This document shows, in pieces, positions 1-64,000 of a stretch of 64,000 nt of DNA. Source of the stretch: Oscillospiraceae bacterium (lineage in GTDB: Bacteria > Bacillota > Clostridia > UBA1212 > UBA1255); assembly GCA_015069185.1 (NCBI GenBank), contig SVJB01000004.1, positions 58,853 to 122,852 of the forward strand. The letters are read 5' to 3'. The notes under the pieces were generated by a model that was not told the DNA's origin, ran no database searches, and was given only the letters and a program-made list of their open reading frames with translations. The translations under genes and the position numbers were made by a program. Positions within the stretch are counted from its first letter, which is position 1; every line of letters begins with the position of its first letter.

Positions 1-874
1 GGCCAAGTTTATAAAGGAAAATTATAACATTACTGTAGATCCTACATCTGTATTTGATATACAGGTAAAGCGTCTGCATATGTATAAACGTCAGATTCTT
101 AACGTACTCCATATTATGGATTTGTATAACAGATTGTGTGAGAATCCGGCTCTCGATATTACGCCCCGTACATTCATATTTGGTGCGAAAGCTTTCCCAG
201 GATATACAATTGCTAAGAATACAATCAAGCTTATTTGTACAGTCGCAGATAAAATCAATAATGACAAACGTGTTGCTGATAAGCTTAAGGTTGTATTTGT
301 ACCTAATTATGGTGTGAGTCTTGCTCAGATTATGATACCGGCAGGAGACATCAGTGAGCAAATTTCTACTGCATCCAAGGAAGCTTCAGGTACAGGAAAT
401 ATGAAATTTATGATGAACGGTGCGGTTACGGTTGCTACACTTGACGGTGCTAACGTAGAGATTCACGAGGCTGTAGGTGATGATAATATTGTATTATTTG
501 GCTTGAGATCAGAAGAGGTTATTGCATATCAGAAAAATGGCAATTACCGTGTACAGGATGTTATCAAAAACGATGTACGTCTTCAAAATATTCTCCGTCA
601 GATAAGTCAGGGATATTTTGGTTTGGCTCCGGAGAGTGATTTTGATCTGATCCTTGATCAGCTTGTGACACATAATGATCCATTCTTTACTTTGCGAGAC
701 TTTGGTTCATACGTTGATGCGCAAAATAGAATCAGCCATCTTTACCGAGATACCAATACTTTCCGTCGTATGTCTGTAGTAAACATTGCGGAATCAGGTA
801 TTTTCTCCAGTGACAATACTATCAAGAATTATGCAGAAGAAATCTGGAATGTAAGACATGATTATAAAGCATAA
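1..874 (+). CDS. glgP: Glycogen/maltodextrin phosphorylase, C-terminal part; the 5' end lies outside the window
   Basis: The translation (EASGTGNMKFMMNGAVTVATLDGANVEI, VFVPNYGVSLAQ) matches the conserved C-terminal region of GT35 alpha-glucan phosphorylases around the PLP-binding lysine. The reading frame is open from the window edge. Confidence 0.85.
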   Translation, partial: AKFIKENYNITVDPTSVFDIQVKRLHMYKRQILNVLHIMDLYNRLCENPALDITPRTFIFGAKAFPGYTIAKNTIKLICTVADKINNDKRVADKLKVVFVPNYGVSLAQIMIPAGDISEQISTASKEASGTGNMKFMMNGAVTVATLDGANVEIHEAVGDDNIVLFGLRSEEVIAYQKNGNYRVQDVIKNDVRLQNILRQISQGYFGLAPESDFDLILDQLVTHNDPFFTLRDFGSYVDAQNRISHLYRDTNTFRRMSVVNIAESGIFSSDNTIKNYAEEIWNVRHDYKA

Positions 875-2561
875 CTCACGGGAACTTAAATACAAAGATC
901 CATACGGCGCGGTGCCATGTTTGAGCCGCGTCCGTCTTGCTTTTGAATTCTTTGAATGTAATCGGCAGCAGCTTGATGTATCGTCACTGTTAACCCTCAG
1001 ATGGGAAGCAGAATATGACTACGAGGATATTTATATAATACCGGCTTCTGTAGAGTACATTGGTGAAAATGAGAGCTCCGGTTTTATAGTTACGTATATT
1101 TTAGAACCTGAGGTATTAAAACGTCCCGGAACGTATTTTTATTCTCTTCCTGATTTTGCCGACAGGCAGCTTACTGTTTACAGACAGGATCTTGATGTGC
1201 CTGAGTGGTTTCTTAACTCCATTATTTACCAGATATTTCCTGACAGATTCTACAAAGGAGACGGACCGTGTGAATATAAGAAAGACTCCTTTATGTATGC
1301 TACCTGGCAGGATACACCTATGTATATAAGAGACGAGAAAAACGATATTATTCGTTGGGATTTTTATGGCGGTAATTTATGGGGTGTATGTCAGAAACTG
1401 GATTATATAAAAGCTTTGGGCGCTGACATTATTTACTTGAATCCTATTTTCAAATCTATAAGCAACCATCGATATGACACTTGTGACTATACACAGGTAG
1501 ATGGTCTCCTTGGCGGGGAGGAAGCTTTTGCTCATTTGTTAGAAGAAGCCGGCAAACTTGATATAGGTATAATGTTAGATGGAGTTTTCAGCCATACAGG
1601 CAATGATAGTATATATTTTGATATGTATAATAAGTACGGAAAAGGTGCTTATCATAATACTGATTCTCCATATAGGAATTGGTATCGTTTCAAAGAAGAT
1701 GGCACATATGAGTGCTGGTGGGATATACCGGCAGTGCCTAATGTAAATGAATTAGAGCCATCATACCTTGACTATATTGTTCGCAATGATGATGGTGTTA
1801 TCAAAACCCGTGGCAAACAGGGTATTTGCGGTTGGCGCCTTGATGTGGCGGATGAACTTCCCAGTGAGTTTCTAAGAGAATTACGTGCTGCAGTATGTGA
1901 TGACCAGGTTGTACTTGGTGAAGTATGGGAAGATGGTTCAAACAAGGTAAGCTATGGCGCTAGGCGTACATATTTTACTGAAAAGGAGCTTCATACAGTA
2001 ACCAACTACGTTTTTCACGATAATTTGCTAAAATTTCTGCAGGGAGAGATAACTTCTGGTGAACTTACAGAAGTGTTTGAATCGCTTAAGGAAAATCTGC
2101 CAAAACATAACTTCTACGCGCTGGTAAACATGACAGGTACACATGACATTGTCCGGCTGGCAACAGTCTGTGGAGACCGTGATATGGTAAAGGCCTTCTC
2201 TCTGGTACAGTTTACATTTCCGGGTGTGCCTCTTGTGTACTATGGTGATGAAACGATGCTAGAGGGTGAATTAGATCCGGATAACAGGCGTCCGATGCCT
2301 TGGAATAGTTTGGATCAAGCTTCCGTAAAATGGTTTTCTGATCTTGCCGGATTAAGGAAATCAGACTCCTGCTATACTAAGGGTGAAATAACTTTTGTGA
2401 ACATGGACGATAACGATATTTTTGCATACAAACGTACCTGGGAAGACAGAGAAAAAATGGTAATTATCGACAGAAAACACAGAGGTATTGAATATTTTGA
2501 CAAAAAAGTATATAGTGTAGTTACTCAAGCTGGTAATTGGGCTTGGCTACTTGAGAAATAA
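858..2561 (+). CDS. GH13 alpha-amylase family enzyme of the neopullulanase/cyclomaltodextrinase type
   Basis: N-terminal IYQIFPDRF motif, GH13 region signatures (DGVFSHTG, GWRLDVADELP, GEVWED) and 567 aa length. It overlaps the glgP stop by 17 nt. Confidence 0.8.
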   Translation: MIIKHNSRELKYKDPYGAVPCLSRVRLAFEFFECNRQQLDVSSLLTLRWEAEYDYEDIYIIPASVEYIGENESSGFIVTYILEPEVLKRPGTYFYSLPDFADRQLTVYRQDLDVPEWFLNSIIYQIFPDRFYKGDGPCEYKKDSFMYATWQDTPMYIRDEKNDIIRWDFYGGNLWGVCQKLDYIKALGADIIYLNPIFKSISNHRYDTCDYTQVDGLLGGEEAFAHLLEEAGKLDIGIMLDGVFSHTGNDSIYFDMYNKYGKGAYHNTDSPYRNWYRFKEDGTYECWWDIPAVPNVNELEPSYLDYIVRNDDGVIKTRGKQGICGWRLDVADELPSEFLRELRAAVCDDQVVLGEVWEDGSNKVSYGARRTYFTEKELHTVTNYVFHDNLLKFLQGEITSGELTEVFESLKENLPKHNFYALVNMTGTHDIVRLATVCGDRDMVKAFSLVQFTFPGVPLVYYGDETMLEGELDPDNRRPMPWNSLDQASVKWFSDLAGLRKSDSCYTKGEITFVNMDDNDIFAYKRTWEDREKMVIIDRKHRGIEYFDKKVYSVVTQAGNWAWLLEK

Positions 2562-2580
2562 TATAGGATAGGTGATATTT

Positions 2581-3036
2581 GTGAAATGTCCTTTTTGCAG
2601 CCATATGGAAGATAAAGTAATTGATTCGAGACCTACTGAGGAGGGTAGTGCCATAAGAAGAAGACGCGAATGCCTTAAGTGCGGTGCTCGTTTTACCACG
2701 TATGAAAAAATTGAGGATACACCCCTTATCGTTATTAAGAAAGATGGCACACGTCAGATTTATGATAGAAATAAGATTATAAATTGTATCTTAAAGGCGT
2801 GCAGCAAGCGTCCTGTGTCTATTACTCAAGTGGAGGATCTGGCTATCAATGTGGAGCAAGTTATACTAAATAGTATGAAAAGAGAGATAACTTCTACAGA
2901 GATAGGCGAACTTATAATGCCAAGGCTTAAGAATCTTGATGAGGTCGCATATGTAAGATTTGCTTCTGTATATAAGCAGTTCAAAGATGTAGATACATTT
3001 ATGGCAGAACTTTCCAAAATAATACAGGAGAAGTAA
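2581..3036 (+). CDS. nrdR: Transcriptional repressor NrdR
   Basis: [18 protein letters not shown]...[17 protein letters not shown] shows the zinc-ribbon plus ATP-cone pattern typical of NrdR. The ORF track starts at GTG 2572; I prefer GTG 2581, which gives MKCPFC. Confidence 0.9.
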
Positions 3037-3142
3037 TTCCGGGAAATAAAATTTTGAATTTTGACACAATTTTTCACGGTGACAATAAGAAAAACGGTGA
3101 AAATTCCATAAAAAACAACAATAAACAATACAGCTTGTCGCA

Positions 3143-3180
3143 CCCTGCGGGAAATATACCGCAGGGTGTATTTTTTTGAA
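3143..3180 (+). terminator. Rho-independent terminator after nrdR
   Basis: A GC-rich inverted repeat GCACCCTGCGG-loop-CCGCAGGGTG is followed by a run of T residues. Confidence 0.7.
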
Positions 3181-3250
3181 GAAGCGGCTGTGATAGACTT
3201 TGCTTGCAAGGGGCAAAGAGAGCCTTGGTGCAGGAAGGAGCCGTAAATAA

Positions 3251-4819
3251 ATGCTGTCAAATATTAAGACGTATGGGATTTTGGGAATAAAAAGCTTTCA
3301 AATAGATGTTGAGACCAATATATCAAGAGGGATTCCGGAATTTGATATTGTGGGTCAGGGTGACGTTTCTATTAAGGAGTCCAGAGTGAGAGTCAGGACA
3401 GCAATTATAAATAGTGACTATAAGTTTCCTGACGGCAAGATTGCAGTGAATCTGGCACCTGCCGCTTTGCGCAAAGAAGGCACGTTTCTTGATTTGCCTA
3501 TTGCTGTAGGGATTTTATGCGCATCAGGGGATATTAAGTGTAAATGTATTGATAGATGCGCCATTATCGGTGAATTGTCACTGAGCGGGGAAGTAAGACC
3601 AGTGGAGGGTATGCTGATACGCCTTAGTCAGGCTGTGCTTGATGGAGCGATGCACGCCATTGTACCATATGAGAATGCCGATGAAGCGGTGTTAGTAAAG
3701 GAATGTAATATTTATCCTGTAAAGGACTTGACGGAGACGGTGTCAGTACTTAATTCTCTTACTCTAGACAGCAAGGGCATCAGTATGGGACGTGTATGCT
3801 GTGACGGGAGTTTTGATGAAAGTTCATCTGGAATTGATTTAAATATATCTGATAACATTGAAGATTTTTCAGATGTAAAGGGTCAATATCAGGCACGGCG
3901 GGCAATGGAGATTGCAGCATGTGGAGGTCATAATATTCTGCTGGCAGGTGCTCCGGGCTGCGGTAAGACTATGCTTGGACGGCGCTTTGCAGGTATATTA
4001 CCACCACTTACTGATAGCGAAGCATACGAAGTTACCGGAGTATATAGCCTGGCACGTTTGTTGCCAAATAACAAAGGCTTGATGCGCATCAGGCCTCTTA
4101 GAATTATATCACCGGGGATTACCAAAATTGCACTTATTGGTGGTGGCAGACCATTGATGCCCGGAGAGATTAGTCTGGCGCATAATGGTGTGCTCTTTAT
4201 GGATGAGATGACTGAATATGAGAGTTCCTTTATTCAGCTACTCAGGCAGCCTTTGGAGAGGCGAAGCTTGCTTGTGTCAAGACTTGGTCACGCACAGTGT
4301 TTGCCTACAGACTTTATCTTTGTGGGAGCGGCTAATCCGTGTAAATGCGGCAGATATTTTGAAGGTGAATGTACATGTACCCCAAATCAGGTACGGGCAA
4401 CATTATCGCGCATATCCAAGCCGATATTAGACCGTATTGATCTACATGTTCCGATGAAACGTATTTCTTATGATGATATTGAGTCGCAAGATAGCTGTGA
4501 ATGCAGTAGTATAATCAGACAGCGTGTTATTCAGGTCAGAGCATATCAGCTAGAACGATACAAAGGTAAAGGATTGACTTTGAATGCTCATTTAACAGGT
4601 GCAGATATTAATACATACTGTGCTTTGGATAAAGAATGCAGAAAATTATTGCGCAAAGCTACAGATACTATGAGGTTTAGCGCCAGAGGTTATAATAAGA
4701 TTATTAAAATAGCACGTACAATTGCCGATATGGAGTTTAGCGATTCTATCAGTGTGGATCATGTGGCTGAGGCTATTTCCTACAGGGCATTTGACAGCCT
4801 TTTCACAGAAGAAAAATAA
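3251..4819 (+). CDS. comM: YifB/ComM-family Mg-chelatase-like AAA+ ATPase
   Basis: An N-terminal Lon-like domain, a Walker A (LLAGAPGCGKT), a ChlI-like AAA+ core and 522 aa length. Confidence 0.85.
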   Translation: MLSNIKTYGILGIKSFQIDVETNISRGIPEFDIVGQGDVSIKESRVRVRTAIINSDYKFPDGKIAVNLAPAALRKEGTFLDLPIAVGILCASGDIKCKCIDRCAIIGELSLSGEVRPVEGMLIRLSQAVLDGAMHAIVPYENADEAVLVKECNIYPVKDLTETVSVLNSLTLDSKGISMGRVCCDGSFDESSSGIDLNISDNIEDFSDVKGQYQARRAMEIAACGGHNILLAGAPGCGKTMLGRRFAGILPPLTDSEAYEVTGVYSLARLLPNNKGLMRIRPLRIISPGITKIALIGGGRPLMPGEISLAHNGVLFMDEMTEYESSFIQLLRQPLERRSLLVSRLGHAQCLPTDFIFVGAANPCKCGRYFEGECTCTPNQVRATLSRISKPILDRIDLHVPMKRISYDDIESQDSCECSSIIRQRVIQVRAYQLERYKGKGLTLNAHLTGADINTYCALDKECRKLLRKATDTMRFSARGYNKIIKIARTIADMEFSDSISVDHVAEAISYRAFDSLFTEEK

Positions 4820-4831
4820 CATTAGGAGTAT

Positions 4832-5926
4832 ATGATGAATAATAGAGATTTTAATAAGTTTTTCTATGTTTGGATAAGTCTGTTGGGTGAGAGCAGGTAT
4901 AAAACTTTGCGCTTTCTTATAGAAGAGTACGGCTGTGTTGAACATATAGCGGCAATCAAAAGTCGTGAAGACTTTACTCAGGCTTTGGCGGCATCGGAAA
5001 AACTCGCTGAAAATATTTTAGACCCTGATAAGAAGAAGGAGGCTCAGCATATTTGTTGTGAGGCAGCACGCCTTGGTATGAATATTGTGACTCTTGGAGA
5101 TGAGGAGTATCCTGAATATTTAAGTCAGATATATGCGCCGCCTCTTGTATTGTACTATTACGGCGCCTTGCCTCCTATGGGTTCACAGGCTGTCGCCGTA
5201 GTTGGATCCAGAGGCGCCAGTGGATACGGCAGAAATGTAGCATACAATCTATCAAAAGACTTAGCAAGCGCCGGCATTACCATTGTCAGCGGCATGGCAA
5301 GAGGAATTGACAGTTGTGCACATAAAGGTGCTTTGGCTGCGGGTACACCTACTGTTGCAGTATTAGGCTGTGGCGCAGATTATATATATCCGCCTGAAAA
5401 TAAAGAGTTGTACCATAAAATCACTGATTGTGGCGCTGTGATCAGCGAATTTTATCCGGGAACAATGCCTCAAAAGCAGTTTTTTCCTGCTCGTAATAGA
5501 ATTATTGCAGGGCTGTGTGCAGGGACTCTTGTAGTAGAGGCTCGCAGTAGCAGCGGAGCATTAATAACCACCGACAGCGCACTCAGAGAAAACAGAACAG
5601 TATATGCTATACCGGGGAATATCAACAGTGAGCTTTCTCTTGGTACAAATAAATTGATACAAAAAGGTGCGGTTTGTGTTACTTGTGCTAAGGATATTTT
5701 AGATGATCTTGGAGTGGATACTAAGCCAGGAGTCATTAGTAAAATAGATGGGCTTGACAAGAATCAGATTGCTGTTTGCCTTGCAATCTTGTCAAATGCA
5801 CAGAGCGTAGAAGAGGTGTGTGCTGCAACTAGTCTGGATGTTGCAACAGTCCTTGGCACTGTTACTCAACTTAAAATTAACGGAATAATAGAGGGAGTTG
5901 GTTTTGGAAATTATGTAGTGAAGTGA
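4832..5926 (+). CDS. dprA: DNA-processing protein DprA (Smf)
   Basis: A Rossmann-like DprA core (VVGSRGASGYGRNVAYNLSKDLASAGITIVSGMARGIDSCAHKGAL) sits in the conserved position upstream of topA. Confidence 0.9.
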   Translation: MMNNRDFNKFFYVWISLLGESRYKTLRFLIEEYGCVEHIAAIKSREDFTQALAASEKLAENILDPDKKKEAQHICCEAARLGMNIVTLGDEEYPEYLSQIYAPPLVLYYYGALPPMGSQAVAVVGSRGASGYGRNVAYNLSKDLASAGITIVSGMARGIDSCAHKGALAAGTPTVAVLGCGADYIYPPENKELYHKITDCGAVISEFYPGTMPQKQFFPARNRIIAGLCAGTLVVEARSSSGALITTDSALRENRTVYAIPGNINSELSLGTNKLIQKGAVCVTCAKDILDDLGVDTKPGVISKIDGLDKNQIAVCLAILSNAQSVEEVCAATSLDVATVLGTVTQLKINGIIEGVGFGNYVVK

Positions 5927-6036
5927 TTTAATGTTTATACACCTTCAAAAAAACCACTTTACAGAATCAAAAGATGAGGGTATTATAAGAAAATCGTTTT
6001 ACGATAAGTCGAATTTGCCTGTTTGAGAAAGGTTTT

Positions 6037-8160
6037 GTGAAAATGGCAGATAATTTAGTTATTATAGAGTCACCGGGAAAAGTTAAAACAATAAGCAAAG
6101 TCCTCGGTAGTAAATATAAAGTTATGGCATCGGCAGGACACTTAAGAGACCTGCCTGCAAGTAAGCTTGCCATTGATGTAGAAAATGATTTCAAACCTGA
6201 TTACATCAACATAAGAGGTAAGGGCGACATGATTAAGGAACTTCGAGCTGCCAGTAAAGCTGCAAAGAAAGTTTATCTTGCGACTGACCCTGATCGTGAA
6301 GGAGAAGCAATATCATGGCATCTTTCATATCTGCTTGGTATAGATCCTGCATCATTTTGTCGGATAACATTTAACGAACTTACTGAAAATGCAATTAAGA
6401 AAGCTGTTAAGGAACCAAGAGCAATAGATATGGAAATGGTTGATGCATACCAGGCAAGGCGAGTACTTGATCGTTTGGTTGGATATTCTATCAGCCCTGT
6501 ACTATGGCGCAAAGTTAAGAAAGGTCTCAGCGGTGGACGCGTACAATCAGTTGCTGTAAGACTTATATGTGATAGAGAAGATGAGATAGACGCATTTGAG
6601 AGTAAAGAGTTCTGGACCATTTCTGCAAGACTATGTAAAGACACAGATGTAAAGACTAAGGCAAAGGAATTTTCAGCAAAATTCCACGGAACTACTAAGA
6701 AAAAAATAAATATTGAGACAGGGCAAGAGGCACAGAAAATTGTAGATGCAGTGTCAAAAGAAATTTTCACAGTTAGTTCCATTAAGAACACTGAAAAAAG
6801 AAAATCACCGTTGCCACCTTTCATAACAAGTACACTACAGCAGGATGCATCGAGAAAGCTTTCTTTTACAGCAAGTCGTACAATGAGTGTGGTACAGACA
6901 CTTTATGAAGGTGTTAATCTCGGTAAAGCAGGCGCTACAGGTCTCGTTACGTATATAAGAACAGACTCTATGCGTATTTCAGACGAGGCTGCACAGGCTG
7001 CTCACGATTATATAGAGCAGAATTATGGAAGTAACTTCTTGCCGCCTAAGAGACGTATATATAAAAATAAGAATGCCGCTCAGGATGCACACGAAGCAAT
7101 TCGTCCTACTCACATTGATTTAAAGCCGGATGATATCAAGGCAAATCTCACAAATGATCAGTATAAGTTATATAAACTGATTTATGAAAGATTTATTGCC
7201 AGTCAGATGGCAGATTGTGTATATGATGTATGTGCTGTTGATATTGAGGCAGGTGAATACCTGTTCAAGGCAACCGGTACAGTAGTTAAGTTTGCAGGCT
7301 ATACAAAAGTTTATGAAGATATCAATGATAAGAAAGAAAAAGAAGACGGCGAGAATGGCAAGCTTCCTGAACTTGGTGAAAATGAGCAACTTAAGACTCT
7401 TGCGATAGCGCCCAAACAGCACTTTACTCAACCACCATCAAGATATAACGAAGCGTCACTTATTAAGGCTCTGGAGGAACATGGTATAGGTAGACCGAGC
7501 ACATATGCGCCGACAATCACAGTTATCCAGACACGTGGATATGTAGGCAAGGAAAAGAAAATGCTATATCCTACTGCTTTGGGTCGTATTGTAAACGACC
7601 TTATGAAGAACAGCTTCCCTGATATTGTAGATGTTAAGTTTACTGCAAAGGTAGAGGATAATCTTGACCATGTGGCAGAGGGTGATATTTACTGGGTGGA
7701 TGTTATAAGAGAGTTTTATACTGATTTTGATAAAGAGGTAAAGGTGGCATTAGATGAGCTGGAACATGTTAAGATACCGGATCCTGTAAGTGATGTTGCC
7801 TGTGATAAATGTGGCCGCATGATGGTAATTAAGACAGGTAAATTCGGACAGTTCTTAGCATGTCCGGGATATCCCGAATGTAAGAATACAAAGCCGATTA
7901 TAGAAGAAGCAGGCGTAGCTTGTCCAAAATGCGGTAGGAATTTGATTTATAGAAAGTCTAAGGCAGGTAAGAAGTATATCACATGCAGCGGATACCCTGA
8001 GTGCAAATTCATGTCATGGAATCTTCCTACAGGCAAGGCTTGCCCTGAGTGTGGAGAGCATCTTGAATACGTCATTGGTAAGAGCGGACGATTTGTTGCG
8101 TGCAGTAACAAAGACTGTCAATATAAGATTGGAATAAAAGAATATAAAAAAAGCGAGTGA
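6037..8160 (+). CDS. topA: DNA topoisomerase I
   Basis: A TOPRIM N-terminus (VIIESPGKVKTI), a type IA core and C-terminal tandem C4 zinc ribbons (CDKCGRMM, CPKCGRNL, CPECGEHL). The ATG at 6043 may be the true start. Confidence 0.95.
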   Translation: MKMADNLVIIESPGKVKTISKVLGSKYKVMASAGHLRDLPASKLAIDVENDFKPDYINIRGKGDMIKELRAASKAAKKVYLATDPDREGEAISWHLSYLLGIDPASFCRITFNELTENAIKKAVKEPRAIDMEMVDAYQARRVLDRLVGYSISPVLWRKVKKGLSGGRVQSVAVRLICDREDEIDAFESKEFWTISARLCKDTDVKTKAKEFSAKFHGTTKKKINIETGQEAQKIVDAVSKEIFTVSSIKNTEKRKSPLPPFITSTLQQDASRKLSFTASRTMSVVQTLYEGVNLGKAGATGLVTYIRTDSMRISDEAAQAAHDYIEQNYGSNFLPPKRRIYKNKNAAQDAHEAIRPTHIDLKPDDIKANLTNDQYKLYKLIYERFIASQMADCVYDVCAVDIEAGEYLFKATGTVVKFAGYTKVYEDINDKKEKEDGENGKLPELGENEQLKTLAIAPKQHFTQPPSRYNEASLIKALEEHGIGRPSTYAPTITVIQTRGYVGKEKKMLYPTALGRIVNDLMKNSFPDIVDVKFTAKVEDNLDHVAEGDIYWVDVIREFYTDFDKEVKVALDELEHVKIPDPVSDVACDKCGRMMVIKTGKFGQFLACPGYPECKNTKPIIEEAGVACPKCGRNLIYRKSKAGKKYITCSGYPECKFMSWNLPTGKACPECGEHLEYVIGKSGRFVACSNKDCQYKIGIKEYKKSE

Positions 8161-8166
8161 TAACAA

Positions 8167-9534
8167 ATGGCAATCTGTGTGATAGGCGGAGGGCTTGCAG
8201 GCTCTGAGGCTGCATGGCAAATTGCAAAGAGAGGCATTGAAGTGGACTTATACGAAATGAAGCCTGCTCTGTATTCTCCTGCTCACAATTTACCAACACT
8301 TGCCGAAATGGTATGCAGCAATTCACTTAAAGCAAAGACCTTGGATAACGCGTCCGGCCTTCTTAAGGAGGAAATGCGTAGATTGGGTTCGCTTATCCTT
8401 GATTGTGCAGACGAGAACAGTGTGCCTGCAGGCGGAGCACTTGCTGTGGATAGAGAACGGTTCTCCCAGAGTGTTACAAAGAAAATAGAGGACAATCCTC
8501 TTATCAATATAATCAGACAAGAGGTAACATCTATTGGTGAGATGGTGTCAAAATACCAGGCTGTTATTATCGCATCAGGGCCGCTTACATCTGACAGTCT
8601 GGCAAAGGAATTACAAGGAAAAGGTCTGGCTCTGTTGAACTTCTTTGATGCAGCGGCACCGATAATAATGGAAGACAGCATCGATAAGTCAAAGGTTTTC
8701 AAGGCAGCAAGATATGGAAAGGGAACAGATGATTACATCAACTGTCCAATGAATAGGCAGCAGTATATGGAATTTTATGACGCGCTGATACATGCAAAGC
8801 GTGCAACTGTACATGATTTTGATAATAGTTGCGTGTACGAGGGTTGCATGCCCGTAGAGGTTATGGCAGATAGAGGTATTGATACTTTGCGCTTTGGACC
8901 ACTTAAACCGGTAGGTCTTAATAATCCGGAAACAGGAGAAGAATATTATGCTGTTTGTCAGCTTAGACAAGACAACAGTGAGGGTACTATGTACAATATG
9001 GTAGGTTTCCAGACCAGATTAACTTTTGGTGAGCAGAAGCGTGTATTTGGCATGATTCCGGGATTGGAAAATGCAGAATTTGTCAGATACGGCGTAATGC
9101 ATAGAAATACATACATAAATGCCCCCGGAACACTTGATGAAACATATATGGTACGTAATTCAGGCTACGATGTACCGTTATTCTTTGCCGGGCAGATAAC
9201 AGGTGTGGAGGGATATATTGAATCAGCTTCGTCTGGCTTGGTAGCAGGAATAAATGCAGCAAAGATAGTAAAGAATGAAGAAAAGTTTGAACTGCCGGCC
9301 TCCACAATGATTGGTGCTTTGGCAAATTATAGTGCTAATTATCAGGGAAGTGACTACCAGCCTATGGGAGCAAACTTCGGTATCGTTAAGCACCAGATAG
9401 GTTCTACTGTCATAATTAATGGAAAAAAGAAAAAGTTGGGCAAAACTGAAAAAAAACAGTTGATATCTGAGTCCGCTTTGAATATACTGTCTACAATACT
9501 AGATAATCGGGAGGGACATATTAATGAAGAATAA
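8167..9534 (+). CDS. trmFO: Methylenetetrahydrofolate--tRNA-(uracil54-C5)-methyltransferase TrmFO (Gid)
   Basis: An FAD-binding N-terminus (VIGGGLAGSEAAWQIAKRG), GidA-like core motifs, and the conserved position downstream of topA. Confidence 0.9.
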   Translation: MAICVIGGGLAGSEAAWQIAKRGIEVDLYEMKPALYSPAHNLPTLAEMVCSNSLKAKTLDNASGLLKEEMRRLGSLILDCADENSVPAGGALAVDRERFSQSVTKKIEDNPLINIIRQEVTSIGEMVSKYQAVIIASGPLTSDSLAKELQGKGLALLNFFDAAAPIIMEDSIDKSKVFKAARYGKGTDDYINCPMNRQQYMEFYDALIHAKRATVHDFDNSCVYEGCMPVEVMADRGIDTLRFGPLKPVGLNNPETGEEYYAVCQLRQDNSEGTMYNMVGFQTRLTFGEQKRVFGMIPGLENAEFVRYGVMHRNTYINAPGTLDETYMVRNSGYDVPLFFAGQITGVEGYIESASSGLVAGINAAKIVKNEEKFELPASTMIGALANYSANYQGSDYQPMGANFGIVKHQIGSTVIINGKKKKLGKTEKKQLISESALNILSTILDNREGHINEE

Positions 9535-12010
9535 AGATTTTTGGAGCAAAGTCAAATGGATTTCTGCTGCTCCCACAGAAGGTGCAGAAGGCATACCTCT
9601 TTTTAGAAAAAAATTTACTTTAGATAAAAAAGTTGCTAAGGCTACATTATATGCAACATCACTTGGTGTATATGATGCATACATTAACTCACAGAGAGTG
9701 GGCAATGACGAAATGAAGCCGGGCTGGACAGACTATAATAAGCGTGTGCTTTATTATGATTATGACATAACAGACATGCTTTTAGAAGAAAACTGCATTT
9801 TGTTTGCAGTGGCAAGCGGTTGGTGGCACGGTCGTATTTCATATGGCACATATCCTGATAACGATATTGCACTTGCTGCCTACATTGAGATTGAATATGC
9901 AGACGCTACTATAGAGCGCATTGCGACTGACAGAACATGGCAGTCAAAGATAGGCGGTCCTGTTGTATGTGCAGATATTTGGGATGGTGAGACATATAAC
10001 GCAAATGTTGATTCGTATGCAAAGATGTCAACAGTAGCTTATAGAGGAACTAAGTGGAAGAAACCTGTACTTTTCAAACATTTTCACGGAATAATCACAA
10101 AGCATATCGGTCCTACAGTAAGAGTGCGTCCGCAGATTTCTCCCGATCCGGTTAAGTCTGTATTGTATTCGTCAATCAATGACAATGGTACAGATTTCGG
10201 TGAGATTATTGAGGACAAGGTGGTTACAGGTACATATACAGGCAAGATCAAGGCCGGTACTACTCTGGTTGTTGATATGGGCCAGAATATGGTTGGTTGG
10301 CAGAATGTTACAATCAAAGGCAAGAAGAATACTACAGTCACATTCAGATATGGCGAGATGCTTAATGATTCAGGCAGTAAAGATCGTGGTAATGATGGTC
10401 CCAAGGGTTCTATATATACAGCTAACTACAGAAGTGCAAAGTCAATCGGTAAATATGTTATGAGTGGCTCCAAAGATGGTGAGAATTATAGACCGAACTT
10501 TACATTTTTTGGTTTCAGATATGTTGAGATTACTGCAGATAAAGATATAAATCTGATAAGCTTCAAGGTTGAGTTTGTGAGCACAGAGATGACAGAGACA
10601 GGCTATGTTGAGACATCTAACAGCGATGTTAACCGCCTTATCAGTAACGTTCGCTGGGGACAGCGTTGCAACTATCTCAGTGTACCTACAGATTGTCCTC
10701 AGCGTGATGAGCGTCTTGGTTGGACAGGCGATACTCAGATTTTTGTTGGTACAGGCGCGTATAATGCAGATGTACGTGGTTTCTTCCATAAATGGATGCA
10801 GGATGTACGTGATAGTCAGTTTGATGATGGCAGATATACGGATGTTGTGCCACGTTCACGTGTTGTAGGTCAGGGTAATGCTGCTTGGGGTGATGCCGGT
10901 ATCATAGTTCCGTATGTGATCTACAGAATGTATGCTGATATCGATATTATTAAGGAATGCTACGCGTCAATGACAAAGTACATGAATTTCCTTATCAAAA
11001 AAACAAATATGAACGGTCCCAATGGTGGTTACGGTGACTGGCTTGCGTATGAGCCTACTGAGACTCAGTATATTGGTGTTGCTTATTACGCATATGACGC
11101 TACCTTGATGAGTGAGATGGCCGAGGCACTTTGCAACGATGCAATGCAGTCAGGTAATGATGCTCTTGGTGAAAAGTATGCCAGAGATGCACGTAAATAT
11201 AGAAGCCTTTTCAAGAAGGTTAAGAAGTATTTTCAGGGTAGATATATGCCGGAAGGTGAGCTTACTCAAACATCACAGACAGCATACTTGCTTGCTCTTT
11301 ATTTTGACTTGCTCCCTAAGTCATATGCAAAGAAAGTTAAGAAACTTCTCTTGAATAAGATTAAAGACAACGGCTACAAGCTCAGTACAGGTTTTGTCGG
11401 TACAGGTATTATAAACAAAACACTAAGTGAGATCGGTGCTACCAACATGGGATATTCACTGTTACTACAGACAGAAAATCCGTCTTGGTTGTATAGCGTA
11501 TACCAAGGTGCTACTACAATTTGGGAAAGATGGAATTCATATACTTTGGATACAGGTTTTGGCGATGTTTCTATGAACTCGTTTAACCATTATGCGTATG
11601 GTTCAGTACTTGAGTGGGTATATAAGTATGTAGCAGGTATTGATACTGCTAAGGACGAGCCTGGATATAAACATATTATACTCAGACCTATGCCTGATAC
11701 ACGTACAGACGCAGAGTTACCTGACGGACAGAGCCGTATTACATGGGTGCGTGCGAAATATGATTCAGTCGCGGGAACAATAGAGAGTAGCTGGTATGTG
11801 GGAGAGGATCTTTTCACATATGAAGCCCTGGTACCTGAAGGGACAATTGCTACTGTATACATTCCTGTTTTTGACAAAAATGCAAAGACAATTGTCATAA
11901 ATGAAGTGATTCATCCAACAGATGAGTATACAGTAGAGGAAGTTTCAGGTGTTCAATGTTACGCGATTAATTGTGCACCGGGTAATTATACATTCGAGAT
12001 TATGATGTGA
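9524..12010 (+). CDS. Alpha-L-rhamnosidase, glycoside hydrolase family 78
   Basis: A GH78 N-terminal pattern (KWISA...PLFRKKFTL...ATLYATSLGVYDAYINSQRVG) and the six-hairpin catalytic-domain motif PTDCPQRDERLGWTGDTQIF, at 828 aa. It overlaps the trmFO stop by 11 nt. Confidence 0.8.
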   Translation: MKNKDFWSKVKWISAAPTEGAEGIPLFRKKFTLDKKVAKATLYATSLGVYDAYINSQRVGNDEMKPGWTDYNKRVLYYDYDITDMLLEENCILFAVASGWWHGRISYGTYPDNDIALAAYIEIEYADATIERIATDRTWQSKIGGPVVCADIWDGETYNANVDSYAKMSTVAYRGTKWKKPVLFKHFHGIITKHIGPTVRVRPQISPDPVKSVLYSSINDNGTDFGEIIEDKVVTGTYTGKIKAGTTLVVDMGQNMVGWQNVTIKGKKNTTVTFRYGEMLNDSGSKDRGNDGPKGSIYTANYRSAKSIGKYVMSGSKDGENYRPNFTFFGFRYVEITADKDINLISFKVEFVSTEMTETGYVETSNSDVNRLISNVRWGQRCNYLSVPTDCPQRDERLGWTGDTQIFVGTGAYNADVRGFFHKWMQDVRDSQFDDGRYTDVVPRSRVVGQGNAAWGDAGIIVPYVIYRMYADIDIIKECYASMTKYMNFLIKKTNMNGPNGGYGDWLAYEPTETQYIGVAYYAYDATLMSEMAEALCNDAMQSGNDALGEKYARDARKYRSLFKKVKKYFQGRYMPEGELTQTSQTAYLLALYFDLLPKSYAKKVKKLLLNKIKDNGYKLSTGFVGTGIINKTLSEIGATNMGYSLLLQTENPSWLYSVYQGATTIWERWNSYTLDTGFGDVSMNSFNHYAYGSVLEWVYKYVAGIDTAKDEPGYKHIILRPMPDTRTDAELPDGQSRITWVRAKYDSVAGTIESSWYVGEDLFTYEALVPEGTIATVYIPVFDKNAKTIVINEVIHPTDEYTVEEVSGVQCYAINCAPGNYTFEIMM

Positions 12011-12045
12011 TACACTGACATACAGTTAATATTTTATATGTAACT

Positions 12046-12088
12046 AAGCCGGCATTTCACAGATAAAACCAGTGAAATGCCGTTTTTT
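12046..12088 (+). terminator. Rho-independent terminator after the GH78 gene
   Basis: GGCATTTCAC-loop-GTGAAATGCC followed by TTTTTTT. Confidence 0.75.
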
Positions 12089-12102
12089 TAGGAGGGATTC
12101 AA

Positions 12103-13461
12103 ATGGATTTTACAGTACAGGATATAATTGAATTGTTGAAAAATAAACAGTACAAGCAGCTACGAGCCACGCTTGCCGAAATGTATCCGTATGAAATTGC
12201 GGAATTATTTAACAGTCTTAGCAATGAATATGTTCCTTTGGCCTTCCGATTGTTACCGAAAGAACTGGCTGCAGAGACCTTCGTTGAGATGGATAGCGAT
12301 GCACAGGAATTACTTATTAAGAGCTTCTCTGATTCAGAACTTAAAGAAGTCATCGAAGAACTATATATCGATGACGCGGTAGACATTGTTGAGGAGATGC
12401 CGGCAAATGTAGTGCGCAGAATGCTATCGCAAGCAACTCCCGAGATGCGTCGTAACATAAACGAAATACTGAAGTATCCTGAATTGAGTGCCGGCAGTAT
12501 TATGACAACAGAACTGGTGGAGCTTAAGTCATTTATGTCTGCAGGAGAGGCAATTACCAGAATCAGACGTACAGGAGTAGATAAGGAGACCATTAACACT
12601 TGCTATGTTACGGCAGGGGACAGAAAATTAATAGGTGTTATTTCTTTAAGAACATTAATTCTTGCAGAAGAGGACAGTATTGTTGCAGATCTGATGGAAA
12701 CAAATGTTCTTAGCGTTAATACCCTTGAGGATCGGGAAATAGCCGCTGATATGTTTAATAAATATAACATTATTGCGCTGCCCGTTGTTGATAACGAGTC
12801 ACGTCTGGTAGGTATTATTACTGTTGATGATGCTATGGAAGTTATGGAAGAAGAGGTTACAGAAGACATCGAAAAGATGGCAGCTATCGTACCTGGTGAT
12901 AAACCATATCTGAAAACCGGTGTGTTTGAGACATGGCTGCGTCGTATACCATGGCTATTATTACTTATGATATCAGCTACTTTTACAGGTAGTATAATTA
13001 ATTCATTTGAAAAGGCGCTCACCGCATTACCTGTATTGATTTCGTTTATACCAATGCTTATGGATACAGGTGGTAACGCCGGAGGGCAGGCCTCTGTAAC
13101 AGTTATCCGTAGCCTTGCTATCGGAGATATTGAGATGAGTGACATCCTGAGGGTTGTATGGAAAGAGCTGCGCACTGCTTTTATATGTGGTATAACTCTT
13201 GCTGCTGTGGGTTATGGCAAGATTTTGTTAGTTGATAATATGATTATGGGTATGGGAGTATCACAAATGGAAGCCCTGGTTGTCTGCATAACAATATTTA
13301 TTACAGTATTATGTGCCAAACTTGTAGGTTGTACATTGCCTATTCTGGCAAAGAAAATCGGACTGGATCCTGCTGTTATGGCAAGCCCATTTATTACGAC
13401 CATTGTAGATGCAATATCCCTGGCAATTTTCTTTGCTTTGTCAATGTTGATATTGTTATAA
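12103..13461 (+). CDS. mgtE: Magnesium transporter MgtE
   Basis: An MgtE N-domain, tandem CBS domains and a C-terminal five-TM MgtE channel domain (PMLMDTGGNAGGQ). The 92-nt leader is too short for an M-box riboswitch. Confidence 0.9.
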   Translation: MDFTVQDIIELLKNKQYKQLRATLAEMYPYEIAELFNSLSNEYVPLAFRLLPKELAAETFVEMDSDAQELLIKSFSDSELKEVIEELYIDDAVDIVEEMPANVVRRMLSQATPEMRRNINEILKYPELSAGSIMTTELVELKSFMSAGEAITRIRRTGVDKETINTCYVTAGDRKLIGVISLRTLILAEEDSIVADLMETNVLSVNTLEDREIAADMFNKYNIIALPVVDNESRLVGIITVDDAMEVMEEEVTEDIEKMAAIVPGDKPYLKTGVFETWLRRIPWLLLLMISATFTGSIINSFEKALTALPVLISFIPMLMDTGGNAGGQASVTVIRSLAIGDIEMSDILRVVWKELRTAFICGITLAAVGYGKILLVDNMIMGMGVSQMEALVVCITIFITVLCAKLVGCTLPILAKKIGLDPAVMASPFITTIVDAISLAIFFALSMLILL

Positions 13462-13607
13462 ATAGTATAAAATGTTGTAAAAATATGCAGTAATTATCAA
13501 AAATAATTATTTGTAAAAAATACTCTTGTGGAAATAATAAAAGAATGTTAAAATATTTTAAAAATTGTTACAAAAGTCGAAGCAATGTCTTTGACAAAGG
13601 AGGAAAC

Positions 13608-14369
13608 ATGAAAAAAATAATTTGTTTTATTTTAAGTATTAGCATGATGGTAGCGCTCGTTCTTCCTATGGCTGTTTCAGCTGCAGAGGAAACATTTGTT
13701 TTTGCTACTGAGGAAGATTATGCAGAATTAGGAGTTAATATTGCTACTAAGGCTGAAGCTGATGCTGATACAAGTTTGTATAATGTTGATGGCAAAGTTG
13801 TTAATTTTCGTGCCAGCACTTCTCCGGCAGCTTTCAAAGGTGCAACTGATGAGAGATGGTTAATTCCTGGATGGGGAAATGCATATAGTAAAGAATCCTC
13901 TCTGTATCTCGGCAGTAATTCTTATGATATGTCTAAGGTTACATCTATTACAATAGACTGGCTAGCAAATAAGGCCGCTGGTAAAACAAATGTTGTAGCT
14001 TTGACCAAAGACGCAGCAGGCACAGAAGTAGTTGCGATAGCCAATATTACAGAATTGGATTTGGCAGGAAACATGGCTGAAAAATACACTTCTACCTTAA
14101 CTGTTACAGATGCAACATATAACGGACCGGTATACCTGTATATGAACGCACAAACCCGTATGTTCTTAGGTAATCTTCAGATTACTGTAGATAACACTAT
14201 TGGCGATACAGGCAGTGACAATACAGGTAGTGATAACACAGGCAGTGATAACACAGGCAGTGATTCAGGCAACACAGAGACTAACCCGGAGACAGGTGAC
14301 TTTGGTTTGATCGCTCTTGCTTTTGCAGCGGTTTCTTCAATCGTAATTAAGAAAAAGAAGGAAATCTGA
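13608..14369 (+). CDS. Small secreted protein with a C-terminal sortase-like sorting signal (NPETG, hydrophobic segment, KKKKEI tail)
   Basis: An AAGGAGG RBS precedes ATG 13608. The signal peptide is MKKIICFILSISMMVALVLPMAVSA. A low-complexity GSDNT x3 linker is followed by TNPETGD, a hydrophobic stretch and a basic tail. The ORF track begins earlier at 13545. Confidence 0.65.
   Translation: MKKIICFILSISMMVALVLPMAVSAAEETFVFATEEDYAELGVNIATKAEADADTSLYNVDGKVVNFRASTSPAAFKGATDERWLIPGWGNAYSKESSLYLGSNSYDMSKVTSITIDWLANKAAGKTNVVALTKDAAGTEVVAIANITELDLAGNMAEKYTSTLTVTDATYNGPVYLYMNAQTRMFLGNLQITVDNTIGDTGSDNTGSDNTGSDNTGSDSGNTETNPETGDFGLIALAFAAVSSIVIKKKKEI
14206..14268 (+). repeat. In-frame 15-nt tandem repeats (ACAGGYAGTGAYAAY x3-4) encoding a (T)GSDN linker
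   Basis: The repeat is directly visible in the sequence. It is a candidate for length polymorphism. Confidence 0.7.
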
Positions 14370-14396
14370 TTTTTCTAAAAGTTAATTAGTAATCAT

Positions 14397-14432
14397 CAAA
14401 GCGGAACATTAGTGTTCCGCTTTTTTATTTGA
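14397..14432 (+). terminator. Rho-independent terminator after the secreted-protein gene
   Basis: AAGCGGAACA-loop-TGTTCCGCTT followed by TTTTTATTT. Confidence 0.8.
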
Positions 14433-14537
14433 GTCAAATTCAAAAGCAGGATGAATTACATCTTTTTCACCTTGACACAAAACGTCTTCGGCGATAGAAT
14501 ATCTTGGTTAGAATATACTATTTCAGGAGGCGTTTTT

Positions 14538-16511
14538 ATGTCTTTATCAACAATCATTAAGATATCGAACAAGTACGGTTCTAAGCCTGAATTTGTACTT
14601 GCCGGTGGCGGTAATACTTCCTACAAAGATGATAATTATCTTTATATAAAGGGTTCAGGTACTACACTTGCCACAATCAAAGAAGAAGGCTTCGTTAAGA
14701 TGAACAGAGCAAAGCTTAGCGCTATGTTCGACAAAAAATATTCTGAAGATACAGTTGCCAGAGAGGCAGAGGTATTAGAGGATATGATGGATGCAAGAGA
14801 GAAGAGTGAACTCAGTAAACGTCCTAGCGTTGAGACTTTACTTCACAATCTTATCAACTATACATATATCGTACACACACATCCGTCTATGCTCAATGGT
14901 CTTACATGCGGCAAAGATGGTGAGAAGATTGCAAAAGAACTTTTCGGAAATGACATTATCTGGATTGAATGCGTAGAGCCGGGATATATTCTTGCTGCAA
15001 AGCTCAGAGAGGCAATGATCGCTTATAAAAACGAGACAGGCAAAGATGCTGATGTGATCTTACTTCAGAATCATGGTGTATTTATTGGCGCTAACTCAGA
15101 AGAAGAAATTGATGCTAAGACAGATGCTGTTTTCTCAAAGATTAAGTCTAAGATTACTCGTGAGCCTGATTTTTCTGAAGTTGAGTTTGACAAAGAGCGT
15201 GCAGCTCTTATTGCTCCGGCTATCAGAATGATGCTTAAAGGCGACAACGCTACATCAATTTTAACATTCAGAACAAATAAGGAAGTAATGAATTTTGTGG
15301 AGAGCCGTGAGGCTTTCTATCCTGTTTCTTCTGCTTATTCACCTGACCATATCGTATATTGTAAACCTTTCCCGCTTTTTGTAGAAGCTAAGGAAGATAT
15401 AGAAGAGCAATACGCAGCTATTAAAGTAGCTATCGAGGAATATACAGCTAAGAATGGTTTCGCACCTAAGATTGTTGCTATTCAGGGTCTTGGTTTTTAT
15501 GCTTGGGGTACTTCAAAGAAAAATGCTGACATTTGTGCAGAAGTATTTATTGATGCTTGCAAGATCGGTGTATTTTCACAGAGCTTTGGCGGTAGCCAAT
15601 TTATGTCAGATTATATGATCAACTTTATCTGTAACTGGGAAGTTGAGTCCTATAGATCTAAGGTAAGTCTTGGCGGTGGCAATGCAAAGAGACTTGACGA
15701 GAAAATTTCTATCGTAACAGGTAGTGCACAGGGCTTTGGTCAGGGTATTGCTGATGAGATGCTCAAGCAGGGTGCTAACGTTGTTATAGCAGACCTTAAC
15801 TATGAGCTTGCTGCAACAAACAGTGCTAAGATGAATGAACTCTATGGTAAGAACAAGACAATTGCATGTAAAGTAGACGTAAGCTCAGAAGAAGCAGTTG
15901 CAAGCATGGTTTATGATACAGCTTTGGCATACGGCGGTCTCGATGTATTTGTTAACAATGCAGGTATTGCTATTGCAGGAGGCTTAGAGGAAATGACAGT
16001 TGGTAAGTTTGATTTAGTAACTAAGATTAACTACACAGCTTACTATATCTGCGCTAAGTTTGCTTCCAGAATCATGAAGATTCAGAATAAATTTGCTCCG
16101 AAGTATATGATGGATATTATCCAGATCAACTCAAAGTCAGGCCTTTCCGGTAGTAAAAATAACTTTGCTTATGCAGGCAGTAAGTTTGGTGGCATTGGTC
16201 TTACTCAAAGCTTTGCTCTTGAGCTCGTTGGTTACAACATCAAAGTTAACGCAATTTGTCCAGGAAACCTTCTCAACGGTCCATTATGGTCAGATCCTGT
16301 TAAGGGATTATTCGTTCAATACCTCAATGCAGGTAAGGTTCCAGGCGCTAAGACAGTAGAGGATGTACGTAAGTTCTACGAGTCTAAGGTTCCTATGAAC
16401 AGAGGCTGTGAGACTATCGATGTAGCTCGTGCTATTCTCTACATTATTGAGCAGGAGTACGAGACAGGACAAGCAATTCCTGTAACAGGCGGACAGAATA
16501 TGCTTAACTAA
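14538..16511 (+). CDS. Bifunctional class II aldolase / short-chain dehydrogenase, similar to rhamnulose-1-phosphate aldolase/lactaldehyde dehydrogenase RhaEW (YuxG)
   Basis: The N-terminal ~400 aa form a class II aldolase/adducin-like domain. The C-terminal ~250 aa form an SDR (ISIVTGSAQGFGQ glycine motif; Y..K catalytic pair YAGSK). Total length ~660 aa. A GGAGG RBS precedes ATG 14538. Confidence 0.7.
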   Translation: MSLSTIIKISNKYGSKPEFVLAGGGNTSYKDDNYLYIKGSGTTLATIKEEGFVKMNRAKLSAMFDKKYSEDTVAREAEVLEDMMDAREKSELSKRPSVETLLHNLINYTYIVHTHPSMLNGLTCGKDGEKIAKELFGNDIIWIECVEPGYILAAKLREAMIAYKNETGKDADVILLQNHGVFIGANSEEEIDAKTDAVFSKIKSKITREPDFSEVEFDKERAALIAPAIRMMLKGDNATSILTFRTNKEVMNFVESREAFYPVSSAYSPDHIVYCKPFPLFVEAKEDIEEQYAAIKVAIEEYTAKNGFAPKIVAIQGLGFYAWGTSKKNADICAEVFIDACKIGVFSQSFGGSQFMSDYMINFICNWEVESYRSKVSLGGGNAKRLDEKISIVTGSAQGFGQGIADEMLKQGANVVIADLNYELAATNSAKMNELYGKNKTIACKVDVSSEEAVASMVYDTALAYGGLDVFVNNAGIAIAGGLEEMTVGKFDLVTKINYTAYYICAKFASRIMKIQNKFAPKYMMDIIQINSKSGLSGSKNNFAYAGSKFGGIGLTQSFALELVGYNIKVNAICPGNLLNGPLWSDPVKGLFVQYLNAGKVPGAKTVEDVRKFYESKVPMNRGCETIDVARAILYIIEQEYETGQAIPVTGGQNMLN

Positions 16512-16549
16512 TAAGCAATGTAATTAAAATATAGTCAAAGGATTAACAA

Positions 16550-18520
16550 ATGGCAAGAAAAGATACTTACGATAATGAAAGTATTAAGTCGCTTAAGGGG
16601 CCTGACAGAGTCAGGCTCCGTCCTGCGGCTATTCTGGGCTCTGATGGCCTGGAAGGTTGCGAGCATACTTTCATCGAAATACTCGCAAACTCAATAGATG
16701 AAGCCCGAGAGGGTTACGGTAAGGTAATTGAGATTACCAGATTCAAAGATCATTCAATACAGATTCGCGACTACGGACGCGGATGTCCGGTTGATTACAA
16801 TGCCAAGGAAAAGCGTTACAACTGGGAACTTGTATATTGCGAGCTTTACGCCGGTGGCAAATATAACAACAACTCAAGCGGAGATTATGAGTTCAGTCTT
16901 GGTCTCAATGGTCTTGGTAGCTGTGCTACACAGTATAGTTCTGAATATATGGATGTAACCGTTTATAAAGACGGTTTTAAATACGATTTACATTTTGAAA
17001 AAGGATACAACAAGGGCGGCCTCAAAAAGGAGCCCTGTCAATATAAGCAGTCAGGTACAATACAGAAGTGGAAGCCTGATTTGCAGGTTTTCACAGATAT
17101 TAATATACCACTTGAATATTTTCAGACTGTTCTCAAGAAACAGGCCGTTGTTAATGCCGGTCTTAAGTTCAAGCTCTTTGACGAGGCATCCGGTGAAAAG
17201 TTTGAGTACCTCTATGAAAACGGCATTATAGATTACGTAACAGAGTTATCTCAGGATCAGGGCTTTTCTTCTCCTCAATATTACGAGACAAGTACTAAGG
17301 GACGTGATCGTGATGACAAGCCGGAATACAAGGTCAAAATGCAGTTTTCATTCTGCTTCAACAATAAAATCAATGTAATTGAATACTATCACAATTCAAG
17401 TTATCTGGAAAATGGTGGTTCTCCGGATAAAGCCGTAAAGGCTGCCTTTGTGGCAGAAATTGACAAATACATTACAAAAGAAGGCAAATATACTAAGAAT
17501 GAAGATAAAATCTCCTTTGTAGATATTGCAGATAGCTTGATTATCGTAACTAACTCCTTCTCAACAGAGACGAGCTACGAAAACCAAACAAAGAAAGCTA
17601 TTACAAATAAGTTTATAAGAGAAGCAATGACTGACTTCATTAAGAAGAATCTGGAAGTTTATTTTATTGAAAATAAACTTGAAGCAGATAAGATTATGGA
17701 GCAAGTGCTTATAAATAAGCGTAGCCGCGAGTCAGCAGAGAAGCAGCGTGTTAATATCAAGAAGAAGCTGCAAGGCAATGTTGATATGACAAACAGAGTT
17801 AAGAAGTTTGTTGATTGCCGTACTAAAGATGTAGCGCGACGCGAACTCTACATCGTAGAGGGTGACTCTGCTCTCGGTTCTGTAAAGCTTGGTCGCGACA
17901 GCGAGTTCCAGGCAATTATGCCGATAAGAGGTAAGATACTTAACTGCCTCAAGGCTGACGACAGTAAGATATTTGATAGTGATATTATAACAGATCTGGT
18001 GCGTGTGTTAGGATGTGGCGTGCAGCTTAAGAGCAAACATAACAAAGACCTGTCAATGTTTGATATTAATCTCCTTAAATGGAATAAAGTTATTATCTGT
18101 ACCGATGCGGATGTGGACGGATTCCAGATCAGAACATTGGTGCTTGCGATGATTTACAGACTGATGCCTGACTTGATTGAACAGGGTAAGGTGTTTATTG
18201 CAGAATCACCGCTGTATGAGATTAATACTAAGAAGGATACATATTTTGCCTATGATGAGAAAGAAAAGGCAAAGATCTTATCAGAAATTCAAGGTAAATA
18301 TACAATTCAGCGGTCAAAAGGACTAGGTGAAAATGAACCTGAAATGATGAAGCGTACTACTATGAGTCCTGAGTCACGTAGGCTTATCAAGGTAATGCCC
18401 TATGAGGCAGAGGAGACTGCAAGAGTATTTGAGATGCTCCTGGGCGACGACTTAGAGGAACGTAAAGAACATATAAGACTGTTTGGACATCTGTATCTTG
18501 ATGACTTGGATCTTGCGTAA
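16550..18520 (+). CDS. Type IIA topoisomerase B subunit, divergent (ParE/GyrB-like)
   Basis: A GHKL ATPase N-terminus (FIEILANSIDEA), a TOPRIM domain (LYIVEGDSALGS ... CTDADVDG) and a ParE-like length of 656 aa. The N-terminal region is unusually divergent from canonical GyrB. Confidence 0.75.
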   Translation: MARKDTYDNESIKSLKGPDRVRLRPAAILGSDGLEGCEHTFIEILANSIDEAREGYGKVIEITRFKDHSIQIRDYGRGCPVDYNAKEKRYNWELVYCELYAGGKYNNNSSGDYEFSLGLNGLGSCATQYSSEYMDVTVYKDGFKYDLHFEKGYNKGGLKKEPCQYKQSGTIQKWKPDLQVFTDINIPLEYFQTVLKKQAVVNAGLKFKLFDEASGEKFEYLYENGIIDYVTELSQDQGFSSPQYYETSTKGRDRDDKPEYKVKMQFSFCFNNKINVIEYYHNSSYLENGGSPDKAVKAAFVAEIDKYITKEGKYTKNEDKISFVDIADSLIIVTNSFSTETSYENQTKKAITNKFIREAMTDFIKKNLEVYFIENKLEADKIMEQVLINKRSRESAEKQRVNIKKKLQGNVDMTNRVKKFVDCRTKDVARRELYIVEGDSALGSVKLGRDSEFQAIMPIRGKILNCLKADDSKIFDSDIITDLVRVLGCGVQLKSKHNKDLSMFDINLLKWNKVIICTDADVDGFQIRTLVLAMIYRLMPDLIEQGKVFIAESPLYEINTKKDTYFAYDEKEKAKILSEIQGKYTIQRSKGLGENEPEMMKRTTMSPESRRLIKVMPYEAEETARVFEMLLGDDLEERKEHIRLFGHLYLDDLDLA

Positions 18521-18534
18521 GAGGAGGGGATAAA

Positions 18535-20730
18535 ATGGCAGAAAATGAACAGAAATTATATCGTGAGCAAGTAATTACTGATACTTTGGAAGTAAACTAC
18601 ATGCCATATGCTATGAGTGCAATTCTATCTCGTGCTATCCCTGAAATCGACGGATTTAAGCCTTCTCATAGAAAACTCTTATATACTATGTATAAGAAAG
18701 GCCTGATTAATGGATCTCGTACCAAATCAGCTAATGTAGTTGGTGAGACAATGAAGCTGAACCCTCACGGTGACCAGGCTATTTACGAGACCATGGTAAG
18801 AATGACACGTGGTAATGGAGCGCTTTTGCATCCATATGTTGACTCAAAGGGTAACTTTGGTAAAGTTTACTCCCGTGATATGGCATTTGCTGCTGCGCGT
18901 TACACAGAGGTTAAGCTAGAGAAGATATGTGAAGAAGTTTTCAGAGATATCGACAAGAATACAGTAGATTTCGTTGATAACTACGATGGTGAGATGAAGG
19001 AGCCTGTGCTTCTGCCAGTTACCTTTCCAACGATACTTGCTAACTGTACGCAAGGTCTGGCTGTAGGTATGGCAACAAATATTTGTAGTTTTAACTTGCA
19101 TGAACTGATCGATGCAACTTGCAGTTACATAGATAATCCTGATTGTGACCTGCTTCAGTATATACAGGCGCCTGACTTTTCAACAGGTGGCACTTGTATT
19201 TATAATAAAAGCATTATGTCATCAATCATTGAGAAGGGCAGAGGCAGCATCAAGGTACGTGGTAAATACAGACATGACAAGAAGAATAGCTGCATTGAGA
19301 TTTACGAGATTCCGTATACCACTACCGCCGAAGCCATAATGGATGACATTATCAAGATTTTCAAAGAGGGTAAGATAAAAGATATCCAGGATGTACGTGA
19401 CGAGACTGATATTAATGGCTTGAAGATTACTATTGATGTGAAAAAATCAGCAAATGTAGAGGATATAATGAATAAAATATACCGTTTCACTACTTTGCAG
19501 GATAGCTTTGCGTGCAACTTCAACGTTATTGTAGATGGCAGTCCAATGGTGCTTGGCGTGCGCGGTATATTAGAGCACTGGCTCTCGTTCCGTATGACTT
19601 GTTTAAAGCGCCAGATCTCATACGATATTGCAGCTAAGAAAGACAGACTCCATCTACTCAAGGGTTTAGAGAAAATCCTGCTGGATATTGACAAGGCTAT
19701 CAAGATTATTCGTGAGACTGAGAAGGACGACCTCGTTATACCTAACTTGATGTGGGGCTTTGGTATTGATGAGGTACAGGCTAACTTTATTGCAGAGATC
19801 AAACTTCGTAATATTAATAAAGAGTATATTATTAATAAAATTGAAGAGATAGATAAGTTGCTTAAAGAAATTGCTGACCTTGAAGATCTGGTAAAGACTG
19901 ACAAGCGTCTTCATAAGTATATTCAGAATCAGCTTCGTGCAATTGAAAAGAAATATGCAAAAGATCGACTGACAGATGTTATACAAGAAGACGAGGTTGT
20001 AGTTGTGACTCAAGATCAGATGATTGAGGAGTATAATGTAAGATTATTCCTGACTCAGGAAGGATATTTCAAGAAAATTCCTCTTACAGCTTTGCGTAAC
20101 AATCCTGAACATAAATTCAAAGAAGGTGACAGCTTTGTTCAGGAGCAGGAGTGGCACAACAAATCCGAAGTGATTTTCTTCTCTGATAGACAGAATGTTT
20201 ACAAAATGAAGATTCATGACTTTGCAGACAGAAAAGCAGGCGAGATAGGTGATTATCTTACTAATATTCTCGGCATGGAAGATGGCGAACGCGTTTTGTG
20301 CTTTGTTCCTACAGACGACTACAAAGGCGAATTCCTGTTTGGCTTTGCAAATGGTAAGATTGCAAAAGTGCCCATGGAAGCTTATGCAACTAAGAATAAT
20401 CGTAAGAAACTTATCAATGCGTATTCAGACGTGAGTCCAATTGTTGGTATTGAATTTTTCACAGAGGATATTGACGTTGCAATTTGTGCAGAAAATGACA
20501 GACTTCTTGTTGTTAATTCTTCTTTGATACCACTCAAGACGACCAAGAGTTCGCAAGGCGTACAAGTGCTCAAAATGAAGAAGGGTATGAATGCAAAATA
20601 TATGAAACACGTCGATAAATGCGGATTTGCCGATTACAAAGTGTATCGCGTGAAAAATATTCCGGTAGCCGGATGTTTCTTAAAAGATGCAGACAGACAA
20701 GTAAAACAATTAAGTTTATTTGATGAATAA
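18535..20730 (+). CDS. Type IIA topoisomerase A subunit, divergent (ParC/GyrA-like, short C-terminal domain)
   Basis: MPYAMSAILSRAIPEIDGFKPSHRKLLY and the active-site region AAARYTEVKL containing the catalytic Tyr. At 731 aa it is shorter than typical GyrA. It lies immediately downstream of the B subunit. Confidence 0.75.
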   Translation: MAENEQKLYREQVITDTLEVNYMPYAMSAILSRAIPEIDGFKPSHRKLLYTMYKKGLINGSRTKSANVVGETMKLNPHGDQAIYETMVRMTRGNGALLHPYVDSKGNFGKVYSRDMAFAAARYTEVKLEKICEEVFRDIDKNTVDFVDNYDGEMKEPVLLPVTFPTILANCTQGLAVGMATNICSFNLHELIDATCSYIDNPDCDLLQYIQAPDFSTGGTCIYNKSIMSSIIEKGRGSIKVRGKYRHDKKNSCIEIYEIPYTTTAEAIMDDIIKIFKEGKIKDIQDVRDETDINGLKITIDVKKSANVEDIMNKIYRFTTLQDSFACNFNVIVDGSPMVLGVRGILEHWLSFRMTCLKRQISYDIAAKKDRLHLLKGLEKILLDIDKAIKIIRETEKDDLVIPNLMWGFGIDEVQANFIAEIKLRNINKEYIINKIEEIDKLLKEIADLEDLVKTDKRLHKYIQNQLRAIEKKYAKDRLTDVIQEDEVVVVTQDQMIEEYNVRLFLTQEGYFKKIPLTALRNNPEHKFKEGDSFVQEQEWHNKSEVIFFSDRQNVYKMKIHDFADRKAGEIGDYLTNILGMEDGERVLCFVPTDDYKGEFLFGFANGKIAKVPMEAYATKNNRKKLINAYSDVSPIVGIEFFTEDIDVAICAENDRLLVVNSSLIPLKTTKSSQGVQVLKMKKGMNAKYMKHVDKCGFADYKVYRVKNIPVAGCFLKDADRQVKQLSLFDE

Positions 20731-20755
20731 TAAATAATTTTGGAGGTTATATATT

Positions 20756-21952
20756 ATGGAAAAAGCAAATTTATTAATCGAAAAATTAAATGACAAGGAT
20801 GTTAACGTAAGACTCTCTTCGCTAAGAGCTCTTAAGGCTATGATTGATAGCGGTGAGTTAGAAGCTCCTGTTCAGGGAAATGACGTTAACAACCACATTC
20901 ATACAATCTATTCATTTTCACCGTATTCACCTACAAAAGCAGTGTGGATGGCATATCAGGCAGGTCTCAAGACTGCAGGCATTATGGACCATGATTCACT
21001 TAGTGGCGCTCGCGAATTTATTGAAGCTGCTTCAATTCTCAACTTGTTATCTACAATTGGTGTTGAGTGTCGTGTAAAAATGTCAGATACTCCTTTAGTT
21101 GGTAGACGTATTAACAATCCTGACCAGGATAGTATTGCTTACATGGCACTGCATGGTATCCCGCACCAGTATATTGATACAGTTGTTGAGTTCTTTAAGC
21201 CTTATGTTGCAGCTCGTAATGAGAGAAACAGAAAGATGATTGATAATATAAATGCTTTGACAGAACCTTACGGCATCACAACGTCTTTTGATAATGATGT
21301 TGTTCCGCTCTCTATGTTCCATGAGGGAGGCTCGATTACTGAACGTCACTTACTCTTTGCCGTTGCTAAGAACATTGTAGCAAAATTTGGCAAAGGACCT
21401 CAGGTTGTTTCATTCTTAGAAGACGAGATGAAGGTTCCGCTGTCAAGTAAAGTAAAGGGCTTTCTCAACGATAGCGAGAATGATGTTTATGAATATGACC
21501 TGCTTGGTGCACTGAAGAGTAACATGGTTGAGAAATTCTATATCAATGCTACTGATGAGTGCCCTGATGTTCGTGAGATTATAGCTCTCAGCGAGAAAAT
21601 TCACGCTTTCTCTGCGTATGCATACCTTGGCGATGTAGGCGACAGCGTTACAGGCGACAAGAAAACACAGAAATTTGAAGATGATTATCTTGATGTTTTG
21701 TTTGAGACTCTCAAGGAACTTAAATACACAGCAGTTACATATATGCCTTCACGTAACACAATGGATCAGCTTCGTCGTGTGCGTGCACTCTGTGAAAAGT
21801 ATGATTTCTTCCAGATAAGCGGTGAAGATATTAACTCTCCAAGACAGTCATTTATTTGTATGGCTCAAAGAAATCCTGAATTTAAGAACTTATATGATGC
21901 AACAATGACACTTATTGAACGTGAGAAGAGGTTAACAGATGAAAACGTATGA
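20756..21952 (+). CDS. PHP-domain (polymerase/histidinol-phosphatase-like) metal-dependent phosphoesterase
   Basis: An N-terminal HxH motif (NNHIHTIYS) and further PHP-like His/Asp positions. At 398 aa it is larger than HisK-type phosphatases. Confidence 0.55.
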   Translation: MEKANLLIEKLNDKDVNVRLSSLRALKAMIDSGELEAPVQGNDVNNHIHTIYSFSPYSPTKAVWMAYQAGLKTAGIMDHDSLSGAREFIEAASILNLLSTIGVECRVKMSDTPLVGRRINNPDQDSIAYMALHGIPHQYIDTVVEFFKPYVAARNERNRKMIDNINALTEPYGITTSFDNDVVPLSMFHEGGSITERHLLFAVAKNIVAKFGKGPQVVSFLEDEMKVPLSSKVKGFLNDSENDVYEYDLLGALKSNMVEKFYINATDECPDVREIIALSEKIHAFSAYAYLGDVGDSVTGDKKTQKFEDDYLDVLFETLKELKYTAVTYMPSRNTMDQLRRVRALCEKYDFFQISGEDINSPRQSFICMAQRNPEFKNLYDATMTLIEREKRLTDENV

Positions 21953-23333
21953 TATTGTCATAATAGGTGGCGGTACTGCCGGTATTTTCACAGCGTACGA
22001 GCTTAACAAGTTGAAGCCGGATGCCAGGATTGCCATTATCGAGCAGGGAAATGTAATCAGAAAGAGAATTTGCCCAATTGTCGATGGCAAGGTAAAGACA
22101 TGTATCAACTGTAAGAACTGTTCTATTATGAATGGTTTTGGAGGCGCGGGTGCTTTTTCTGATGGTAAGTTCAACTTTACCACAGAGTTTGGCGGTTGGC
22201 TCAATGATTACCTGCCTGATAATGAGGTTATGGATCTGATTGAGTACGTTGATAGCATTAATATTCTATTTGGTGCTACAACTGAAAGATTTTCTACGTA
22301 TTCAGAGGCTGCAAAGAAGCTGGAAAAGAAGGCGTTAGAACATGACCTGCATTTGTTGCAGGCGTCTGTAAAACATCTTGGTACAGAGAAGAATTTGGAC
22401 ATTCTTACTAACATCTATGACTATTTGCAGGATAAAATTGACATTTTATGTAACACTACTGTAGAACACATCATTAAGACTTCTTCCGGTGAATATGAGC
22501 TTGTGATAAACGGCGCTTCTGATGTTAAATGCCAATATCTGGTAGCAGCACCCGGTCGATCCGGTGCTGAGTGGTTCTCAAGCGAATGCAGAAATCTCGG
22601 TATTGATCTTGTAAACAACCAGGTTGACATAGGTGTTCGTGTAGAGCTTCCTGCAAAGGTGTTTGAAGAGATAACCAATGTAGTTTATGAAGCAAAACTT
22701 GTATACCGTACTAAGCAATACGGTGACCATGTGCGCACATTCTGTATGAATCCTAATGGTCATGTTGTTATGGAAAATGTTGATGGACTTATTACTGTAA
22801 ACGGTCACAGTTATAGTGAGGCTTCTCTGCAAAGCCAGAACACAAACTTCGCGTTACTTGTAAGTAATAGATTTACTCAACCTTTTAACCAGCCTTATCA
22901 GTATGGTAAACGTATAGCATCGCTATCCAATATGTTAGCAGGTGGTGTACTGGTACAACGTTTTGGTGACTTGGTAAAAGGCGTGAGAACTAATGAGCAC
23001 CGTATGAGTAAGAGCTTTACAAAACCTACTTTGAATGCTACTCCGGGAGATTTGAGTTTGGTGCTGCCCAAGCGCCATCTTGATAATATTATTGAGATGA
23101 TTTATGCCTTGGACAAGATTGCGCCCGGTACAGCTAACTATGACACCTTGTTATATGGTGTTGAAGTTAAGTTCTACAGCTCGCGTATTGTATTATCTAA
23201 TTTGCTTGAGACAGAACACACAAACATGTTCGCATGTGGAGATGGAGCAGGAATCACAAGAGGCTTATCACAGGCTGCGGCAAGTGGCGTTCATGTAGCA
23301 AGAACAATTTACGCAAGAATGTCAAAAATGTAA
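21939..23333 (+). CDS. FAD-dependent protein of the COG2509 family (uncharacterised FAD-dependent dehydrogenase)
   Basis: A dinucleotide-binding N-terminus (YDIVIIGGGTAGIFTAYEL) and a C-terminal GDGAG motif typical of COG2509. It overlaps the PHP gene by 14 nt. Confidence 0.65.
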   Translation: MKTYDIVIIGGGTAGIFTAYELNKLKPDARIAIIEQGNVIRKRICPIVDGKVKTCINCKNCSIMNGFGGAGAFSDGKFNFTTEFGGWLNDYLPDNEVMDLIEYVDSINILFGATTERFSTYSEAAKKLEKKALEHDLHLLQASVKHLGTEKNLDILTNIYDYLQDKIDILCNTTVEHIIKTSSGEYELVINGASDVKCQYLVAAPGRSGAEWFSSECRNLGIDLVNNQVDIGVRVELPAKVFEEITNVVYEAKLVYRTKQYGDHVRTFCMNPNGHVVMENVDGLITVNGHSYSEASLQSQNTNFALLVSNRFTQPFNQPYQYGKRIASLSNMLAGGVLVQRFGDLVKGVRTNEHRMSKSFTKPTLNATPGDLSLVLPKRHLDNIIEMIYALDKIAPGTANYDTLLYGVEVKFYSSRIVLSNLLETEHTNMFACGDGAGITRGLSQAAASGVHVARTIYARMSKM

Positions 23334-23344
23334 AAAATCTTTGG

Positions 23345-23382
23345 CGGATAGGTTGCAATTATCCGCCTTTTTTTATATAATC
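23345..23382 (+). terminator. Rho-independent terminator
   Basis: GGCGGATAGG-loop-TATCCGCC followed by TTTTTTT. Confidence 0.8.
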
Positions 23383-23417
23383 AAATCTGATTTTACATTA
23401 ATTGGAAGGTGCTGTTT

Positions 23418-23993
23418 ATGGAGCTTTTAAAACAAAAAATCATAGATCACGGTATCGTTAAGGCGGGCGGTGTTCTTAGAGTGGACAGTTTCCTTAATCA
23501 TCAAATAGATATTTCACTTTATCAGGAGATTGGTAAAGAGTTCTATCGCTTATTTGAGTCCGATAATGTTACAAAGATTCTTACAGTAGAGGCGTCAGGT
23601 ATTGGTATTGCGTGTATGACAGCGCAGTATTTTGGTGTACCTGTAGTCTTTGCAAAGAAAAGTAAAACGTCAAATGTGGCCGAAAATAATTATGTTGGTC
23701 ACATTTATTCTTTTACCCATCAATGTCATAATGATATTATTGTTAATCGTGAATATGTCACACCACAAGACAGAGTCCTTCTTATTGACGATTTCCTTGC
23801 GAAAGGAAGCGCATTTGAGGGACTTATTGATATTGTAAAACAAGCCGGAGCATATCTTGTAGGAGCTGGTAGCGTAATTGAGAAAGGTTTCCAGGGCGGT
23901 GGGGACAAGCTTCGCAGCTGTGGTATTAGGGTAGAGTCGCTTGCGATTGTTGACTCTATGGAAGAGGGACAACCTATTGTCTTCCGTAACTAA
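23418..23993 (+). CDS. xpt: Xanthine phosphoribosyltransferase
   Basis: MELLKQKIIDHGIVKAGGVLRVDSFLNHQIDISL plus the PRPP-binding motif VLLIDDFLAKGSA. The ORF track starts 9 nt earlier. Confidence 0.9.
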   Translation: MELLKQKIIDHGIVKAGGVLRVDSFLNHQIDISLYQEIGKEFYRLFESDNVTKILTVEASGIGIACMTAQYFGVPVVFAKKSKTSNVAENNYVGHIYSFTHQCHNDIIVNREYVTPQDRVLLIDDFLAKGSAFEGLIDIVKQAGAYLVGAGSVIEKGFQGGGDKLRSCGIRVESLAIVDSMEEGQPIVFRN

Positions 23994-24061
23994 TTTTGGT
24001 GTAAATTTATTTACATATATTTATTATTAAATTTTGCCGTAAGGCAGGGAGGTTTTTTACA

Positions 24062-25297
24062 ATGAAAAAAGTATTATCTTTAGTGCTGGCTTTAGCAATG
24101 GTACTTTCATTTGCTGTAGGTTTTGCTGGTTGTGGCGGCAACGAAGACGGCGATGATTTCCTTGTAGGTGCTATTTACATTAACGGTAAAAATGACACTG
24201 CAGGTTACACATTTGCACATCATAATGGTATTACTAAAGCTATGGAACAGCTCGGCATGGACGTTAGCAAGCAGCTTAAAATTGTTGATAACGTACCTGA
24301 GGATGACGCTCAGGTTACAAATGCTATCAACACATTAGCAGCACAGGGATGCAAGCTTATCATCGGTATCAGCTTTGGTTATCTGACTGCTATGGAAGCA
24401 GCTGCTGAAAAATATCCTGATATTATTTTCAGCCATGCAACAGGTTATTTGTCAAATGACACAAACTTCAACAACTACTTTGGTCGTATTTATCAGGCAC
24501 GTTACCTTGCAGGTATTGCAGCAGGTAAGAAGTCACTTGCTGTTAACAACAACAATGTTGGTTATGTAGCAGCTTACGGCACAGAATATGCTGAGACATG
24601 TAGTGGTATTAACGCTTTTGCACTTGGTGTACAGGCAGTTAATCCTAATGCTAAAGTTTATGTAAGCAAACTCAACGCATGGGCAAACGAGATAATGGAG
24701 CGTCAGCTTGCTGAGAAACTTATCACTGACTATGGTTGTGGTGTTATTGCTCAGCACTGTGACAGTGCTCTTCCTCAGATCGCAGCTCAGGACAAGAATG
24801 TATTCGGATGCGGTTACAATTCAGATATGACATCACAGGCTCCTAAGAGTCACCTTACAGCTCCAATCTGGAACTGGGATGTTTATTACAAATTAGCTAT
24901 TGAGACAGCTATGAATACTCCTGATGAGTTCATGACTAAGGTAGGCATTTACTACGGCGGTCTCAAAGAAGGTTTTGTTGATATTTCTCCTCTTACAGAG
25001 AACTGTGAAGAAGGCACACAAGCTATCATCGATGCAGTTAAGAAGATGATGGTTGATGGCGAATGGGACGTATTTACAAACGTTAAGCTTTCTATTGCAG
25101 CTGACGGCACAATCACTAAGGTTGAAGGTGCTATGACAGACAATAAGGGTGCAGAAGTTATCTCCGCTGATGGTAACACATATTCAGTATATGATAAAGC
25201 TGGTAATCTTGGTCCTGTAGAGGGCGGTAAAGCTGCTCAGGATGGCGTTATCAAGGGCTCTATGAACTGGTATGTAGCAGGCGTTGAAGAAAAATAA
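24062..25297 (+). CDS. BMP-family (PnrA/Med-like) nucleoside-binding lipoprotein, ABC substrate-binding protein
   Basis: A lipobox (FAGCGG) and a BMP-family fold signature, followed by a two-NBD ATPase and two permeases. Confidence 0.85.
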   Translation: MKKVLSLVLALAMVLSFAVGFAGCGGNEDGDDFLVGAIYINGKNDTAGYTFAHHNGITKAMEQLGMDVSKQLKIVDNVPEDDAQVTNAINTLAAQGCKLIIGISFGYLTAMEAAAEKYPDIIFSHATGYLSNDTNFNNYFGRIYQARYLAGIAAGKKSLAVNNNNVGYVAAYGTEYAETCSGINAFALGVQAVNPNAKVYVSKLNAWANEIMERQLAEKLITDYGCGVIAQHCDSALPQIAAQDKNVFGCGYNSDMTSQAPKSHLTAPIWNWDVYYKLAIETAMNTPDEFMTKVGIYYGGLKEGFVDISPLTENCEEGTQAIIDAVKKMMVDGEWDVFTNVKLSIAADGTITKVEGAMTDNKGAEVISADGNTYSVYDKAGNLGPVEGGKAAQDGVIKGSMNWYVAGVEEK

Positions 25298-25315
25298 TTG
25301 ATAAGGACAATATAT

Positions 25316-26902
25316 ATGAGCAATAATATTTATGCGATTGAATTAGAGAATATTACTAAGACCTTTGGTAGTGTTGTCGCAAACAAGAACATAAACCTTA
25401 ACGTTAAGCAGGGCGAGATTCTCGCCCTGCTTGGCGAAAATGGATCCGGAAAGACTACGCTTATGAATATGCTTTCCGGTATTTATAAACCGGACAGCGG
25501 TACTATCAAAGTAAACGGTGTACCGGTTACTATTCATTCACCGGAAGATTCTAAGAAATACGGAATTGGAATGGTACATCAGCATTTTAAGCTTGTTGAT
25601 GTTTTCACAGCTGCTGATAATATCTGGATGGGCGCTCAAAATGCAGGATTGATTCTGAAAAATGACAGATATGAAAAAATAGCAGAGATAAGCAATAAAT
25701 TTGGATTTGAATTCAACCCGCGCAAAGTTGTTTCAAATATGTCTGTAAGCGAGAAACAGACACTGGAGATTTTGAGAGTGCTTTATTACGGCGCGAATGT
25801 TATCATTCTTGACGAACCTACTGCGGTACTTACTGTACAAGAGATTCGTAAATTGTTTGATGTTCTTCGTCGTATGAAGGAAGAAGGGCACTCCATTATC
25901 ATAATTACTCACAAATTAAATGAAGTTATGGAAATAAGCGACCGCGTAACTATTTTACGTAAGGGCGAATATATAGATACAGTAAACACAAGTGAGACTA
26001 ACGAACAGGAACTTACCGACCTAATGGTAGGTCATAAGGTTAATCTTAATATTGAACGTGTAGAGACCTCGTTTGATCGTCCGCTACTTGAGATTCGTAA
26101 TCTTACTATTAAAAATGATGAAGGCTCAAAAGCAATAGATGATGTTAATTTCTATATCCGTGGTGGAGAGATACTTGGTGTTGCCGGTATAGCTGGTTGT
26201 GGCCAAAAGGAGCTATGCGAGGCTATCGCGGGACTCCGCAAGATAGAAGATGGACAGATTATTCATAAGGGTGAAAATATTGTTGGACTTACACCGAAGG
26301 CAATTATAGAAAAGGGTATATCAATGAGTTTTATACCTGAGGACAGACTTGGCATGGGATTGGCTCCGTCTTTGTCGATTACCGACAATATGATGTTGAA
26401 AAATTATAACCAGGGTAAGTCAATCTTTGTTGACAGAGATAAGGCAAGAAATAAAGCTCAGGAATTAATCGATAGACTTGGAATAGTCACTCCATCTACA
26501 GAAACACCGGTGCGTCGTTTGTCTGGTGGTAATGTACAGAAAGTGCTTGTTGGTAGAGAGATTGACGCAGGTCCAAACGTTATTATCACAGCATATCCGG
26601 TTCGAGGTCTTGATATTAACTCTTCATATGCTATTTATGATATCTTAAATGAACAGAAGAAAGATGGTGTTGGTATTCTGTTTGTTGGAGAAGATCTTGA
26701 TGTTATGCTAGCTCTTTGTGACAAGATTATGGTACTTTGCCATGGTAAGCTTATGGGTGTTGTTCATGCGCACAAGGCGACCAAAGAGGAACTTGGTCTT
26801 ATGATGACCGGTGCTAAGGATATTTCTGAAGTAAATGGTAAAGTTGCTGGTATTGCAAAGGATTCACTTATTGCAGACAGTAAGGAGGCTTCTGATGAAT
26901 AA
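25316..26902 (+). CDS. ABC transporter ATP-binding protein with duplicated nucleotide-binding domains (nucleoside/sugar type)
   Basis: Two Walker A motifs (GENGSGKTT, GIAGCGQKE), ABC signature motifs and ~530 aa. I take the start at ATG 25316 after an AAGGA RBS. Confidence 0.85.
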   Translation: MSNNIYAIELENITKTFGSVVANKNINLNVKQGEILALLGENGSGKTTLMNMLSGIYKPDSGTIKVNGVPVTIHSPEDSKKYGIGMVHQHFKLVDVFTAADNIWMGAQNAGLILKNDRYEKIAEISNKFGFEFNPRKVVSNMSVSEKQTLEILRVLYYGANVIILDEPTAVLTVQEIRKLFDVLRRMKEEGHSIIIITHKLNEVMEISDRVTILRKGEYIDTVNTSETNEQELTDLMVGHKVNLNIERVETSFDRPLLEIRNLTIKNDEGSKAIDDVNFYIRGGEILGVAGIAGCGQKELCEAIAGLRKIEDGQIIHKGENIVGLTPKAIIEKGISMSFIPEDRLGMGLAPSLSITDNMMLKNYNQGKSIFVDRDKARNKAQELIDRLGIVTPSTETPVRRLSGGNVQKVLVGREIDAGPNVIITAYPVRGLDINSSYAIYDILNEQKKDGVGILFVGEDLDVMLALCDKIMVLCHGKLMGVVHAHKATKEELGLMMTGAKDISEVNGKVAGIAKDSLIADSKEASDE

Positions 26903-28037
26903 AAATAGAGAACCGCTTATTCGTGTTGTTAAACGTGAGGGTATGAAAAGAAGAGAGATTGTGATGCTTTATTTTGGTGCAATTATTCTTGCCCTTGGTA
27001 TTGGCGCTATATTGCTTCTGTCTCTTGACGCTGAACCTTTTGAATATTATGAAAAAATGTTTACTATGGGCACTATAGGCAATAAACTTGCCTATATCCA
27101 GTTCCAAACATATGTTCAAGAATTTGTACCTCTTTTAATAACATCTCTCGCTCTTTCTCTTGCTTTCAAAATGAGATTCTGGAATATCGGTGGAGAAGGA
27201 CAGTTTTTATTAGGATCGCTAGCAGGTGCTACAGTAGCGTTTATGGTACCAACATCCACCAACGTGTTTTTATCAATGTTTCTTATGATATTAGCCGGTG
27301 CAGTTGTAGGTGGCTTAATAGGTTTATCAACGGCAGCTCTCAAAGTTAAATTTGGTACAAATGAAACATTATTTACTTTGATGATTAACTATGTTGCGCT
27401 TTATGTTATGAGGTTTTTCGGCGAAACAAAGGCAGATTGGAACATTTTCCTGCGCCCCGAAGAACGTCCTAAATTCAACCAGATTCCTGATAATACAAAG
27501 ATGTTTACAATTAAAATCGGCGATTTTTCTCTGGAACTGTCATTGATTCTTGCAATCGTACTTGTTGTAGTGCTTTATTTCTATTTGAATCGCACAAAGC
27601 AAGGCTATGAGATTGCAGTTGTGGGAGATAGTATTAATACAGCAAAATATGCAGGTATGAAGGTTAATAAGGTTATATGCAGAACAATGTTTATTTCAGC
27701 CGCACTAATTGGTGCTGCAGGTGCTCTCAGAGTGTCAAGTGTGCATGCGCTTTCGGACTCAATTACAAATAGTGTTGGCTGGACAGGTATTGTTGTTGCA
27801 TGGCTAGCTAAACTGAATCCTATAGGTATTGTTATTGTTTCTGCTTTGATTACATTACTTCAGTGTGGTTGTCGCTTTGCATCGTCTAGCTTTGGTAATA
27901 TTGACAGCCATTTTGCTGACTTATTACAGGGAATTATTTTGTTTGTTATTCTGGCAGCAGACTTCTTTATTCGCTTTAAGATTGTGTTTAGACACAATTC
28001 GAAGAAGAGTTCATCTGAGAAGGAGGTAAATGCATGA
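26895..28037 (+). CDS. ABC transporter permease 1 (nucleoside importer)
   Basis: A multi-TM branched-chain/ribose-type permease. I chose ATG 26895, which overlaps the ATPase stop. Confidence 0.8.
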   Translation: MNKNREPLIRVVKREGMKRREIVMLYFGAIILALGIGAILLLSLDAEPFEYYEKMFTMGTIGNKLAYIQFQTYVQEFVPLLITSLALSLAFKMRFWNIGGEGQFLLGSLAGATVAFMVPTSTNVFLSMFLMILAGAVVGGLIGLSTAALKVKFGTNETLFTLMINYVALYVMRFFGETKADWNIFLRPEERPKFNQIPDNTKMFTIKIGDFSLELSLILAIVLVVVLYFYLNRTKQGYEIAVVGDSINTAKYAGMKVNKVICRTMFISAALIGAAGALRVSSVHALSDSITNSVGWTGIVVAWLAKLNPIGIVIVSALITLLQCGCRFASSSFGNIDSHFADLLQGIILFVILAADFFIRFKIVFRHNSKKSSSEKEVNA

Positions 28038-29017
28038 ACGTTTTTGTAAATTTCCTTTTTGTTATAGTAAAAAACAATATAGCTCTTCTTTATGGTACTG
28101 TAGGTGAGATTGTTACAGAGAAATCAGGCAGTCTTAATCTTGGTGTAGAGGGCACAATGGCTATTGGTGCTATTGGCGGCGTACTTATTGGATGTAAATC
28201 AGGAAGTTTGTTGGTTGGTATTTTGGCTTCATTCTTCTTTGCTGCGTTATGTGGTCTGTTCTTTGCTTTCATGACAGTAACTTTGCAGGCAAATCAAAAT
28301 GTTACTGGTTTAACAATCACTACATTTGGACTTGGCATGTATTACTTTATTGGTAATGCATTCAAAAATGCTGGTAAATGGCCTACGAACAACGTTGTAG
28401 ATAGTCTTAACGGTATGAAGCCTATTGAAATTCCACTTCTTAGCAAAATTCCTGTTATTGGTAAAGCATTCTTTTCACAGAATATATTCGTTTATTTGGG
28501 AATAATTATTGCGGTTGTTATATGGTGGTACTTAAAATATACTAAGCCGGGACTTCGTATTCGAGCAATTGGTGAAAATCCCGCATCTGCTGATGCTGTT
28601 GGTGTAAATATTACGCTATATAAATATGTTCATCTGATGCTGGGCTCTGGTATTATGGGTATAGGCGGATTGTTGATGGCACTTACTCTATCTGGTAGCT
28701 TTGAGGGAAGTAAATGCTGGATTGACGGTTTTGGATGGATTTCCATAGCCCTGGTAATCTTTGCTAACTGGAACACATTGCTTGCGATTATAGGTACTTT
28801 GGTGTTTGGCTTGTTTAATACTCTAAAGGTTTATGGTAGTACGCTTGCTGATTTTTATCCTAAAGTTTTTGGATGGCTGAACAAAATTCCACCGCAATTT
28901 ATGCAGGCGCTTCCGTTTATTATTACAGCAGTTGTGCTTGTTGTTTCTTCTATCAGCAAAAGAAAAACAGACGAACCTGCCGCTATCGGACGCAATTATT
29001 ACAGAGAAGAAAGGTAA
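28034..29017 (+). CDS. ABC transporter permease 2 (nucleoside importer)
   Basis: A multi-TM permease overlapping the upstream permease by 4 nt (ATGA). Confidence 0.8.
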   Translation: MNVFVNFLFVIVKNNIALLYGTVGEIVTEKSGSLNLGVEGTMAIGAIGGVLIGCKSGSLLVGILASFFFAALCGLFFAFMTVTLQANQNVTGLTITTFGLGMYYFIGNAFKNAGKWPTNNVVDSLNGMKPIEIPLLSKIPVIGKAFFSQNIFVYLGIIIAVVIWWYLKYTKPGLRIRAIGENPASADAVGVNITLYKYVHLMLGSGIMGIGGLLMALTLSGSFEGSKCWIDGFGWISIALVIFANWNTLLAIIGTLVFGLFNTLKVYGSTLADFYPKVFGWLNKIPPQFMQALPFIITAVVLVVSSISKRKTDEPAAIGRNYYREER

Positions 29018-29029
29018 TTTATTAATATA

Positions 29030-30022
29030 ATGAGTAAAAAAAGAATTTTTAGTGGTATACAGCCTTCGGGCAATTTGACAATCGGCAATTATTTGGGAGC
29101 CTTAAAGCGTTTTCCTGAACTTCAGGATGAATATGAGTGTATTTATTGTGTGGTTGATTTGCATACGCTTACTGTACGCCAGGATCCTGTTGCCCTCCGT
29201 GAACGTTCATATGCGCTTCTTGCTTTATATATGGCTTGCGGTTTGGATCCGGAAAAGACAACTTTGTTCTTACAATCTCATGTATCCGGTCATGCTGAAT
29301 TAGCGTGGATTCTTAACTGCTACACTTATATGGGTGAATTAAGCCGTATGACCCAGTTTAAAGATAAGTCACAAAAACACGCTGATAATATCAATGCGGG
29401 ACTGTTTACTTATCCTGTGTTAATGGCAGCAGATATCTTGCTTTATCAGACTGATGTAGTGCCGATTGGCCAGGATCAGAAGCAGCATCTTGAGATTGCT
29501 CGTGATATTGCTATCCGTTTTAATAAGCTTTATGGCGACACTTTTGTTGTTCCTGAGGCATATATAGCAAAGCAAGGCGCAAAGATTATGAGCTTGCAGG
29601 AACCGGACAAGAAAATGTCCAAATCAGATACTAATGTGAATAATTTCGTTCTTCTCATAGAGGAACGCGACGCGATTATCAAGAAATTTAAGCGCGCTGT
29701 TACGGATTCCGGTAGTGAAGTCCGCTTTGATCCGGATGAGAAGCCCGGTATTAGCAATTTGCTTAGTATTTATGCAGCTACTCGTGGTATTACTATTGAT
29801 GAGGCACAGGCAGAGTTTGCTGGCTCACGTTACGGCGATTTTAAAATTGCTGTTGGTACAGCTGTGGCAGATATGTTGGCGCCTATTCAGGCCCGCTATA
29901 AGGAAATATTAGCTGATAAGTCTTACCTGGACCGCGTACTTCATGCAAATGCGGAGCGCGCCTCTGCTATTGCTGAGGTCACCTACCGCGACGTCCGCCG
30001 CAAAGTTGGCTTTATCGTCTGA
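29030..30022 (+). CDS. trpS: Tryptophan--tRNA ligase
   Basis: MSKKRIFSGIQPSGNLTIGNYLGA (HIGH-like region) and the KMSKS motif (KMSKSD), at 330 aa. It starts 13 nt after the permease, leaving no room for a T-box leader. Confidence 0.95.
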   Translation: MSKKRIFSGIQPSGNLTIGNYLGALKRFPELQDEYECIYCVVDLHTLTVRQDPVALRERSYALLALYMACGLDPEKTTLFLQSHVSGHAELAWILNCYTYMGELSRMTQFKDKSQKHADNINAGLFTYPVLMAADILLYQTDVVPIGQDQKQHLEIARDIAIRFNKLYGDTFVVPEAYIAKQGAKIMSLQEPDKKMSKSDTNVNNFVLLIEERDAIIKKFKRAVTDSGSEVRFDPDEKPGISNLLSIYAATRGITIDEAQAEFAGSRYGDFKIAVGTAVADMLAPIQARYKEILADKSYLDRVLHANAERASAIAEVTYRDVRRKVGFIV

Positions 30023-30087
30023 TTTTTTTTTTGAACTGCAGCTTTTGTTAATAGACTGCTGCTTTGTTAACAAAATATTGTCTTGTT

Positions 30088-30132
30088 ACCGCCAGAGGAA
30101 GATTGAGGCAACCTCCGGCGGTGTTTTTATGT
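30088..30132 (+). terminator. Rho-independent terminator after trpS
   Basis: CCGCCAGAGG-loop-CCTCCGGCGG followed by TGTTTTT. Confidence 0.65.
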
Positions 30133-30295
30133 CACAGTATACTGCCAGACGTGTTGTTTTTCCAACAACTCAGAATCCTATTCACAAAACTTACATAAAT
30201 CAAGGCGGCTAATATACGCACACTCATAAATAACTCTTGTTTTTTTCAATAATATTGTCTCGCGTGAAAAAAATTGCCTGACTTCAACATGTCGA

Positions 30296-30336
30296 GGTAG
30301 TAAAACAGACAAAATATGGCAATAATAAGACATAGT
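30296..30336 (-). terminator. Probable terminator for the orphan minus-strand gene
   Basis: GGCAATAATAAG-loop-CTTACTTATTGCC is an imperfect 12-bp stem. On the minus strand it is followed by a T-rich tract just after the stop codon. Confidence 0.5.
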
Positions 30337-30346
30337 AAATCAGGCC

Positions 30347-31489
30347 TTACTTATTGCCTTTTTTCAAAATTTTATTAACAAAAGACCGATTAGACGAAGA
30401 CTTATATTTGTGCTTCTTAGTGATATACTTTGATGAGCTATCTATGATAGATTTAGACAGGGAAGCAGGTAAACTCCAGTTTCCTATGTTATCAAGCCTG
30501 ATAATACCTGGGAGCATACTAATATTCTTTTCCTGAAGTAGACTGCGTCCGGATGCAATTTGCTTCAAAGCATGCAGCGCCGGTTTCATGTGAATAGCAC
30601 TGGAATCTCCTGAACAAAAGGCGATAAAATTATGTCCGGGTACGATGCCACAACGCAAATACGCTTCCATTTTCTTGCAAGCATCTTTGAAGTATGCAGG
30701 ATCATTCATCATGCCAAAATACTCAATATAATATGTTTTGCCGGCGCAGTTACACTTAAAATCCGGGTAGAAAACTTTTGGCGGCAAATCAACCATCCCA
30801 AATTCCGATGCTAAATTTTCAGTAGTAATGGTATCCTCAATTTCCAGACGAGTCTCGTACTGCGGCGTTAGACCGCACTGCAAGAAAGCATCATGCAATA
30901 ACAGTTCTCCGCGCGACATAAATCTCTCATTAGATCCATCCAAACACTTATATTTATCAGGTGAGAAGGATAATCTGTACTTATCATGCCACTTACGACA
31001 AGATAAAGCTCTATCTAACTCTTTGACGGCGTTGATTTCTTCTTCGTTTAGATCCGGAATATCATCAGGATGGTGATTGAAAGAAGACAGAATAAACCTA
31101 CGTGTGTTATTAACCAGCTCTGTGATGTATTTAAGAGATTCAGACAAATATCTGTATAAAACAGCATCGCGCTTTGTTTCGGCATATTCTTTATTAGTAA
31201 GGAAACGCGTGGCATGGTGCACTTTCTCGCACCCATTTTTATCTATCCATTTCTTAGAAATCCTAAGATAATGTTGATTGTATTCGTATATCCTGGGACT
31301 ACAGCCATCCTTGGGTGTGTACTTAACACGTTTCTTGTAAAATCGGATCTGCCCCGGATCAACCATGTGCGCCAGTCTCTGTTGTAATTGGTACTTTTTC
31401 TTACTAGCAGATAGAAGCTGTGTTCGCAAAATTGCGTACACATCAATTATTTCATTATCCGCAACAGGTAAATCACAAAAAATCGCCAT
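30347..31489 (-). CDS. Hypothetical protein, 380 aa; the C-terminal half carries a candidate PD-(D/E)xK nuclease core
   Basis: A long uninterrupted ORF on the strand opposite to all its neighbours. The motifs SRGELLLHDAF (helix Glu), FGMVDL (Asp) and YPDFK (DxK) occur in the order and spacing of restriction-endonuclease-like folds. The N-terminal half is Cys/His-rich (DGCSP ... NGCEKVHH). I recognise no family with confidence. Confidence 0.45.
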   Translation of the reverse strand: MAIFCDLPVADNEIIDVYAILRTQLLSASKKKYQLQQRLAHMVDPGQIRFYKKRVKYTPKDGCSPRIYEYNQHYLRISKKWIDKNGCEKVHHATRFLTNKEYAETKRDAVLYRYLSESLKYITELVNNTRRFILSSFNHHPDDIPDLNEEEINAVKELDRALSCRKWHDKYRLSFSPDKYKCLDGSNERFMSRGELLLHDAFLQCGLTPQYETRLEIEDTITTENLASEFGMVDLPPKVFYPDFKCNCAGKTYYIEYFGMMNDPAYFKDACKKMEAYLRCGIVPGHNFIAFCSGDSSAIHMKPALHALKQIASGRSLLQEKNISMLPGIIRLDNIGNWSLPASLSKSIIDSSSKYITKKHKYKSSSNRSFVNKILKKGNK

Positions 31490-31690
31490 GTAGACATTGT
31501 AAACCCAAGGTGAAAAAATATCTATTATTTTCTAAAAATGTTTCAAATAATGAATAAAAGAAAATATTATACAGTTTACCAGTGGCATAAATGTAAATAT
31601 ACAGACTTCTTATGAATAATCAGGCATAGTATTATTTCCCGGAAATGGGAAGCGCCGGCGGGAAAAACTACCATATTTTTCTTCTTAGAC

Positions 31691-31724
31691 TAAATGCAAC
31701 ATCTAAATTACATTGTTGCATTTA
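31691..31724. promoter_or_regulatory. Perfect 11-bp inverted repeat TAAATGCAACA-N12-TGTTGCATTTA; candidate operator
   Basis: Seen directly in the sequence. It lies ~40 nt upstream of the putative -35 of the DUF1846 gene, between two divergent genes. It is not followed by a T-tract on either strand, so it is unlikely to be a terminator. Confidence 0.5.
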
Positions 31725-31736
31725 CTTTGAGAATTT

Positions 31737-31806
31737 ACTTGACATTTTATTCCGCATAAATAATACTTTTTCTCATTGTAATTTTCTCCCTATCGTGCTA
31801 ATATAT
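31737..31806 (+). promoter_or_regulatory. Putative sigma-A promoter(s) for the DUF1846 gene
   Basis: TTGACA (31737-31742) -N18- TAATAC, and/or TTGTAA -N18- TGcTAATAT (an extended -10 at 31797-31805). The ATG lies ~60 nt downstream. Confidence 0.45.
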
Positions 31807-31863
31807 GAAGACGTGGGTCGGATACCTTACATTATGACTATATAAAGAACAGGACTTCATCGT

Positions 31864-33348
31864 ATGCAAACAGGATTCGATAATAATAAGTATTTACAAA
31901 AGCAGACTGAGCAAATAAAGAAAAGAATTGAAAGGTTTGGAGACAAGCTTTATCTTGAATTCGGCGGCAAAATGTTCGACGATTTTCACGCAGCAAGGGT
32001 ATTGCCCGGATTTGCAGCTGACGGCAAGATAAGACTCCTTTGTGAGTTCAAGGACATTTGTGAGATTCTGTTTTGCATAAATGCAACTGATATAGAGAAG
32101 AACAAGATCAGAGCGGACCTTGGTCTTACATATGATTTAGAGCTTCTTAGACTTATTGATTCTATGAGAGAGCTAGATCTTAAAATTGATAATGTTGTTA
32201 TTACGCAATACAACGGTCAGACAGCAGTTGACAAATTCAGGAATAAACTGGAAAGACGTGGTATCCATACATATCTGCATTATCCAATAAAAGGGTATCC
32301 AACAAACGTAGATCTCGTTGTTAGTGATGACGGTTACGGAAAGAACGAATTTGTACCTACAACAAGACCTCTTGTTGTAGTAACCGCTCCCGGACCATGC
32401 AGTGGTAAAATGGCAACCTGTCTATCACAACTCTATCATGAGAATAAAAGGGGAGTCAAAGCAGGTTACGCTAAGTTTGAAACATTTCCCATCTGGAATA
32501 TTCCGCTCAAGCATCCTGTTAATCTTGCGTATGAGGCTGCAACAGCAGACCTGAACGACGTAAACATGATCGATCCATACCACCTGGAGTCGTACGGCGA
32601 GCTTACTGTAAACTACAACAGAGATATAGAAGTTTTCCCTGTGGTAAAGACAATTCTCAATAAGATTTTAGGGGAAGATGTTTATAAATCTCCTACTGAT
32701 ATGGGCGTTAACATGGCAGGTTATGCAATTGCTGACAATGATAAAGTATGCAAAGCAGCCAATGAAGAAATAATCAGAAGATACTACAGAATAAAAGCAG
32801 ATTATGTACAGGGGTTAGTTGATAATGATACTGTTGATAAGATCAGTATCATAATGCAACAAGCCGGCCTTATGCCTGAAGACCGTAGTGTAGTCAAGGC
32901 AGCTCTTGATAAACGCAAGCAAAGCGGGAAACAAGCAATTGCGATACAGTTGCAAGATGGTACTATGGTAACAGGTCGTGACACAGATTTGATGGTGGCC
33001 TCAGCTAGCTGCGTGCTTAATGCACTAAAGAAACTGGCAAACATGCCAGATGAGCTGCTTCTCATATCTCCGGAGGTGCTTACACCGATAATTGCACTCA
33101 AAGAGTCTCTTAACGGCAAGAAAGATCTGGTGCTTGACATTGACGAGATTCTCATTGCGCTCAGCATATGTGCCGCGACAGATGAGAATGCAGCAAAGGC
33201 CCTCAGTCAGATAGACAAGCTTAAGAATCTTGAGGCTCACTCAACAACTATTCTGCCTACAAATGACGAGCAGATTCTCAAAAAAATAGGACTCAACCTT
33301 ACTGTCGAGCCCTGCTTTGCTACCAATTTCTTATATAACGGAAATTAA
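31864..33348 (+). CDS. UPF0371/DUF1846-family protein of unknown function
   Basis: A 494-aa protein beginning MQTGFDNNKYLQKQTEQIKKRIERFGDKLYLEFGGKMFDDFHAARVLPGF, which is characteristic of the Firmicute UPF0371 family. No function is assigned. Confidence 0.6.
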   Translation: MQTGFDNNKYLQKQTEQIKKRIERFGDKLYLEFGGKMFDDFHAARVLPGFAADGKIRLLCEFKDICEILFCINATDIEKNKIRADLGLTYDLELLRLIDSMRELDLKIDNVVITQYNGQTAVDKFRNKLERRGIHTYLHYPIKGYPTNVDLVVSDDGYGKNEFVPTTRPLVVVTAPGPCSGKMATCLSQLYHENKRGVKAGYAKFETFPIWNIPLKHPVNLAYEAATADLNDVNMIDPYHLESYGELTVNYNRDIEVFPVVKTILNKILGEDVYKSPTDMGVNMAGYAIADNDKVCKAANEEIIRRYYRIKADYVQGLVDNDTVDKISIIMQQAGLMPEDRSVVKAALDKRKQSGKQAIAIQLQDGTMVTGRDTDLMVASASCVLNALKKLANMPDELLLISPEVLTPIIALKESLNGKKDLVLDIDEILIALSICAATDENAAKALSQIDKLKNLEAHSTTILPTNDEQILKKIGLNLTVEPCFATNFLYNGN

Positions 33349-34475
33349 TCAAATAATAAATTATATAAATAATCTTGTAAACGAGAGGCTACATCAGGTT
33401 GGTACGCCTCTTTTGTTATTTCGTTGTTGGATATAACCCTAATGCCTGCGCATGGCACACCAAAATGCTTGCATACTTCATATACACCGGCGCACTCCAT
33501 CTCTTCCGCAATTTCACCGTACATATTACGCAGTCGATTGATTTGATTCTCATTTCTGCTGAACAAATCGCCACTACCAAGTATTCCTGTGAAAATCCTG
33601 ATGCCATCTCCTCCTGTTGACAGCCTTTTCACCAGGTCCTTGTCTCCATCAAAGAATTTAAATTGGTTATCAAGAGGAATCTCTGCGTCATCGCTGCCAA
33701 AATTAATATTTATATTCACACTTTTCTCTGCAACAACGAAATCTCCTACATGCATTTCAGGTAAGTGAGCTCCGGCTGTACCCTGATTAATAATATATGA
33801 CGGGTGAAAATGATTAATGGCAATAGTAGTTGCGATAGTGGCATTTGTCATGCCAATACCTGTCAGACTGATGACCAGTCCATCAGAAACATAAAAAACA
33901 AAGTCATTAATAACTACTTTCTTAAAGTCATTACGTTTCTTAAGCAAATCTGCGATCTCAACCATCATGGCGCCCTGTATCAACACAAGTGGACGATAAG
34001 AAAGCTTCGCCACAGACCAATTCTCCATAACAACACGCATTTTATTCGCTAATTTACACGCGCCATATAGATCGTGTGCCAGATAGTTACCGCATTCTAT
34101 GCGACTGTTTCCGGGAATATATGAGTGATCGTACGAATGACCGCCTGACAGGGCAACAAAATCAAGGGCATCACGGACAAGAGTAATCGCATCCTCATAA
34201 GACACAGTATTTCTCAATAACAGGTAGAATCCGGTCATGCAGCCCATAGGGCCAAAGTATACAACTTCAGAACCAAACTGACTGTTTCTAACAAATGTAG
34301 CAAATAAATGCTCTATTGTATGAGCTGCCTCCACACTCATGAAAGGGGGCGTATTAGGCTTGATAAAACGTAAATCGTATGTCACTACATCGCCGTCAAT
34401 ACGAGAAATATACATACCGGGCACCAGTACATCATGATTAACATCAAAGCTGGCGATACGTCTTAGCTCCTTCAT
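33345..34475 (-). CDS. luxS-mtnN: Fusion protein: S-ribosylhomocysteine lyase (LuxS, N-terminal) joined to 5'-methylthioadenosine/S-adenosylhomocysteine nucleosidase (MtnN/Pfs, C-terminal)
   Basis: Residues 1-~150 carry the LuxS motifs [21 protein letters not shown] (metal His) and [10 protein letters not shown]. Residues ~160-376 carry the Pfs motifs [45 protein letters not shown] and [26 protein letters not shown]. The reading frame is single and uninterrupted. Confidence 0.85.
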
Positions 34476-35593
34476 CTTAAATCAACAACCTCTTCCCACT
34501 TAAGTCCCATATTTTCCTTGCCGAAATGGCCGTAGTTAGTAGTCTTTGCATATAAAGGTGTACGCAAGTTAAGATACTTAATGATTGAAGCAGGTCTCAT
34601 ATCAAATTTATCAAGAATACGCTTCTCAATCTCACTCTCAGCAATTGTATTTGTGCCAAAAGTTTCAACGCGAACACTAACCGGCTCTGCAACACCGATA
34701 GCATAGCTTATCTGAATCTCGCACTTTGCAGCAAGACCGGAGGCAACTACACTCTTAGCAATATGTCGAGCCATATATGCGCCGCTACGGTCAACTTTCG
34801 TTGGATCCTTACCACTGAAAGCGCCGCCTCCATGACGTCCCATGCCGCCGTATGTATCAACTATGATCTTACGTCCGGTAAGACCTGAGTCAGCACATGG
34901 TCCGCCTAACACAAACCTACCTGTAGGATTTATAAAGAATTTAGTGTTTTCGTCAATTAATTCAGCCGGAAGCACTGCTTTGATAACGTGCTCTAAGATA
35001 TCTTTACGCAAATCCTCGATAGACACGGAGTCTGCGTGCTGTGATGATACAACAACCGCATCAATCCGAAGTGGCTTATTATCTTCTGAATATTCCACTG
35101 TTACCTGGGATTTACCGTCAGGACGCAGATAGGGGAGCGTACCATCTCGTCTCACCTGTGTCAATTTATATGCCAGTTTGTGGGCAAGACTGATAGGAAG
35201 AGGCATCAGCTCCGGCGTCTCATCGCATGCGTAGCCAAACATCATTCCCTGATCTCCGGCACCTTCAATATCAACGCCCATTGCAATATCAGGTGACTGC
35301 TCATGTACGCAGTTAAGTACTGCACATGTGTGTCCGTCAAAACCAAGGTCTGATGAATCATATCCAATATCAACAACTGTATCTCGTACTATCTTTTGAA
35401 AATCAACGTATGTAGTAGTTGTGATCTCACCCATAATAAGGATCTGACCTGTAGCAGCAGTTACCTCGCAGGCAACACGTGCCTTAGGGTCATCATTTAT
35501 AATAGCATCCAGAATGCGATCTGCAATAGTATCGCAGATTTTATCGGGATGTCCTTCTGTAACTGATTCTGATGTAAAAAACTTTCTTGACAT
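34472..35593 (-). CDS. metK: S-adenosylmethionine synthase
   Basis: [40 protein letters not shown], and 373 aa length. Confidence 0.95.
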
Positions 35594-35616
35594 TTTCTCT
35601 TCTCCTCAAAATATTC

Positions 35617-36390
35617 TTATATTCTTACAGAAATACCTTTATTTGCCAGGTATTTCTTCAATTCAGGTATACTAAGCTCTTTGAAATGAAACAAAGATGC
35701 CGCCAATACAGCCTCTGCATGTCCATCTACAACAGCGTCATAAAAATGCTCCATGGTGCCGGCACCGCCTGATGCAATTACAGGAATATCGACATTATCA
35801 CTGACAGCTCTTGTTAACTCAATATCATAACCAGCCTTAGTGCCGTCACAATCCATACTTGTCAGCAGTATCTCACCGGCGCCCATCTTGGCACACTCAA
35901 CAGCCCATTTGACAGCGTCAATGCCTGTGTTCACGCGTCCGCCGTTCAGGTAAGCATCGAACCCCACAATCTGCCCTTTATCATTATAACGCCTTTTGGC
36001 ATCAATTGCCACCACAATGCATTGACGTCCAAAACGATAAGCGCCTTCCTGCACCAGAGTAGGATTCTTCAATGCCGCCGAATTAACACCAACCTTATCT
36101 GCACCGGCAAGCAGCGTGTCGCGTATATCATCAACTGTTCTGATACCGCCGCCTACAGTAAATGGCAAGAAAATATTTTCAGCAATTCTTTTCACCATAT
36201 CTAGCTTTGTAGCTCTGGCGTCTGATGAGGCAGTGATATCCAGAAATACCAACTCATCTGCGCCTTGACTGTCATAAGCTTTGGCACATTCAACCGGATC
36301 TCCGGCATCAATCAGATTAACAAAATTCACGCCTTTGACTACTCGGCCGTCCTTGACATCAAGACACGGAATAATTCTCTTTGTATGCAT
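35617..36390 (-). CDS. hisF: Imidazole glycerol phosphate synthase cyclase subunit HisF, isolated copy
   Basis: Near-canonical HisF sequence ([64 protein letters not shown]). I take the start at the internal Met (MHTKR), 26 codons into the tracked ORF. No other his genes are in the window. Confidence 0.85.
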
Positions 36391-36490
36391 AAAATGCTCC
36401 TTAATCAATATAAAACCCTGTGAAAAAGGGCTTTCAAATATTATACAAAAGAGATATAATAAATGCAATTACGAATAAGGAGAGTTTTTT

Positions 36491-36970
36491 ATGGAAAGCT
36501 TATTGGATTTATTAGATAAACACGGAAATTTAACAATTGAAGAGATGTCAACAATGCTTGGACGTGACGCCGCGGAAATTGCCGCTGAGATTGATGAATA
36601 TAAGAACGCAGGTATTATCGTAGGCAATAAGCTTATAATCAACTGGCAGAAGACAGCAAGAGAGTTTGTTACTGCCCTTATCGAAGTAAAGGTGACTCCT
36701 AAGTTTGGCAGAGGCTTTGACGAGATAGCAGAGAGATTTTATCAGTACGAACAGGTAAAGTCTGTTTACCTTATGTCAGGCGGATACGATATAGCTCTCA
36801 TAATCGAAGGAAAGACACTTACAGAAGTAGCACTGTTTGTGTCACAGAAGCTGGCGCCTATGGATACAGTAATCAGTACAGCCACACACTTTGTACTTAA
36901 GAAATATAAAGAGGACGGAATGTTACTGGAGATTCCTCACAAAGATGAAAGACAGGTGATCTCCTTTTGA
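36491..36970 (+). CDS. Lrp/AsnC-family transcriptional regulator
   Basis: An N-terminal HTH (LTIEEMSTMLGRDAAEIAAEI) and a C-terminal RAM domain, at 159 aa. Confidence 0.85.
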   Translation: MESLLDLLDKHGNLTIEEMSTMLGRDAAEIAAEIDEYKNAGIIVGNKLIINWQKTAREFVTALIEVKVTPKFGRGFDEIAERFYQYEQVKSVYLMSGGYDIALIIEGKTLTEVALFVSQKLAPMDTVISTATHFVLKKYKEDGMLLEIPHKDERQVISF

Positions 36971-38139
36971 GTTTCGATCCTAATAGTTTATTAAATCCTG
37001 TTCTGACCGCTATTAAGCCGTCTGGCATCAGAAAATTATTTGATATTGCAAACAGCATGGAGGGTGTTATATCTCTTGGTATTGGCGAGCCCGATTTCCC
37101 GACTCCTTGGCATATACGTGACGCAGGTATTCGTTCACTGGAAGGTAGCCGCACACAGTATACGTCCAATGCCGGTATGATAGAGTTAAGACGCTCTATA
37201 TCAGAGTATCTGCAACGCAGATTTTCACTGGAATATAACCCGGATAGCAACATATTAGTTACAGTAGGCGGTAGCGAAGCTATCGATCTTTGTATGCGCG
37301 CACTGCTTATACCGGGCGATGAGGTTATTATTCCTTTCCCCAGCTTTGTTTGTTATGCTCCTATAGCAGAACTTTGTGGAGCAAAGGTAGTACCAATTTA
37401 TATGAAAGCTGAGGACAATTTTAAGCTTACTGCTACAGATCTCAAAAATGCAATTACTGACAAAACAAAGCTATTGGTGCTGCCTTTCCCGAACAACCCT
37501 ACAGGTGCTATTATGGACAGACAGGATCTGGAGGCTATCGCAGATGTATTACGTGATACAAATATTGCGGTGCTGTCTGATGAGATATATGCAGAGCTTA
37601 ACTATACAGAGGAAGGTCATGTTTCTATCGCTCAAATAGATGGAATGAAAGAACGTACTATTTTGGCAAACGGCTTTTCAAAGGCATATTCTATGACAGG
37701 ATGGAGAATGGGTTATTTATGTGCTGCGTCAGCTTTTGTGAAACAATTTACGAAACTGCATCAGTATGCAATTATGTGTGCACCAACGACCAGCCAGTAT
37801 GCGGCTATCGAGGCTATTCGCTATGGTGATGAAGATGTGGCAAATATGCGTAAGGAATATAACTATCGTAGACGTTTTATTGTAGATGGTTTTAATAAAT
37901 TAGGTCTTACATGCTTTGAACCGCAAGGTGCATTCTATTGCTTCCCATGTATCAAATCAACAGGCTTGACATCAGATGAATTTTGTCAGAAGCTTCTGTA
38001 TGATAAGAAGGTAGCCTTGGTGCCCGGAACCGCGTTTGGCGATAACGCAGAGGGTTTTATTCGTGTGTCATATGCATATTCTATAGAACATATAAAAATA
38101 GCGCTTGACAAGATAAAGGAGTGGCTCTCAAATGAATGA
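36967..38139 (+). CDS. Class I/II PLP-dependent aminotransferase (AspC/AlaT-like)
   Basis: LGIGEPDFPTP near the N-terminus, the SKAYSMTGWRMGY motif around the PLP lysine, and 390 aa. It has a TTG start overlapping the lrp stop. Confidence 0.85.
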   Translation: MSFDPNSLLNPVLTAIKPSGIRKLFDIANSMEGVISLGIGEPDFPTPWHIRDAGIRSLEGSRTQYTSNAGMIELRRSISEYLQRRFSLEYNPDSNILVTVGGSEAIDLCMRALLIPGDEVIIPFPSFVCYAPIAELCGAKVVPIYMKAEDNFKLTATDLKNAITDKTKLLVLPFPNNPTGAIMDRQDLEAIADVLRDTNIAVLSDEIYAELNYTEEGHVSIAQIDGMKERTILANGFSKAYSMTGWRMGYLCAASAFVKQFTKLHQYAIMCAPTTSQYAAIEAIRYGDEDVANMRKEYNYRRRFIVDGFNKLGLTCFEPQGAFYCFPCIKSTGLTSDEFCQKLLYDKKVALVPGTAFGDNAEGFIRVSYAYSIEHIKIALDKIKEWLSNE

Positions 38140-40417
38140 TGGATGCAAATGGATATGGACACCAGATGGATATGAAGAGAAAGTAAATATTTATGTTCAT
38201 TTCAAAACAAGTTTTACAATAGAGGAGTGCGCAACTGCTTCTGCCTACACATTCAAAATCAGTGCTGACAGTCAATATGCGCTGTGGATTAATGATAGAT
38301 TTGTGAATTATGGTCAGTATGCGGATTATCCTGATTATAAGGTATATGATACGCTTGATGTGACTGATTATATAGAATCCGGTGAAAATAAAATTTATAT
38401 TCTTGCATATCATCAAGGTACCAGTTCATCTACATATACTACAGGTAGGGCAGGGCTTCTTTTTAAATTGATAAACGGAACAGATATTATTGTTCAGAGT
38501 GACAGTAATGTTCAATGTGCGGTGTCTACTGAATATAAGAATGGACCTATTGAGATGGTTTCAGGTCAGCTTGGTTATGCTTTTGAGTATGATGCAACAA
38601 AGATTGAGGATAATGTATGGTGTGATGCAGTAGTTGTAGGTACTCCAATACGTCTTACAGAAAGACCTATACAGAAGCTGATAATTGAAGATAGAGCTCC
38701 TGCTACTCTGATTGCACAGGGCGTGTATAAATATGATAGAGCTACTGTCAACCATGTGACTGCAGAGAAAATGCAAAGAGCATATATGTCAGCAAGAGAA
38801 CTTGGACATATAGCACCTACAGCCGGTCCGGCTCCGTATGCTATCAGTCCGGATAGTCCTCTTTGTGTACAGGCAAGCTGTGATGATGGAGTATACTTAA
38901 TTATTGACTTAGGCAAAGAAACAGCAGGTCTATTTGATATTTTAATACAGGCAGACAGAGGTACTGTTGTTAATATCGGTTATGGACAGCATCTTGCTGA
39001 TCTACGTGTGCGTACTTCTGTAGGCGGACGCTGTTTCACAGGAAAATATATATGTTCAGGTCGTGGTATTGAACATTTCACACATTTTAATAAACGCTTT
39101 GGCTGCAGATATATCGAACTTATGATCGAAAGTGGCGAGTTTGATCTGTATTATGCAGGTGTATTGCCTACGGTGTATCCTGTGACAAATGTTGGCAGAT
39201 TTGTTTGCTCTGACACGTTACATAATAAAATTCATGATATAAGTATTGATACTTTGCGCTTGTGCATGCATGAACATTATGAAGATACACCATGGAGAGA
39301 GCAGGCCTTATATAGCATGGATTCACGTAATCAGATTCTCTGTGGATATTATACGTTCGGAGAATATGATATGCCTCGCGAGAGCCTGCGTTTACTGGCA
39401 ATGGGACAGAATGCTGATGGGCTTTTAGAGTTATGTGCTCCGGCTAAGGTGTCTGTAACAATTCCATCCTTTTCTTTGCAATGGATTTTAGAATTATATG
39501 AGTATGTTCTATATAGCGGAGACTTGGATTTTGCATATGAAATGTGGCCATGTGCAGAGAAGATTATTGCTGCCTTCTGGCGTAACAGCCGCGGACGTGA
39601 ACTGGTAGGATCTTGGTCTCATAATAGCAGATATTGGAATTTCTATGAATGGGCACCTGGCCTTGATGGCAATTATATGAATGATGTCCGTGATAAGAAT
39701 AACAAAGAGAATTTTGATGCACCTTTGTCATGCTTCTATATGATAGCACTGCTGCGCATGATCAAGCTGGCAAAGTGGCTTGTATCATATACAAGTGATG
39801 ATATAGATTTTATGGAAAAATCTTCTTGGTTTGAGATGCTGGCAAGTGGAGTTTACGATAGCTTTGATGCGGCTTTTTGGGATAGTAGCAAAGGTGTATA
39901 TGCAACGTATATAGTAAATGGAGAGAGAACAGATCATTACTGTCAACTTGCAAATGCTTTGGCGTTATATGCAGGCCTTGTTCCGGAAGAAAAGATATCT
40001 ACTGTATCAAATGCTTTGGCATATGATAAATCTCTTATTCCGGTAACACTCAGTGCTTCTGTATTTAAATATGAGGCTCTGTTAATGCAAGGGGAGCGCT
40101 TTGCTCAATATGTAATAGATGAGATTGCAGATAAGTGGGGTAACATGCTCTATCAAGGCGCTACTTCCTTCTGGGAAACAGAGAAAGGCAGCTGGGATTT
40201 CGATAATGCAGGCAGCCTCTGTCATGGGTGGAGCGCAGTACCTCTTATCGTATATTACAAATATATACTTGGCGTTACTCCTGCAGAACGTGGGTTTGGT
40301 GATTACAAATTTAAACCTTTAAGAACATCTTTAATAACTGCAGAGGGTAATATTTATAGATTAAAAGGAAAAGCTCTTCATGTAAATATTTCACCGGAAG
40401 GATTTGAAATACAATAA
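38132..40417 (+). CDS. GH78-like six-hairpin glycoside hydrolase (putative alpha-L-rhamnosidase paralogue)
   Basis: The N-terminus CKWIWTPDG...VHFKTSFTIEE...YALWINDRFVNYGQY parallels the GH78 N-domain pattern seen in the 9524 gene. The C-terminal (alpha/alpha)6-like region, 761 aa. It overlaps the aminotransferase stop by 8 nt. Confidence 0.55.
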   Translation: MNDGCKWIWTPDGYEEKVNIYVHFKTSFTIEECATASAYTFKISADSQYALWINDRFVNYGQYADYPDYKVYDTLDVTDYIESGENKIYILAYHQGTSSSTYTTGRAGLLFKLINGTDIIVQSDSNVQCAVSTEYKNGPIEMVSGQLGYAFEYDATKIEDNVWCDAVVVGTPIRLTERPIQKLIIEDRAPATLIAQGVYKYDRATVNHVTAEKMQRAYMSARELGHIAPTAGPAPYAISPDSPLCVQASCDDGVYLIIDLGKETAGLFDILIQADRGTVVNIGYGQHLADLRVRTSVGGRCFTGKYICSGRGIEHFTHFNKRFGCRYIELMIESGEFDLYYAGVLPTVYPVTNVGRFVCSDTLHNKIHDISIDTLRLCMHEHYEDTPWREQALYSMDSRNQILCGYYTFGEYDMPRESLRLLAMGQNADGLLELCAPAKVSVTIPSFSLQWILELYEYVLYSGDLDFAYEMWPCAEKIIAAFWRNSRGRELVGSWSHNSRYWNFYEWAPGLDGNYMNDVRDKNNKENFDAPLSCFYMIALLRMIKLAKWLVSYTSDDIDFMEKSSWFEMLASGVYDSFDAAFWDSSKGVYATYIVNGERTDHYCQLANALALYAGLVPEEKISTVSNALAYDKSLIPVTLSASVFKYEALLMQGERFAQYVIDEIADKWGNMLYQGATSFWETEKGSWDFDNAGSLCHGWSAVPLIVYYKYILGVTPAERGFGDYKFKPLRTSLITAEGNIYRLKGKALHVNISPEGFEIQ

Positions 40418-40419
40418 TC

Positions 40420-40448
40420 TTGACTTTTGACTTTATAAACAGTATCAT
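40420..40448 (+). promoter_or_regulatory. Putative sigma-A promoter of the thr operon (TTGACT-N17-TATCAT)
   Basis: Seen in sequence ~55 nt upstream of the thrC ATG. There is no T-box-sized leader. Confidence 0.45.
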
Positions 40449-40501
40449 ACATGGTTGTTGTATTATTTTTTCTACAACGAATAATATTTAGGTGATTTTA
40501 T

Positions 40502-41983
40502 ATGACATTCGGTAGCACAAGAGGAATGAGCAAGGGATATAGCTTCTCAGATGCAGTACTTCGCGGTATTGCTCCTGATGGCGGACTCTTTATCCCAGAT
40601 GAATTCCACGTATACGATTCATTCGAGCTCTCTGAGCTCTCAACATTAGATTATAAAAGTCTTGCATGTGAGATTTTCAAGCATTATGCCACTGATTTTA
40701 CGGCTGAGGAGATTCGTGCTTGCGTAGATAAAGCATACACAGGTCTTGACGTTAAGCTTACATCAGTAAACGGATATCTTAATGTGCTTGAGTTATGGCA
40801 TGGTCCTACAGCAGCTTTTAAGGATATGGCTTTGCAGATACTGCCTGAATTTATGTCTGTGGCCCTCAAGAAAAGTAACAGACATGATAAGATTGCTATC
40901 TTAACTGCTACATCGGGAGATACAGGTAGCGCAGCGCTCAAAGGCTTCAAAGATGTTGATAATATTAAGTTGATGGTATTTTATCCGGTAAATGGTGTCA
41001 GCCAGATGCAGAAGCGTCAGATGGTAACACAAGAGGGCTCTAATCTTAATGTTGTTGCTGTAGAGGGTAACTTTGACGATGCACAGACAGGCGTTAAGAA
41101 CATTTTTGCTAACTATGAATTTTCACAGAAAATGGCAGAAAGAGGATACAGTTTATCTTCTGCAAACTCAATTAACATAGGAAGATTGCTGCCTCAGGTT
41201 GTTTATTATTTCTATGCTTACTTTCTTATGTGCAAGAAAGGCGCCGTGACATTTGGATCAAAGATTAATTTTGCAGTGCCTACCGGTAATTTTGGAAATA
41301 TTCTTGCATGCTATTATGCAAAGAAATGTGGATTACCTGTTAACAGAATTATTTGTGCTACTAACGATAATAATGTAGTTTCAGAGTTTATGACAACAGG
41401 CACATATAATGCAAATAGAAAATTTATGGAGACTATTTCACCTGCGATGGATATTCTGATTTCTTCAAATTTAGAGAGACTTCTCTATGATATGACAGGT
41501 GAAGATAGCGCCTTGGTTGCTGATTTAATGATTTCGCTCAAGAATCAGGGTGTGTACAGTGCAGATAAGAAGACAATGAACAATATTAACGCTCATTTTT
41601 GGTCATCATATGCGACACAGGAAGATTGTATCAGAACTATTAAGTCAGTGTATGAGCGGTACGGATATCTTATTGACCCTCACACCAGTGTTGGTTTTGA
41701 TGTGTATGATAAATATGTTATATCAACAGGAGATACAACCAAGACTGTAACAGTATCTACTGCCAGTCCTTTCAAATTTAACAAGACAGTTTCTGACAGT
41801 ATCTTTGGTGAAAATGATACGGCATCAATGAATGAATTTGAGATTTTAGAGTACTTATCGGCAAAGACAGGCAATCCTATTCCATGGCCGCTTAAGGATC
41901 TTGATAAGAAAACAGTGCTTCACAAGAAAGTATGTAAGAAAAGCGATATGATTAAAGAGGTGGATGAGTTTTGTTCAAAATAG
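40502..41983 (+). CDS. thrC: Threonine synthase (long form)
   Basis: MTFGSTRG...FSDAVLRGIAPDGGLFIPDEF, the PLP-lysine region FKDMALQ, and 493 aa. Confidence 0.9.
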   Translation: MTFGSTRGMSKGYSFSDAVLRGIAPDGGLFIPDEFHVYDSFELSELSTLDYKSLACEIFKHYATDFTAEEIRACVDKAYTGLDVKLTSVNGYLNVLELWHGPTAAFKDMALQILPEFMSVALKKSNRHDKIAILTATSGDTGSAALKGFKDVDNIKLMVFYPVNGVSQMQKRQMVTQEGSNLNVVAVEGNFDDAQTGVKNIFANYEFSQKMAERGYSLSSANSINIGRLLPQVVYYFYAYFLMCKKGAVTFGSKINFAVPTGNFGNILACYYAKKCGLPVNRIICATNDNNVVSEFMTTGTYNANRKFMETISPAMDILISSNLERLLYDMTGEDSALVADLMISLKNQGVYSADKKTMNNINAHFWSSYATQEDCIRTIKSVYERYGYLIDPHTSVGFDVYDKYVISTGDTTKTVTVSTASPFKFNKTVSDSIFGENDTASMNEFEILEYLSAKTGNPIPWPLKDLDKKTVLHKKVCKKSDMIKEVDEFCSK

Positions 41984-43221
41984 CTATATTAGGCGGCGGA
42001 GTTGTAGGCTCAGGCGTAGCAGATATTTTAATAGATAAAAGCAAGGCGCTCTCTGAGCGTTTTCACAAAGATGTTTCACTGGCATATATTCTCGATATTA
42101 GAGATATGACAGGTACGAAATATGAACCATATTATACTAACGATAAGGAAGTAGTATTCAGCGATGATGATGTAAAGCTTATCGTTGTTACAATTGGTGG
42201 TTTGGATCTTGCTGCAGATTTTTGCAGACGTGCTCTTAAATCAGGCAGACATGTTGTTACTTCTAATAAAGAGGTTGTAGCAGCTGTGGGTCGTGAGCTT
42301 ACATTGCTTGCAGATGAAAATAATGTTCGTTTCCTGTATGAGGCAAGTAGTGGCGGTGGCATTCCGATTATCCGTCCTCTTAATCTTTGTCTTGCATCAA
42401 ATGATATTTATGAGATTAATGGTATCTTGAATGGTACAACAAACTATATATTGACATGTATGTATCAGGACAGACTTTCTTTTGATGTTGCTCTTAAAAA
42501 TGCTCAGGCGGCAGGTTATGCAGAGGCAAATCCTTCTGCTGACGTAGATGGATACGATGCAGCACGTAAAATTGCAATATTGTCTTCAATTTCATATGGC
42601 AAGTTCGTTGATTATAATGATGTAAAATGTACGGGTATTAGAGATGTTATATACGATGATCATGAATTTGCTGCAAGCGCAGGCTATGCAATTAAGCTGA
42701 TTGCCGGTAGCCGTAATACAGATAAAGGTGTTACATGTACGGTTGAGCCTAAGCTTGTGCCCAAATCTAATATGCTGGCATCTGTTAATTCAGTGTATAA
42801 CGCAGTACTTGTTAAAGGTTCATACACAGGCGACACACTTATGTACGGACAGGGTGCAGGTAAACTGCCGACTGCCAGCGCTGTTGTAGGAGACATCATT
42901 GATATTCTCACAGATGCAAACAAACAGGCACTTCCCGGATTTGTTCATAATAATGCTGTTGTTATAGAAGATACAGAGGCGTGCGATAAGTACTATGTAC
43001 GTATTAATGTATCCTATGATAATGAAAGCGATGATATCAAAGATGCTGTAATTAAATGCTTTGGTGACAAGGCGTTATTCCTTGGTGCGTCTTTATCAAA
43101 TCATAGTATTGTTGCATTTATCACTGAGAAATGCACTGCAGCTGATTTTACTGCAAAGCTTGATGCTTTCTGTGACATTACAGGAGCAAAGGCGGAATAT
43201 AAATTAAAAGTAATTGATTAA
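41971..43221 (+). CDS. hom: Homoserine dehydrogenase
   Basis: An NAD-binding N-terminus (IAILGGGVVGSGV), a catalytic domain and a C-terminal ACT domain. It has a TTG start overlapping the thrC stop. Confidence 0.9.
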   Translation: MFKIAILGGGVVGSGVADILIDKSKALSERFHKDVSLAYILDIRDMTGTKYEPYYTNDKEVVFSDDDVKLIVVTIGGLDLAADFCRRALKSGRHVVTSNKEVVAAVGRELTLLADENNVRFLYEASSGGGIPIIRPLNLCLASNDIYEINGILNGTTNYILTCMYQDRLSFDVALKNAQAAGYAEANPSADVDGYDAARKIAILSSISYGKFVDYNDVKCTGIRDVIYDDHEFAASAGYAIKLIAGSRNTDKGVTCTVEPKLVPKSNMLASVNSVYNAVLVKGSYTGDTLMYGQGAGKLPTASAVVGDIIDILTDANKQALPGFVHNNAVVIEDTEACDKYYVRINVSYDNESDDIKDAVIKCFGDKALFLGASLSNHSIVAFITEKCTAADFTAKLDAFCDITGAKAEYKLKVID

Positions 43222-43235
43222 AATTGGTGGAGAGA

Positions 43236-44594
43236 ATGATGAAAGTTATTAAATTTGGTGGCAGCTCGCTGGCTGATGCAAAACAGATATTAAAAGTATG
43301 TAAGATTATTTTATCGGATGATGAGAGACGTCTTGTTGTTGTTTCTGCTCCCGGTAAGCGATATAGCGACGACAAGAAAGTAACAGATATGCTGATTTCT
43401 CTTGCTGATGCAAGCTATAACGGTCAGAATACGGATGTTATTTTAGATGAAATTGTAGAACGATACGCAAGTATCTCACGTAATCTTGGTTTGGATAATA
43501 AAATTATTAATCTTATCAGAGAAGATCTGGTAAGCCGTATTAACACAAAGACTGAGAGTTATAATAAATTTGTTGATTTACTTAAAGCGGCAGGCGAGGA
43601 TAACAACGCTAAGCTTATTGCATACTATTTGCAAAGTAAAGGCGTTAACGCAGAGTATGTTAACCCCAAAGATGCCGGAATGATCCTTACTGATGAGTTT
43701 GGTAATGCACAGGTACTTCCGTCATCATATGATAAGCTCAGTGAACTTGCAAATCGTGATACTATTATGATTTTCCCAGGGTTCTTCGGATATTCTGAGA
43801 GTGGAGAGGTTGTCACATTTTCACGTGGCGGATCAGATGTCACAGGCGGTGTACTGGCTGCAGCTATTAAGGCTTCGGTGTACGAAAACTTTACAGACGT
43901 AGATTTTGTATATGCTGCTAATCCTAATCTTATTGATAATCCTTTCCCGATTCCGCTGTTTACATACGAGGAAATGCAGGAACTTTCATACGCCGGCTTC
44001 AGTGTACTTCACGAAGAAGCTTTGGCTCCTGTTTATAAGGTAGGCATTCCCGTTAATATCCGCAATACAAACAATCCTGACGCCAAGGGCACAATGATTG
44101 TTCCCGGCAAGATGGCTCCAAAGCCGACTTTACCTGTTGTAGGTATTGCATGTGACAAAGGCTTCCTCACACTCCATGTACACAAGTACATGATGAACCG
44201 TGAGATTGGATTTGGTCGCAAGCTTCTCCAGATTTTAGAAGAAAACGGTGTTCCTTTTGAACACATGCCTTCAGGTATGGACAGTATCTCAATTATCATG
44301 CGCGAGAAACATTGTGCAAATGGTATTTTGGAGAAGATGATTGAAGAAATTAAAACAACTCTCAACGTTGACAGCGTAGTTGCGGAGAAGAATCAGGCGA
44401 TTTTAATGCTGGTTGGCAGAGGTATGACAAAGAGTGTAGGTGTAGCTACAAGAGCTACTGCTGCTTTCTCTAAGTCAGGCATCAATATTCGCATGATCAA
44501 CCAAGGTTCATCCGAGGTAAGCATCATGTTCGGTGTAGAAGAGAGCGATGCCAAGGCTGCCGTTGTAGCACTTTATAATGAGTTTTTTAATTAA
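43236..44594 (+). CDS. lysC: Aspartate kinase
   Basis: MKVIKFGGSSLAD and C-terminal tandem ACT domains. A GGTGGAGAG RBS lies upstream. Confidence 0.9.
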   Translation: MMKVIKFGGSSLADAKQILKVCKIILSDDERRLVVVSAPGKRYSDDKKVTDMLISLADASYNGQNTDVILDEIVERYASISRNLGLDNKIINLIREDLVSRINTKTESYNKFVDLLKAAGEDNNAKLIAYYLQSKGVNAEYVNPKDAGMILTDEFGNAQVLPSSYDKLSELANRDTIMIFPGFFGYSESGEVVTFSRGGSDVTGGVLAAAIKASVYENFTDVDFVYAANPNLIDNPFPIPLFTYEEMQELSYAGFSVLHEEALAPVYKVGIPVNIRNTNNPDAKGTMIVPGKMAPKPTLPVVGIACDKGFLTLHVHKYMMNREIGFGRKLLQILEENGVPFEHMPSGMDSISIIMREKHCANGILEKMIEEIKTTLNVDSVVAEKNQAILMLVGRGMTKSVGVATRATAAFSKSGINIRMINQGSSEVSIMFGVEESDAKAAVVALYNEFFN

Positions 44595-44603
44595 GGGATA
44601 TAG

Positions 44604-46040
44604 ATGATCACAAATCTTGCTGAATACAAAGAGTATATACGTAACAAGAAGATTGCTGTTATCGGTTTCGGTATCAGCAATCAAGCTTTAGTGCGTTTTC
44701 TAAATAAATGCGGCGCCCATAATATCAGTATTTTTGATAAGTCAACAGCTGACACATTTATTTCTTCCTGTGAAAAGCTTGTTTCCGCCGGAACGATTTG
44801 TGACTATTTTTATGGAGATAAATATTTATCGACTTTGACAGGTGGGAAATATGACATTATTTTCCGCTCTCCGATTGTTCGTTATGATACTCCGGAGGTA
44901 GCTGCATGTGTAGCTGAGGGTAGCGTACTTACTTCGGAGATTGAAACAGTTCTGATGTTGGCACCTTGCAAAACATACGGCGTGACAGGTAGTGATGGCA
45001 AGACCACGACTACCACTTTAATCAGTAAATTTCTGGAAGCCCATTATGCAGGTAGTGATACAAGAATCTGGCTTGGCGGTAACATAGGTAGACCACTTAT
45101 TGATGTTATTGATGAGATTAAGCCATCTGACCGTATAGTTCTAGAACTCAGCAGCTTCCAGCTTATGGATATGAAAATCAGTACTGATGTTGCTGTTATT
45201 ACTAATCTGTCACCAAATCACCTGGATGTACATAAAAGCTATGAGGAATATGCTTTTGCTAAGAAAAGCATATTTGCATATCAAAAAGAGAACGGACGTC
45301 TTGTTTTAAACGCTTTAGATGAGATGTCAGTAAAGTTGCTGGGGGACAGAAGAACAAATGTTTCATATTTTTCAGCAAGAACAAATAAGGTTCCGGGATT
45401 TTCATCTGGCTCATCGCTTTTATCCGATGATGGCAGTTATCTGGTTTATAAGGATGCATCAAAGAGACTTACTTTGTCTCGTGACACAATCAACGTACTT
45501 GGGTTATTTAATGTAGAGAATTTCCTTGCAGCGATGTGTGCCGTAAAGGATGAAGTAGATGACAGTGATCTTGAGAAGGTTGCTGCTGCTTTTCACGGGG
45601 TAGAACACCGCCTCGAGTATGTACGCACTGTTAGCGGTGTTAAATTCTATAACAGTTCTATAGATAGCAGTCCCAAAAGGACTATTTCAACGTTATCTGT
45701 TTTTACACAAAAGATAATAATGATTGCCGGCGGCAAGGATAAAGGTATTTCTTATGAAGAAATCGGACCTGTTCTTTGTGAAAAAGTTAAGGTACTTGTG
45801 CTTGTAGGACCCACTTCACAGGCTATTGAGGAGTCTGTTAATAACGCGGATCCCAATCATAAAATTACAATTATAAGACAACACAATTATCGGGATGCTG
45901 TTGATTGTGCATACAGTCATGCACAGTCCGGAGATATTGTTTTATTATCTCCTGCCAGCACAAGTTTTGACCTCTTTAGAAATTTTGAAGAACGCGGAAA
46001 GAAATATAAAGAAATTGTAAATTTACTAAACCTCAAGTAA
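44604..46040 (+). CDS. murD: UDP-N-acetylmuramoyl-L-alanine--D-glutamate ligase
   Basis: A Mur-ligase Rossmann N-domain (IAVIGFGISNQA), the P-loop GVTGSDGKTTTTTL and a C-terminal Mur-ligase domain. Confidence 0.85.
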   Translation: MITNLAEYKEYIRNKKIAVIGFGISNQALVRFLNKCGAHNISIFDKSTADTFISSCEKLVSAGTICDYFYGDKYLSTLTGGKYDIIFRSPIVRYDTPEVAACVAEGSVLTSEIETVLMLAPCKTYGVTGSDGKTTTTTLISKFLEAHYAGSDTRIWLGGNIGRPLIDVIDEIKPSDRIVLELSSFQLMDMKISTDVAVITNLSPNHLDVHKSYEEYAFAKKSIFAYQKENGRLVLNALDEMSVKLLGDRRTNVSYFSARTNKVPGFSSGSSLLSDDGSYLVYKDASKRLTLSRDTINVLGLFNVENFLAAMCAVKDEVDDSDLEKVAAAFHGVEHRLEYVRTVSGVKFYNSSIDSSPKRTISTLSVFTQKIIMIAGGKDKGISYEEIGPVLCEKVKVLVLVGPTSQAIEESVNNADPNHKITIIRQHNYRDAVDCAYSHAQSGDIVLLSPASTSFDLFRNFEERGKKYKEIVNLLNLK

Positions 46041-46069
46041 AAAACAACTGAAAAATAAAAGGGTGACAG

Positions 46070-46098
46070 TTGACACTGTTGCATAAAATATATATAAT
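46070..46098 (+). promoter_or_regulatory. Consensus sigma-A promoter TTGACA-N17-TATAAT upstream of the nine-gene ABC locus
   Basis: A perfect -35 (46070-46075) and a perfect -10 (46093-46098) separated by exactly 17 nt, ~85 nt upstream of ATG 46186. Confidence 0.7.
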
Positions 46099-46185
46099 CA
46101 TTTTGTTTAGTTTGCCCAAATCTAACCTGGGCGCATTTTGTGTTATTAATCGTTTCACAATCTACAAATACGGAAGGTTGAGCGT

Positions 46186-49100
46186 ATGAATAAGAAGAAA
46201 AAGAAAATTGTTAAGTTTTCGGTTGTGGCTGCATTGTTTGTCATACTCATAACAGTGCTGATTATCAACTCGGTTACAAAAGAACCGGGTGCTCAGCAGT
46301 TTGATTATGAGAATTATGATGAGATGGAGTTCAACCCATTCGTGACCAATGAAGACAGACTTGACAACAGCTTGCTGGATTATGGTAAGGTTCTCAGCAA
46401 ATATGCCAAGAAGGGGTATAAATATTATGCAGGAGATGATATAAGTCTTGAGTTTTCTGCTGATAAATCCGGAAACCTCACTATATTTGAATCCGGCAAT
46501 CCTGATAGTGCTGTTGTTGTTGACGGTAGCGATGCCGAGGGAGCATTACAGCTGTTTTCAAAGGTAGACATGTTCGCTGATGGATTTAAGTATACTGATC
46601 CGTCAACAGATAAGGAAGTTATAGTAACCGACATAAAAGACGGTTTATATGCTTCTACAGGCAAGACCACAATAACATTCCAGGTGACAGTTCCTGAGTC
46701 GGCTTTGTACTCACTGCGTCTGGATTATTATCTTTTAAGCGGTAAATATGCGGACATGCTTGTTTCGTTTACTATTGACGAGAAGTATCCATTTGCAGAT
46801 GCCAGCAATATGTATTTGAAACGTACATACACTTTCTATGATACAGAATATTTGGATAATAAAGATATTGTAGGAAACCAGATCCGTGGTAAGACTATGA
46901 TTCTATATGCACAAAGAAGTACCATTATGACAAATCCGGATGGTATGTATATTGATCCGTATAGATTCTATATGACAGCTGGTACGCATACTGTTACAAT
47001 GACATTTGACAGAGAACCGGGTGTTATTAATGGTATTAGTTTTGTTGCACCTCCTGTTATTGCCGATTATGAAGATTACAAGGCAGCAAATGGTTTCAGC
47101 AATGATAAAATATACAAGGGAAATGCTATTAAGACAGAGCTCGAAGTTCCGGACTTCGTTACCAGTATCGGTACACGTATGGAAACAGACGGAGACTATT
47201 TCACATCTTCTGTTGTAGATGAGAAGCCTTATAAAGTAACGCTCTACAACATATTTGGCGGAGACAACTGGAATGCAGGTGGAGACATAACACAGTGGAC
47301 GTTTGAAGTTCCTGAAACAGGTTGGTATGAGCTCGGATTTAGATTCAGATCTCAACTTACATATGTAGCATGCTATAGAGAAATCAAAATTGATGGAGAA
47401 ATTCCATTTGAGGAAATGAAAGAATATTGTTTCCCATATTCAAATGGCTGGATTGCTACTTCAATATGTGATAAGAATCAGAATCCTTATTATTTTTATC
47501 TTGAAGCTGGTAAGCATACAATCACTATTACTAATAAAATTGGTCCTATGAGACACTCTGTTTTAGCTTTAGAGGAATCTATGGATTCAATCTCAACCTT
47601 AATTAACAAGATTGTTAAGATTACAGCATCTACAAGATCCAGTGCTGGCGGATATGTAGTTGATGCTAACCGTGACTGGGATTTACAAAAATATATTCCT
47701 ACAATCCAAAAGGATATGACGACATACAAAGAACTGTTCATAAAAGCATATAAGGAAGTGTTAAAGCTCAATGGCAATAAGGTTCCTTCTTATGCATCTG
47801 CTATTCAGGTAGCATATGAACTTTTTGAAAAGTTTGAGAAAGACCTGGAAACTATTCCTACGTCCTTGAATGATATAAATAATACTATTTCAGGTTTGAG
47901 TACAACTCTTTCTTCTATAAAAGATCAGCCTATGGCAATGGATTACATGCTACTTTGCAAAGAAGGATACGATTATCCTGATACTGTAAGTTCAGGTTGG
48001 CAGTCTTTCAAAGTTGGTGTTGTTAGATTCTTCCTTTCTTTCGATAAGGACAGATATGCGAACTATGGATTGAGAGAAGCTGCAAGTGAAGATGATACAA
48101 CTATAACCGTGTATGTATCACGTTCAAGAGAGTATGTTCAGGTTCTTGAGAACATGATCGGTGAAGAATTTACTTCAAAATACGGTATAAAGGTTAATGT
48201 AAATATGGTTAATGGTGGTTCTGAAGGTCTTATCATGAAAAGATATGTAGCAGGCACTGCTCCTGATGTTGCTATTTCTTTCGGCGCAGGAACTCCGTTT
48301 GAATTTGCTATAAAAGGCGCTTTGACTCCTTTGGATACATTTGAGTCAGGTGAATATAATGGTCAGGAATATCTTGGATTCCATGAATTGAAGGAAGCAT
48401 CATATTACGATGAGGTGTTTGTGCCGTTTAATTTCAAAGATCACTATTATGCATTCCCTGAGACACAGGGATGGTCAGCAATGTTCTATAGAACAGATAT
48501 ATTTGAAGAATTAGGTTTGACTCCTCCGGACACTTGGGAAGATATTTATGATATTTTACCTGTGCTTACTAATGCAGGATATGATTTCTGCTATGATTTT
48601 GGAGCAGGTAACTATACACCTTTCTTATTCCAGCATGGTGGTGAATATTATGACTATCATGGCATGGAGTCTGCTTTGACTACACAAGCTGCCTATGATG
48701 CCTTTATTGAATACACAGACCTATATATTCAGTATAACTTCGTATATGCGTCTAACTTCTATATGCGATTTAAATCAGGCGAGATGCCGATTGGTCTTTC
48801 AGGTTTAGGCTTCTATTCTCAGCTTAACTATGCGGCTCCGGAACTTGATGGCAAATGGGCTATGCTACCGCTCCCGGGTCATGCAAGAGTTGATGAAAAT
48901 GGTGAAGTATATGTAGACCGTTCAACAAGTGCCGGTGGTGCAAGCTGCGTTATTATGAGTAGCTCAAAACATAAGGAAGAGTCATGGATATTCCTCCAGT
49001 GGTGGTTGTCTGATGATGTTCAGGCTGAATACGGAAGAGAAATTGAAGCTTTATTCGGAGTGGCCGGTAGATGGGATACTGCAAATAAGAATGCTGTAGA

Positions 49101-49383
49101 GGAGCTTCCTTATACACCTGAAGAGTTAGAAGTCATTAAGGAGCAATGGAAGTGGCTTAAAGAAACTCCTCAAACACTTGGTGACTACTATACATCAAGA
49201 TATCTTCTCACAGCGCTTAACCAGACTGTTTTACAAGGCCAGAGTGCGAGAGTTGCGTTAGAGGATGCTATTCGTGTAATTAATAAAGAAATGAAACGTA
49301 AGCAAGAAGAATATTGGGATGAAATAGCTGATGGTCCGGACCCGAGTATTGGTTCATGTCTCCACAGCCTTAAAGAGAATTAA
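46186..49383 (+). CDS. Membrane-anchored multidomain protein: N-terminal TM helix, two beta-sandwich (CBM-like) repeats, C-terminal family-1 extracellular solute-binding domain
   Basis: MNKKKKKIVKFSVVAALFVILITVLIIN is an uncleaved anchor. Repeated segments TITFQVTVPESALYSLRLDYY...GTHTVTMTF and TQWTFEVPETGWYELGFRF...GKHTITITN occur. Residues ~640-1065 resemble MalE-like sugar SBPs. Confidence 0.6.
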   Translation: MNKKKKKIVKFSVVAALFVILITVLIINSVTKEPGAQQFDYENYDEMEFNPFVTNEDRLDNSLLDYGKVLSKYAKKGYKYYAGDDISLEFSADKSGNLTIFESGNPDSAVVVDGSDAEGALQLFSKVDMFADGFKYTDPSTDKEVIVTDIKDGLYASTGKTTITFQVTVPESALYSLRLDYYLLSGKYADMLVSFTIDEKYPFADASNMYLKRTYTFYDTEYLDNKDIVGNQIRGKTMILYAQRSTIMTNPDGMYIDPYRFYMTAGTHTVTMTFDREPGVINGISFVAPPVIADYEDYKAANGFSNDKIYKGNAIKTELEVPDFVTSIGTRMETDGDYFTSSVVDEKPYKVTLYNIFGGDNWNAGGDITQWTFEVPETGWYELGFRFRSQLTYVACYREIKIDGEIPFEEMKEYCFPYSNGWIATSICDKNQNPYYFYLEAGKHTITITNKIGPMRHSVLALEESMDSISTLINKIVKITASTRSSAGGYVVDANRDWDLQKYIPTIQKDMTTYKELFIKAYKEVLKLNGNKVPSYASAIQVAYELFEKFEKDLETIPTSLNDINNTISGLSTTLSSIKDQPMAMDYMLLCKEGYDYPDTVSSGWQSFKVGVVRFFLSFDKDRYANYGLREAASEDDTTITVYVSRSREYVQVLENMIGEEFTSKYGIKVNVNMVNGGSEGLIMKRYVAGTAPDVAISFGAGTPFEFAIKGALTPLDTFESGEYNGQEYLGFHELKEASYYDEVFVPFNFKDHYYAFPETQGWSAMFYRTDIFEELGLTPPDTWEDIYDILPVLTNAGYDFCYDFGAGNYTPFLFQHGGEYYDYHGMESALTTQAAYDAFIEYTDLYIQYNFVYASNFYMRFKSGEMPIGLSGLGFYSQLNYAAPELDGKWAMLPLPGHARVDENGEVYVDRSTSAGGASCVIMSSSKHKEESWIFLQWWLSDDVQAEYGREIEALFGVAGRWDTANKNAVEELPYTPEELEVIKEQWKWLKETPQTLGDYYTSRYLLTALNQTVLQGQSARVALEDAIRVINKEMKRKQEEYWDEIADGPDPSIGSCLHSLKEN

Positions 49384-49395
49384 GAGGTGAGATGA

Positions 49396-50370
49396 GTGGC
49401 AAAAAAGAAAGATTCAGAGAAAAACGAATCAACCGTACCCGCAGTGCAGAAACCGAAGAAAAGATTCTTTAATGTTGAGAAGCGTTTTGGTTATACATTG
49501 CATGAGATGTGGCGCTATAAGATGTCTTATGGCTTGGTTGCACCATTCTTTATATGTTTTATTGTATTTTCACTTATACCACTTGTGTGGTCTACAGTGT
49601 TGAGTTTTACATATTGGAACATACTTGAAGATCCGGTGTGGATTGGATTGGATAATTACCAGTACTTATTTGTAGATGACCCGCTGTTTTTAAAAGCCTT
49701 TAGTAATACTCTTTATTATGCAGTAATCGTTGGTCCTTGTGCGTACATTGCATCATACTTCTTTGCCTGGATCATTAACCAGGTACCGGATAAGTTTAGA
49801 CCTATATACGTACTTGCTTTCTATGCGCCGTCTTTGACAAGTGGCGTTGCTATGGCTGTTGTTTGGAATGTTATGTTCTCAAATGATAGTACAGGATATT
49901 TGAATTCATTGCTTTTAAGATTGGGCTTCATATATGAACCGATTCAGTGGACTCAAGATGTTGACCTTATTATGCCTGTAACAATTATTGTTGCATTATG
50001 GTCGTCATTAGGTACCGGATTCTTGTCTTTCGTTGCTGGTTTCAGAGGTGTTGACAAAGAATTATATGATGCTGCTGCTGTTGACGGTGTTACATCAAGA
50101 TTCCAAAGACTTATATATGTTGATATACCACAGACAATGCCTCAGTTACTGTTTGCTGCAGTATTACAAATTACAGGAGCTTTTTCTGTTGGTGGTACAA
50201 TGGCAGGTCACCCATCTCCGGAGGATGCAGGTTTGACCATCATGTTGCACTTGGGAGACTATTCTGGTACGAGATTTGAAGTAGGTTATGCATCTGCTAT
50301 TGCGGTAGTATTATCGGTATTGATTTTAGGTCTTGGACGTATGGCGTTCAAAATATTACAGGATAAGTAA
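49396..50370 (+). CDS. Carbohydrate ABC transporter permease (MalF/UgpA-like)
   Basis: A six-TM permease with the EAA-loop region (GVDKELYDAAAVDG). Confidence 0.85.
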   Translation: MAKKKDSEKNESTVPAVQKPKKRFFNVEKRFGYTLHEMWRYKMSYGLVAPFFICFIVFSLIPLVWSTVLSFTYWNILEDPVWIGLDNYQYLFVDDPLFLKAFSNTLYYAVIVGPCAYIASYFFAWIINQVPDKFRPIYVLAFYAPSLTSGVAMAVVWNVMFSNDSTGYLNSLLLRLGFIYEPIQWTQDVDLIMPVTIIVALWSSLGTGFLSFVAGFRGVDKELYDAAAVDGVTSRFQRLIYVDIPQTMPQLLFAAVLQITGAFSVGGTMAGHPSPEDAGLTIMLHLGDYSGTRFEVGYASAIAVVLSVLILGLGRMAFKILQDK

Positions 50371-50381
50371 GGAGGGAAAAT

Positions 50382-51251
50382 ATGTTACAAGTTGACGTTG
50401 ATTATTTAAAAAAAGCAAAAAAACGTAGAGACTATTCTGGAATTGTAATTATAGTTTTCTTAACATTAGCCGGCATTGTTTCATTCCTTCCTTTGATATA
50501 TATGGTAAGTACGGCGTTTAAGCCACCGGAGGAAATGTTCTTATATCCGCCTACATTTTTTGTTAGGAATCCTACCTTGCAGAACTTTTCGGATCTTACC
50601 ACTGTAACTTCAAACAGCCTTGTTCCATTTTCAAGATATTTGTTTAACACTATTGTTATTACAATTGCGTACTTGTTCTGTTTGATATGGGTAGATACAA
50701 TGGCTTGTTATCCATTGTCAAAACATAAGTTCCCTGGTCATAAGGTACTGTTTAAGACAGTTACAACAGCGTTAATGTTTGTAACAGCTGCGGCAGGTAT
50801 TCCTTCATACTTGATCATTACAAATCTTCATTTGGATAATACATGGTTAGTTTACATTATTCCGGGATTAGCATCTACTACTATCTTGTTCCTCATGAAA
50901 CAGTTCATGGATCAGGTACCAAATGATATATTTGAAGCAGGTAAGATTGATGGTGCCAGCGAATGGAAATTATATACTAAAATAGCACTTCCTCTGTTGA
51001 AAAACGCACAAGCTACTGCCGTAATTCTCTCGTTTGGTGGTATTTGGGGAGATTCAGCTACCTCTAATACATATATATACGAAGAACAGATGAGAACGCT
51101 TGCTTTCTTCATGGGAACAATCGGTGGCAATATTGCCAGAACTGGTGCTACTGCGGTTTCTTCATTAATTATGACTTTACCAAGTATTATAATATTCGTA
51201 ATACAACAAAGTCGAGTTATGGATACCATGGCTCACTCAGGAATTAAATAA
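50382..51251 (+). CDS. Carbohydrate ABC transporter permease (MalG/UgpE-like)
   Basis: A six-TM permease with an EAA-like loop (IFEAGKIDGASEW). Confidence 0.85.
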   Translation: MLQVDVDYLKKAKKRRDYSGIVIIVFLTLAGIVSFLPLIYMVSTAFKPPEEMFLYPPTFFVRNPTLQNFSDLTTVTSNSLVPFSRYLFNTIVITIAYLFCLIWVDTMACYPLSKHKFPGHKVLFKTVTTALMFVTAAAGIPSYLIITNLHLDNTWLVYIIPGLASTTILFLMKQFMDQVPNDIFEAGKIDGASEWKLYTKIALPLLKNAQATAVILSFGGIWGDSATSNTYIYEEQMRTLAFFMGTIGGNIARTGATAVSSLIMTLPSIIIFVIQQSRVMDTMAHSGIK

Positions 51252-51265
51252 GGAGGTTACAGGAT

Positions 51266-53395
51266 ATGAAAATGAAAAAATATATTTGTTTACTTCTGTT
51301 ATTTGTTCTTGTATTTTCATGTACTTTCACGGTTAATGCAGAGACTCCATATTCAAATTACTATTTGAATATGAAAAACGGAAGTCTTGATATGCCGCTA
51401 CCGATACCTGCTGCCTATGAAGTATACACGATAATTGATAATCCTACTACAGAAACCGGAAAGCTTAAGAATCCACAGGACATATTTATTGATGATGATG
51501 ACAATATATATGTAGTTGATACGGGCAATAATAGAATTGTAAAATATGATTCAGACTATAATTATGTATTAGAGATTTCCGGAACAGGTACATATCCAGA
51601 AGATATGTCTGCTCTTAAAAATCCAAAATGTGTATATGTGGATTCTAAATCAGGTACAATTCTAGTTGCTGATTCAGGAAATTCAAGAATTGTTGAATAT
51701 ACTAAATATGGCAACTTACTTTATTCCTTTGAAACACCTAATAGCGAATTGTTGTCTGAGGATTTCGTATATCAGCCAATGAAGGTTACCAAAGATACAC
51801 GTGGTTATATCTATGTATGTAACAATGGTGATTATAATGGTATTATGCAGCTGAGTGCAGACGGAGAATTCAGAAGCTACTACGGTACAAATAAAGTTAA
51901 TCTTTCTTTTTGGGAATCTTTAGCTAAAGTCCTTTGGGATAGAGAAGATAGAAAAGGTTCTGTTGTTACTTTGCCGTATACATTTACTAATATATTTGCT
52001 TCTGATGATGGATATATGTATGCCACAACAACAACGGCTACACCTCCTCAAGTCAGAAAGATTAATATTGCCGGATCTGATGTATTATATGGATCATTTA
52101 ACTTTGTTGATCAGAGCGTAATGTCTAACATGAAAGGTGGTACACAGACATTCATTGATGTAACTGTTGATAGTAATAACAATATGTTTATTCTTGACCA
52201 ACGTTATTGTCGTGTTTACTCATATGATAAGTGGGGAAATAACATTTGTGTATTTGGTAGTGATGGATTAGGTCGTGGACAAATAAGAGTACCTGTAAGT
52301 ATTGAAGTTGATAGTCGCGGTCGTGTATATGTACTTGATGATGCAACATCTACCATTATTGTATATGAGCCTACAGATTTCATCAAGACAGTACATAAAG
52401 CTAATAATATGTTTATTAACGGTCAATATGAGGAATCATTACCAATTTGGGAAGAAATTCTTGAAAAAGACAGTTACTATACACTTGCTCTTATTAACAA
52501 GGGTAAGATTGAGATGAGAAAAGCTCTTACTGATAGTTCAAAAGAATATGAAAGCTATAAAACAGCAATGGATTATTTCGTAGAGGCTGAGGATGCAGCT
52601 AATGCGTCCACTGCATATGTTGAGATTCGAACATATTTTATAAGAGAAAACTTTTCCATTATTGTAATAGTTATTGTTGCTCTATTATTGTTATTGATCG
52701 GATATAAAGCTTTCAAGCGATATAGAAGAAAAAAATATGGTGTGACTCCGGAAAAGAAAAATGTATTTACAGCAATTAAGAATTTCTTTGGTAGAGTGTA
52801 TGGTGTGATTCGTCATCCTGTTGACGGATTCGAAGGCATAAGATATGAAAACAAAGGTTCTTACAGTGATATGTTTCTTGTAATGATTTTGTACACGATT
52901 GTTGCAGTTGCATCTGAATATGTAACAAGCTTTATTTTCAGAGATGGTCAGGCTTTAGATCTGATTAATCCGATGCAAATAGTTTTGACTTCGTTATTGC
53001 CTTGGTTTGTTATGTGTGTAGTAAATTACGGCGTAACGACTATCATGTATGGCGAAGGAAGATTAAGAGACGTATTCATTGCCGGCGCATATTGTCATGC
53101 TCCGTGGATGTTTGCAATGTTACCGATTCACGCTTTGACACAAATACTTACTTTAGAAGAAGCAAGTCTTTGGAATTTATGTAACACCATTCTTATGATT
53201 CTGGTTATATTCCTTGTTTACTTTGCGATTAAGGGTATTCATGGATTCCATCCTGTAAAAGCTTTTGTTGTATTGTTTATTACTGTTGTAGGCGTGGCAG
53301 CTGTCGCAATGCTGTTCATGTTAGTATATGGACTTACTTCACAGCTATTTACATTCATTTCACAAATAGTAAAGGAGTTGGGTTACCTTGTTTAA
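51266..53395 (+). CDS. Secreted NHL-repeat beta-propeller protein fused to a C-terminal polytopic Yip1-like membrane domain
   Basis: A signal peptide is followed by repeated NHL-like units (IYVVDTGNNRIVKYD, ILVADSGNSRIVEY, VYVLDDATSTIIVYE). The last ~250 aa form a ~5-TM domain resembling bacterial Yip1-family proteins. Confidence 0.55.
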   Translation: MKMKKYICLLLLFVLVFSCTFTVNAETPYSNYYLNMKNGSLDMPLPIPAAYEVYTIIDNPTTETGKLKNPQDIFIDDDDNIYVVDTGNNRIVKYDSDYNYVLEISGTGTYPEDMSALKNPKCVYVDSKSGTILVADSGNSRIVEYTKYGNLLYSFETPNSELLSEDFVYQPMKVTKDTRGYIYVCNNGDYNGIMQLSADGEFRSYYGTNKVNLSFWESLAKVLWDREDRKGSVVTLPYTFTNIFASDDGYMYATTTTATPPQVRKINIAGSDVLYGSFNFVDQSVMSNMKGGTQTFIDVTVDSNNNMFILDQRYCRVYSYDKWGNNICVFGSDGLGRGQIRVPVSIEVDSRGRVYVLDDATSTIIVYEPTDFIKTVHKANNMFINGQYEESLPIWEEILEKDSYYTLALINKGKIEMRKALTDSSKEYESYKTAMDYFVEAEDAANASTAYVEIRTYFIRENFSIIVIVIVALLLLLIGYKAFKRYRRKKYGVTPEKKNVFTAIKNFFGRVYGVIRHPVDGFEGIRYENKGSYSDMFLVMILYTIVAVASEYVTSFIFRDGQALDLINPMQIVLTSLLPWFVMCVVNYGVTTIMYGEGRLRDVFIAGAYCHAPWMFAMLPIHALTQILTLEEASLWNLCNTILMILVIFLVYFAIKGIHGFHPVKAFVVLFITVVGVAAVAMLFMLVYGLTSQLFTFISQIVKELGYLV

Positions 53396-55940
53396 GAAAA
53401 AGAAGAACAATGTTGAAGTAGAAGAACGCAAGACTTCTTTATATATTGACGAAGCAGAAGCAGCGGCATATGCTGCTAAAATGGCTAAGAAGAAATTCTA
53501 CTTAAAGATAACAAAGGTTGTTGTTTCACTTGTTGTTGTTATTGTTGCAGCCTTTTTGATTATTAAAGTAGGTTTTGCCGAATCAAATAATATTTCATTT
53601 AGTGATGAAGGTCTTGTAAGTGACGTACAAGTATCTGAACCTTTAAAAGATAAAGGTATAAATGGACAAATGTTAGGCGATGAAGGATTGACTCTTATTG
53701 CTGAAAATGAATATCTGGAGATGAGTTATTCACCTAAAGATGATTTGTTTATTTTCAAGCACAAAGCTACCGGTGAAGTGTTCAGAAGTTATCCTGAACC
53801 ATTACAGGCGACAGAAGAAGAACCTGAAAAATCAGATATAGACATATTTAAGAAAGGCACAGCAACGGGTAACATTATTACTTCTCCTGTGTTTATCGGA
53901 TATACAAAAATGTCTGGTCGTGATACTGGTTTATTTGTTGGCGTAAATACTCAAGAGCATGTTAAAAATGTATACTACATCAAAGATGGTATAAGATTAA
54001 CATATGAAATGACTGAATTAGAGTTAGAATTCTCAGTAGAAATTACTCTCAATGGTAGTGAGGTCAGATACTTTGTACCGATTAATGGTGTGATTGAGCG
54101 TCCTTATCTTGCTGATGTTTCAGTTGAAGAAAGACCATTGCTTTCATCAATAGCGATATTACCGTATTTATTTGCTCATAGAAACGGAGAAGCAGGTTAT
54201 TTTGTTGTTCCGGACGGCTCTGGTGCAATTACTGACTTCGATGCTACAAGAGTTAATAATGCAAGTGAGTATGCAAAGAGAATTTATGGATGGGACTATA
54301 CAATAGATTCTGTAACAGATGCAGAATCTCAGCCAAGATATAATAATCACACTGTTTTGATGGGTGCATATGGTATTATAGAAAATCTTAATGATAGTGC
54401 TACCAGTGTTAATAAATACGCAAATTCGATGATTACAGGATTTGTTGAGCAAGGTGATGCGAACGCTTATTTAAGAATTTCTAACCCCGGTGTAAGAAAC
54501 GTACCATTTTACGCTGTGTATATTCAATATACTTATCGTGAGTATTTCAACAGACAAGTATCAAAATCAGGAACTTCTTATTCAGATATTACCAAGACTA
54601 TGCAACTTGGTGATATAGAGCAGATTATTACTTTTGATTTGTCAACTGAAAAAGAATATGATTATAACGATCTTGCTAAAACTGTAAAGGGTAAGCTTAT
54701 TAATCAATGGAAAAACAGATATGGTATTGATGTTACATTAGGCGGTATAAAAGATGTGGACGTATTGAATTTACGTACATTTATGGGTGCTGAGAATGTA
54801 ACAGGTGGCATAGCAAACCAGCTTAAAGTTATGACTACATTTAAGGATGCTCAGAATATTTATAACGATCTGAAATCAAAAGGAATGTCAGATATAACAA
54901 TGACTATGGTTGGTTGGCAGAACAATGGATATTATTGGAATGCTACATCAAAACTAAAGCCAGATAGCGCATATGAAGATGAACTTGATATGGAAGAGTT
55001 TAATGATTGGGCGGAAGATAATGGCATAAAGGTTCATTACGACAATAATTTACTTGTCTTGTTTGGTTCTCCGTCAGGTTCTGCAACATTAAGAAATTCT
55101 GTTGTTAAAATCCCCAGTACATTCTATTTAAGATACAAACTTAAGACTGTATCAGGTGCTTATTACTATGGCGGTAATGGATATTTGTTGAGTCCTTTGT
55201 ATTATGAGAGCAAAATTCTTTCTAAAAACATAGAAAAGTTGGAAGAGTATAATGTATCTGGTGTTGTATTGCAACAGGTAGGCGATACTTTGTATTCGGA
55301 CTATAATCAGTTCAATGCTTTATTCAGAATCCAGATGATGAATTCATATGCAAAATGGTTAAGAGAATATAATGAATCTTTTGAAGATGTAGTAGTTTAT
55401 ACAGGTAATGCTTATTCAATTCCTTTTGCTACATCTGTTTTGGATATATCATTAACAAAATCATCTCATGTTGTATTGGATGAAGAGATTCCTTTTGTAC
55501 AGCTTGTTTATCATGGAATGATTCCATACTATTCCAAAGCTATTAATAATTGTGATGTTGAGTATTATTCATTACTCAAATCAGTAGAATATGGTGCATT
55601 AGGATCTTTAGAAATAACAAATAAAGAATCCTCATTGTTGAAATGGACATATTATGATACTCTTTATAAATCTAAATATGAATTATTGAGAGATCTTGGT
55701 ACTATCGAAATGGTATATAATGCAATCAATGAGGCTGTTGCTCCGTTTGTTAACGAAACAATAGAAAATCACTATAAGGTTGATAAAAATGTAGAAGTAT
55801 TTTGTACAGAATACTCAGATGGATCTCGCGTTTATGTATGTTATGAGAATAATGCTGTAGAGGTAGTTGACCAGAATACAAATGAAACAATTTCATTTGA
55901 AGGTCAGGGCTACATCGTTAAAAGCGCGAAAGGGGAGTAA
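53388..55940 (+). CDS. Membrane-anchored 850-aa extracellular protein of unknown function (possibly DUF5696-like; candidate cryptic TIM-barrel glycosidase)
   Basis: An N-terminal anchor (KITKVVVSLVVVIVAAFLIIKV). The internal pattern of beta-strands each ending in an acidic or amide residue (ITMTMVGWQNNGYY, IKVHYDNNLL, VSGVVLQQVGD) resembles a (beta/alpha)8 glycosidase. I recognise no family with certainty. Confidence 0.4.
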   Translation: MFKKKKNNVEVEERKTSLYIDEAEAAAYAAKMAKKKFYLKITKVVVSLVVVIVAAFLIIKVGFAESNNISFSDEGLVSDVQVSEPLKDKGINGQMLGDEGLTLIAENEYLEMSYSPKDDLFIFKHKATGEVFRSYPEPLQATEEEPEKSDIDIFKKGTATGNIITSPVFIGYTKMSGRDTGLFVGVNTQEHVKNVYYIKDGIRLTYEMTELELEFSVEITLNGSEVRYFVPINGVIERPYLADVSVEERPLLSSIAILPYLFAHRNGEAGYFVVPDGSGAITDFDATRVNNASEYAKRIYGWDYTIDSVTDAESQPRYNNHTVLMGAYGIIENLNDSATSVNKYANSMITGFVEQGDANAYLRISNPGVRNVPFYAVYIQYTYREYFNRQVSKSGTSYSDITKTMQLGDIEQIITFDLSTEKEYDYNDLAKTVKGKLINQWKNRYGIDVTLGGIKDVDVLNLRTFMGAENVTGGIANQLKVMTTFKDAQNIYNDLKSKGMSDITMTMVGWQNNGYYWNATSKLKPDSAYEDELDMEEFNDWAEDNGIKVHYDNNLLVLFGSPSGSATLRNSVVKIPSTFYLRYKLKTVSGAYYYGGNGYLLSPLYYESKILSKNIEKLEEYNVSGVVLQQVGDTLYSDYNQFNALFRIQMMNSYAKWLREYNESFEDVVVYTGNAYSIPFATSVLDISLTKSSHVVLDEEIPFVQLVYHGMIPYYSKAINNCDVEYYSLLKSVEYGALGSLEITNKESSLLKWTYYDTLYKSKYELLRDLGTIEMVYNAINEAVAPFVNETIENHYKVDKNVEVFCTEYSDGSRVYVCYENNAVEVVDQNTNETISFEGQGYIVKSAKGE

Positions 55941-55943
55941 TTT

Positions 55944-56831
55944 ATGGAAGATAAAAAAACTAAAAATAAAAAAGTTTTAACTAAAAAGCAATTGGCACAT
56001 AGAAGAGTTAAAACTACCTTCCTTTCTTTCGAAAGAAGACGAAATTTAGAAGGTATAATATTCTCTGTACCGTGGCTGGTTGGTCTTGTTTGGTTCTTAT
56101 TTATTCCGCTTTTTATGTCGGTAAAAATGAGTTTTTATCAGGTAAATGGTCAGGACTTGCTATGTAATTCAGGTTTAAGTACTTGGGTTGGCTTTGAAAA
56201 CTATATTAGTGTTATACAAGATCCTAACTCTGGCCAGGTTGTTTTAAACTCGTTTTTAAATGCACTATATCAAGTTCCTGTTATTGTAGGATTTGCGTTG
56301 TTTGTTGCGGTTTTATTAAAACAAAAGTTTCCCGGAAGAGTATACTTCAGAGTGTTTTTCTTTATTCCGGTTATATTGTCGGGAGTTATAATGTCTTACT
56401 TATTTCAAGATGATGTTGGTAGCATTAGTGTTTTCAATTCTATTGTTGCCGGTAATCAGTTCTTTGGATTCTTTGGTGAGATTATGGCAGAAATCGGACA
56501 TATAATGTGGAGAAGTAGTGTAGAAATTCTTATTTTCCTTGCTGCACTTCAAAGTGTACCTGATATTTTATATGAAGTAGTTGATCTTGATGGTGCTACT
56601 GCTTGGGAATCTTTTTGGCACATTACACTTCCATATGTATCTCCGTTTGTCATTCTGAACTGTATATATGCGTTGGTTGACTCATTTGTTGACTCTACCA
56701 ACCCTGTTATGAACTTACTTAACGGAATGACTGCATACGGCGAGCGTGCTGCCTTGAGCTGGTTATACATGTTAATGACCTTGCTTGTTATACTTGTATT
56801 TATTCTCTTCACAAGGAGGTGGCTGAAATGA
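55944..56831 (+). CDS. Carbohydrate ABC transporter permease (MalF-like)
   Basis: A six-TM permease with an EAA-type loop (DLDGATAWESFWHITLPY). Confidence 0.85.
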   Translation: MEDKKTKNKKVLTKKQLAHRRVKTTFLSFERRRNLEGIIFSVPWLVGLVWFLFIPLFMSVKMSFYQVNGQDLLCNSGLSTWVGFENYISVIQDPNSGQVVLNSFLNALYQVPVIVGFALFVAVLLKQKFPGRVYFRVFFFIPVILSGVIMSYLFQDDVGSISVFNSIVAGNQFFGFFGEIMAEIGHIMWRSSVEILIFLAALQSVPDILYEVVDLDGATAWESFWHITLPYVSPFVILNCIYALVDSFVDSTNPVMNLLNGMTAYGERAALSWLYMLMTLLVILVFILFTRRWLK

Positions 56832-57853
56832 AGAAATTAATTAACAATATTAAAGAATTCATTCTTGGTTTGATAAAGAGATATGAGAATCTTGGATATA
56901 AAGTTAAAAAGAAAATTAAATTCATTATTGGTCGAATATTTTTGTATTATGTATTAATTGAACTTGCATATTTATTTATTTTGCCGTTTATTTACATTTT
57001 TACAACCGCTTTGATGTCATCTCAGGATTATATGGATCCTACTGTGCAATATATTCCTACACACATCAACTGGGAAAACTTCTCAAAAGCATGGATGGGA
57101 TTAGATATAGTTGCTGTTAATCCGTCTTTGGATCCTGATGTAACACCTGCTTTGGGAGATTATTATTCTACCTTATTGAATACAGTTATTCTTTCCTTAG
57201 GTAGTGCAATATTACAATCAATTTCATGTGCGCTTGTTGGATACTCACTGGGACGTTTTAGATTCAAAGGCAGAATGTTAATTATGTTGTTTGTTATTAT
57301 CATATTATTGATACCGCCACAAACACTTATTACATCATCCTTCTTTATGTGGTCGCAATTAAGGATGGCAGAAGGTTTTTATGCAATATTAATTCCTACA
57401 ATTTTTGGCCACGGATTAAGAGGCGCGTTATTTATTTTGATTTATATGTACTTCTTCCAAAGAATTCCGGATGTTATGGATGATGCTGCCCGTATTGATG
57501 GAGCAGGTCCTGTAAGAGTATTTGCACAAATTATGTTCCCTCTGGTAAAATCTGCTTTTACTATAGTATTTATTTTCTCTTTTGTATGGCATTGGAATGA
57601 CAATCAAGAGACTATAACATATACATATTTGCCACAACATAATACACTGCAAGAAGCACTTAGTAAAATTTTAACCAACTATCTTTCAGAACTAGGCTTT
57701 TCAGGCGGCGCTGTAAGTGAAGCAATGAAGGCTACTGCTGAACCGGTGTTGTTTGCAGGTTGTCTGATGGTTATGTTGCCTGTATTGCTGGTTTATTTGT
57801 TAGGTCAAAAGAAGTTGGTTGCCGGCATTGAGCGTATCGGTGTCATTGAATAA
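56819..57853 (+). CDS. Carbohydrate ABC transporter permease (MalG-like)
   Basis: A six-TM permease with an EAA loop (MDDAARIDGAGPVRVFAQIMFPL). Confidence 0.85.
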   Translation: MAEMKKLINNIKEFILGLIKRYENLGYKVKKKIKFIIGRIFLYYVLIELAYLFILPFIYIFTTALMSSQDYMDPTVQYIPTHINWENFSKAWMGLDIVAVNPSLDPDVTPALGDYYSTLLNTVILSLGSAILQSISCALVGYSLGRFRFKGRMLIMLFVIIILLIPPQTLITSSFFMWSQLRMAEGFYAILIPTIFGHGLRGALFILIYMYFFQRIPDVMDDAARIDGAGPVRVFAQIMFPLVKSAFTIVFIFSFVWHWNDNQETITYTYLPQHNTLQEALSKILTNYLSELGFSGGAVSEAMKATAEPVLFAGCLMVMLPVLLVYLLGQKKLVAGIERIGVIE

Positions 57854-57874
57854 GATTGTTGGAGGTATTATATT

Positions 57875-59368
57875 ATGAATAAAAATATTATAAGATTATT
57901 CACAATGCTGTTAGTGGCTGTTATGATGTTATCGCTCATATCTTGTGCAGGATTGAATAATGACAAAGATAAGGATAAGATTGTTGGCATGTCTACTCCT
58001 GTTCCGATTCCGGAAGAATTGATTGGAACGATAGTTTTTTCGTCTTACAGAACAGAAGAGGGAGAAGTTGCTCATTTTGAATATATGCAGGCATTTGTAA
58101 TGCAGTATCCTAGTGTAGATATTGAACTTGATCTTACAAATAGCTATGACGAATATTTTGCTACTCTTGATGAGAGAATTAAGAATGGCACAATCGGAGA
58201 TGTTTTTACAATTGATGCTGCTATGATTGCAGAATATGCAGAAGCAGAATTGATTGTTGATTTAAGTGAGCATAGTGAAGGGGTTATAGATTACACAAGT
58301 AATGAATATGAGAAATTGTATCCATCTAAATTATTCTTCCCTGCTGCTTTTGAAAACTCTCTGTACGAAGGGCGATTATATATGTGCCCGGTAGAGTACA
58401 ACAATACTGTTGTTTTCCTTAATCTTGACATGCTATCTAAAACTGATATAGATCCGATTGTACCTGATGATGATTGGACATGGCAAGATATAGAAGTAAT
58501 TGCAGAAAAATTGAAAGAAGCAGGTTGTACAACTCCTATTGTAATGGATTATTTCGATTATTCTGTTTGGGGAGCTTTTGCAAGAAGCAAGGGTGCAACA
58601 TTATATAATGAGATATCATTTTCTGATAAGGAAATCGAAATGACTCTAACAAATCCTGATGTTATCTCAGGAATTGAATATCTTGCAAATAACTTTATTA
58701 GGAAGGGTTATGTTGCAGATAAGGTTCCTTCTGAATTAAGTGCTAGCGATTTAGCTCAATACGGAATTGTAATATGTAATCATTCTGATTTGGTAAGATG
58801 GGGCTCAGATCTTATTGCGAATGAAGAGGCAGACAATGGCTTTGAATGGGAGTTAGCTCATTTTCCCGGATTTTATAATGAAGAGACAGATACAGTTAAT
58901 CACGCAATCGGCGTTCAGACAATAGGACTGGCAGTATTCAATAGAGAACAATATAATATCGATAATGGTATTTATGACAGTATTAATGACGAGGAGCTTC
59001 TTGAAGAAGAAAAAAATAATGTTGAAAATTCAATAATTAATTCTATAAAATTTGCATTATATGCAATGGTTAAGGAAGCTGCTGTTGCTATTACTGGACC
59101 GGATGGATACAGAGTTCCTGCTCTTATGTCAGCAAATGCCATGAAATATTGGCGAAAATATCCTGTTGACGGAAAAAATACGTCTGTATTTTCGTTATAT
59201 AACGAGAATGATTTTGCCGGTGAGCTTTCATCATTTTTAACTCTTGCTCCGACTAACGAGATTGAAAAGGCGATGGGATCAGCTATTCAAAAATACTCAA
59301 ATGATTCTGATTCAAAGACATTTGATAAATATATGCAGGAAATTCAGGATGCAGTAAATACACATTAA
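57875..59368 (+). CDS. Extracellular solute-binding lipoprotein (family-1 carbohydrate SBP)
   Basis: A lipobox (LISCAG), a Lys/Asp-rich linker and SBP-like content, at 497 aa. Confidence 0.75.
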   Translation: MNKNIIRLFTMLLVAVMMLSLISCAGLNNDKDKDKIVGMSTPVPIPEELIGTIVFSSYRTEEGEVAHFEYMQAFVMQYPSVDIELDLTNSYDEYFATLDERIKNGTIGDVFTIDAAMIAEYAEAELIVDLSEHSEGVIDYTSNEYEKLYPSKLFFPAAFENSLYEGRLYMCPVEYNNTVVFLNLDMLSKTDIDPIVPDDDWTWQDIEVIAEKLKEAGCTTPIVMDYFDYSVWGAFARSKGATLYNEISFSDKEIEMTLTNPDVISGIEYLANNFIRKGYVADKVPSELSASDLAQYGIVICNHSDLVRWGSDLIANEEADNGFEWELAHFPGFYNEETDTVNHAIGVQTIGLAVFNREQYNIDNGIYDSINDEELLEEEKNNVENSIINSIKFALYAMVKEAAVAITGPDGYRVPALMSANAMKYWRKYPVDGKNTSVFSLYNENDFAGELSSFLTLAPTNEIEKAMGSAIQKYSNDSDSKTFDKYMQEIQDAVNTH

Positions 59369-59435
59369 AATGTAATAATTTATTCATTATCTAATGTATT
59401 TACTTTTATTAAATCTATGTTATTATTAACATAAA

Positions 59436-59443
59436 TGTATAAT
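59436..59443 (+). promoter_or_regulatory. Possible internal extended -10 promoter (TGTATAAT) ahead of the last SBP gene
   Basis: TGnTATAAT lies in the 98-nt gap before ATG 59467. No convincing -35 is present. Confidence 0.3.
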
Positions 59444-59466
59444 ACTACTTTTAGGAGGTTTATTAA

Positions 59467-60813
59467 ATGAAAAAGATTGTTAAGAGAGCAATTGTTTTAT
59501 TAATTGTAACTCTCACTCTCTTAGGTATGGTTGCTTGTGGTCAGCCCCCGATTGTTGACGTAGACCACGTCAATGCCGATTATGAGCCGGATGTATCTGG
59601 TAACATTACTTGGACATTTGACACATCTAATGCCTTTGCAAAGAGAGCAGCGACTTCTTTTATTAAAGCATTTGAGAGTGCATACCCCAATGCATCAGTA
59701 GAACTTGACTCTTCAGGTACAAGTGCTGCTCGTGTTACAGGTGGTACAATTGGTGATGTATTTTGGTTCCCTGAGACTCAGATTTATGAATATGCGATAA
59801 CAAATAATGGACTTATGCCACTTGAAGGTTACGTAGCTGCATTAGGTTTAGATTTATCTGATGTTTACATGGGTATTTATGAACTTGGTAAAGTTGACGG
59901 CCACCTTTTCTATGTGTCAAGAGACTATAACTCAATTTGTTTCTCATATAACAAGTCAAAATTAAAAGAGTTAAACCTTGATACACAGGTTTCTAATGAT
60001 TGGTCTTGGGATACATTGCGCTCAATTGCTAAAACAGTAACAGAAGCTACTGCTAACGACAGTGAAAAGTATTATGGTGCTAATATTGACCTTACATATT
60101 CACCTGTTTATGTAACATTCTTTGAATCATCAGCTGGTGGTACATGGTGTGATACAGAAGAGAAGAAGATTACTTTTAATGATGAAAATGGTTCTACTCT
60201 TAGAGCTTTACAGGAATGTATTGATGATGCTCTTGCTGGATATATTAATCCAGGTGCAGGTTCACTTACAGAAGGTACACCTGTATTCAAGTATTTGATT
60301 CATCCTAACGTTCTTACTCAAGGTAAGGATTATGATTCAGCAGGTCTTGAATGGGATATGGTTGCATTCCCTGGATTTGGTGAGAATGGACAGAATAGAG
60401 GCTTTGGTTGCGGATCTTCAGGATTTGGTGTTTATAATAGAACACAGAACCCAGACACTGCAGCAGCATTTGCACTTTACTTCTATACAGAAGAAGGACA
60501 GCTCGCATATAATGGTCAGCCTGGTGCTTCAGTACCGGTAGTAGGTGCTTTAAAGGATTCTGATTCTTGGAGATATCCTGATGAAACAGAGTGGAAGGAT
60601 AAGAACTGGGATGCATTTGTATACGAAGCACAGACAGCAAGTATTGTAGGTCAGGTAGTATGCCGTATGCCTTATGAAGTTGCTGAGGTTATCAATAATG
60701 AAATGACTCTGATTATTAACAAAGTTATGAAGGGTACTACATCAATTGATGACGCATTCAAAGCACTCGAAACAAAGTGTAATGAATTGTGGTCTACTCT
60801 CGTTGATTATTAA
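59467..60813 (+). CDS. Extracellular solute-binding lipoprotein (second carbohydrate SBP)
   Basis: A lipobox (GMVACGQ) and a family-1 SBP-like profile, at 448 aa. Confidence 0.75.
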   Translation: MKKIVKRAIVLLIVTLTLLGMVACGQPPIVDVDHVNADYEPDVSGNITWTFDTSNAFAKRAATSFIKAFESAYPNASVELDSSGTSAARVTGGTIGDVFWFPETQIYEYAITNNGLMPLEGYVAALGLDLSDVYMGIYELGKVDGHLFYVSRDYNSICFSYNKSKLKELNLDTQVSNDWSWDTLRSIAKTVTEATANDSEKYYGANIDLTYSPVYVTFFESSAGGTWCDTEEKKITFNDENGSTLRALQECIDDALAGYINPGAGSLTEGTPVFKYLIHPNVLTQGKDYDSAGLEWDMVAFPGFGENGQNRGFGCGSSGFGVYNRTQNPDTAAAFALYFYTEEGQLAYNGQPGASVPVVGALKDSDSWRYPDETEWKDKNWDAFVYEAQTASIVGQVVCRMPYEVAEVINNEMTLIINKVMKGTTSIDDAFKALETKCNELWSTLVDY

Positions 60814-60835
60814 TAATTACTAAAATAGTGAAGAT

Positions 60836-60868
60836 AACTCCGTAGATAATACGGAGTTATTTTTTTAT
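60836..60868. terminator. Bidirectional Rho-independent terminator between the convergent SBP and ylbJ-like genes
   Basis: AACTCCGTA-loop-TACGGAGTT is followed by TTTTTTT on the + strand and flanked by A-rich sequence for the minus strand. Confidence 0.75.
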
Positions 60869-61816
60869 TAACACAATTAAAGTAGATAATATAAAAGAAA
60901 ACAACGTACATATAAACTTACTTAAAAAATATTTTTTACAAGATAAGTCATTTTCAGACATTACGTTATAGATCTGCATATGAACACACAAACCAGACCA
61001 AGCACATACAGTACATATAATAATATATTTAATACTATTATTAGTACAATATTGTGAATTGATAATAGAAACACCGTTATTTAACTCTAAGAGAGAAGTA
61101 ATAACATTTTTAGAATACAATGGTAAATTTGAATTATTGATAATAGCAATTATGCAAGCAAAAAATACAATCAGAGCACAGATATTTATCATTAAAAACA
61201 TAGAATCTATTATTGATTTATTGATATGATATAAAATAGATCTCTTTTGAATATTTAGTTTTATAATATTATTATATAAATTATTTTTATTTTTTATATT
61301 TAACAAGTAACCAGAGATAATTGTCGAAAAAAATATAATAAACCAAATACTAAGTCCATACCATATAGAACCAAGTGAATATTGTCCTACTATAAACAAC
61401 ATAAAAGCAAGACTGGGCATATTTGACATTGAACACAATATTTCAGCCTGAGATTTTGATATTTCACCGGTGTTGTATAACAATGTAGTTAGTTTCGCAC
61501 CTGTTGGGAAACCCGCTAATGCGCTAATAAAAATAACGAAAACACTATGTCCCGGCATTTTTAACAAGTAGTTTGCAGGCCTATTAAATATTTTTCCTAT
61601 ATACTCTGATAAATTAGTTTTTATAAGGATGGAAGTCAAAACACTAAAAGGAAACAATGTCGGAAAAAGTGTTTGAATAAAAAAGTATAAAGCCTCAAAC
61701 GATGCGACCTTGCACAAATCTATATTTAGAATAAATAATACAAATATTATAATACAAATTATAGCTGTCATAATACCAAAAGAAATTTTTATATCAATCA
61801 AATATATGAAATCCAT
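60857..61816 (-). CDS. Nucleoside-recognition (Gate) domain integral membrane protein, YlbJ-like
   Basis: LFPTLFPFSVLTSILIKTNL...PGHSVFVIFISALAGFPTGAKL resembles the YlbJ/Gate-domain signature. The gene is very AT-rich (~25% GC). Confidence 0.5.
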   Translation of the reverse strand: MDFIYLIDIKISFGIMTAIICIIIFVLFILNIDLCKVASFEALYFFIQTLFPTLFPFSVLTSILIKTNLSEYIGKIFNRPANYLLKMPGHSVFVIFISALAGFPTGAKLTTLLYNTGEISKSQAEILCSMSNMPSLAFMLFIVGQYSLGSIWYGLSIWFIIFFSTIISGYLLNIKNKNNLYNNIIKLNIQKRSILYHINKSIIDSMFLMINICALIVFFACIIAIINNSNLPLYSKNVITSLLELNNGVSIINSQYCTNNSIKYIIICTVCAWSGLCVHMQIYNVMSENDLSCKKYFLSKFICTLFSFILSTLIVLIKK

Positions 61817-61877
61817 AGACTTTTTATGTTTTATATAGTAAAATTAAAAGATGATATTTATAAAGGAGATGAGCGCT

Positions 61878-62837
61878 ATGCCAATAAAAATTCCAAATGA
61901 TTTACCAGCAAAAGAAATATTGCAAAAAGAACATGTATTTACAATGGATGAAAATATGGCGTTTCATCAGGATATAAGACCACTTAAGATAGCTATTATG
62001 AATCTCATGCCTAAAAAAATTGAGACAGAGACACAACTAATGCGGATGCTTAGTAATTCACCACTTCAGGTGGAAATTACTCTGATCCATCCCAAAACAC
62101 ATGTATCTAAAAATACATCTGCAAGTCATTTGAATACATTTTATGTAAACTTTGATGATATTAAGAATAAAAAATACGACGGCTTGATTATAACAGGAGC
62201 CCCGGTTGAGTTATTAGAGTTTGAGAAGGTAGAGTATTGGGAAGAATTGTGTGGTGTGATGGAATGGTCAAAAACGAATGTGACGACAACACTGCATTTA
62301 TGCTGGGGTGCACAAGCAGGCATGTATTATCATTATGGAGTTAAAAAACAACTATTACCTAAAAAGCTTTTTGGTATATATGAACATATTTCACGAAACA
62401 AGTTTGTTCGATTGTTGAGAGGCTTTGATGATAGCTTTTATGTACCACACTCAAGATACACTACTACATCAATCAAAGATGTTGAGAGCATTCCTCAACT
62501 TGATATTCTTGTCGTATCAGAAAAGGCTGGTTTATGTATGTGTGCATCACATGATAGAAGGCAAATATTTATGACAGGGCACTTGGAATATGATAGGGAT
62601 ACATTGAAGAATGAATACTTTAGAGATGTGGAAAAGGGCATTGATATAGATATACCTGAGAACTATTTTCCTGAGAATGATGTTACAAAGAAACCAAGAT
62701 TTCAGTGGAAAAGTCACGCATATCTATTATATGCAAATTGGCTTAATTATTACGTTTATCAGGCAACTCCATTTGATTTGTCTGTTATTGATGATAAGTT
62801 TTCACCGGATCAGAAGGGTATGATAAAGAATGACTAA
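61878..62837 (+). CDS. metA: Homoserine O-acyltransferase (MetA family)
   Basis: [15 protein letters not shown]...[13 protein letters not shown] and the catalytic-Cys region [18 protein letters not shown] precedes ATG 61878; the ORF track starts 27 nt earlier. Confidence 0.9.
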
Positions 62838-64000
62838 ACAAAAAATAGAGACATATATAACACGAGATAAAAAAAGAAACGCAATTATTGCGTTTTGTAT
62901 TGTGTTGTCTGTTTTTATTATTATTGCAATATTAGAATTATTGCCGGGAAACGCTCCTGATCTATCACAAGAAGATGAAATCGGTGTGAGTAGAAGAATA
63001 TTATTTCCATTTGTTTTTACTGATGAGAGTAAGAATTTGTTTTTAATTAATGATAAATATGAAATACTGCCTATAGATGATACAGTTTCACAAAATGTAC
63101 ATGATATAAGTGCCGGAAAGGTATATTATTTACGTTCAAATGCTTTGTATGAATATAATATTAAGAAAAATACAAGAAAAGTTCTGGTGAATAATTGTAT
63201 TTATTTCCGACTAATGGAAGAGAGATCTGTTCTTTTAGTGGTAGATGCTCAAAATATGGTTAAGCTATATCAATTTAAAGGCAATAAAATAATCACTTTG
63301 AGTAATAAGAGTGTACCGAATCTGTTAAGTGATGAGCTATATTGCGTTGGTGAAAATGGTGTAGTCTTTGCTGATAATGCAGATCCTGAAACAGGTAAAA
63401 TAGATTTATTATTTAGTAATAACGATGGAAAAGTTAAAAAAATTGCAACTGCAGTTGACCCGGGAAAGAATTTCTATCTTAGTAATAACGATAAATTTAT
63501 TTGTTTTAAGAAAGATGGCGCTTTGAAAATTGTAGATACGAAAGGCAAACAAGTAGTATCTGTTGAAGGTGCCCAGATAGTAAAACCATCTATAAATCCA
63601 GTATTAACTGAACCAAGTACAGAAACTTTTATTTTAAATCAAACAATACCGATTACGTATTTGCTGTCTGATGTGACTACAAGTGATAATACTACTACGG
63701 CTAAATTGTTATATTTCAATGGAGAAAAGTTGAAAAATGTAGCTGAAAAGGTGTCTAATATTATTTATTATAGTGCTGAAGATGACATGATTTTATATAC
63801 TGTACAGAATGAAGAATCATCCGTAATATACATGTCAACGAATGGATCTAAGCCACAAAAGCAGATAACATGTGACAAAAACGCTACTTTTATGTACCAG
63901 GAAACTTTAGGCTTGCTTTATTTTAAAAACGAAGATGACACATTAAATAGATACAAGGTTCTTGATATATCGTTGAAGGTATCTAAAATTTCAGACAATA
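62834..64000 (+). CDS. Hypothetical N-terminally membrane-anchored protein; the 3' end lies outside the window
   Basis: The frame is open from ATG 62834 (overlapping the metA stop as ATGA) to the window end. The translation is [38 protein letters not shown]..., with one TM helix and then a soluble domain. It is not in the ORF track because it has no stop codon. Confidence 0.5.

Follow-up and report, generated by a model that had tools for sequence, protein, structure and literature searches.

A conserved LuxS-nucleosidase fusion gene with an Asn-type nucleosidase half, adjacent to metK in uncultured gut and rumen Clostridia

The fusion gene and its conservation

One gene in the window (the whole stretch of 64,000 nucleotides analyzed here, from an Oscillospiraceae bacterium) joins a LuxS domain to a domain resembling the MTA/SAH nucleosidases (MTANs), which raises the questions of whether the fusion is real and whether its product could carry S-adenosylhomocysteine (SAH) through to homocysteine on a single polypeptide. 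The features of the locus are collected in Table 1. The fusion ORF starts with ATG and encodes 376 amino acids plus a stop, with no internal stop codon. It is thus the uninterrupted single polypeptide described in an earlier note on this DNA, and the domain order given there, LuxS at the N-terminus and nucleosidase at the C-terminus, agrees with the Pfam matches: LuxS (PF02664) at residues 6–147 (E 2.9e-43; 147.7 bits, gathering score 27) and PNP_UDP_1 at residues 165–352 (E 2.7e-33; 115.8 bits). The junction lies at about nucleotides 33995/33996, i.e., between residues 160 and 161, and has no linker; in both the AF2 model and the lineage alignment, the C-terminal helix of LuxS continues straight into the strand with which the nucleosidase begins. 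Confidence in the AF2 monomer model (pLDDT 92, pTM 0.76) is high for each half and also where the two join. The NCBI entry with the identical sequence, MBE7066431.1, is named hypothetical, and the 90% cluster of the protein has nine members from several contigs.

Table 1. Features of the luxS-nucleosidase locus (positions in the window)
Feature	Position	Strand	Basis
Fusion gene, LuxS plus Asn-type MTAN-like nucleosidase	33345..34475	-	ORF, Pfam, AF2 model
LuxS half, residues 1–160	33996..34475	-	Residue table against B. subtilis LuxS; Pfam
Nucleosidase half, residues 161–376, AhMtaN-1-like	33348..33995	-	Alignments; best structural match 5b7q/5b7p
Asn350 codon (AAC); E. coli MTAN has its canonical general acid, Asp197, here	33426..33428	-	Sequence and alignments
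Glu324 codon, site of E. coli Val171; candidate compensating acidic residue	33504..33506	-	Asn-type alignment
metK (SAM synthetase)	34472..35593	-	TIGR01034, 578 bits; Pfam
hisF, which opens the apparent hisF-metK-fusion operon	35617..36390	-	TIGR00735, 379 bits (cutoff 294.55)
Terminator-like hairpin and T-run	33288..33313	-	Consensus match alone

An obvious concern, voiced in the earlier note for the junction, is that such a gene reflects an error of assembly, reading frame, or gene calling, or else a recent neutral read-through of two neighbours. One relative, L006, appears to favor this, as it was gene-called as an 81-amino-acid LuxS fragment and a 231-amino-acid nucleosidase. However, L006 has the same 1131-nt in-frame gene, divided by one GGA to TGA nonsense codon within the GPMGCxTGFY motif; the interruption is therefore inside LuxS and not at the junction, and L006 was ruled out as a natural two-gene form. 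A homolog of the fusion with 87% identity is present on at least 24 contigs. Over four diverged lineages, which come from independent assemblies and samples and are 69–87% identical, both the reading frame and the linker-less junction are kept, while synonymous sites are saturated (dS is 1.8 or more) and dN/dS is only 0.04–0.08; taken by halves, it is 0.02–0.08 in the nucleosidase and 0.05 in LuxS. Because frame and junction survived such divergence, the artefact and frameshift readings were ruled out, and we give them virtually no credence. Both halves and the junction are under purifying selection, and the fusion is genuine, selectively maintained, and found in a narrow clade of uncultured gut and rumen Clostridia (Oscillospiraceae-like).

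The operon

The fusion lies immediately downstream of metK, as had been noted earlier, and the TGA stop of metK overlaps its ATG start as ATGA, which indicates that the two are probably translationally coupled. The same overlapping arrangement is found in the relatives L001–L003 and L006–L008. Only 23 nt separate hisF from metK, and hisF is upstream of metK in relatives also. In the downstream direction, the terminator-like hairpin is 32 nt beyond the fusion stop and falls within the 3′ end of a convergent DUF1846 gene. The bb0374-pfs-metK-luxS operon of Borrelia burgdorferi (Riley et al. 2007, cited in PMC4570706) is a known counterpart in that metK is co-transcribed with both SAH-recycling genes; there, pfs and luxS are separate, whereas the window has them as one gene, with hisF as the partner upstream. 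Rfam models matched nothing anywhere in the window at gathering thresholds, so no SAM riboswitch was detected ahead of hisF or metK, and tblastn found neither a second luxS nor a second mtnN within the 64 kb.

The LuxS half

Every metal-binding and catalytic residue of LuxS is intact in the fusion, in line with the complete set of LuxS motifs reported in the earlier note. Relative to Bacillus subtilis LuxS (PDB 1ie0; EC 4.4.1.21), the metal ligands H52, H56, and C128 correspond to His54, His58, and Cys126, the catalytic E55 and C79 to Glu57 and Cys84, and S9, H14, and R36, which the partner subunit contributes, together with R63, to Ser6, His11, Arg39, and Arg65. The B. subtilis residues S6, F7, H11, R39, H54, E57, H58, R65, C84, and C126 are all conserved, and the metal, catalytic, and substrate-binding residues are thus identical in the two proteins. 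HTIEH occupies residues 52–56, a second, ten-residue motif occupies residues 75–84, and Cys128 is the third metal ligand. LuxS is a homodimer with its active sites at the subunit interface, and it converts S-ribosylhomocysteine to homocysteine and DPD. The LuxS fold is confidently predicted for the fusion half in the model, but overall identity to the B. subtilis enzyme is only ~28%, there is a short insertion ahead of the third metal ligand, and the C-terminal helix runs on into the second domain. With 146.2 bits against a cutoff of 158, the half narrowly misses the NCBIfam equivalog NF002604.

The nucleosidase half and its branch

In MTANs, Glu12 activates the attacking water, Met173 and Glu174 bind the ribose, and Asp197 is the general acid that protonates adenine N7. 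The fusion retains E173 (E. coli E12), M326 and E327 (M173 and E174), R346 (R193), and S349 (S196) but has Asn350 in place of Asp197. Compared with the canonical E. coli MTAN (PDB 1jys; EC 3.2.2.9), with which it shares the PNP_UDP_1 fold and the residues just listed, the half is ~28% identical and carries the changes Asp197 to Asn, Ser76 to Thr, and Val171 to Glu. Its scores are below both NCBIfam MTAN equivalog cutoffs (102.4 against 169 for NF004079 and 70.9 against 73.8 for TIGR01704). Its best 50 Foldseek matches in the PDB are all MTANs or futalosine hydrolases. The earlier description of a complete MTA/SAH nucleosidase consequently stands for length and fold but not for canonical catalysis. 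Judged by its residues and alignments, this half is not a canonical MtnN/Pfs but an Asn-type, AhMtaN-1-like nucleosidase; since Asp197 is missing and the equivalog cutoffs are missed, SAH hydrolysis by the fusion is something that we infer and is not evident from sequence.

The Asn-type branch is large and poorly studied, and its members are mostly stand-alone proteins. Its signature (E. coli numbering) is Gln74/Thr76/His80/Glu171/Asn197, which in the fusion becomes Q231, T233, H237, E324, and N350. Asn is found at position 197 in 133 of the 150 nearest 50%-identity representatives, and Glu at position 171 in all 137 aligned Asn-type sequences; canonical MTANs and Asp-type fusions have V, Y, C, or A at the latter site. 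As the Asn is stable across a large family and always paired with Glu171, decay is an unlikely explanation for Asn350. Glu352, two residues on from the Asn, might have been a relocated acid but was rejected: it is present in only ~68% of Asn-type sequences, making Glu324 the better candidate. By a crude hydrophobicity test, only ~19 of 149 family representatives have N-termini resembling signal peptides, and secretion is therefore not a defining feature of the branch. The neighbours of two stand-alone Asn-type nucleosidases, an ABC-transporter cluster for one and a methyltransferase/HSP33/U32-peptidase cluster for the other, were uninformative on function.

The sole solved member of the branch, periplasmic MtaN-1 of Aeromonas hydrophila (AhMtaN-1), is the closest sequence relative of the nucleosidase half (phmmer E 2e-29) and also its best structural match (Foldseek ranks 1–4, E 5.8e-23, TM 0.76–0.77 on the target, 5b7q/5b7p). 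The two proteins have in common INQGTAGxH, Glu at position 171, and Asn at position 197. AhMtaN-1 differs in being stand-alone, secreted to the periplasm, and gammaproteobacterial, and its loop region contains a longer insert; the domain encoded in the window is ~30% identical to it, has no signal peptide, and is fused to LuxS, and as an internal part of a cytoplasmic fusion it is not a secreted or periplasmic protein. The AhMtaN-1 structures are reportedly those of Xu et al. 2017, Biochemistry 56:5347. By their PDB titles, 5b7g, 5b7n, 5b7p, and 5b7q were deposited as an MTA/SAH nucleosidase, and in PMC6302742, AhMtaN-1 is treated as a functional periplasmic MTA nucleosidase.

Other LuxS-nucleosidase fusions

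Full-length hits, proposed in the earlier note as a check, came from at least 7–8 sequence-distinct groups of LuxS/nucleosidase fusions in public data and in both domain orders, so that the fusion is not unique, although none was found to be named or characterized as such; in NCBI names, none of the 10 fusion clusters looked up is called a fusion. Examples in the same order as the window are P0005, P0009, and P0010, and P0007, P0013, P0017, P0021, and P0044 have the reverse order. Like the window fusion, these proteins pair the two Pfam domains on a single chain of ~380–410 amino acids and have the LuxS residues intact. They differ in carrying canonical, Asp-type nucleosidase halves and, in half of the cases, in having the two domains the other way round. 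The MTAN equivalog cutoffs, and the LuxS cutoff of NF002604 as well, are all passed by P0005 and P0017. Because their nucleosidase halves are only 23–39% identical to their counterparts in the window clade and domain orders differ, the fusions represent independent events. Unfused adjacent luxS/mtnN pairs also exist and, taken together with independent fusions in both orders, show that the two functions have been linked repeatedly. Fusion itself is nevertheless weak evidence of coupling and implies no channelling, since LuxS is also fused to the functionally unrelated RluA, GH25, and MatE in related bacteria.

The earlier note had known of no characterized LuxS-Pfs fusion, and our literature search agreed: no characterized natural one was found, and the matches were engineered constructs and pathway reviews. 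According to PMC3564257, the engineered Pfs-LuxS 'nanofactory' chimeras (Fernandes et al. 2010) are active in converting SAH to AI-2. As there described, they resemble the window fusion in having both activities on a single polypeptide and differ in being artificial constructs, in which E. coli enzymes are combined with tags and protein G, and in containing a canonical Asp-type Pfs.

Proposed function and alternatives

Our preferred reading, to which we assign a probability of roughly 60%, is that the fusion is a bifunctional activated-methyl-cycle enzyme, co-translated with MetK, that converts SAH to homocysteine and DPD. The C-terminal domain would remove the purine from SAH to yield S-ribosylhomocysteine, and the metal-dependent lyase LuxS at the N-terminus would then cleave the latter into homocysteine and DPD, the precursor of AI-2. 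Asn350 and the invariant Glu324 perhaps stand in for the Asp197 acid. With the fusion as the last gene of a hisF-metK-fusion operon, coupling to metK would ensure that SAM synthetase and an enzyme for SAH disposal are made together. The simplest benefit of fusion would be fixed 1:1 stoichiometry and co-localization; channelling or any other kinetic benefit is speculation. We counted the intact LuxS site, the retained nucleosidase residues, selection, and the conserved operon for bifunctionality, and the Asp197 to Asn change, the sub-cutoff scores in both halves, and the NCBI name 'hypothetical' against it.

It is unlikely, though worth weighing, that the nucleosidase half is dead or very slow and provides a ligand-binding, regulatory, or scaffolding (dimerization) module for an active LuxS, with a separate canonical MtnN supplying the S-ribosylhomocysteine. 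Asn at the general-acid position and scores under the equivalog cutoffs fit such a module, and AhMtaN-1 has reportedly been crystallized with intact SAH and 5′-deoxyadenosine, which would fit slow turnover. By the titles of 1z5o, 4oy3, and 4p54, D197N/D198N variants of the E. coli and Helicobacter pylori MTANs trap intact MTA or SAH. There is even a precedent in the Spiroplasma fibril protein, whose MTAN-derived domain has Asn at the same site and is inactive, but it has also changed the Arg and Ser that the fusion keeps, and in it a further chain of fibril protein fills the adenine pocket, with nothing similar in the fusion. The E12, M173, E174, R193, and S196 equivalents are retained under strong purifying selection (dN/dS 0.02–0.08), Asn and Glu171 are invariant over 137 sequences of a mostly stand-alone family, and the window offers no second mtnN, all of which count against a dead or very slow half.

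A shift in specificity of an active nucleosidase, either to 6-oxopurine nucleosides (S-inosylhomocysteine, still giving S-ribosylhomocysteine) or to 5′-deoxyadenosine or MTA over SAH, seems quite improbable. In the PNP/MTAP superfamily, Asn versus Asp at the purine-contacting position tracks 6-oxo versus 6-amino preference, human PNP Asn243 being an example; this, the branch's own conserved signature, and the sub-cutoff MTAN scores were counted in its favor. Nevertheless, the one branch member with a solved structure bears the name of an MTA/SAH nucleosidase in the PDB, a gene for an SAH or MTA deaminase was looked for next to the fusion and not found, and the LuxS fusion and metK coupling point toward the SAH route. 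Returning to the bifunctional reading, a wider and doubtful proposal is that Asn plus invariant Glu171 is a different catalytic solution or purine specificity (e.g., for S-inosylhomocysteine), in which case the LuxS fusion coupled to metK might serve as a 'Rosetta stone' assigning S-ribosylhomocysteine-forming activity to the whole branch.

Implications

Either outcome would of course be incremental, since both domains and the pathway are already known, and so are the logic of the operon and the concept of such a fusion. Were the nucleosidase half inactive, it would be a pseudoenzyme domain recruited to LuxS. If it is active, the protein would be a naturally evolved, one-polypeptide route from SAH to homocysteine and the AI-2 precursor, present in Clostridia of the gut and rumen, and would be the natural parallel of the engineered AI-2 'nanofactories'. 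An MTAN mechanism without Asp197, if shown, would refine a drug-design target, that of the transition-state MTAN inhibitors. An active fusion would also provide a first way into the function of the Asn-type MTAN branch, whose members are left unnamed or 'hypothetical' by curated models.

Gene organization and authenticity of the fusion

The earlier description of a single LuxS-nucleosidase gene next to metK was correct in both coordinates and content. Residues 6-147 match LuxS (E 2.9e-43) and residues 165-352 match the phosphorylase/nucleosidase domain PNP_UDP_1 (E 2.7e-33; both Pfam). The metK TGA stop and the fusion ATG share an ATGA overlap, the classic arrangement for translational coupling. 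hisF, 23 nt upstream of metK, opens the hisF-metK-fusion cluster; it has no adjacent hisH or other his gene, and its placement is kept in related lineages. Across the 64-kb window no Rfam family reached the gathering threshold, and neither a SAM riboswitch nor a T-box was found before hisF/metK.

Coordinates of the fusion gene and its neighbors (window positions)
Feature	Position	Strand	Basis and remarks
ORF of 380 aa	30347..31489	-	between trpS and DUF1846; no Pfam or NCBIfam match
DUF1846 gene (UPF0371-type)	31864..33348	+	Pfam; converges on the fusion 3' end
Fusion gene, 376 aa	33345..34475	-	ORF call; ATG start, no interruption
metK	34472..35593	-	TIGR01034, 578 bits; upstream of fusion, same strand
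hisF	35617..36390	-	TIGR00735, 379 bits vs cutoff 294.55; true equivalog
Genes divergent from the operon	36491..46040	+	AsnC/Lrp-type regulator, class I/II aminotransferase, alpha-L-rhamnosidase, then thrC, hom, aspartate kinase with ACT domains, Mur ligase

The stop codons of the fusion and DUF1846 genes overlap by 4 nt (TTAA, 33345-33348), and both overlap and pairing are kept in the relatives' loci L001-L006; the DUF1846 protein matches NCBIfam NF010184, whose sole annotation is "hypothetical protein". The trpS-DUF1846 slot is a variable locus, the 380-aa ORF being replaced in relatives by an unannotated protein of ~995 aa (740 aa in L006). On the other side, thrC, hom and the aspartate kinase place the homoserine branch feeding methionine synthesis close to the SAM-cycle operon.

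An identical protein is deposited at NCBI as MBE7066431.1, a "hypothetical protein" from a Ruminococcaceae/Oscillospiraceae MAG, and nine proteins on several contigs make up its 90% cluster. The homolog P0002 (87% identity) was recovered from different samples, on 24 contigs or more; further homologs are 69% (P0003) and 83% (in L006) identical. The hisF-metK-fusion/DUF1846 context surrounds the P0002 and L006 genes; the short P0003 contig holds DUF1846 downstream and one upstream ORF, and the full context is present in its genome-representative counterpart, L008. Codon alignments of the fusion lineages give saturation at synonymous sites (dS of 1.8 or more where calculable; dN 0.09-0.25) and a dN/dS of 0.04-0.08 for the whole fusion and for each half, showing selection on both, and all four lineages keep the reading frame across the junction. 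The two domains are joined without a linker: the C-terminal helix of LuxS leads directly into the first nucleosidase strand (LVLIQGAMM), and the AlphaFold2 model is confident across the junction (pLDDT ~88-92 there, mean 92; pTM 0.76). The claim of one uninterrupted polypeptide therefore stands, and given the NCBI copy, the homologs across samples, the in-frame junction and the saturated dS, an artefact is extremely improbable.

In L006 the same 1131-nt gene (5566..6696, 83% identical) is called as two genes, owing to a single in-frame GGA-to-TGA change at the conserved Gly of GPMGCxTGFY. A natural two-gene form was rejected, as the nonsense codon lies inside this LuxS motif; the TGA may reflect either a sequencing error or a nonsense mutation recently inactivating LuxS.

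Catalytic residues of the two halves

Compared with B. subtilis LuxS (sequence identical to PDB 1ie0), the window protein and every other fusion examined keep the metal ligands His54, His58 and Cys126, the catalytic Glu57 and Cys84, and the substrate-binding Ser6, His11, Arg39 and Arg65. The complete LuxS motifs reported earlier are present, and although the best NCBIfam equivalog score narrowly misses its cutoff (146.2 vs 158), we regard this half, from its sequence, as a probably functional LuxS.

The nucleosidase half had been called a complete MTA/SAH nucleosidase, a premise that proved wrong. Relative to E. coli MTAN (sequence identical to PDB 4wkc/1jys), Glu12, Met173, Glu174, Arg193 and Ser196 are kept, but the general acid Asp197 is replaced by Asn350 (codon AAC, 33426-33428), and the domain scores below both MTAN equivalog cutoffs in NCBIfam (102.4 vs 169; 70.9 vs 73.8). 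Other changes are Ser76 to Thr and Val171 to Glu324. When this half was searched exhaustively against 1.84 billion representatives, 133 of the 150 nearest proteins had Asn at the position of Asp197 with the other catalytic residues kept, and all 137 aligned Asn-bearing sequences had Glu at position 171, which in E. coli MTAN and the Asp-type fusions is Val, Tyr, Cys or Ala (1/13 gapped in the alignment). Because Asn is common among these neighbors, their other catalytic residues are kept and Glu171 is always paired with it, Asn350 does not appear to be a sign of decay. The best PDB match by sequence and structure is the periplasmic MtaN-1 of Aeromonas hydrophila (5b7g/n/p/q), which shares the Asn-type signature and is treated as a functional MTA nucleosidase in a review (PMC6302742).

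Asn-type proteins are mostly stand-alone and cytoplasmic (~240 aa), with a minority secreted or wall-anchored; among the 150 nearest proteins, none outside the window's own cluster is a LuxS fusion. Several Asn-type proteins (P0121, P0127, P0131, P0186, P0197, P0210, P0228, P0240) are tandem duplications, wall-anchored (with SLH or Cu_amine_oxidN1 domains and signal peptides) or fused to GrpB or a GNAT acetyltransferase; these forms suggest that the branch may serve extracellular nucleoside scavenging and other roles.

Recurrence of LuxS-nucleosidase fusions

Among the best 120 matches to the full protein, 16 clusters (90% identity) combine LuxS and PNP_UDP_1, in both domain orders. By sequence the fusions fall into no fewer than 7-8 distinct groups, with at most 44% identity between the nucleosidase halves of different groups, and outside the window clade every group has the canonical Asp197; the two Asp-type fusions checked passed both NCBIfam equivalog cutoffs. 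Distinct groups, both orders and Asp197 elsewhere together require at least three independent events: LuxS N-terminal to an Asn-type domain, LuxS N-terminal to an Asp-type domain, and an Asp-type domain with LuxS C-terminal. Unfused neighbors also occur in both orders, with mtnN 13 nt after luxS in a Ruminococcus MAG and mtnN preceding luxS elsewhere. Among GTDB species representatives, a pattern-based scan found the window-type fusion in only two further species, both uncultured Clostridia MAGs, one named as from sheep rectum.

Source names were looked up for 10 clusters, and none of them calls a fusion bifunctional; no description of a natural fusion was found in the literature. Engineered Pfs-LuxS chimeras are described as converting SAH to AI-2 (PMC3564257), and a pfs-metK-luxS operon is described for Borrelia burgdorferi (PMC4570706), whereas here metK adjoins a fused gene. 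LuxS is also found, always as the C-terminal domain, with a TadA-like deaminase, RluA (P0022, P0047), GH25 lysozyme (P0033, 1279 member sequences), MatE (P0023) and Macro (P0011), so it readily ends up joined to unrelated neighbors. The deaminase fusions (PF00383/PF14437) are very frequent in related bacteria, with many clusters in P0019-P0120 (e.g., P0024, P0112, 306 aa) and intact HAE and PCxxC zinc motifs. Fusions of consecutive pathway enzymes are commonplace; as natural fusions recur and engineered ones work, this one is less unusual than the earlier note supposed. The finding itself is real, and the core idea reasonable.

Function of the fusion

The reading with the best support, to which we assign a probability of about 0.6, is one enzyme with two activities: the Asn-type nucleosidase at the C-terminus would hydrolyze SAH to purine and S-ribosylhomocysteine, the N-terminal LuxS would cleave the latter to homocysteine and DPD, and the whole protein would be produced in step with MetK. 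The analysis establishes gene, folds, residues, selection and operon; the SAH step we infer, and in the proposed geometry Asn350 would hydrogen-bond adenine N7/N6, and the invariant Glu324 would compensate for the missing acid. The same D-to-N change was engineered into E. coli and H. pylori MTAN so that crystals capture intact MTA or SAH (PDB titles 1z5o, 4oy3, 4p54), and the nucleosidase domain might accordingly be inactive or slow, with a binding or scaffolding role for LuxS; with selection on both halves and the Asn-Glu pairing of the branch, we consider this unlikely. Altered substrate specificity, e.g., for 6-oxopurine nucleosides, is a still slimmer prospect. Within a bifunctional enzyme, the channeling of S-ribosylhomocysteine between active sites proposed earlier is speculative. 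Both parent enzymes are homodimers, so a rigid fusion with no linker must accommodate the two-fold axes of both at once.

The feature of most interest, missed earlier, is that the LuxS partner is an Asn-type MTAN that lacks the catalytic aspartate known from textbooks. That this domain is fused to LuxS beside metK offers the best clue available that the large, unnamed Asn-type branch may make S-ribosylhomocysteine.

Follow-up and report, generated by a model that had tools for sequence, protein, structure and literature searches.

A CBM35-like module fused to a MalE-type solute-binding domain in a conserved monoderm transport cassette

Surface capture of glycans is well understood in Bacteroidota, whose Sus-like systems bring together the SusD/E/F surface glycan-binding proteins, the SusG enzyme and the SusC transporter; for single-membrane bacteria only the individual pieces are understood, namely CBM-bearing enzymes and lipoprotein solute-binding proteins (SBPs). 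MalE-type SBPs lack accessory domains and are either lipoproteins or periplasmic proteins, 40-50 kDa in size. SBPs that are tethered otherwise, among them TM-anchored archaeal and Gram-positive SBPs and the SBD-permease fusions GlnPQ and OpuA, are likewise not known to carry added carbohydrate-binding modules, their tether being the permease or a simple anchor. The protein described here, encoded in a 64,000-nucleotide stretch of an Oscillospiraceae genome (the window), departs from each of these. It appears to share with the tethered SBPs a polypeptide rather than a lipid tether, yet it differs from MalE-type SBPs in some 600 extra N-terminal residues and a TM-type N-terminus in place of a lipobox, and its CBM35-like module is attached to a transporter SBP, whereas the CBM35s named below are attached to enzymes. 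The resemblance to Sus is one of functional analogy only: in both, the genes for binding modules, a (here putative) surface enzyme and a transporter are grouped and their products presumably work one after another, but there is no homology, the cassette being monoderm, with ABC importers that are not TonB-dependent and a binding module fused to the SBP.

We think it fairly probable, though well short of assured, that this protein, tethered to the membrane, serves a type I carbohydrate ABC importer as its dedicated substrate-binding subunit, being encoded by the first gene of a conserved monoderm cassette and working by the capture-cut-import scheme proposed below. The reading frame is complete from its ATG at 46186 to its stop at 49383, and its product is identical to GenBank MBE7066441.1 ('extracellular solute-binding protein'; Ruminococcaceae/Oscillospiraceae MAG). 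From N- to C-terminus it consists of a hydrophobic helix, about 120 clade-specific residues, two beta-sandwiches, a helical bundle of about 180 aa and the SBP domain (Table 1), and the ORF check, Pfam and AF2 agree with the initial annotation in placing the SBP domain C-terminal to the repeats. The AF2 model reaches a pTM of 0.83 over the full length and 0.89 for the N-terminal part. Upstream lies the sole 12/12 consensus promoter match within 45800-61900, a probable operon promoter whose assignment is suggestive only, because overall promoter-like counts in that interval equal chance.

Table 1. Features of the fusion gene and its neighbours, in window coordinates
Feature	Position	Strand	Basis
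Promoter-like site, TTGACA-17 nt-TATAAT	46070..46098	+	88 nt 5' of ATG
ORF for CBM35-like x2 + helical bundle + SBP fusion	46186..49383	+	1065 aa, GenBank-identical
N-terminal hydrophobic helix, aa ~8-30	46207..46275	+	Kyte-Doolittle scan, sequence, AF2 helix 2-30
Clade-specific N-terminal region, aa ~31-153, partly beta, low confidence	46276..46644	+	AF2, family alignment
CBM35/CBM6-like beta-sandwich repeat 1, aa 154-290	46645..47055	+	hhalign, weak CBM35 matches, AF2 strands
CBM35-like beta-sandwich repeat 2, aa 313-455	47122..47550	+	Profile match to 5x7g, Foldseek, W422 alignment
Helical bundle with short beta element, aa 456-636, joining repeat 2 to the SBP domain	47551..48093	+	AF2
MalE-like (SBP_bac_1) solute-binding domain, aa 638-1047	48097..49326	+	Pfam, PDB phmmer, Foldseek
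Permease pair A, 324 and 289 aa, UgpA/UgpE- or MalF/MalG-type	49396..51251	+	Pfam BPD_transp_1, NCBIfam partial matches
NHL/Yip1 protein, 709 aa: signal peptide, six-bladed NHL beta-propeller, TM segment, Yip1 multi-TM domain	51266..53395	+	Pfam NHL + Yip1, PDB NHL propellers, TM scan
DUF5696 protein, 850 aa, N-terminal signal anchor aa ~36-67	53388..55940	+	Pfam DUF5696 E 2e-117, TM scan
Permease pair B, 295 and 344 aa	55944..57853	+	NCBIfam and Pfam permease matches
Two ordinary lipoprotein SBPs, 497 and 448 aa, with lipoboxes	57875..60813	+	Pfam SBP_bac_1/8, lipobox sequence

The C-terminal domain is, by sequence and modelled fold, a two-lobed alpha/beta SBP of the MalE type, predicted to bind and deliver a solute. 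Pfam places SBP_bac_1 (PF01547) at aa 654-947 with 93.9 bits (cut-off 26) and SBP_bac_8 (PF13416) at aa 660-950 with 79.4 bits, phmmer against the PDB finds 5ysb at E 4.8e-12, and Foldseek on the AF2 model gives target-normalised TM scores of 0.65-0.82 to 5ci5, 9xf5, 3uor and E. coli MBP (lowest E 8e-20). It is also the best-conserved part of the fusion protein. The MalE-like fold proposed at the outset therefore holds, although as a 'C-terminal third' it was understated, since it spans about 39% of the protein (aa ~638-1047). Its roughly 410 residues resemble the MalE-type SBPs of Gram-positive importers and their relatives in two-lobed fold and sequence family (Lin1841, 5ysb; CbpB, 7x0i; the cycloisomaltooligosaccharide-binding protein 9xf5; X. 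citri MalE, 3uor; the comparison class is Pfam SBP_bac_1, cluster B/D-I), and the fusion gene, like theirs, precedes a UgpAE/MalFG-type permease pair. The helical bundle between repeat 2 and this domain, which the initial annotation had passed over, has AF2 helices at 453-480, 507-528, 537-552, 558-579 and 604-620; PDB and Pfam searches returned no known family for it, and matches of aa 450-640 to designed coiled coils, MCPs and similar proteins were read as compositional noise.

The two repeated beta-sandwich segments of about 150 aa claimed initially are borne out. Aligning the repeat 1 and repeat 2 sub-alignments with hhalign gives a probability of 99.8% (E 3.2e-28, 96 columns), the detectable repeat cores lie at aa ~155-279 and ~361-455 (~137 and 143 aa with their leading strands), and both repeats are all-beta in AF2 modelling, which is confident (pLDDT 87-88 for the models). 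Judged from these profiles the two beta-sandwiches are an ancient internal duplication, which the family consensus and the profiles reveal but self-BLASTP of the protein does not.

The relationship of the repeats to CBMs is similarly remote. Pfam and NCBIfam searches with the single sequence yield no match for aa 1-650, and the CBM_35 score of the window protein is 18.5 bits, under the 28-bit cut-off, which one homologue (P0041) passes with 29.6 bits. Among 20 family members scanned, CBM_35 appears at E <= 0.01 in 14 and Golvesin_C in 18. The family profile matches CITase CBM35-1 (5x7g) with E 1.2e-10, 3wnp/3wnk with E ~1e-4 and, more weakly, 2w47, 2vzp and 2bgo; repeat 1 has weak CBM35 matches to 2vzp and 6f2p. 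Structural comparison agrees with this homology: Foldseek, which had been suggested as a check on the repeats, returned CBM35/CBM6-like folds, almost all from CBM-bearing CAZymes, repeat 2 aligning with 3wnn_B over 149 columns (rmsd 4.0) and with 5x7g at 18% identity. Our reading rests only on local, CBM-sized alignments; those to Cry protoxin and GH101 are long, have high rmsd, involve multi-domain targets and are not global matches. On these profile and model data the repeats are remote CBM35/CBM6 homologues with a predicted beta-jelly-roll, the fold of 5x7g, 3wnk, Xyn30D-CBM35 (4qaw) and CtCBM35 (2w47), from which the fusion protein differs in that the last part of its repeat 2 runs straight into a helix in the AF2 model.

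In PsCITase CBM35-1 (5x7g, GH66), the stacking residue of the canonical variable-loop site is Trp507 (PMC5408701). W422 of repeat 2 aligns with this residue and is a Trp in 70 of 73 members, and by this alignment the aromatic platform of the canonical CBM35 site is kept in repeat 2 and absent from repeat 1 of this protein. Repeat 2 further keeps E320, N355, W362, W371, Y381, R398, D403 and G404, with the invariant E320 falling where the 'YEAE' strand of 5x7g aligns. Repeat 1 is degenerate at family-conserved positions by column counts (G199E, Q237T, E239I and W243Q), the family motif Q-x-E-x3-W having been lost from both the window protein and its 79% relative; for this reason, probably only repeat 2 is a competent predicted site here. 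Mean pairwise identity is 45% in repeat 2 and 46% in the SBP domain, and W422, N355 and W362 are nearly invariant across members at roughly 25-50% identity. A glycan-capturing role for the repeats, put forward initially as an antenna feeding an ABC importer, is thus plausible, and two ABC permease genes do lie directly 3'; the image of a floppy antenna fares less well, as the high pTM values suggest a packed body that includes the helical bundle.

At the N-terminus, MNKKKKKIVK is followed by about 21 uncharged residues (aa 11-31), a probable signal anchor. The first 60 residues contain no Cys and therefore no lipobox, while both ordinary SBPs of this operon have one (LISC|AG and MVAC|GQ) and serve as an internal control. 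The TM anchor claimed initially is consistent with this hydrophobic helix; that it is uncleaved is likely, given that no clear AxA cleavage site was found at this N-terminus, but falls short of proof. Across the family the N-termini look mixed by eye (anchor-like, AxA-type and a few lipobox-like), and some are cleavable signal peptides. The region that follows, of which the earlier reading made no mention, has a mean pairwise identity of 24% and AF2 pLDDT of 46-77 over aa 100-160, and most family members align only from query aa ~130-165 on.

Downstream, the genes are tightly packed or overlapping, permease pair A starting 12 nt past the fusion gene. The DUF5696 protein gave no match in a single-sequence PDB search; its family profile was needed, and matches GH129 structures (5opq/8rzg at E ~4e-13, 5wzn at E 6e-11). 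These HMMER alignments run over the N-terminal beta domain into the first part of the barrel, with the GH129 catalytic residues falling outside them, and we accordingly describe DUF5696 as a distant GH129-like putative ecto-glycosidase whose activity is predicted from homology. Its closest relatives are the GH129 enzymes NagBb alpha-N-acetylgalactosaminidase (5wzn) and Zobellia 3,6-anhydro-D-galactosidase (5opq), from which it differs by its N-terminal signal anchor and by lying always between two permease pairs. There is no ATPase gene in the window operon.

Relatives are widespread. At E <= 1e-3 there are 1,413 representative clusters (50% identity), nearly all of the matches listed being 940-1050 aa long; 806 clusters came from a word-indexed search, and a search for related loci with a 13-sequence alignment found a relative in at least 539 species genomes. 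The CBM35-like module is nearly always fused to the SBP. In essentially all of 85 related loci, spanning Bacillota, Chloroflexota and Acholeplasma, the gene order is big SBP, permease, permease, NHL/Yip1, DUF5696, permease, permease, as far as contigs extend. Pair A adjoins the big SBP in 85/85, including a rotated Caldilineaceae arrangement, NHL/Yip1 is kept as a fusion or as two genes, and pair B follows DUF5696 wherever the contig reaches that far. An ordinary SBP lies 3' of pair B or just 5' of the big SBP in most loci, and a MalK-like ATPase gene lies near 14 of the 85, in most of those immediately 5' of the big SBP. The initial annotation, which had missed the conserved seven-gene cassette, implied a rarity that does not hold, the architecture recurring in some 1,400 clusters and being one component of that cassette. 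Full-text literature searches found no description of the cassette or the CBM-SBP fusion, and SBP fusions are absent from a 2026 review of bacterial glycoside transporters, which touches on CBMs only briefly; cassette and fusion both appear to be undescribed.

The conservation just described could also reflect a structural role. The repeats and bundle may no longer bind sugar, forming instead a rigid spacer that places the SBP in or through the cell wall, or a dock for DUF5696 or NHL/Yip1 that assembles a surface complex. The high pTM of this five-part protein suggests fixed inter-domain packing, the window protein stays under Pfam CBM thresholds, repeat 1 has degenerated while the gene is nonetheless kept, and the module is fused and co-inherited with the same partner genes whatever the flanking CAZymes. 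CBM35-like domains with non-binding, catalysis-assisting roles have also been reported, Ape1 being one example. The near-invariance of N355, W362 and the aromatic aligned to the canonical stacking Trp argues against such a role, as does the constraint on repeat 2, as strong as that on the SBP domain; both would fit a protein interface too, and neither is decisive. We consider a purely structural module possible, if rather unlikely.

Transport may be questioned as well. The fusion protein could instead be an accessory that assists the GH129-like enzyme by binding or sensing glycan at the surface, its SBP fold merely a further binding domain, with the ordinary lipoprotein SBPs serving both permease pairs; the operon's two are numerically enough for this, and in other systems the SBP fold also serves as a sensor domain. 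Most related loci, however, have a single adjacent ordinary SBP, and none was detected in 12 assessable loci, which leaves pair A partnerless unless the big SBP serves it. The invariable position of the big SBP gene directly before pair A, even in Caldilineaceae, and the strong conservation of the SBP domain also speak for transport, and we judge this accessory role improbable. It is scarcely credible that mis-assembly or a frameshift joined a CBM protein gene to an SBP gene to give the long ORF: the window does derive from a metagenome-assembled genome, but the full-length architecture recurs in more than 1,000 clusters and in isolates (Paenibacillus, Cohnella, Caldicoprobacter, Acholeplasma), which rules out an assembly error, the identical sequence is found on several independent contigs, and the AF2 model is confident across the junctions.

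In the importer-subunit reading that we prefer, the MalE-like domain is permanently linked to an N-terminal module, presumably rigid, that comprises the two CBM35-like beta-sandwiches and the helical bundle. A polymeric or large glycan would be held on the external side of the cell membrane by the CBM35-like module, here chiefly by repeat 2 around W422, W362 and N355, and would then be cut by the signal-anchored, GH129-like DUF5696 enzyme encoded nearby, which the NHL-propeller/Yip1 protein may organise. One product would pass to the SBP domain in cis and on to permease pair A, and a second to the ordinary lipoprotein SBP(s) and permease pair B, with a MalK/MsmX-type ATPase encoded elsewhere energising both translocons. 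We suggest more tentatively, and with considerable doubt, that the cassette forms a stable monoderm cell-surface supercomplex in which the CBM35-SBP fusion, the GH129-like enzyme and NHL/Yip1, with Yip1 as membrane organiser, are coupled to two ABC translocons, so that the polymer is captured and cleaved and both kinds of product are imported without release ('selfish' uptake). Such a complex would be a functional counterpart of the Bacteroidota Sus machinery. As a precedent for a bacterial Yip1-domain protein as an ABC transporter accessory subunit, YknW is a Yip1-family membrane protein that reportedly accompanies the Bacillus subtilis YknWXYZ transporter; YknXYZ, however, is a MacB-type exporter, whereas the Yip1 domain of the cassette is joined to or encoded beside an extracellular NHL propeller and accompanied by importer-type permeases.

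What sets this locus apart is a carbohydrate-binding-type module inside a transporter's own binding protein, in a fixed seven-gene arrangement that also includes a putative new family of ecto-glycosidases; its carriers include Lachnospiraceae and Oscillospiraceae of gut and rumen. Should the proposed mechanism prove true, a widespread glycan-acquisition machine that annotation has so far passed over would be defined, DUF5696 and bacterial Yip1 proteins would gain functions, and annotators would have a marker by which to recognise one class of Gram-positive polysaccharide utilisation loci. Across differing CAZyme neighbourhoods, the cassette and many residues of the SBP domain stay constant, which fits a constant ligand or a structural module equally with substrate capture. 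Genes for GH78, GH2, GH5, GH115, GH88 and PL-like CAZymes flank the cassette in several genomes; as they vary between genomes, inferring the substrate from neighbour genes was ruled out, though GH78 recurs, and GH78/rhamnose-catabolism genes are present in the window.

The CBM35-like/solute-binding protein (SBP) fusion is a real feature, and it sits within a widespread cassette that apparently lacks a published description: we found no account of the fusion, DUF5696 or the cassette in the full-text literature or in a 2026 review of glycoside transporters, a search of incomplete coverage, so that an earlier description is possible. MBE7066441.1, encoded in a Ruminococcaceae/Oscillospiraceae MAG and annotated just as "extracellular solute-binding protein", has the same sequence as the fusion protein. 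Pfam matches SBP_bac_1 (93.9 bits, cut-off 26) and SBP_bac_8 at aa 654-950 and finds no match in the first 650 residues, while NCBIfam gives no match anywhere in the protein. As the initial annotation proposed, the C-terminal domain is MalE-like, an ordinary sugar SBP: every testable feature of SBP_bac_1 membership is present, phmmer matches Lin1841 (5ysb, E 4.8e-12) and other sugar SBPs, and Foldseek gives target-normalised TM values of 0.65-0.82 to 5ci5, 9xf5, 3uor, CbpB and E. coli MBP.

Features of the window and domains of the fusion protein model
Feature	Position	Strand	Description
GH78 alpha-L-rhamnosidase gene	9524-12010	+	
Class II aldolase/short-chain dehydrogenase fusion	14451-16511	+	
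DUF1846 protein	31864-33348	+	E 2e-172
GH78 alpha-L-rhamnosidase gene	38132-40417	+	
Threonine synthase, homoserine dehydrogenase, aspartate kinase, Mur-ligase-like protein	40502-46040	+	directly upstream of operon
Fusion protein ORF	46186-49383	+	ATG to stop, 1065 aa
NHL/Yip1 protein	51266-53395	+	709 aa; NHL beta-propeller, one TM segment, multi-TM Yip1 domain
DUF5696 protein	53388-55940	+	850 aa; MBE7066445.1, annotated "hypothetical protein"
First permease of pair B	55944-56831	+	
Fusion protein model	aa 2-30		helix
Fusion protein model	up to ~aa 150		poorly defined region
Fusion protein model	~aa 154-290 and 313-455		all-beta domains (repeat 1, repeat 2)
Fusion protein model	~aa 456-636		helical bundle
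Fusion protein model	aa 638-1047		alpha/beta domain

The N-terminus reads MNKKKKKIVK, followed by ~21 uncharged residues, the first 60 residues lack Cys, and a convincing AxA site is absent. Having no lipobox, the fusion protein is not a lipoprotein SBP, whereas two ordinary SBPs farther down the same operon carry the lipoboxes LISC|AG and MVAC|GQ; the contrast initially drawn with normal lipoprotein SBPs is thus valid within the operon. The N-terminal helix had been described as an uncleaved tether, and its sequence suggests a transmembrane-type helix that may be either cleaved or uncleaved. AlphaFold2, run on the family alignment, modelled the full-length protein with pLDDT 87.4 and pTM 0.83, and aa 31-636 alone with pLDDT 88.3 and pTM 0.89. 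A search for relatives of the helical bundle, which is absent from the initial annotation, detected none.

Self-BLAST of the fusion protein did not detect a repeat. In the alignment of 73 family members, the pattern W.V.VPE.G.Y...R...I(D/N)GE.PF...F...W...PY.FYL..G.(H/N)TI.L occurs twice, and hhalign matches the sub-alignments of repeat 1 and repeat 2 with a probability of 99.8% (E 3.2e-28), which together with the two all-beta domains of the model confirms the internal duplication of beta-sandwich segments. The initial annotation had called these segments CBM-like and proposed a Foldseek comparison with CBM families, and the PDB matches of the N-terminal model are almost exclusively CBM-bearing proteins, among them Xyn30D-CBM35, CITase CBM35 (3wnn_B, rmsd 4.0 Å over 149 columns; 5x7g, 18% identity), CBM6E, BT0996-C, GH26-CBM35 and CtGH5-CBM6. 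GH101 enzymes and Cry protoxins, which combine beta-rolls with helical bundles, were also matched. Long Foldseek alignments of this model were rejected as global matches, with rmsd of 18-27 Å.

An HMM of the two-repeat region matched CBM35-1 of the Paenibacillus sp. 598K CITase via repeat 2 (E 1.2e-10) and, weakly, other CBM35/CBM6 domains, some of them via repeat 1. Pfam CBM_35 was matched by 14 of 20 scanned members and Golvesin_C by 18 (E <= 0.01), nearly all under the gathering scores; one homologue, P0041, lies narrowly above that of CBM_35, and the fusion protein itself does not reach the CBM_35 threshold. In the PsCITase structure, the canonical CBM35 site has Trp507 as its stacking platform (PMC5408701). 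Chain index and residue number differ by 19, as Trp507 and Trp515 both confirm, and on this basis W422 of the fusion protein aligns with Trp507; the column is W in 70 of the 73 members. Little or no variation is seen at E320, N355, W362, W371, Y381, R398, D403 and G404 either. Since the fold, the profile homology and, in repeat 2, the canonical Trp are present and the Pfam threshold is missed, we describe the repeats as CBM35-like and not as CBM35 members; they are remote homologues of CBM35 with putative Ca2+ and ligand sites.

By mean pairwise identity across the family, repeat 2 (45%) is about as conserved as the SBP domain (46%); the values for repeat 1 and the helical bundle are 37% and 34%. 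G199, Q237, E239 and W243, each kept in >85% of the family, are replaced by E, T, I and Q in repeat 1 of the fusion protein. Within the family alignment these replacements are found only there and in a 79% relative (L006), and relatives at 50-58% identity retain the motif. One of two putative binding sites appears to have decayed specifically in this lineage, and the loss in both proteins implies that probably a single competent putative site is kept.

The fusion gene comes first in the cassette in all 85 fetched loci, within the extent of their contigs, followed by two permeases (pair A), an NHL propeller with or without fused Yip1, DUF5696 and two further permeases (pair B); two Caldilineaceae genomes carry the same gene set in rotated order. 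An ordinary SBP usually lies after the last permease or before the fusion gene in related loci, and a MalK-like ATPase is nearby in 14/85, mostly directly upstream of the fusion gene. The cassette genes of the window are 3-14 nt apart or overlap, and the sole perfect TTGACA-17-TATAAT in the region is 88 nt upstream of the fusion gene's start codon. For the first permease of pair B, Pfam BPD_transp_1 gave no match at E <= 0.01 and the NCBIfam permease models matched weakly at best; the same holds for the corresponding genes of L004 and L005. This permease belongs to a divergent subfamily.

The NHL/Yip1 protein has a cleavable-looking signal peptide. Its two parts are encoded by adjacent genes in many genomes (L003 14827-17006, L014, L024), and this natural split/fusion pair argues that both parts act together. 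The Yip1 partner is reminiscent of YknW of the B. subtilis YknWXYZ transporter. The DUF5696 protein carries an N-terminal signal anchor (aa ~36-67). A PDB search with its sequence alone gave no match, and a 27-member profile matched the GH129 structures of 3,6-anhydro-D-galactosidase (5opq/8rzg, E ~4e-13) and alpha-N-acetylgalactosaminidase (5wzn, E 6e-11). The catalytic residues fall outside the aligned stretches, and we therefore only infer enzyme activity; at profile level DUF5696 is a distant GH129 relative, and it may be an unassigned ecto-glycosidase family.

CAZyme neighbours of the cassette vary from genome to genome. L004 and L005 are flanked by GH78 (directly upstream of the cassette), GH2, GH5 and GH36, a Roseburia locus by GH115 and a GDSL esterase, and a Paenibacillus locus by GH88, a heparinase-II/III-like protein and a pectate-lyase-like protein. 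Genes for threonine synthase, homoserine dehydrogenase, an aspartate kinase and a Mur-ligase-like protein precede the operon in the window, so the cassette is not inside a CAZyme island in this genome. The two GH78 genes and the aldolase/dehydrogenase fusion, which looks like a rhamnulose-1-phosphate aldolase/lactaldehyde dehydrogenase, are not adjacent to the operon and give a weak hint of rhamnose-containing substrates. The DUF1846 protein, whose function is not known, lies among housekeeping genes.

From the identified domains, the topology signals and the linkage of the genes in the cassette we infer binding, catalysis, hand-over and complex formation, and the best-supported reading is one of capture, cutting and import. 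The fusion protein would be the dedicated SBP of pair A. Its CBM35-like module, chiefly repeat 2 in the window protein, would keep a large glycan at the surface of the membrane, where the signal-anchored GH129-like enzyme, possibly organised by the NHL/Yip1 protein, would cut it; pair A would then receive products through the in-cis SBP domain and pair B through the lipoprotein SBP(s), with the ATPase provided in trans. The initial structural observation stands, and its functional reading of glycan capture and import is partly supported. The likeness of the cassette to Sus-type capture, cleavage and import would be functional, with no homology.

The main rival, to which we give a real though clearly minor chance, is that the CBM35-like module acts as a rigid scaffold or docking surface instead of binding sugar. 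This would be compatible with the high pTM of the models, with CBM scores below threshold, with the decay of repeat 1 and with a cassette that stays constant over differing CAZyme contexts. That the fusion protein is instead a non-transport accessory seems very improbable, as most loci hold one ordinary SBP only for two permease pairs and the fusion gene always abuts pair A.

The N-terminal module (the part before the SBP domain, conserved over aa ~130-625) alone retrieved 806 clusters at 90% identity in a word-indexed search and 1,413 representative clusters at 50% identity in an exhaustive one, 1,084 of them with E <= 1e-10. Among the matches listed, nearly all relatives are 940-1050 aa long, a length indicating that the module is fused to an SBP. 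Scanning a single genome for each species revealed at least 539 carrier species, including Clostridia (Lachnospiraceae, Oscillospiraceae, Caldicoprobacter), Paenibacillus, Cohnella, Bacillus, Limnochordia, Chloroflexota (Caldilineaceae), Acholeplasma laidlawii (L063) and one Falkowbacteria MAG (L080), the sole CPR-assigned contig, which may be a binning error. An assembly artefact as the source of the fusion is excluded by this conservation. A. laidlawii, a mollicute without a cell wall, has a genome of 1.46 Mb; the Chloroflexota cassettes are in L015, L016, L026 and L069. Some relatives (L021, 9656-14213; L061, 10001-14119; P0216, 1188 aa; P0268, 1129 aa; P0131, 1103 aa), with hosts such as Paenibacillus flagellatus and Pseudalkalibacillus sp., either match over a far greater length or possess a further upstream ORF matching the N-terminal module; these could represent additional CBM-like copies or frameshifts.
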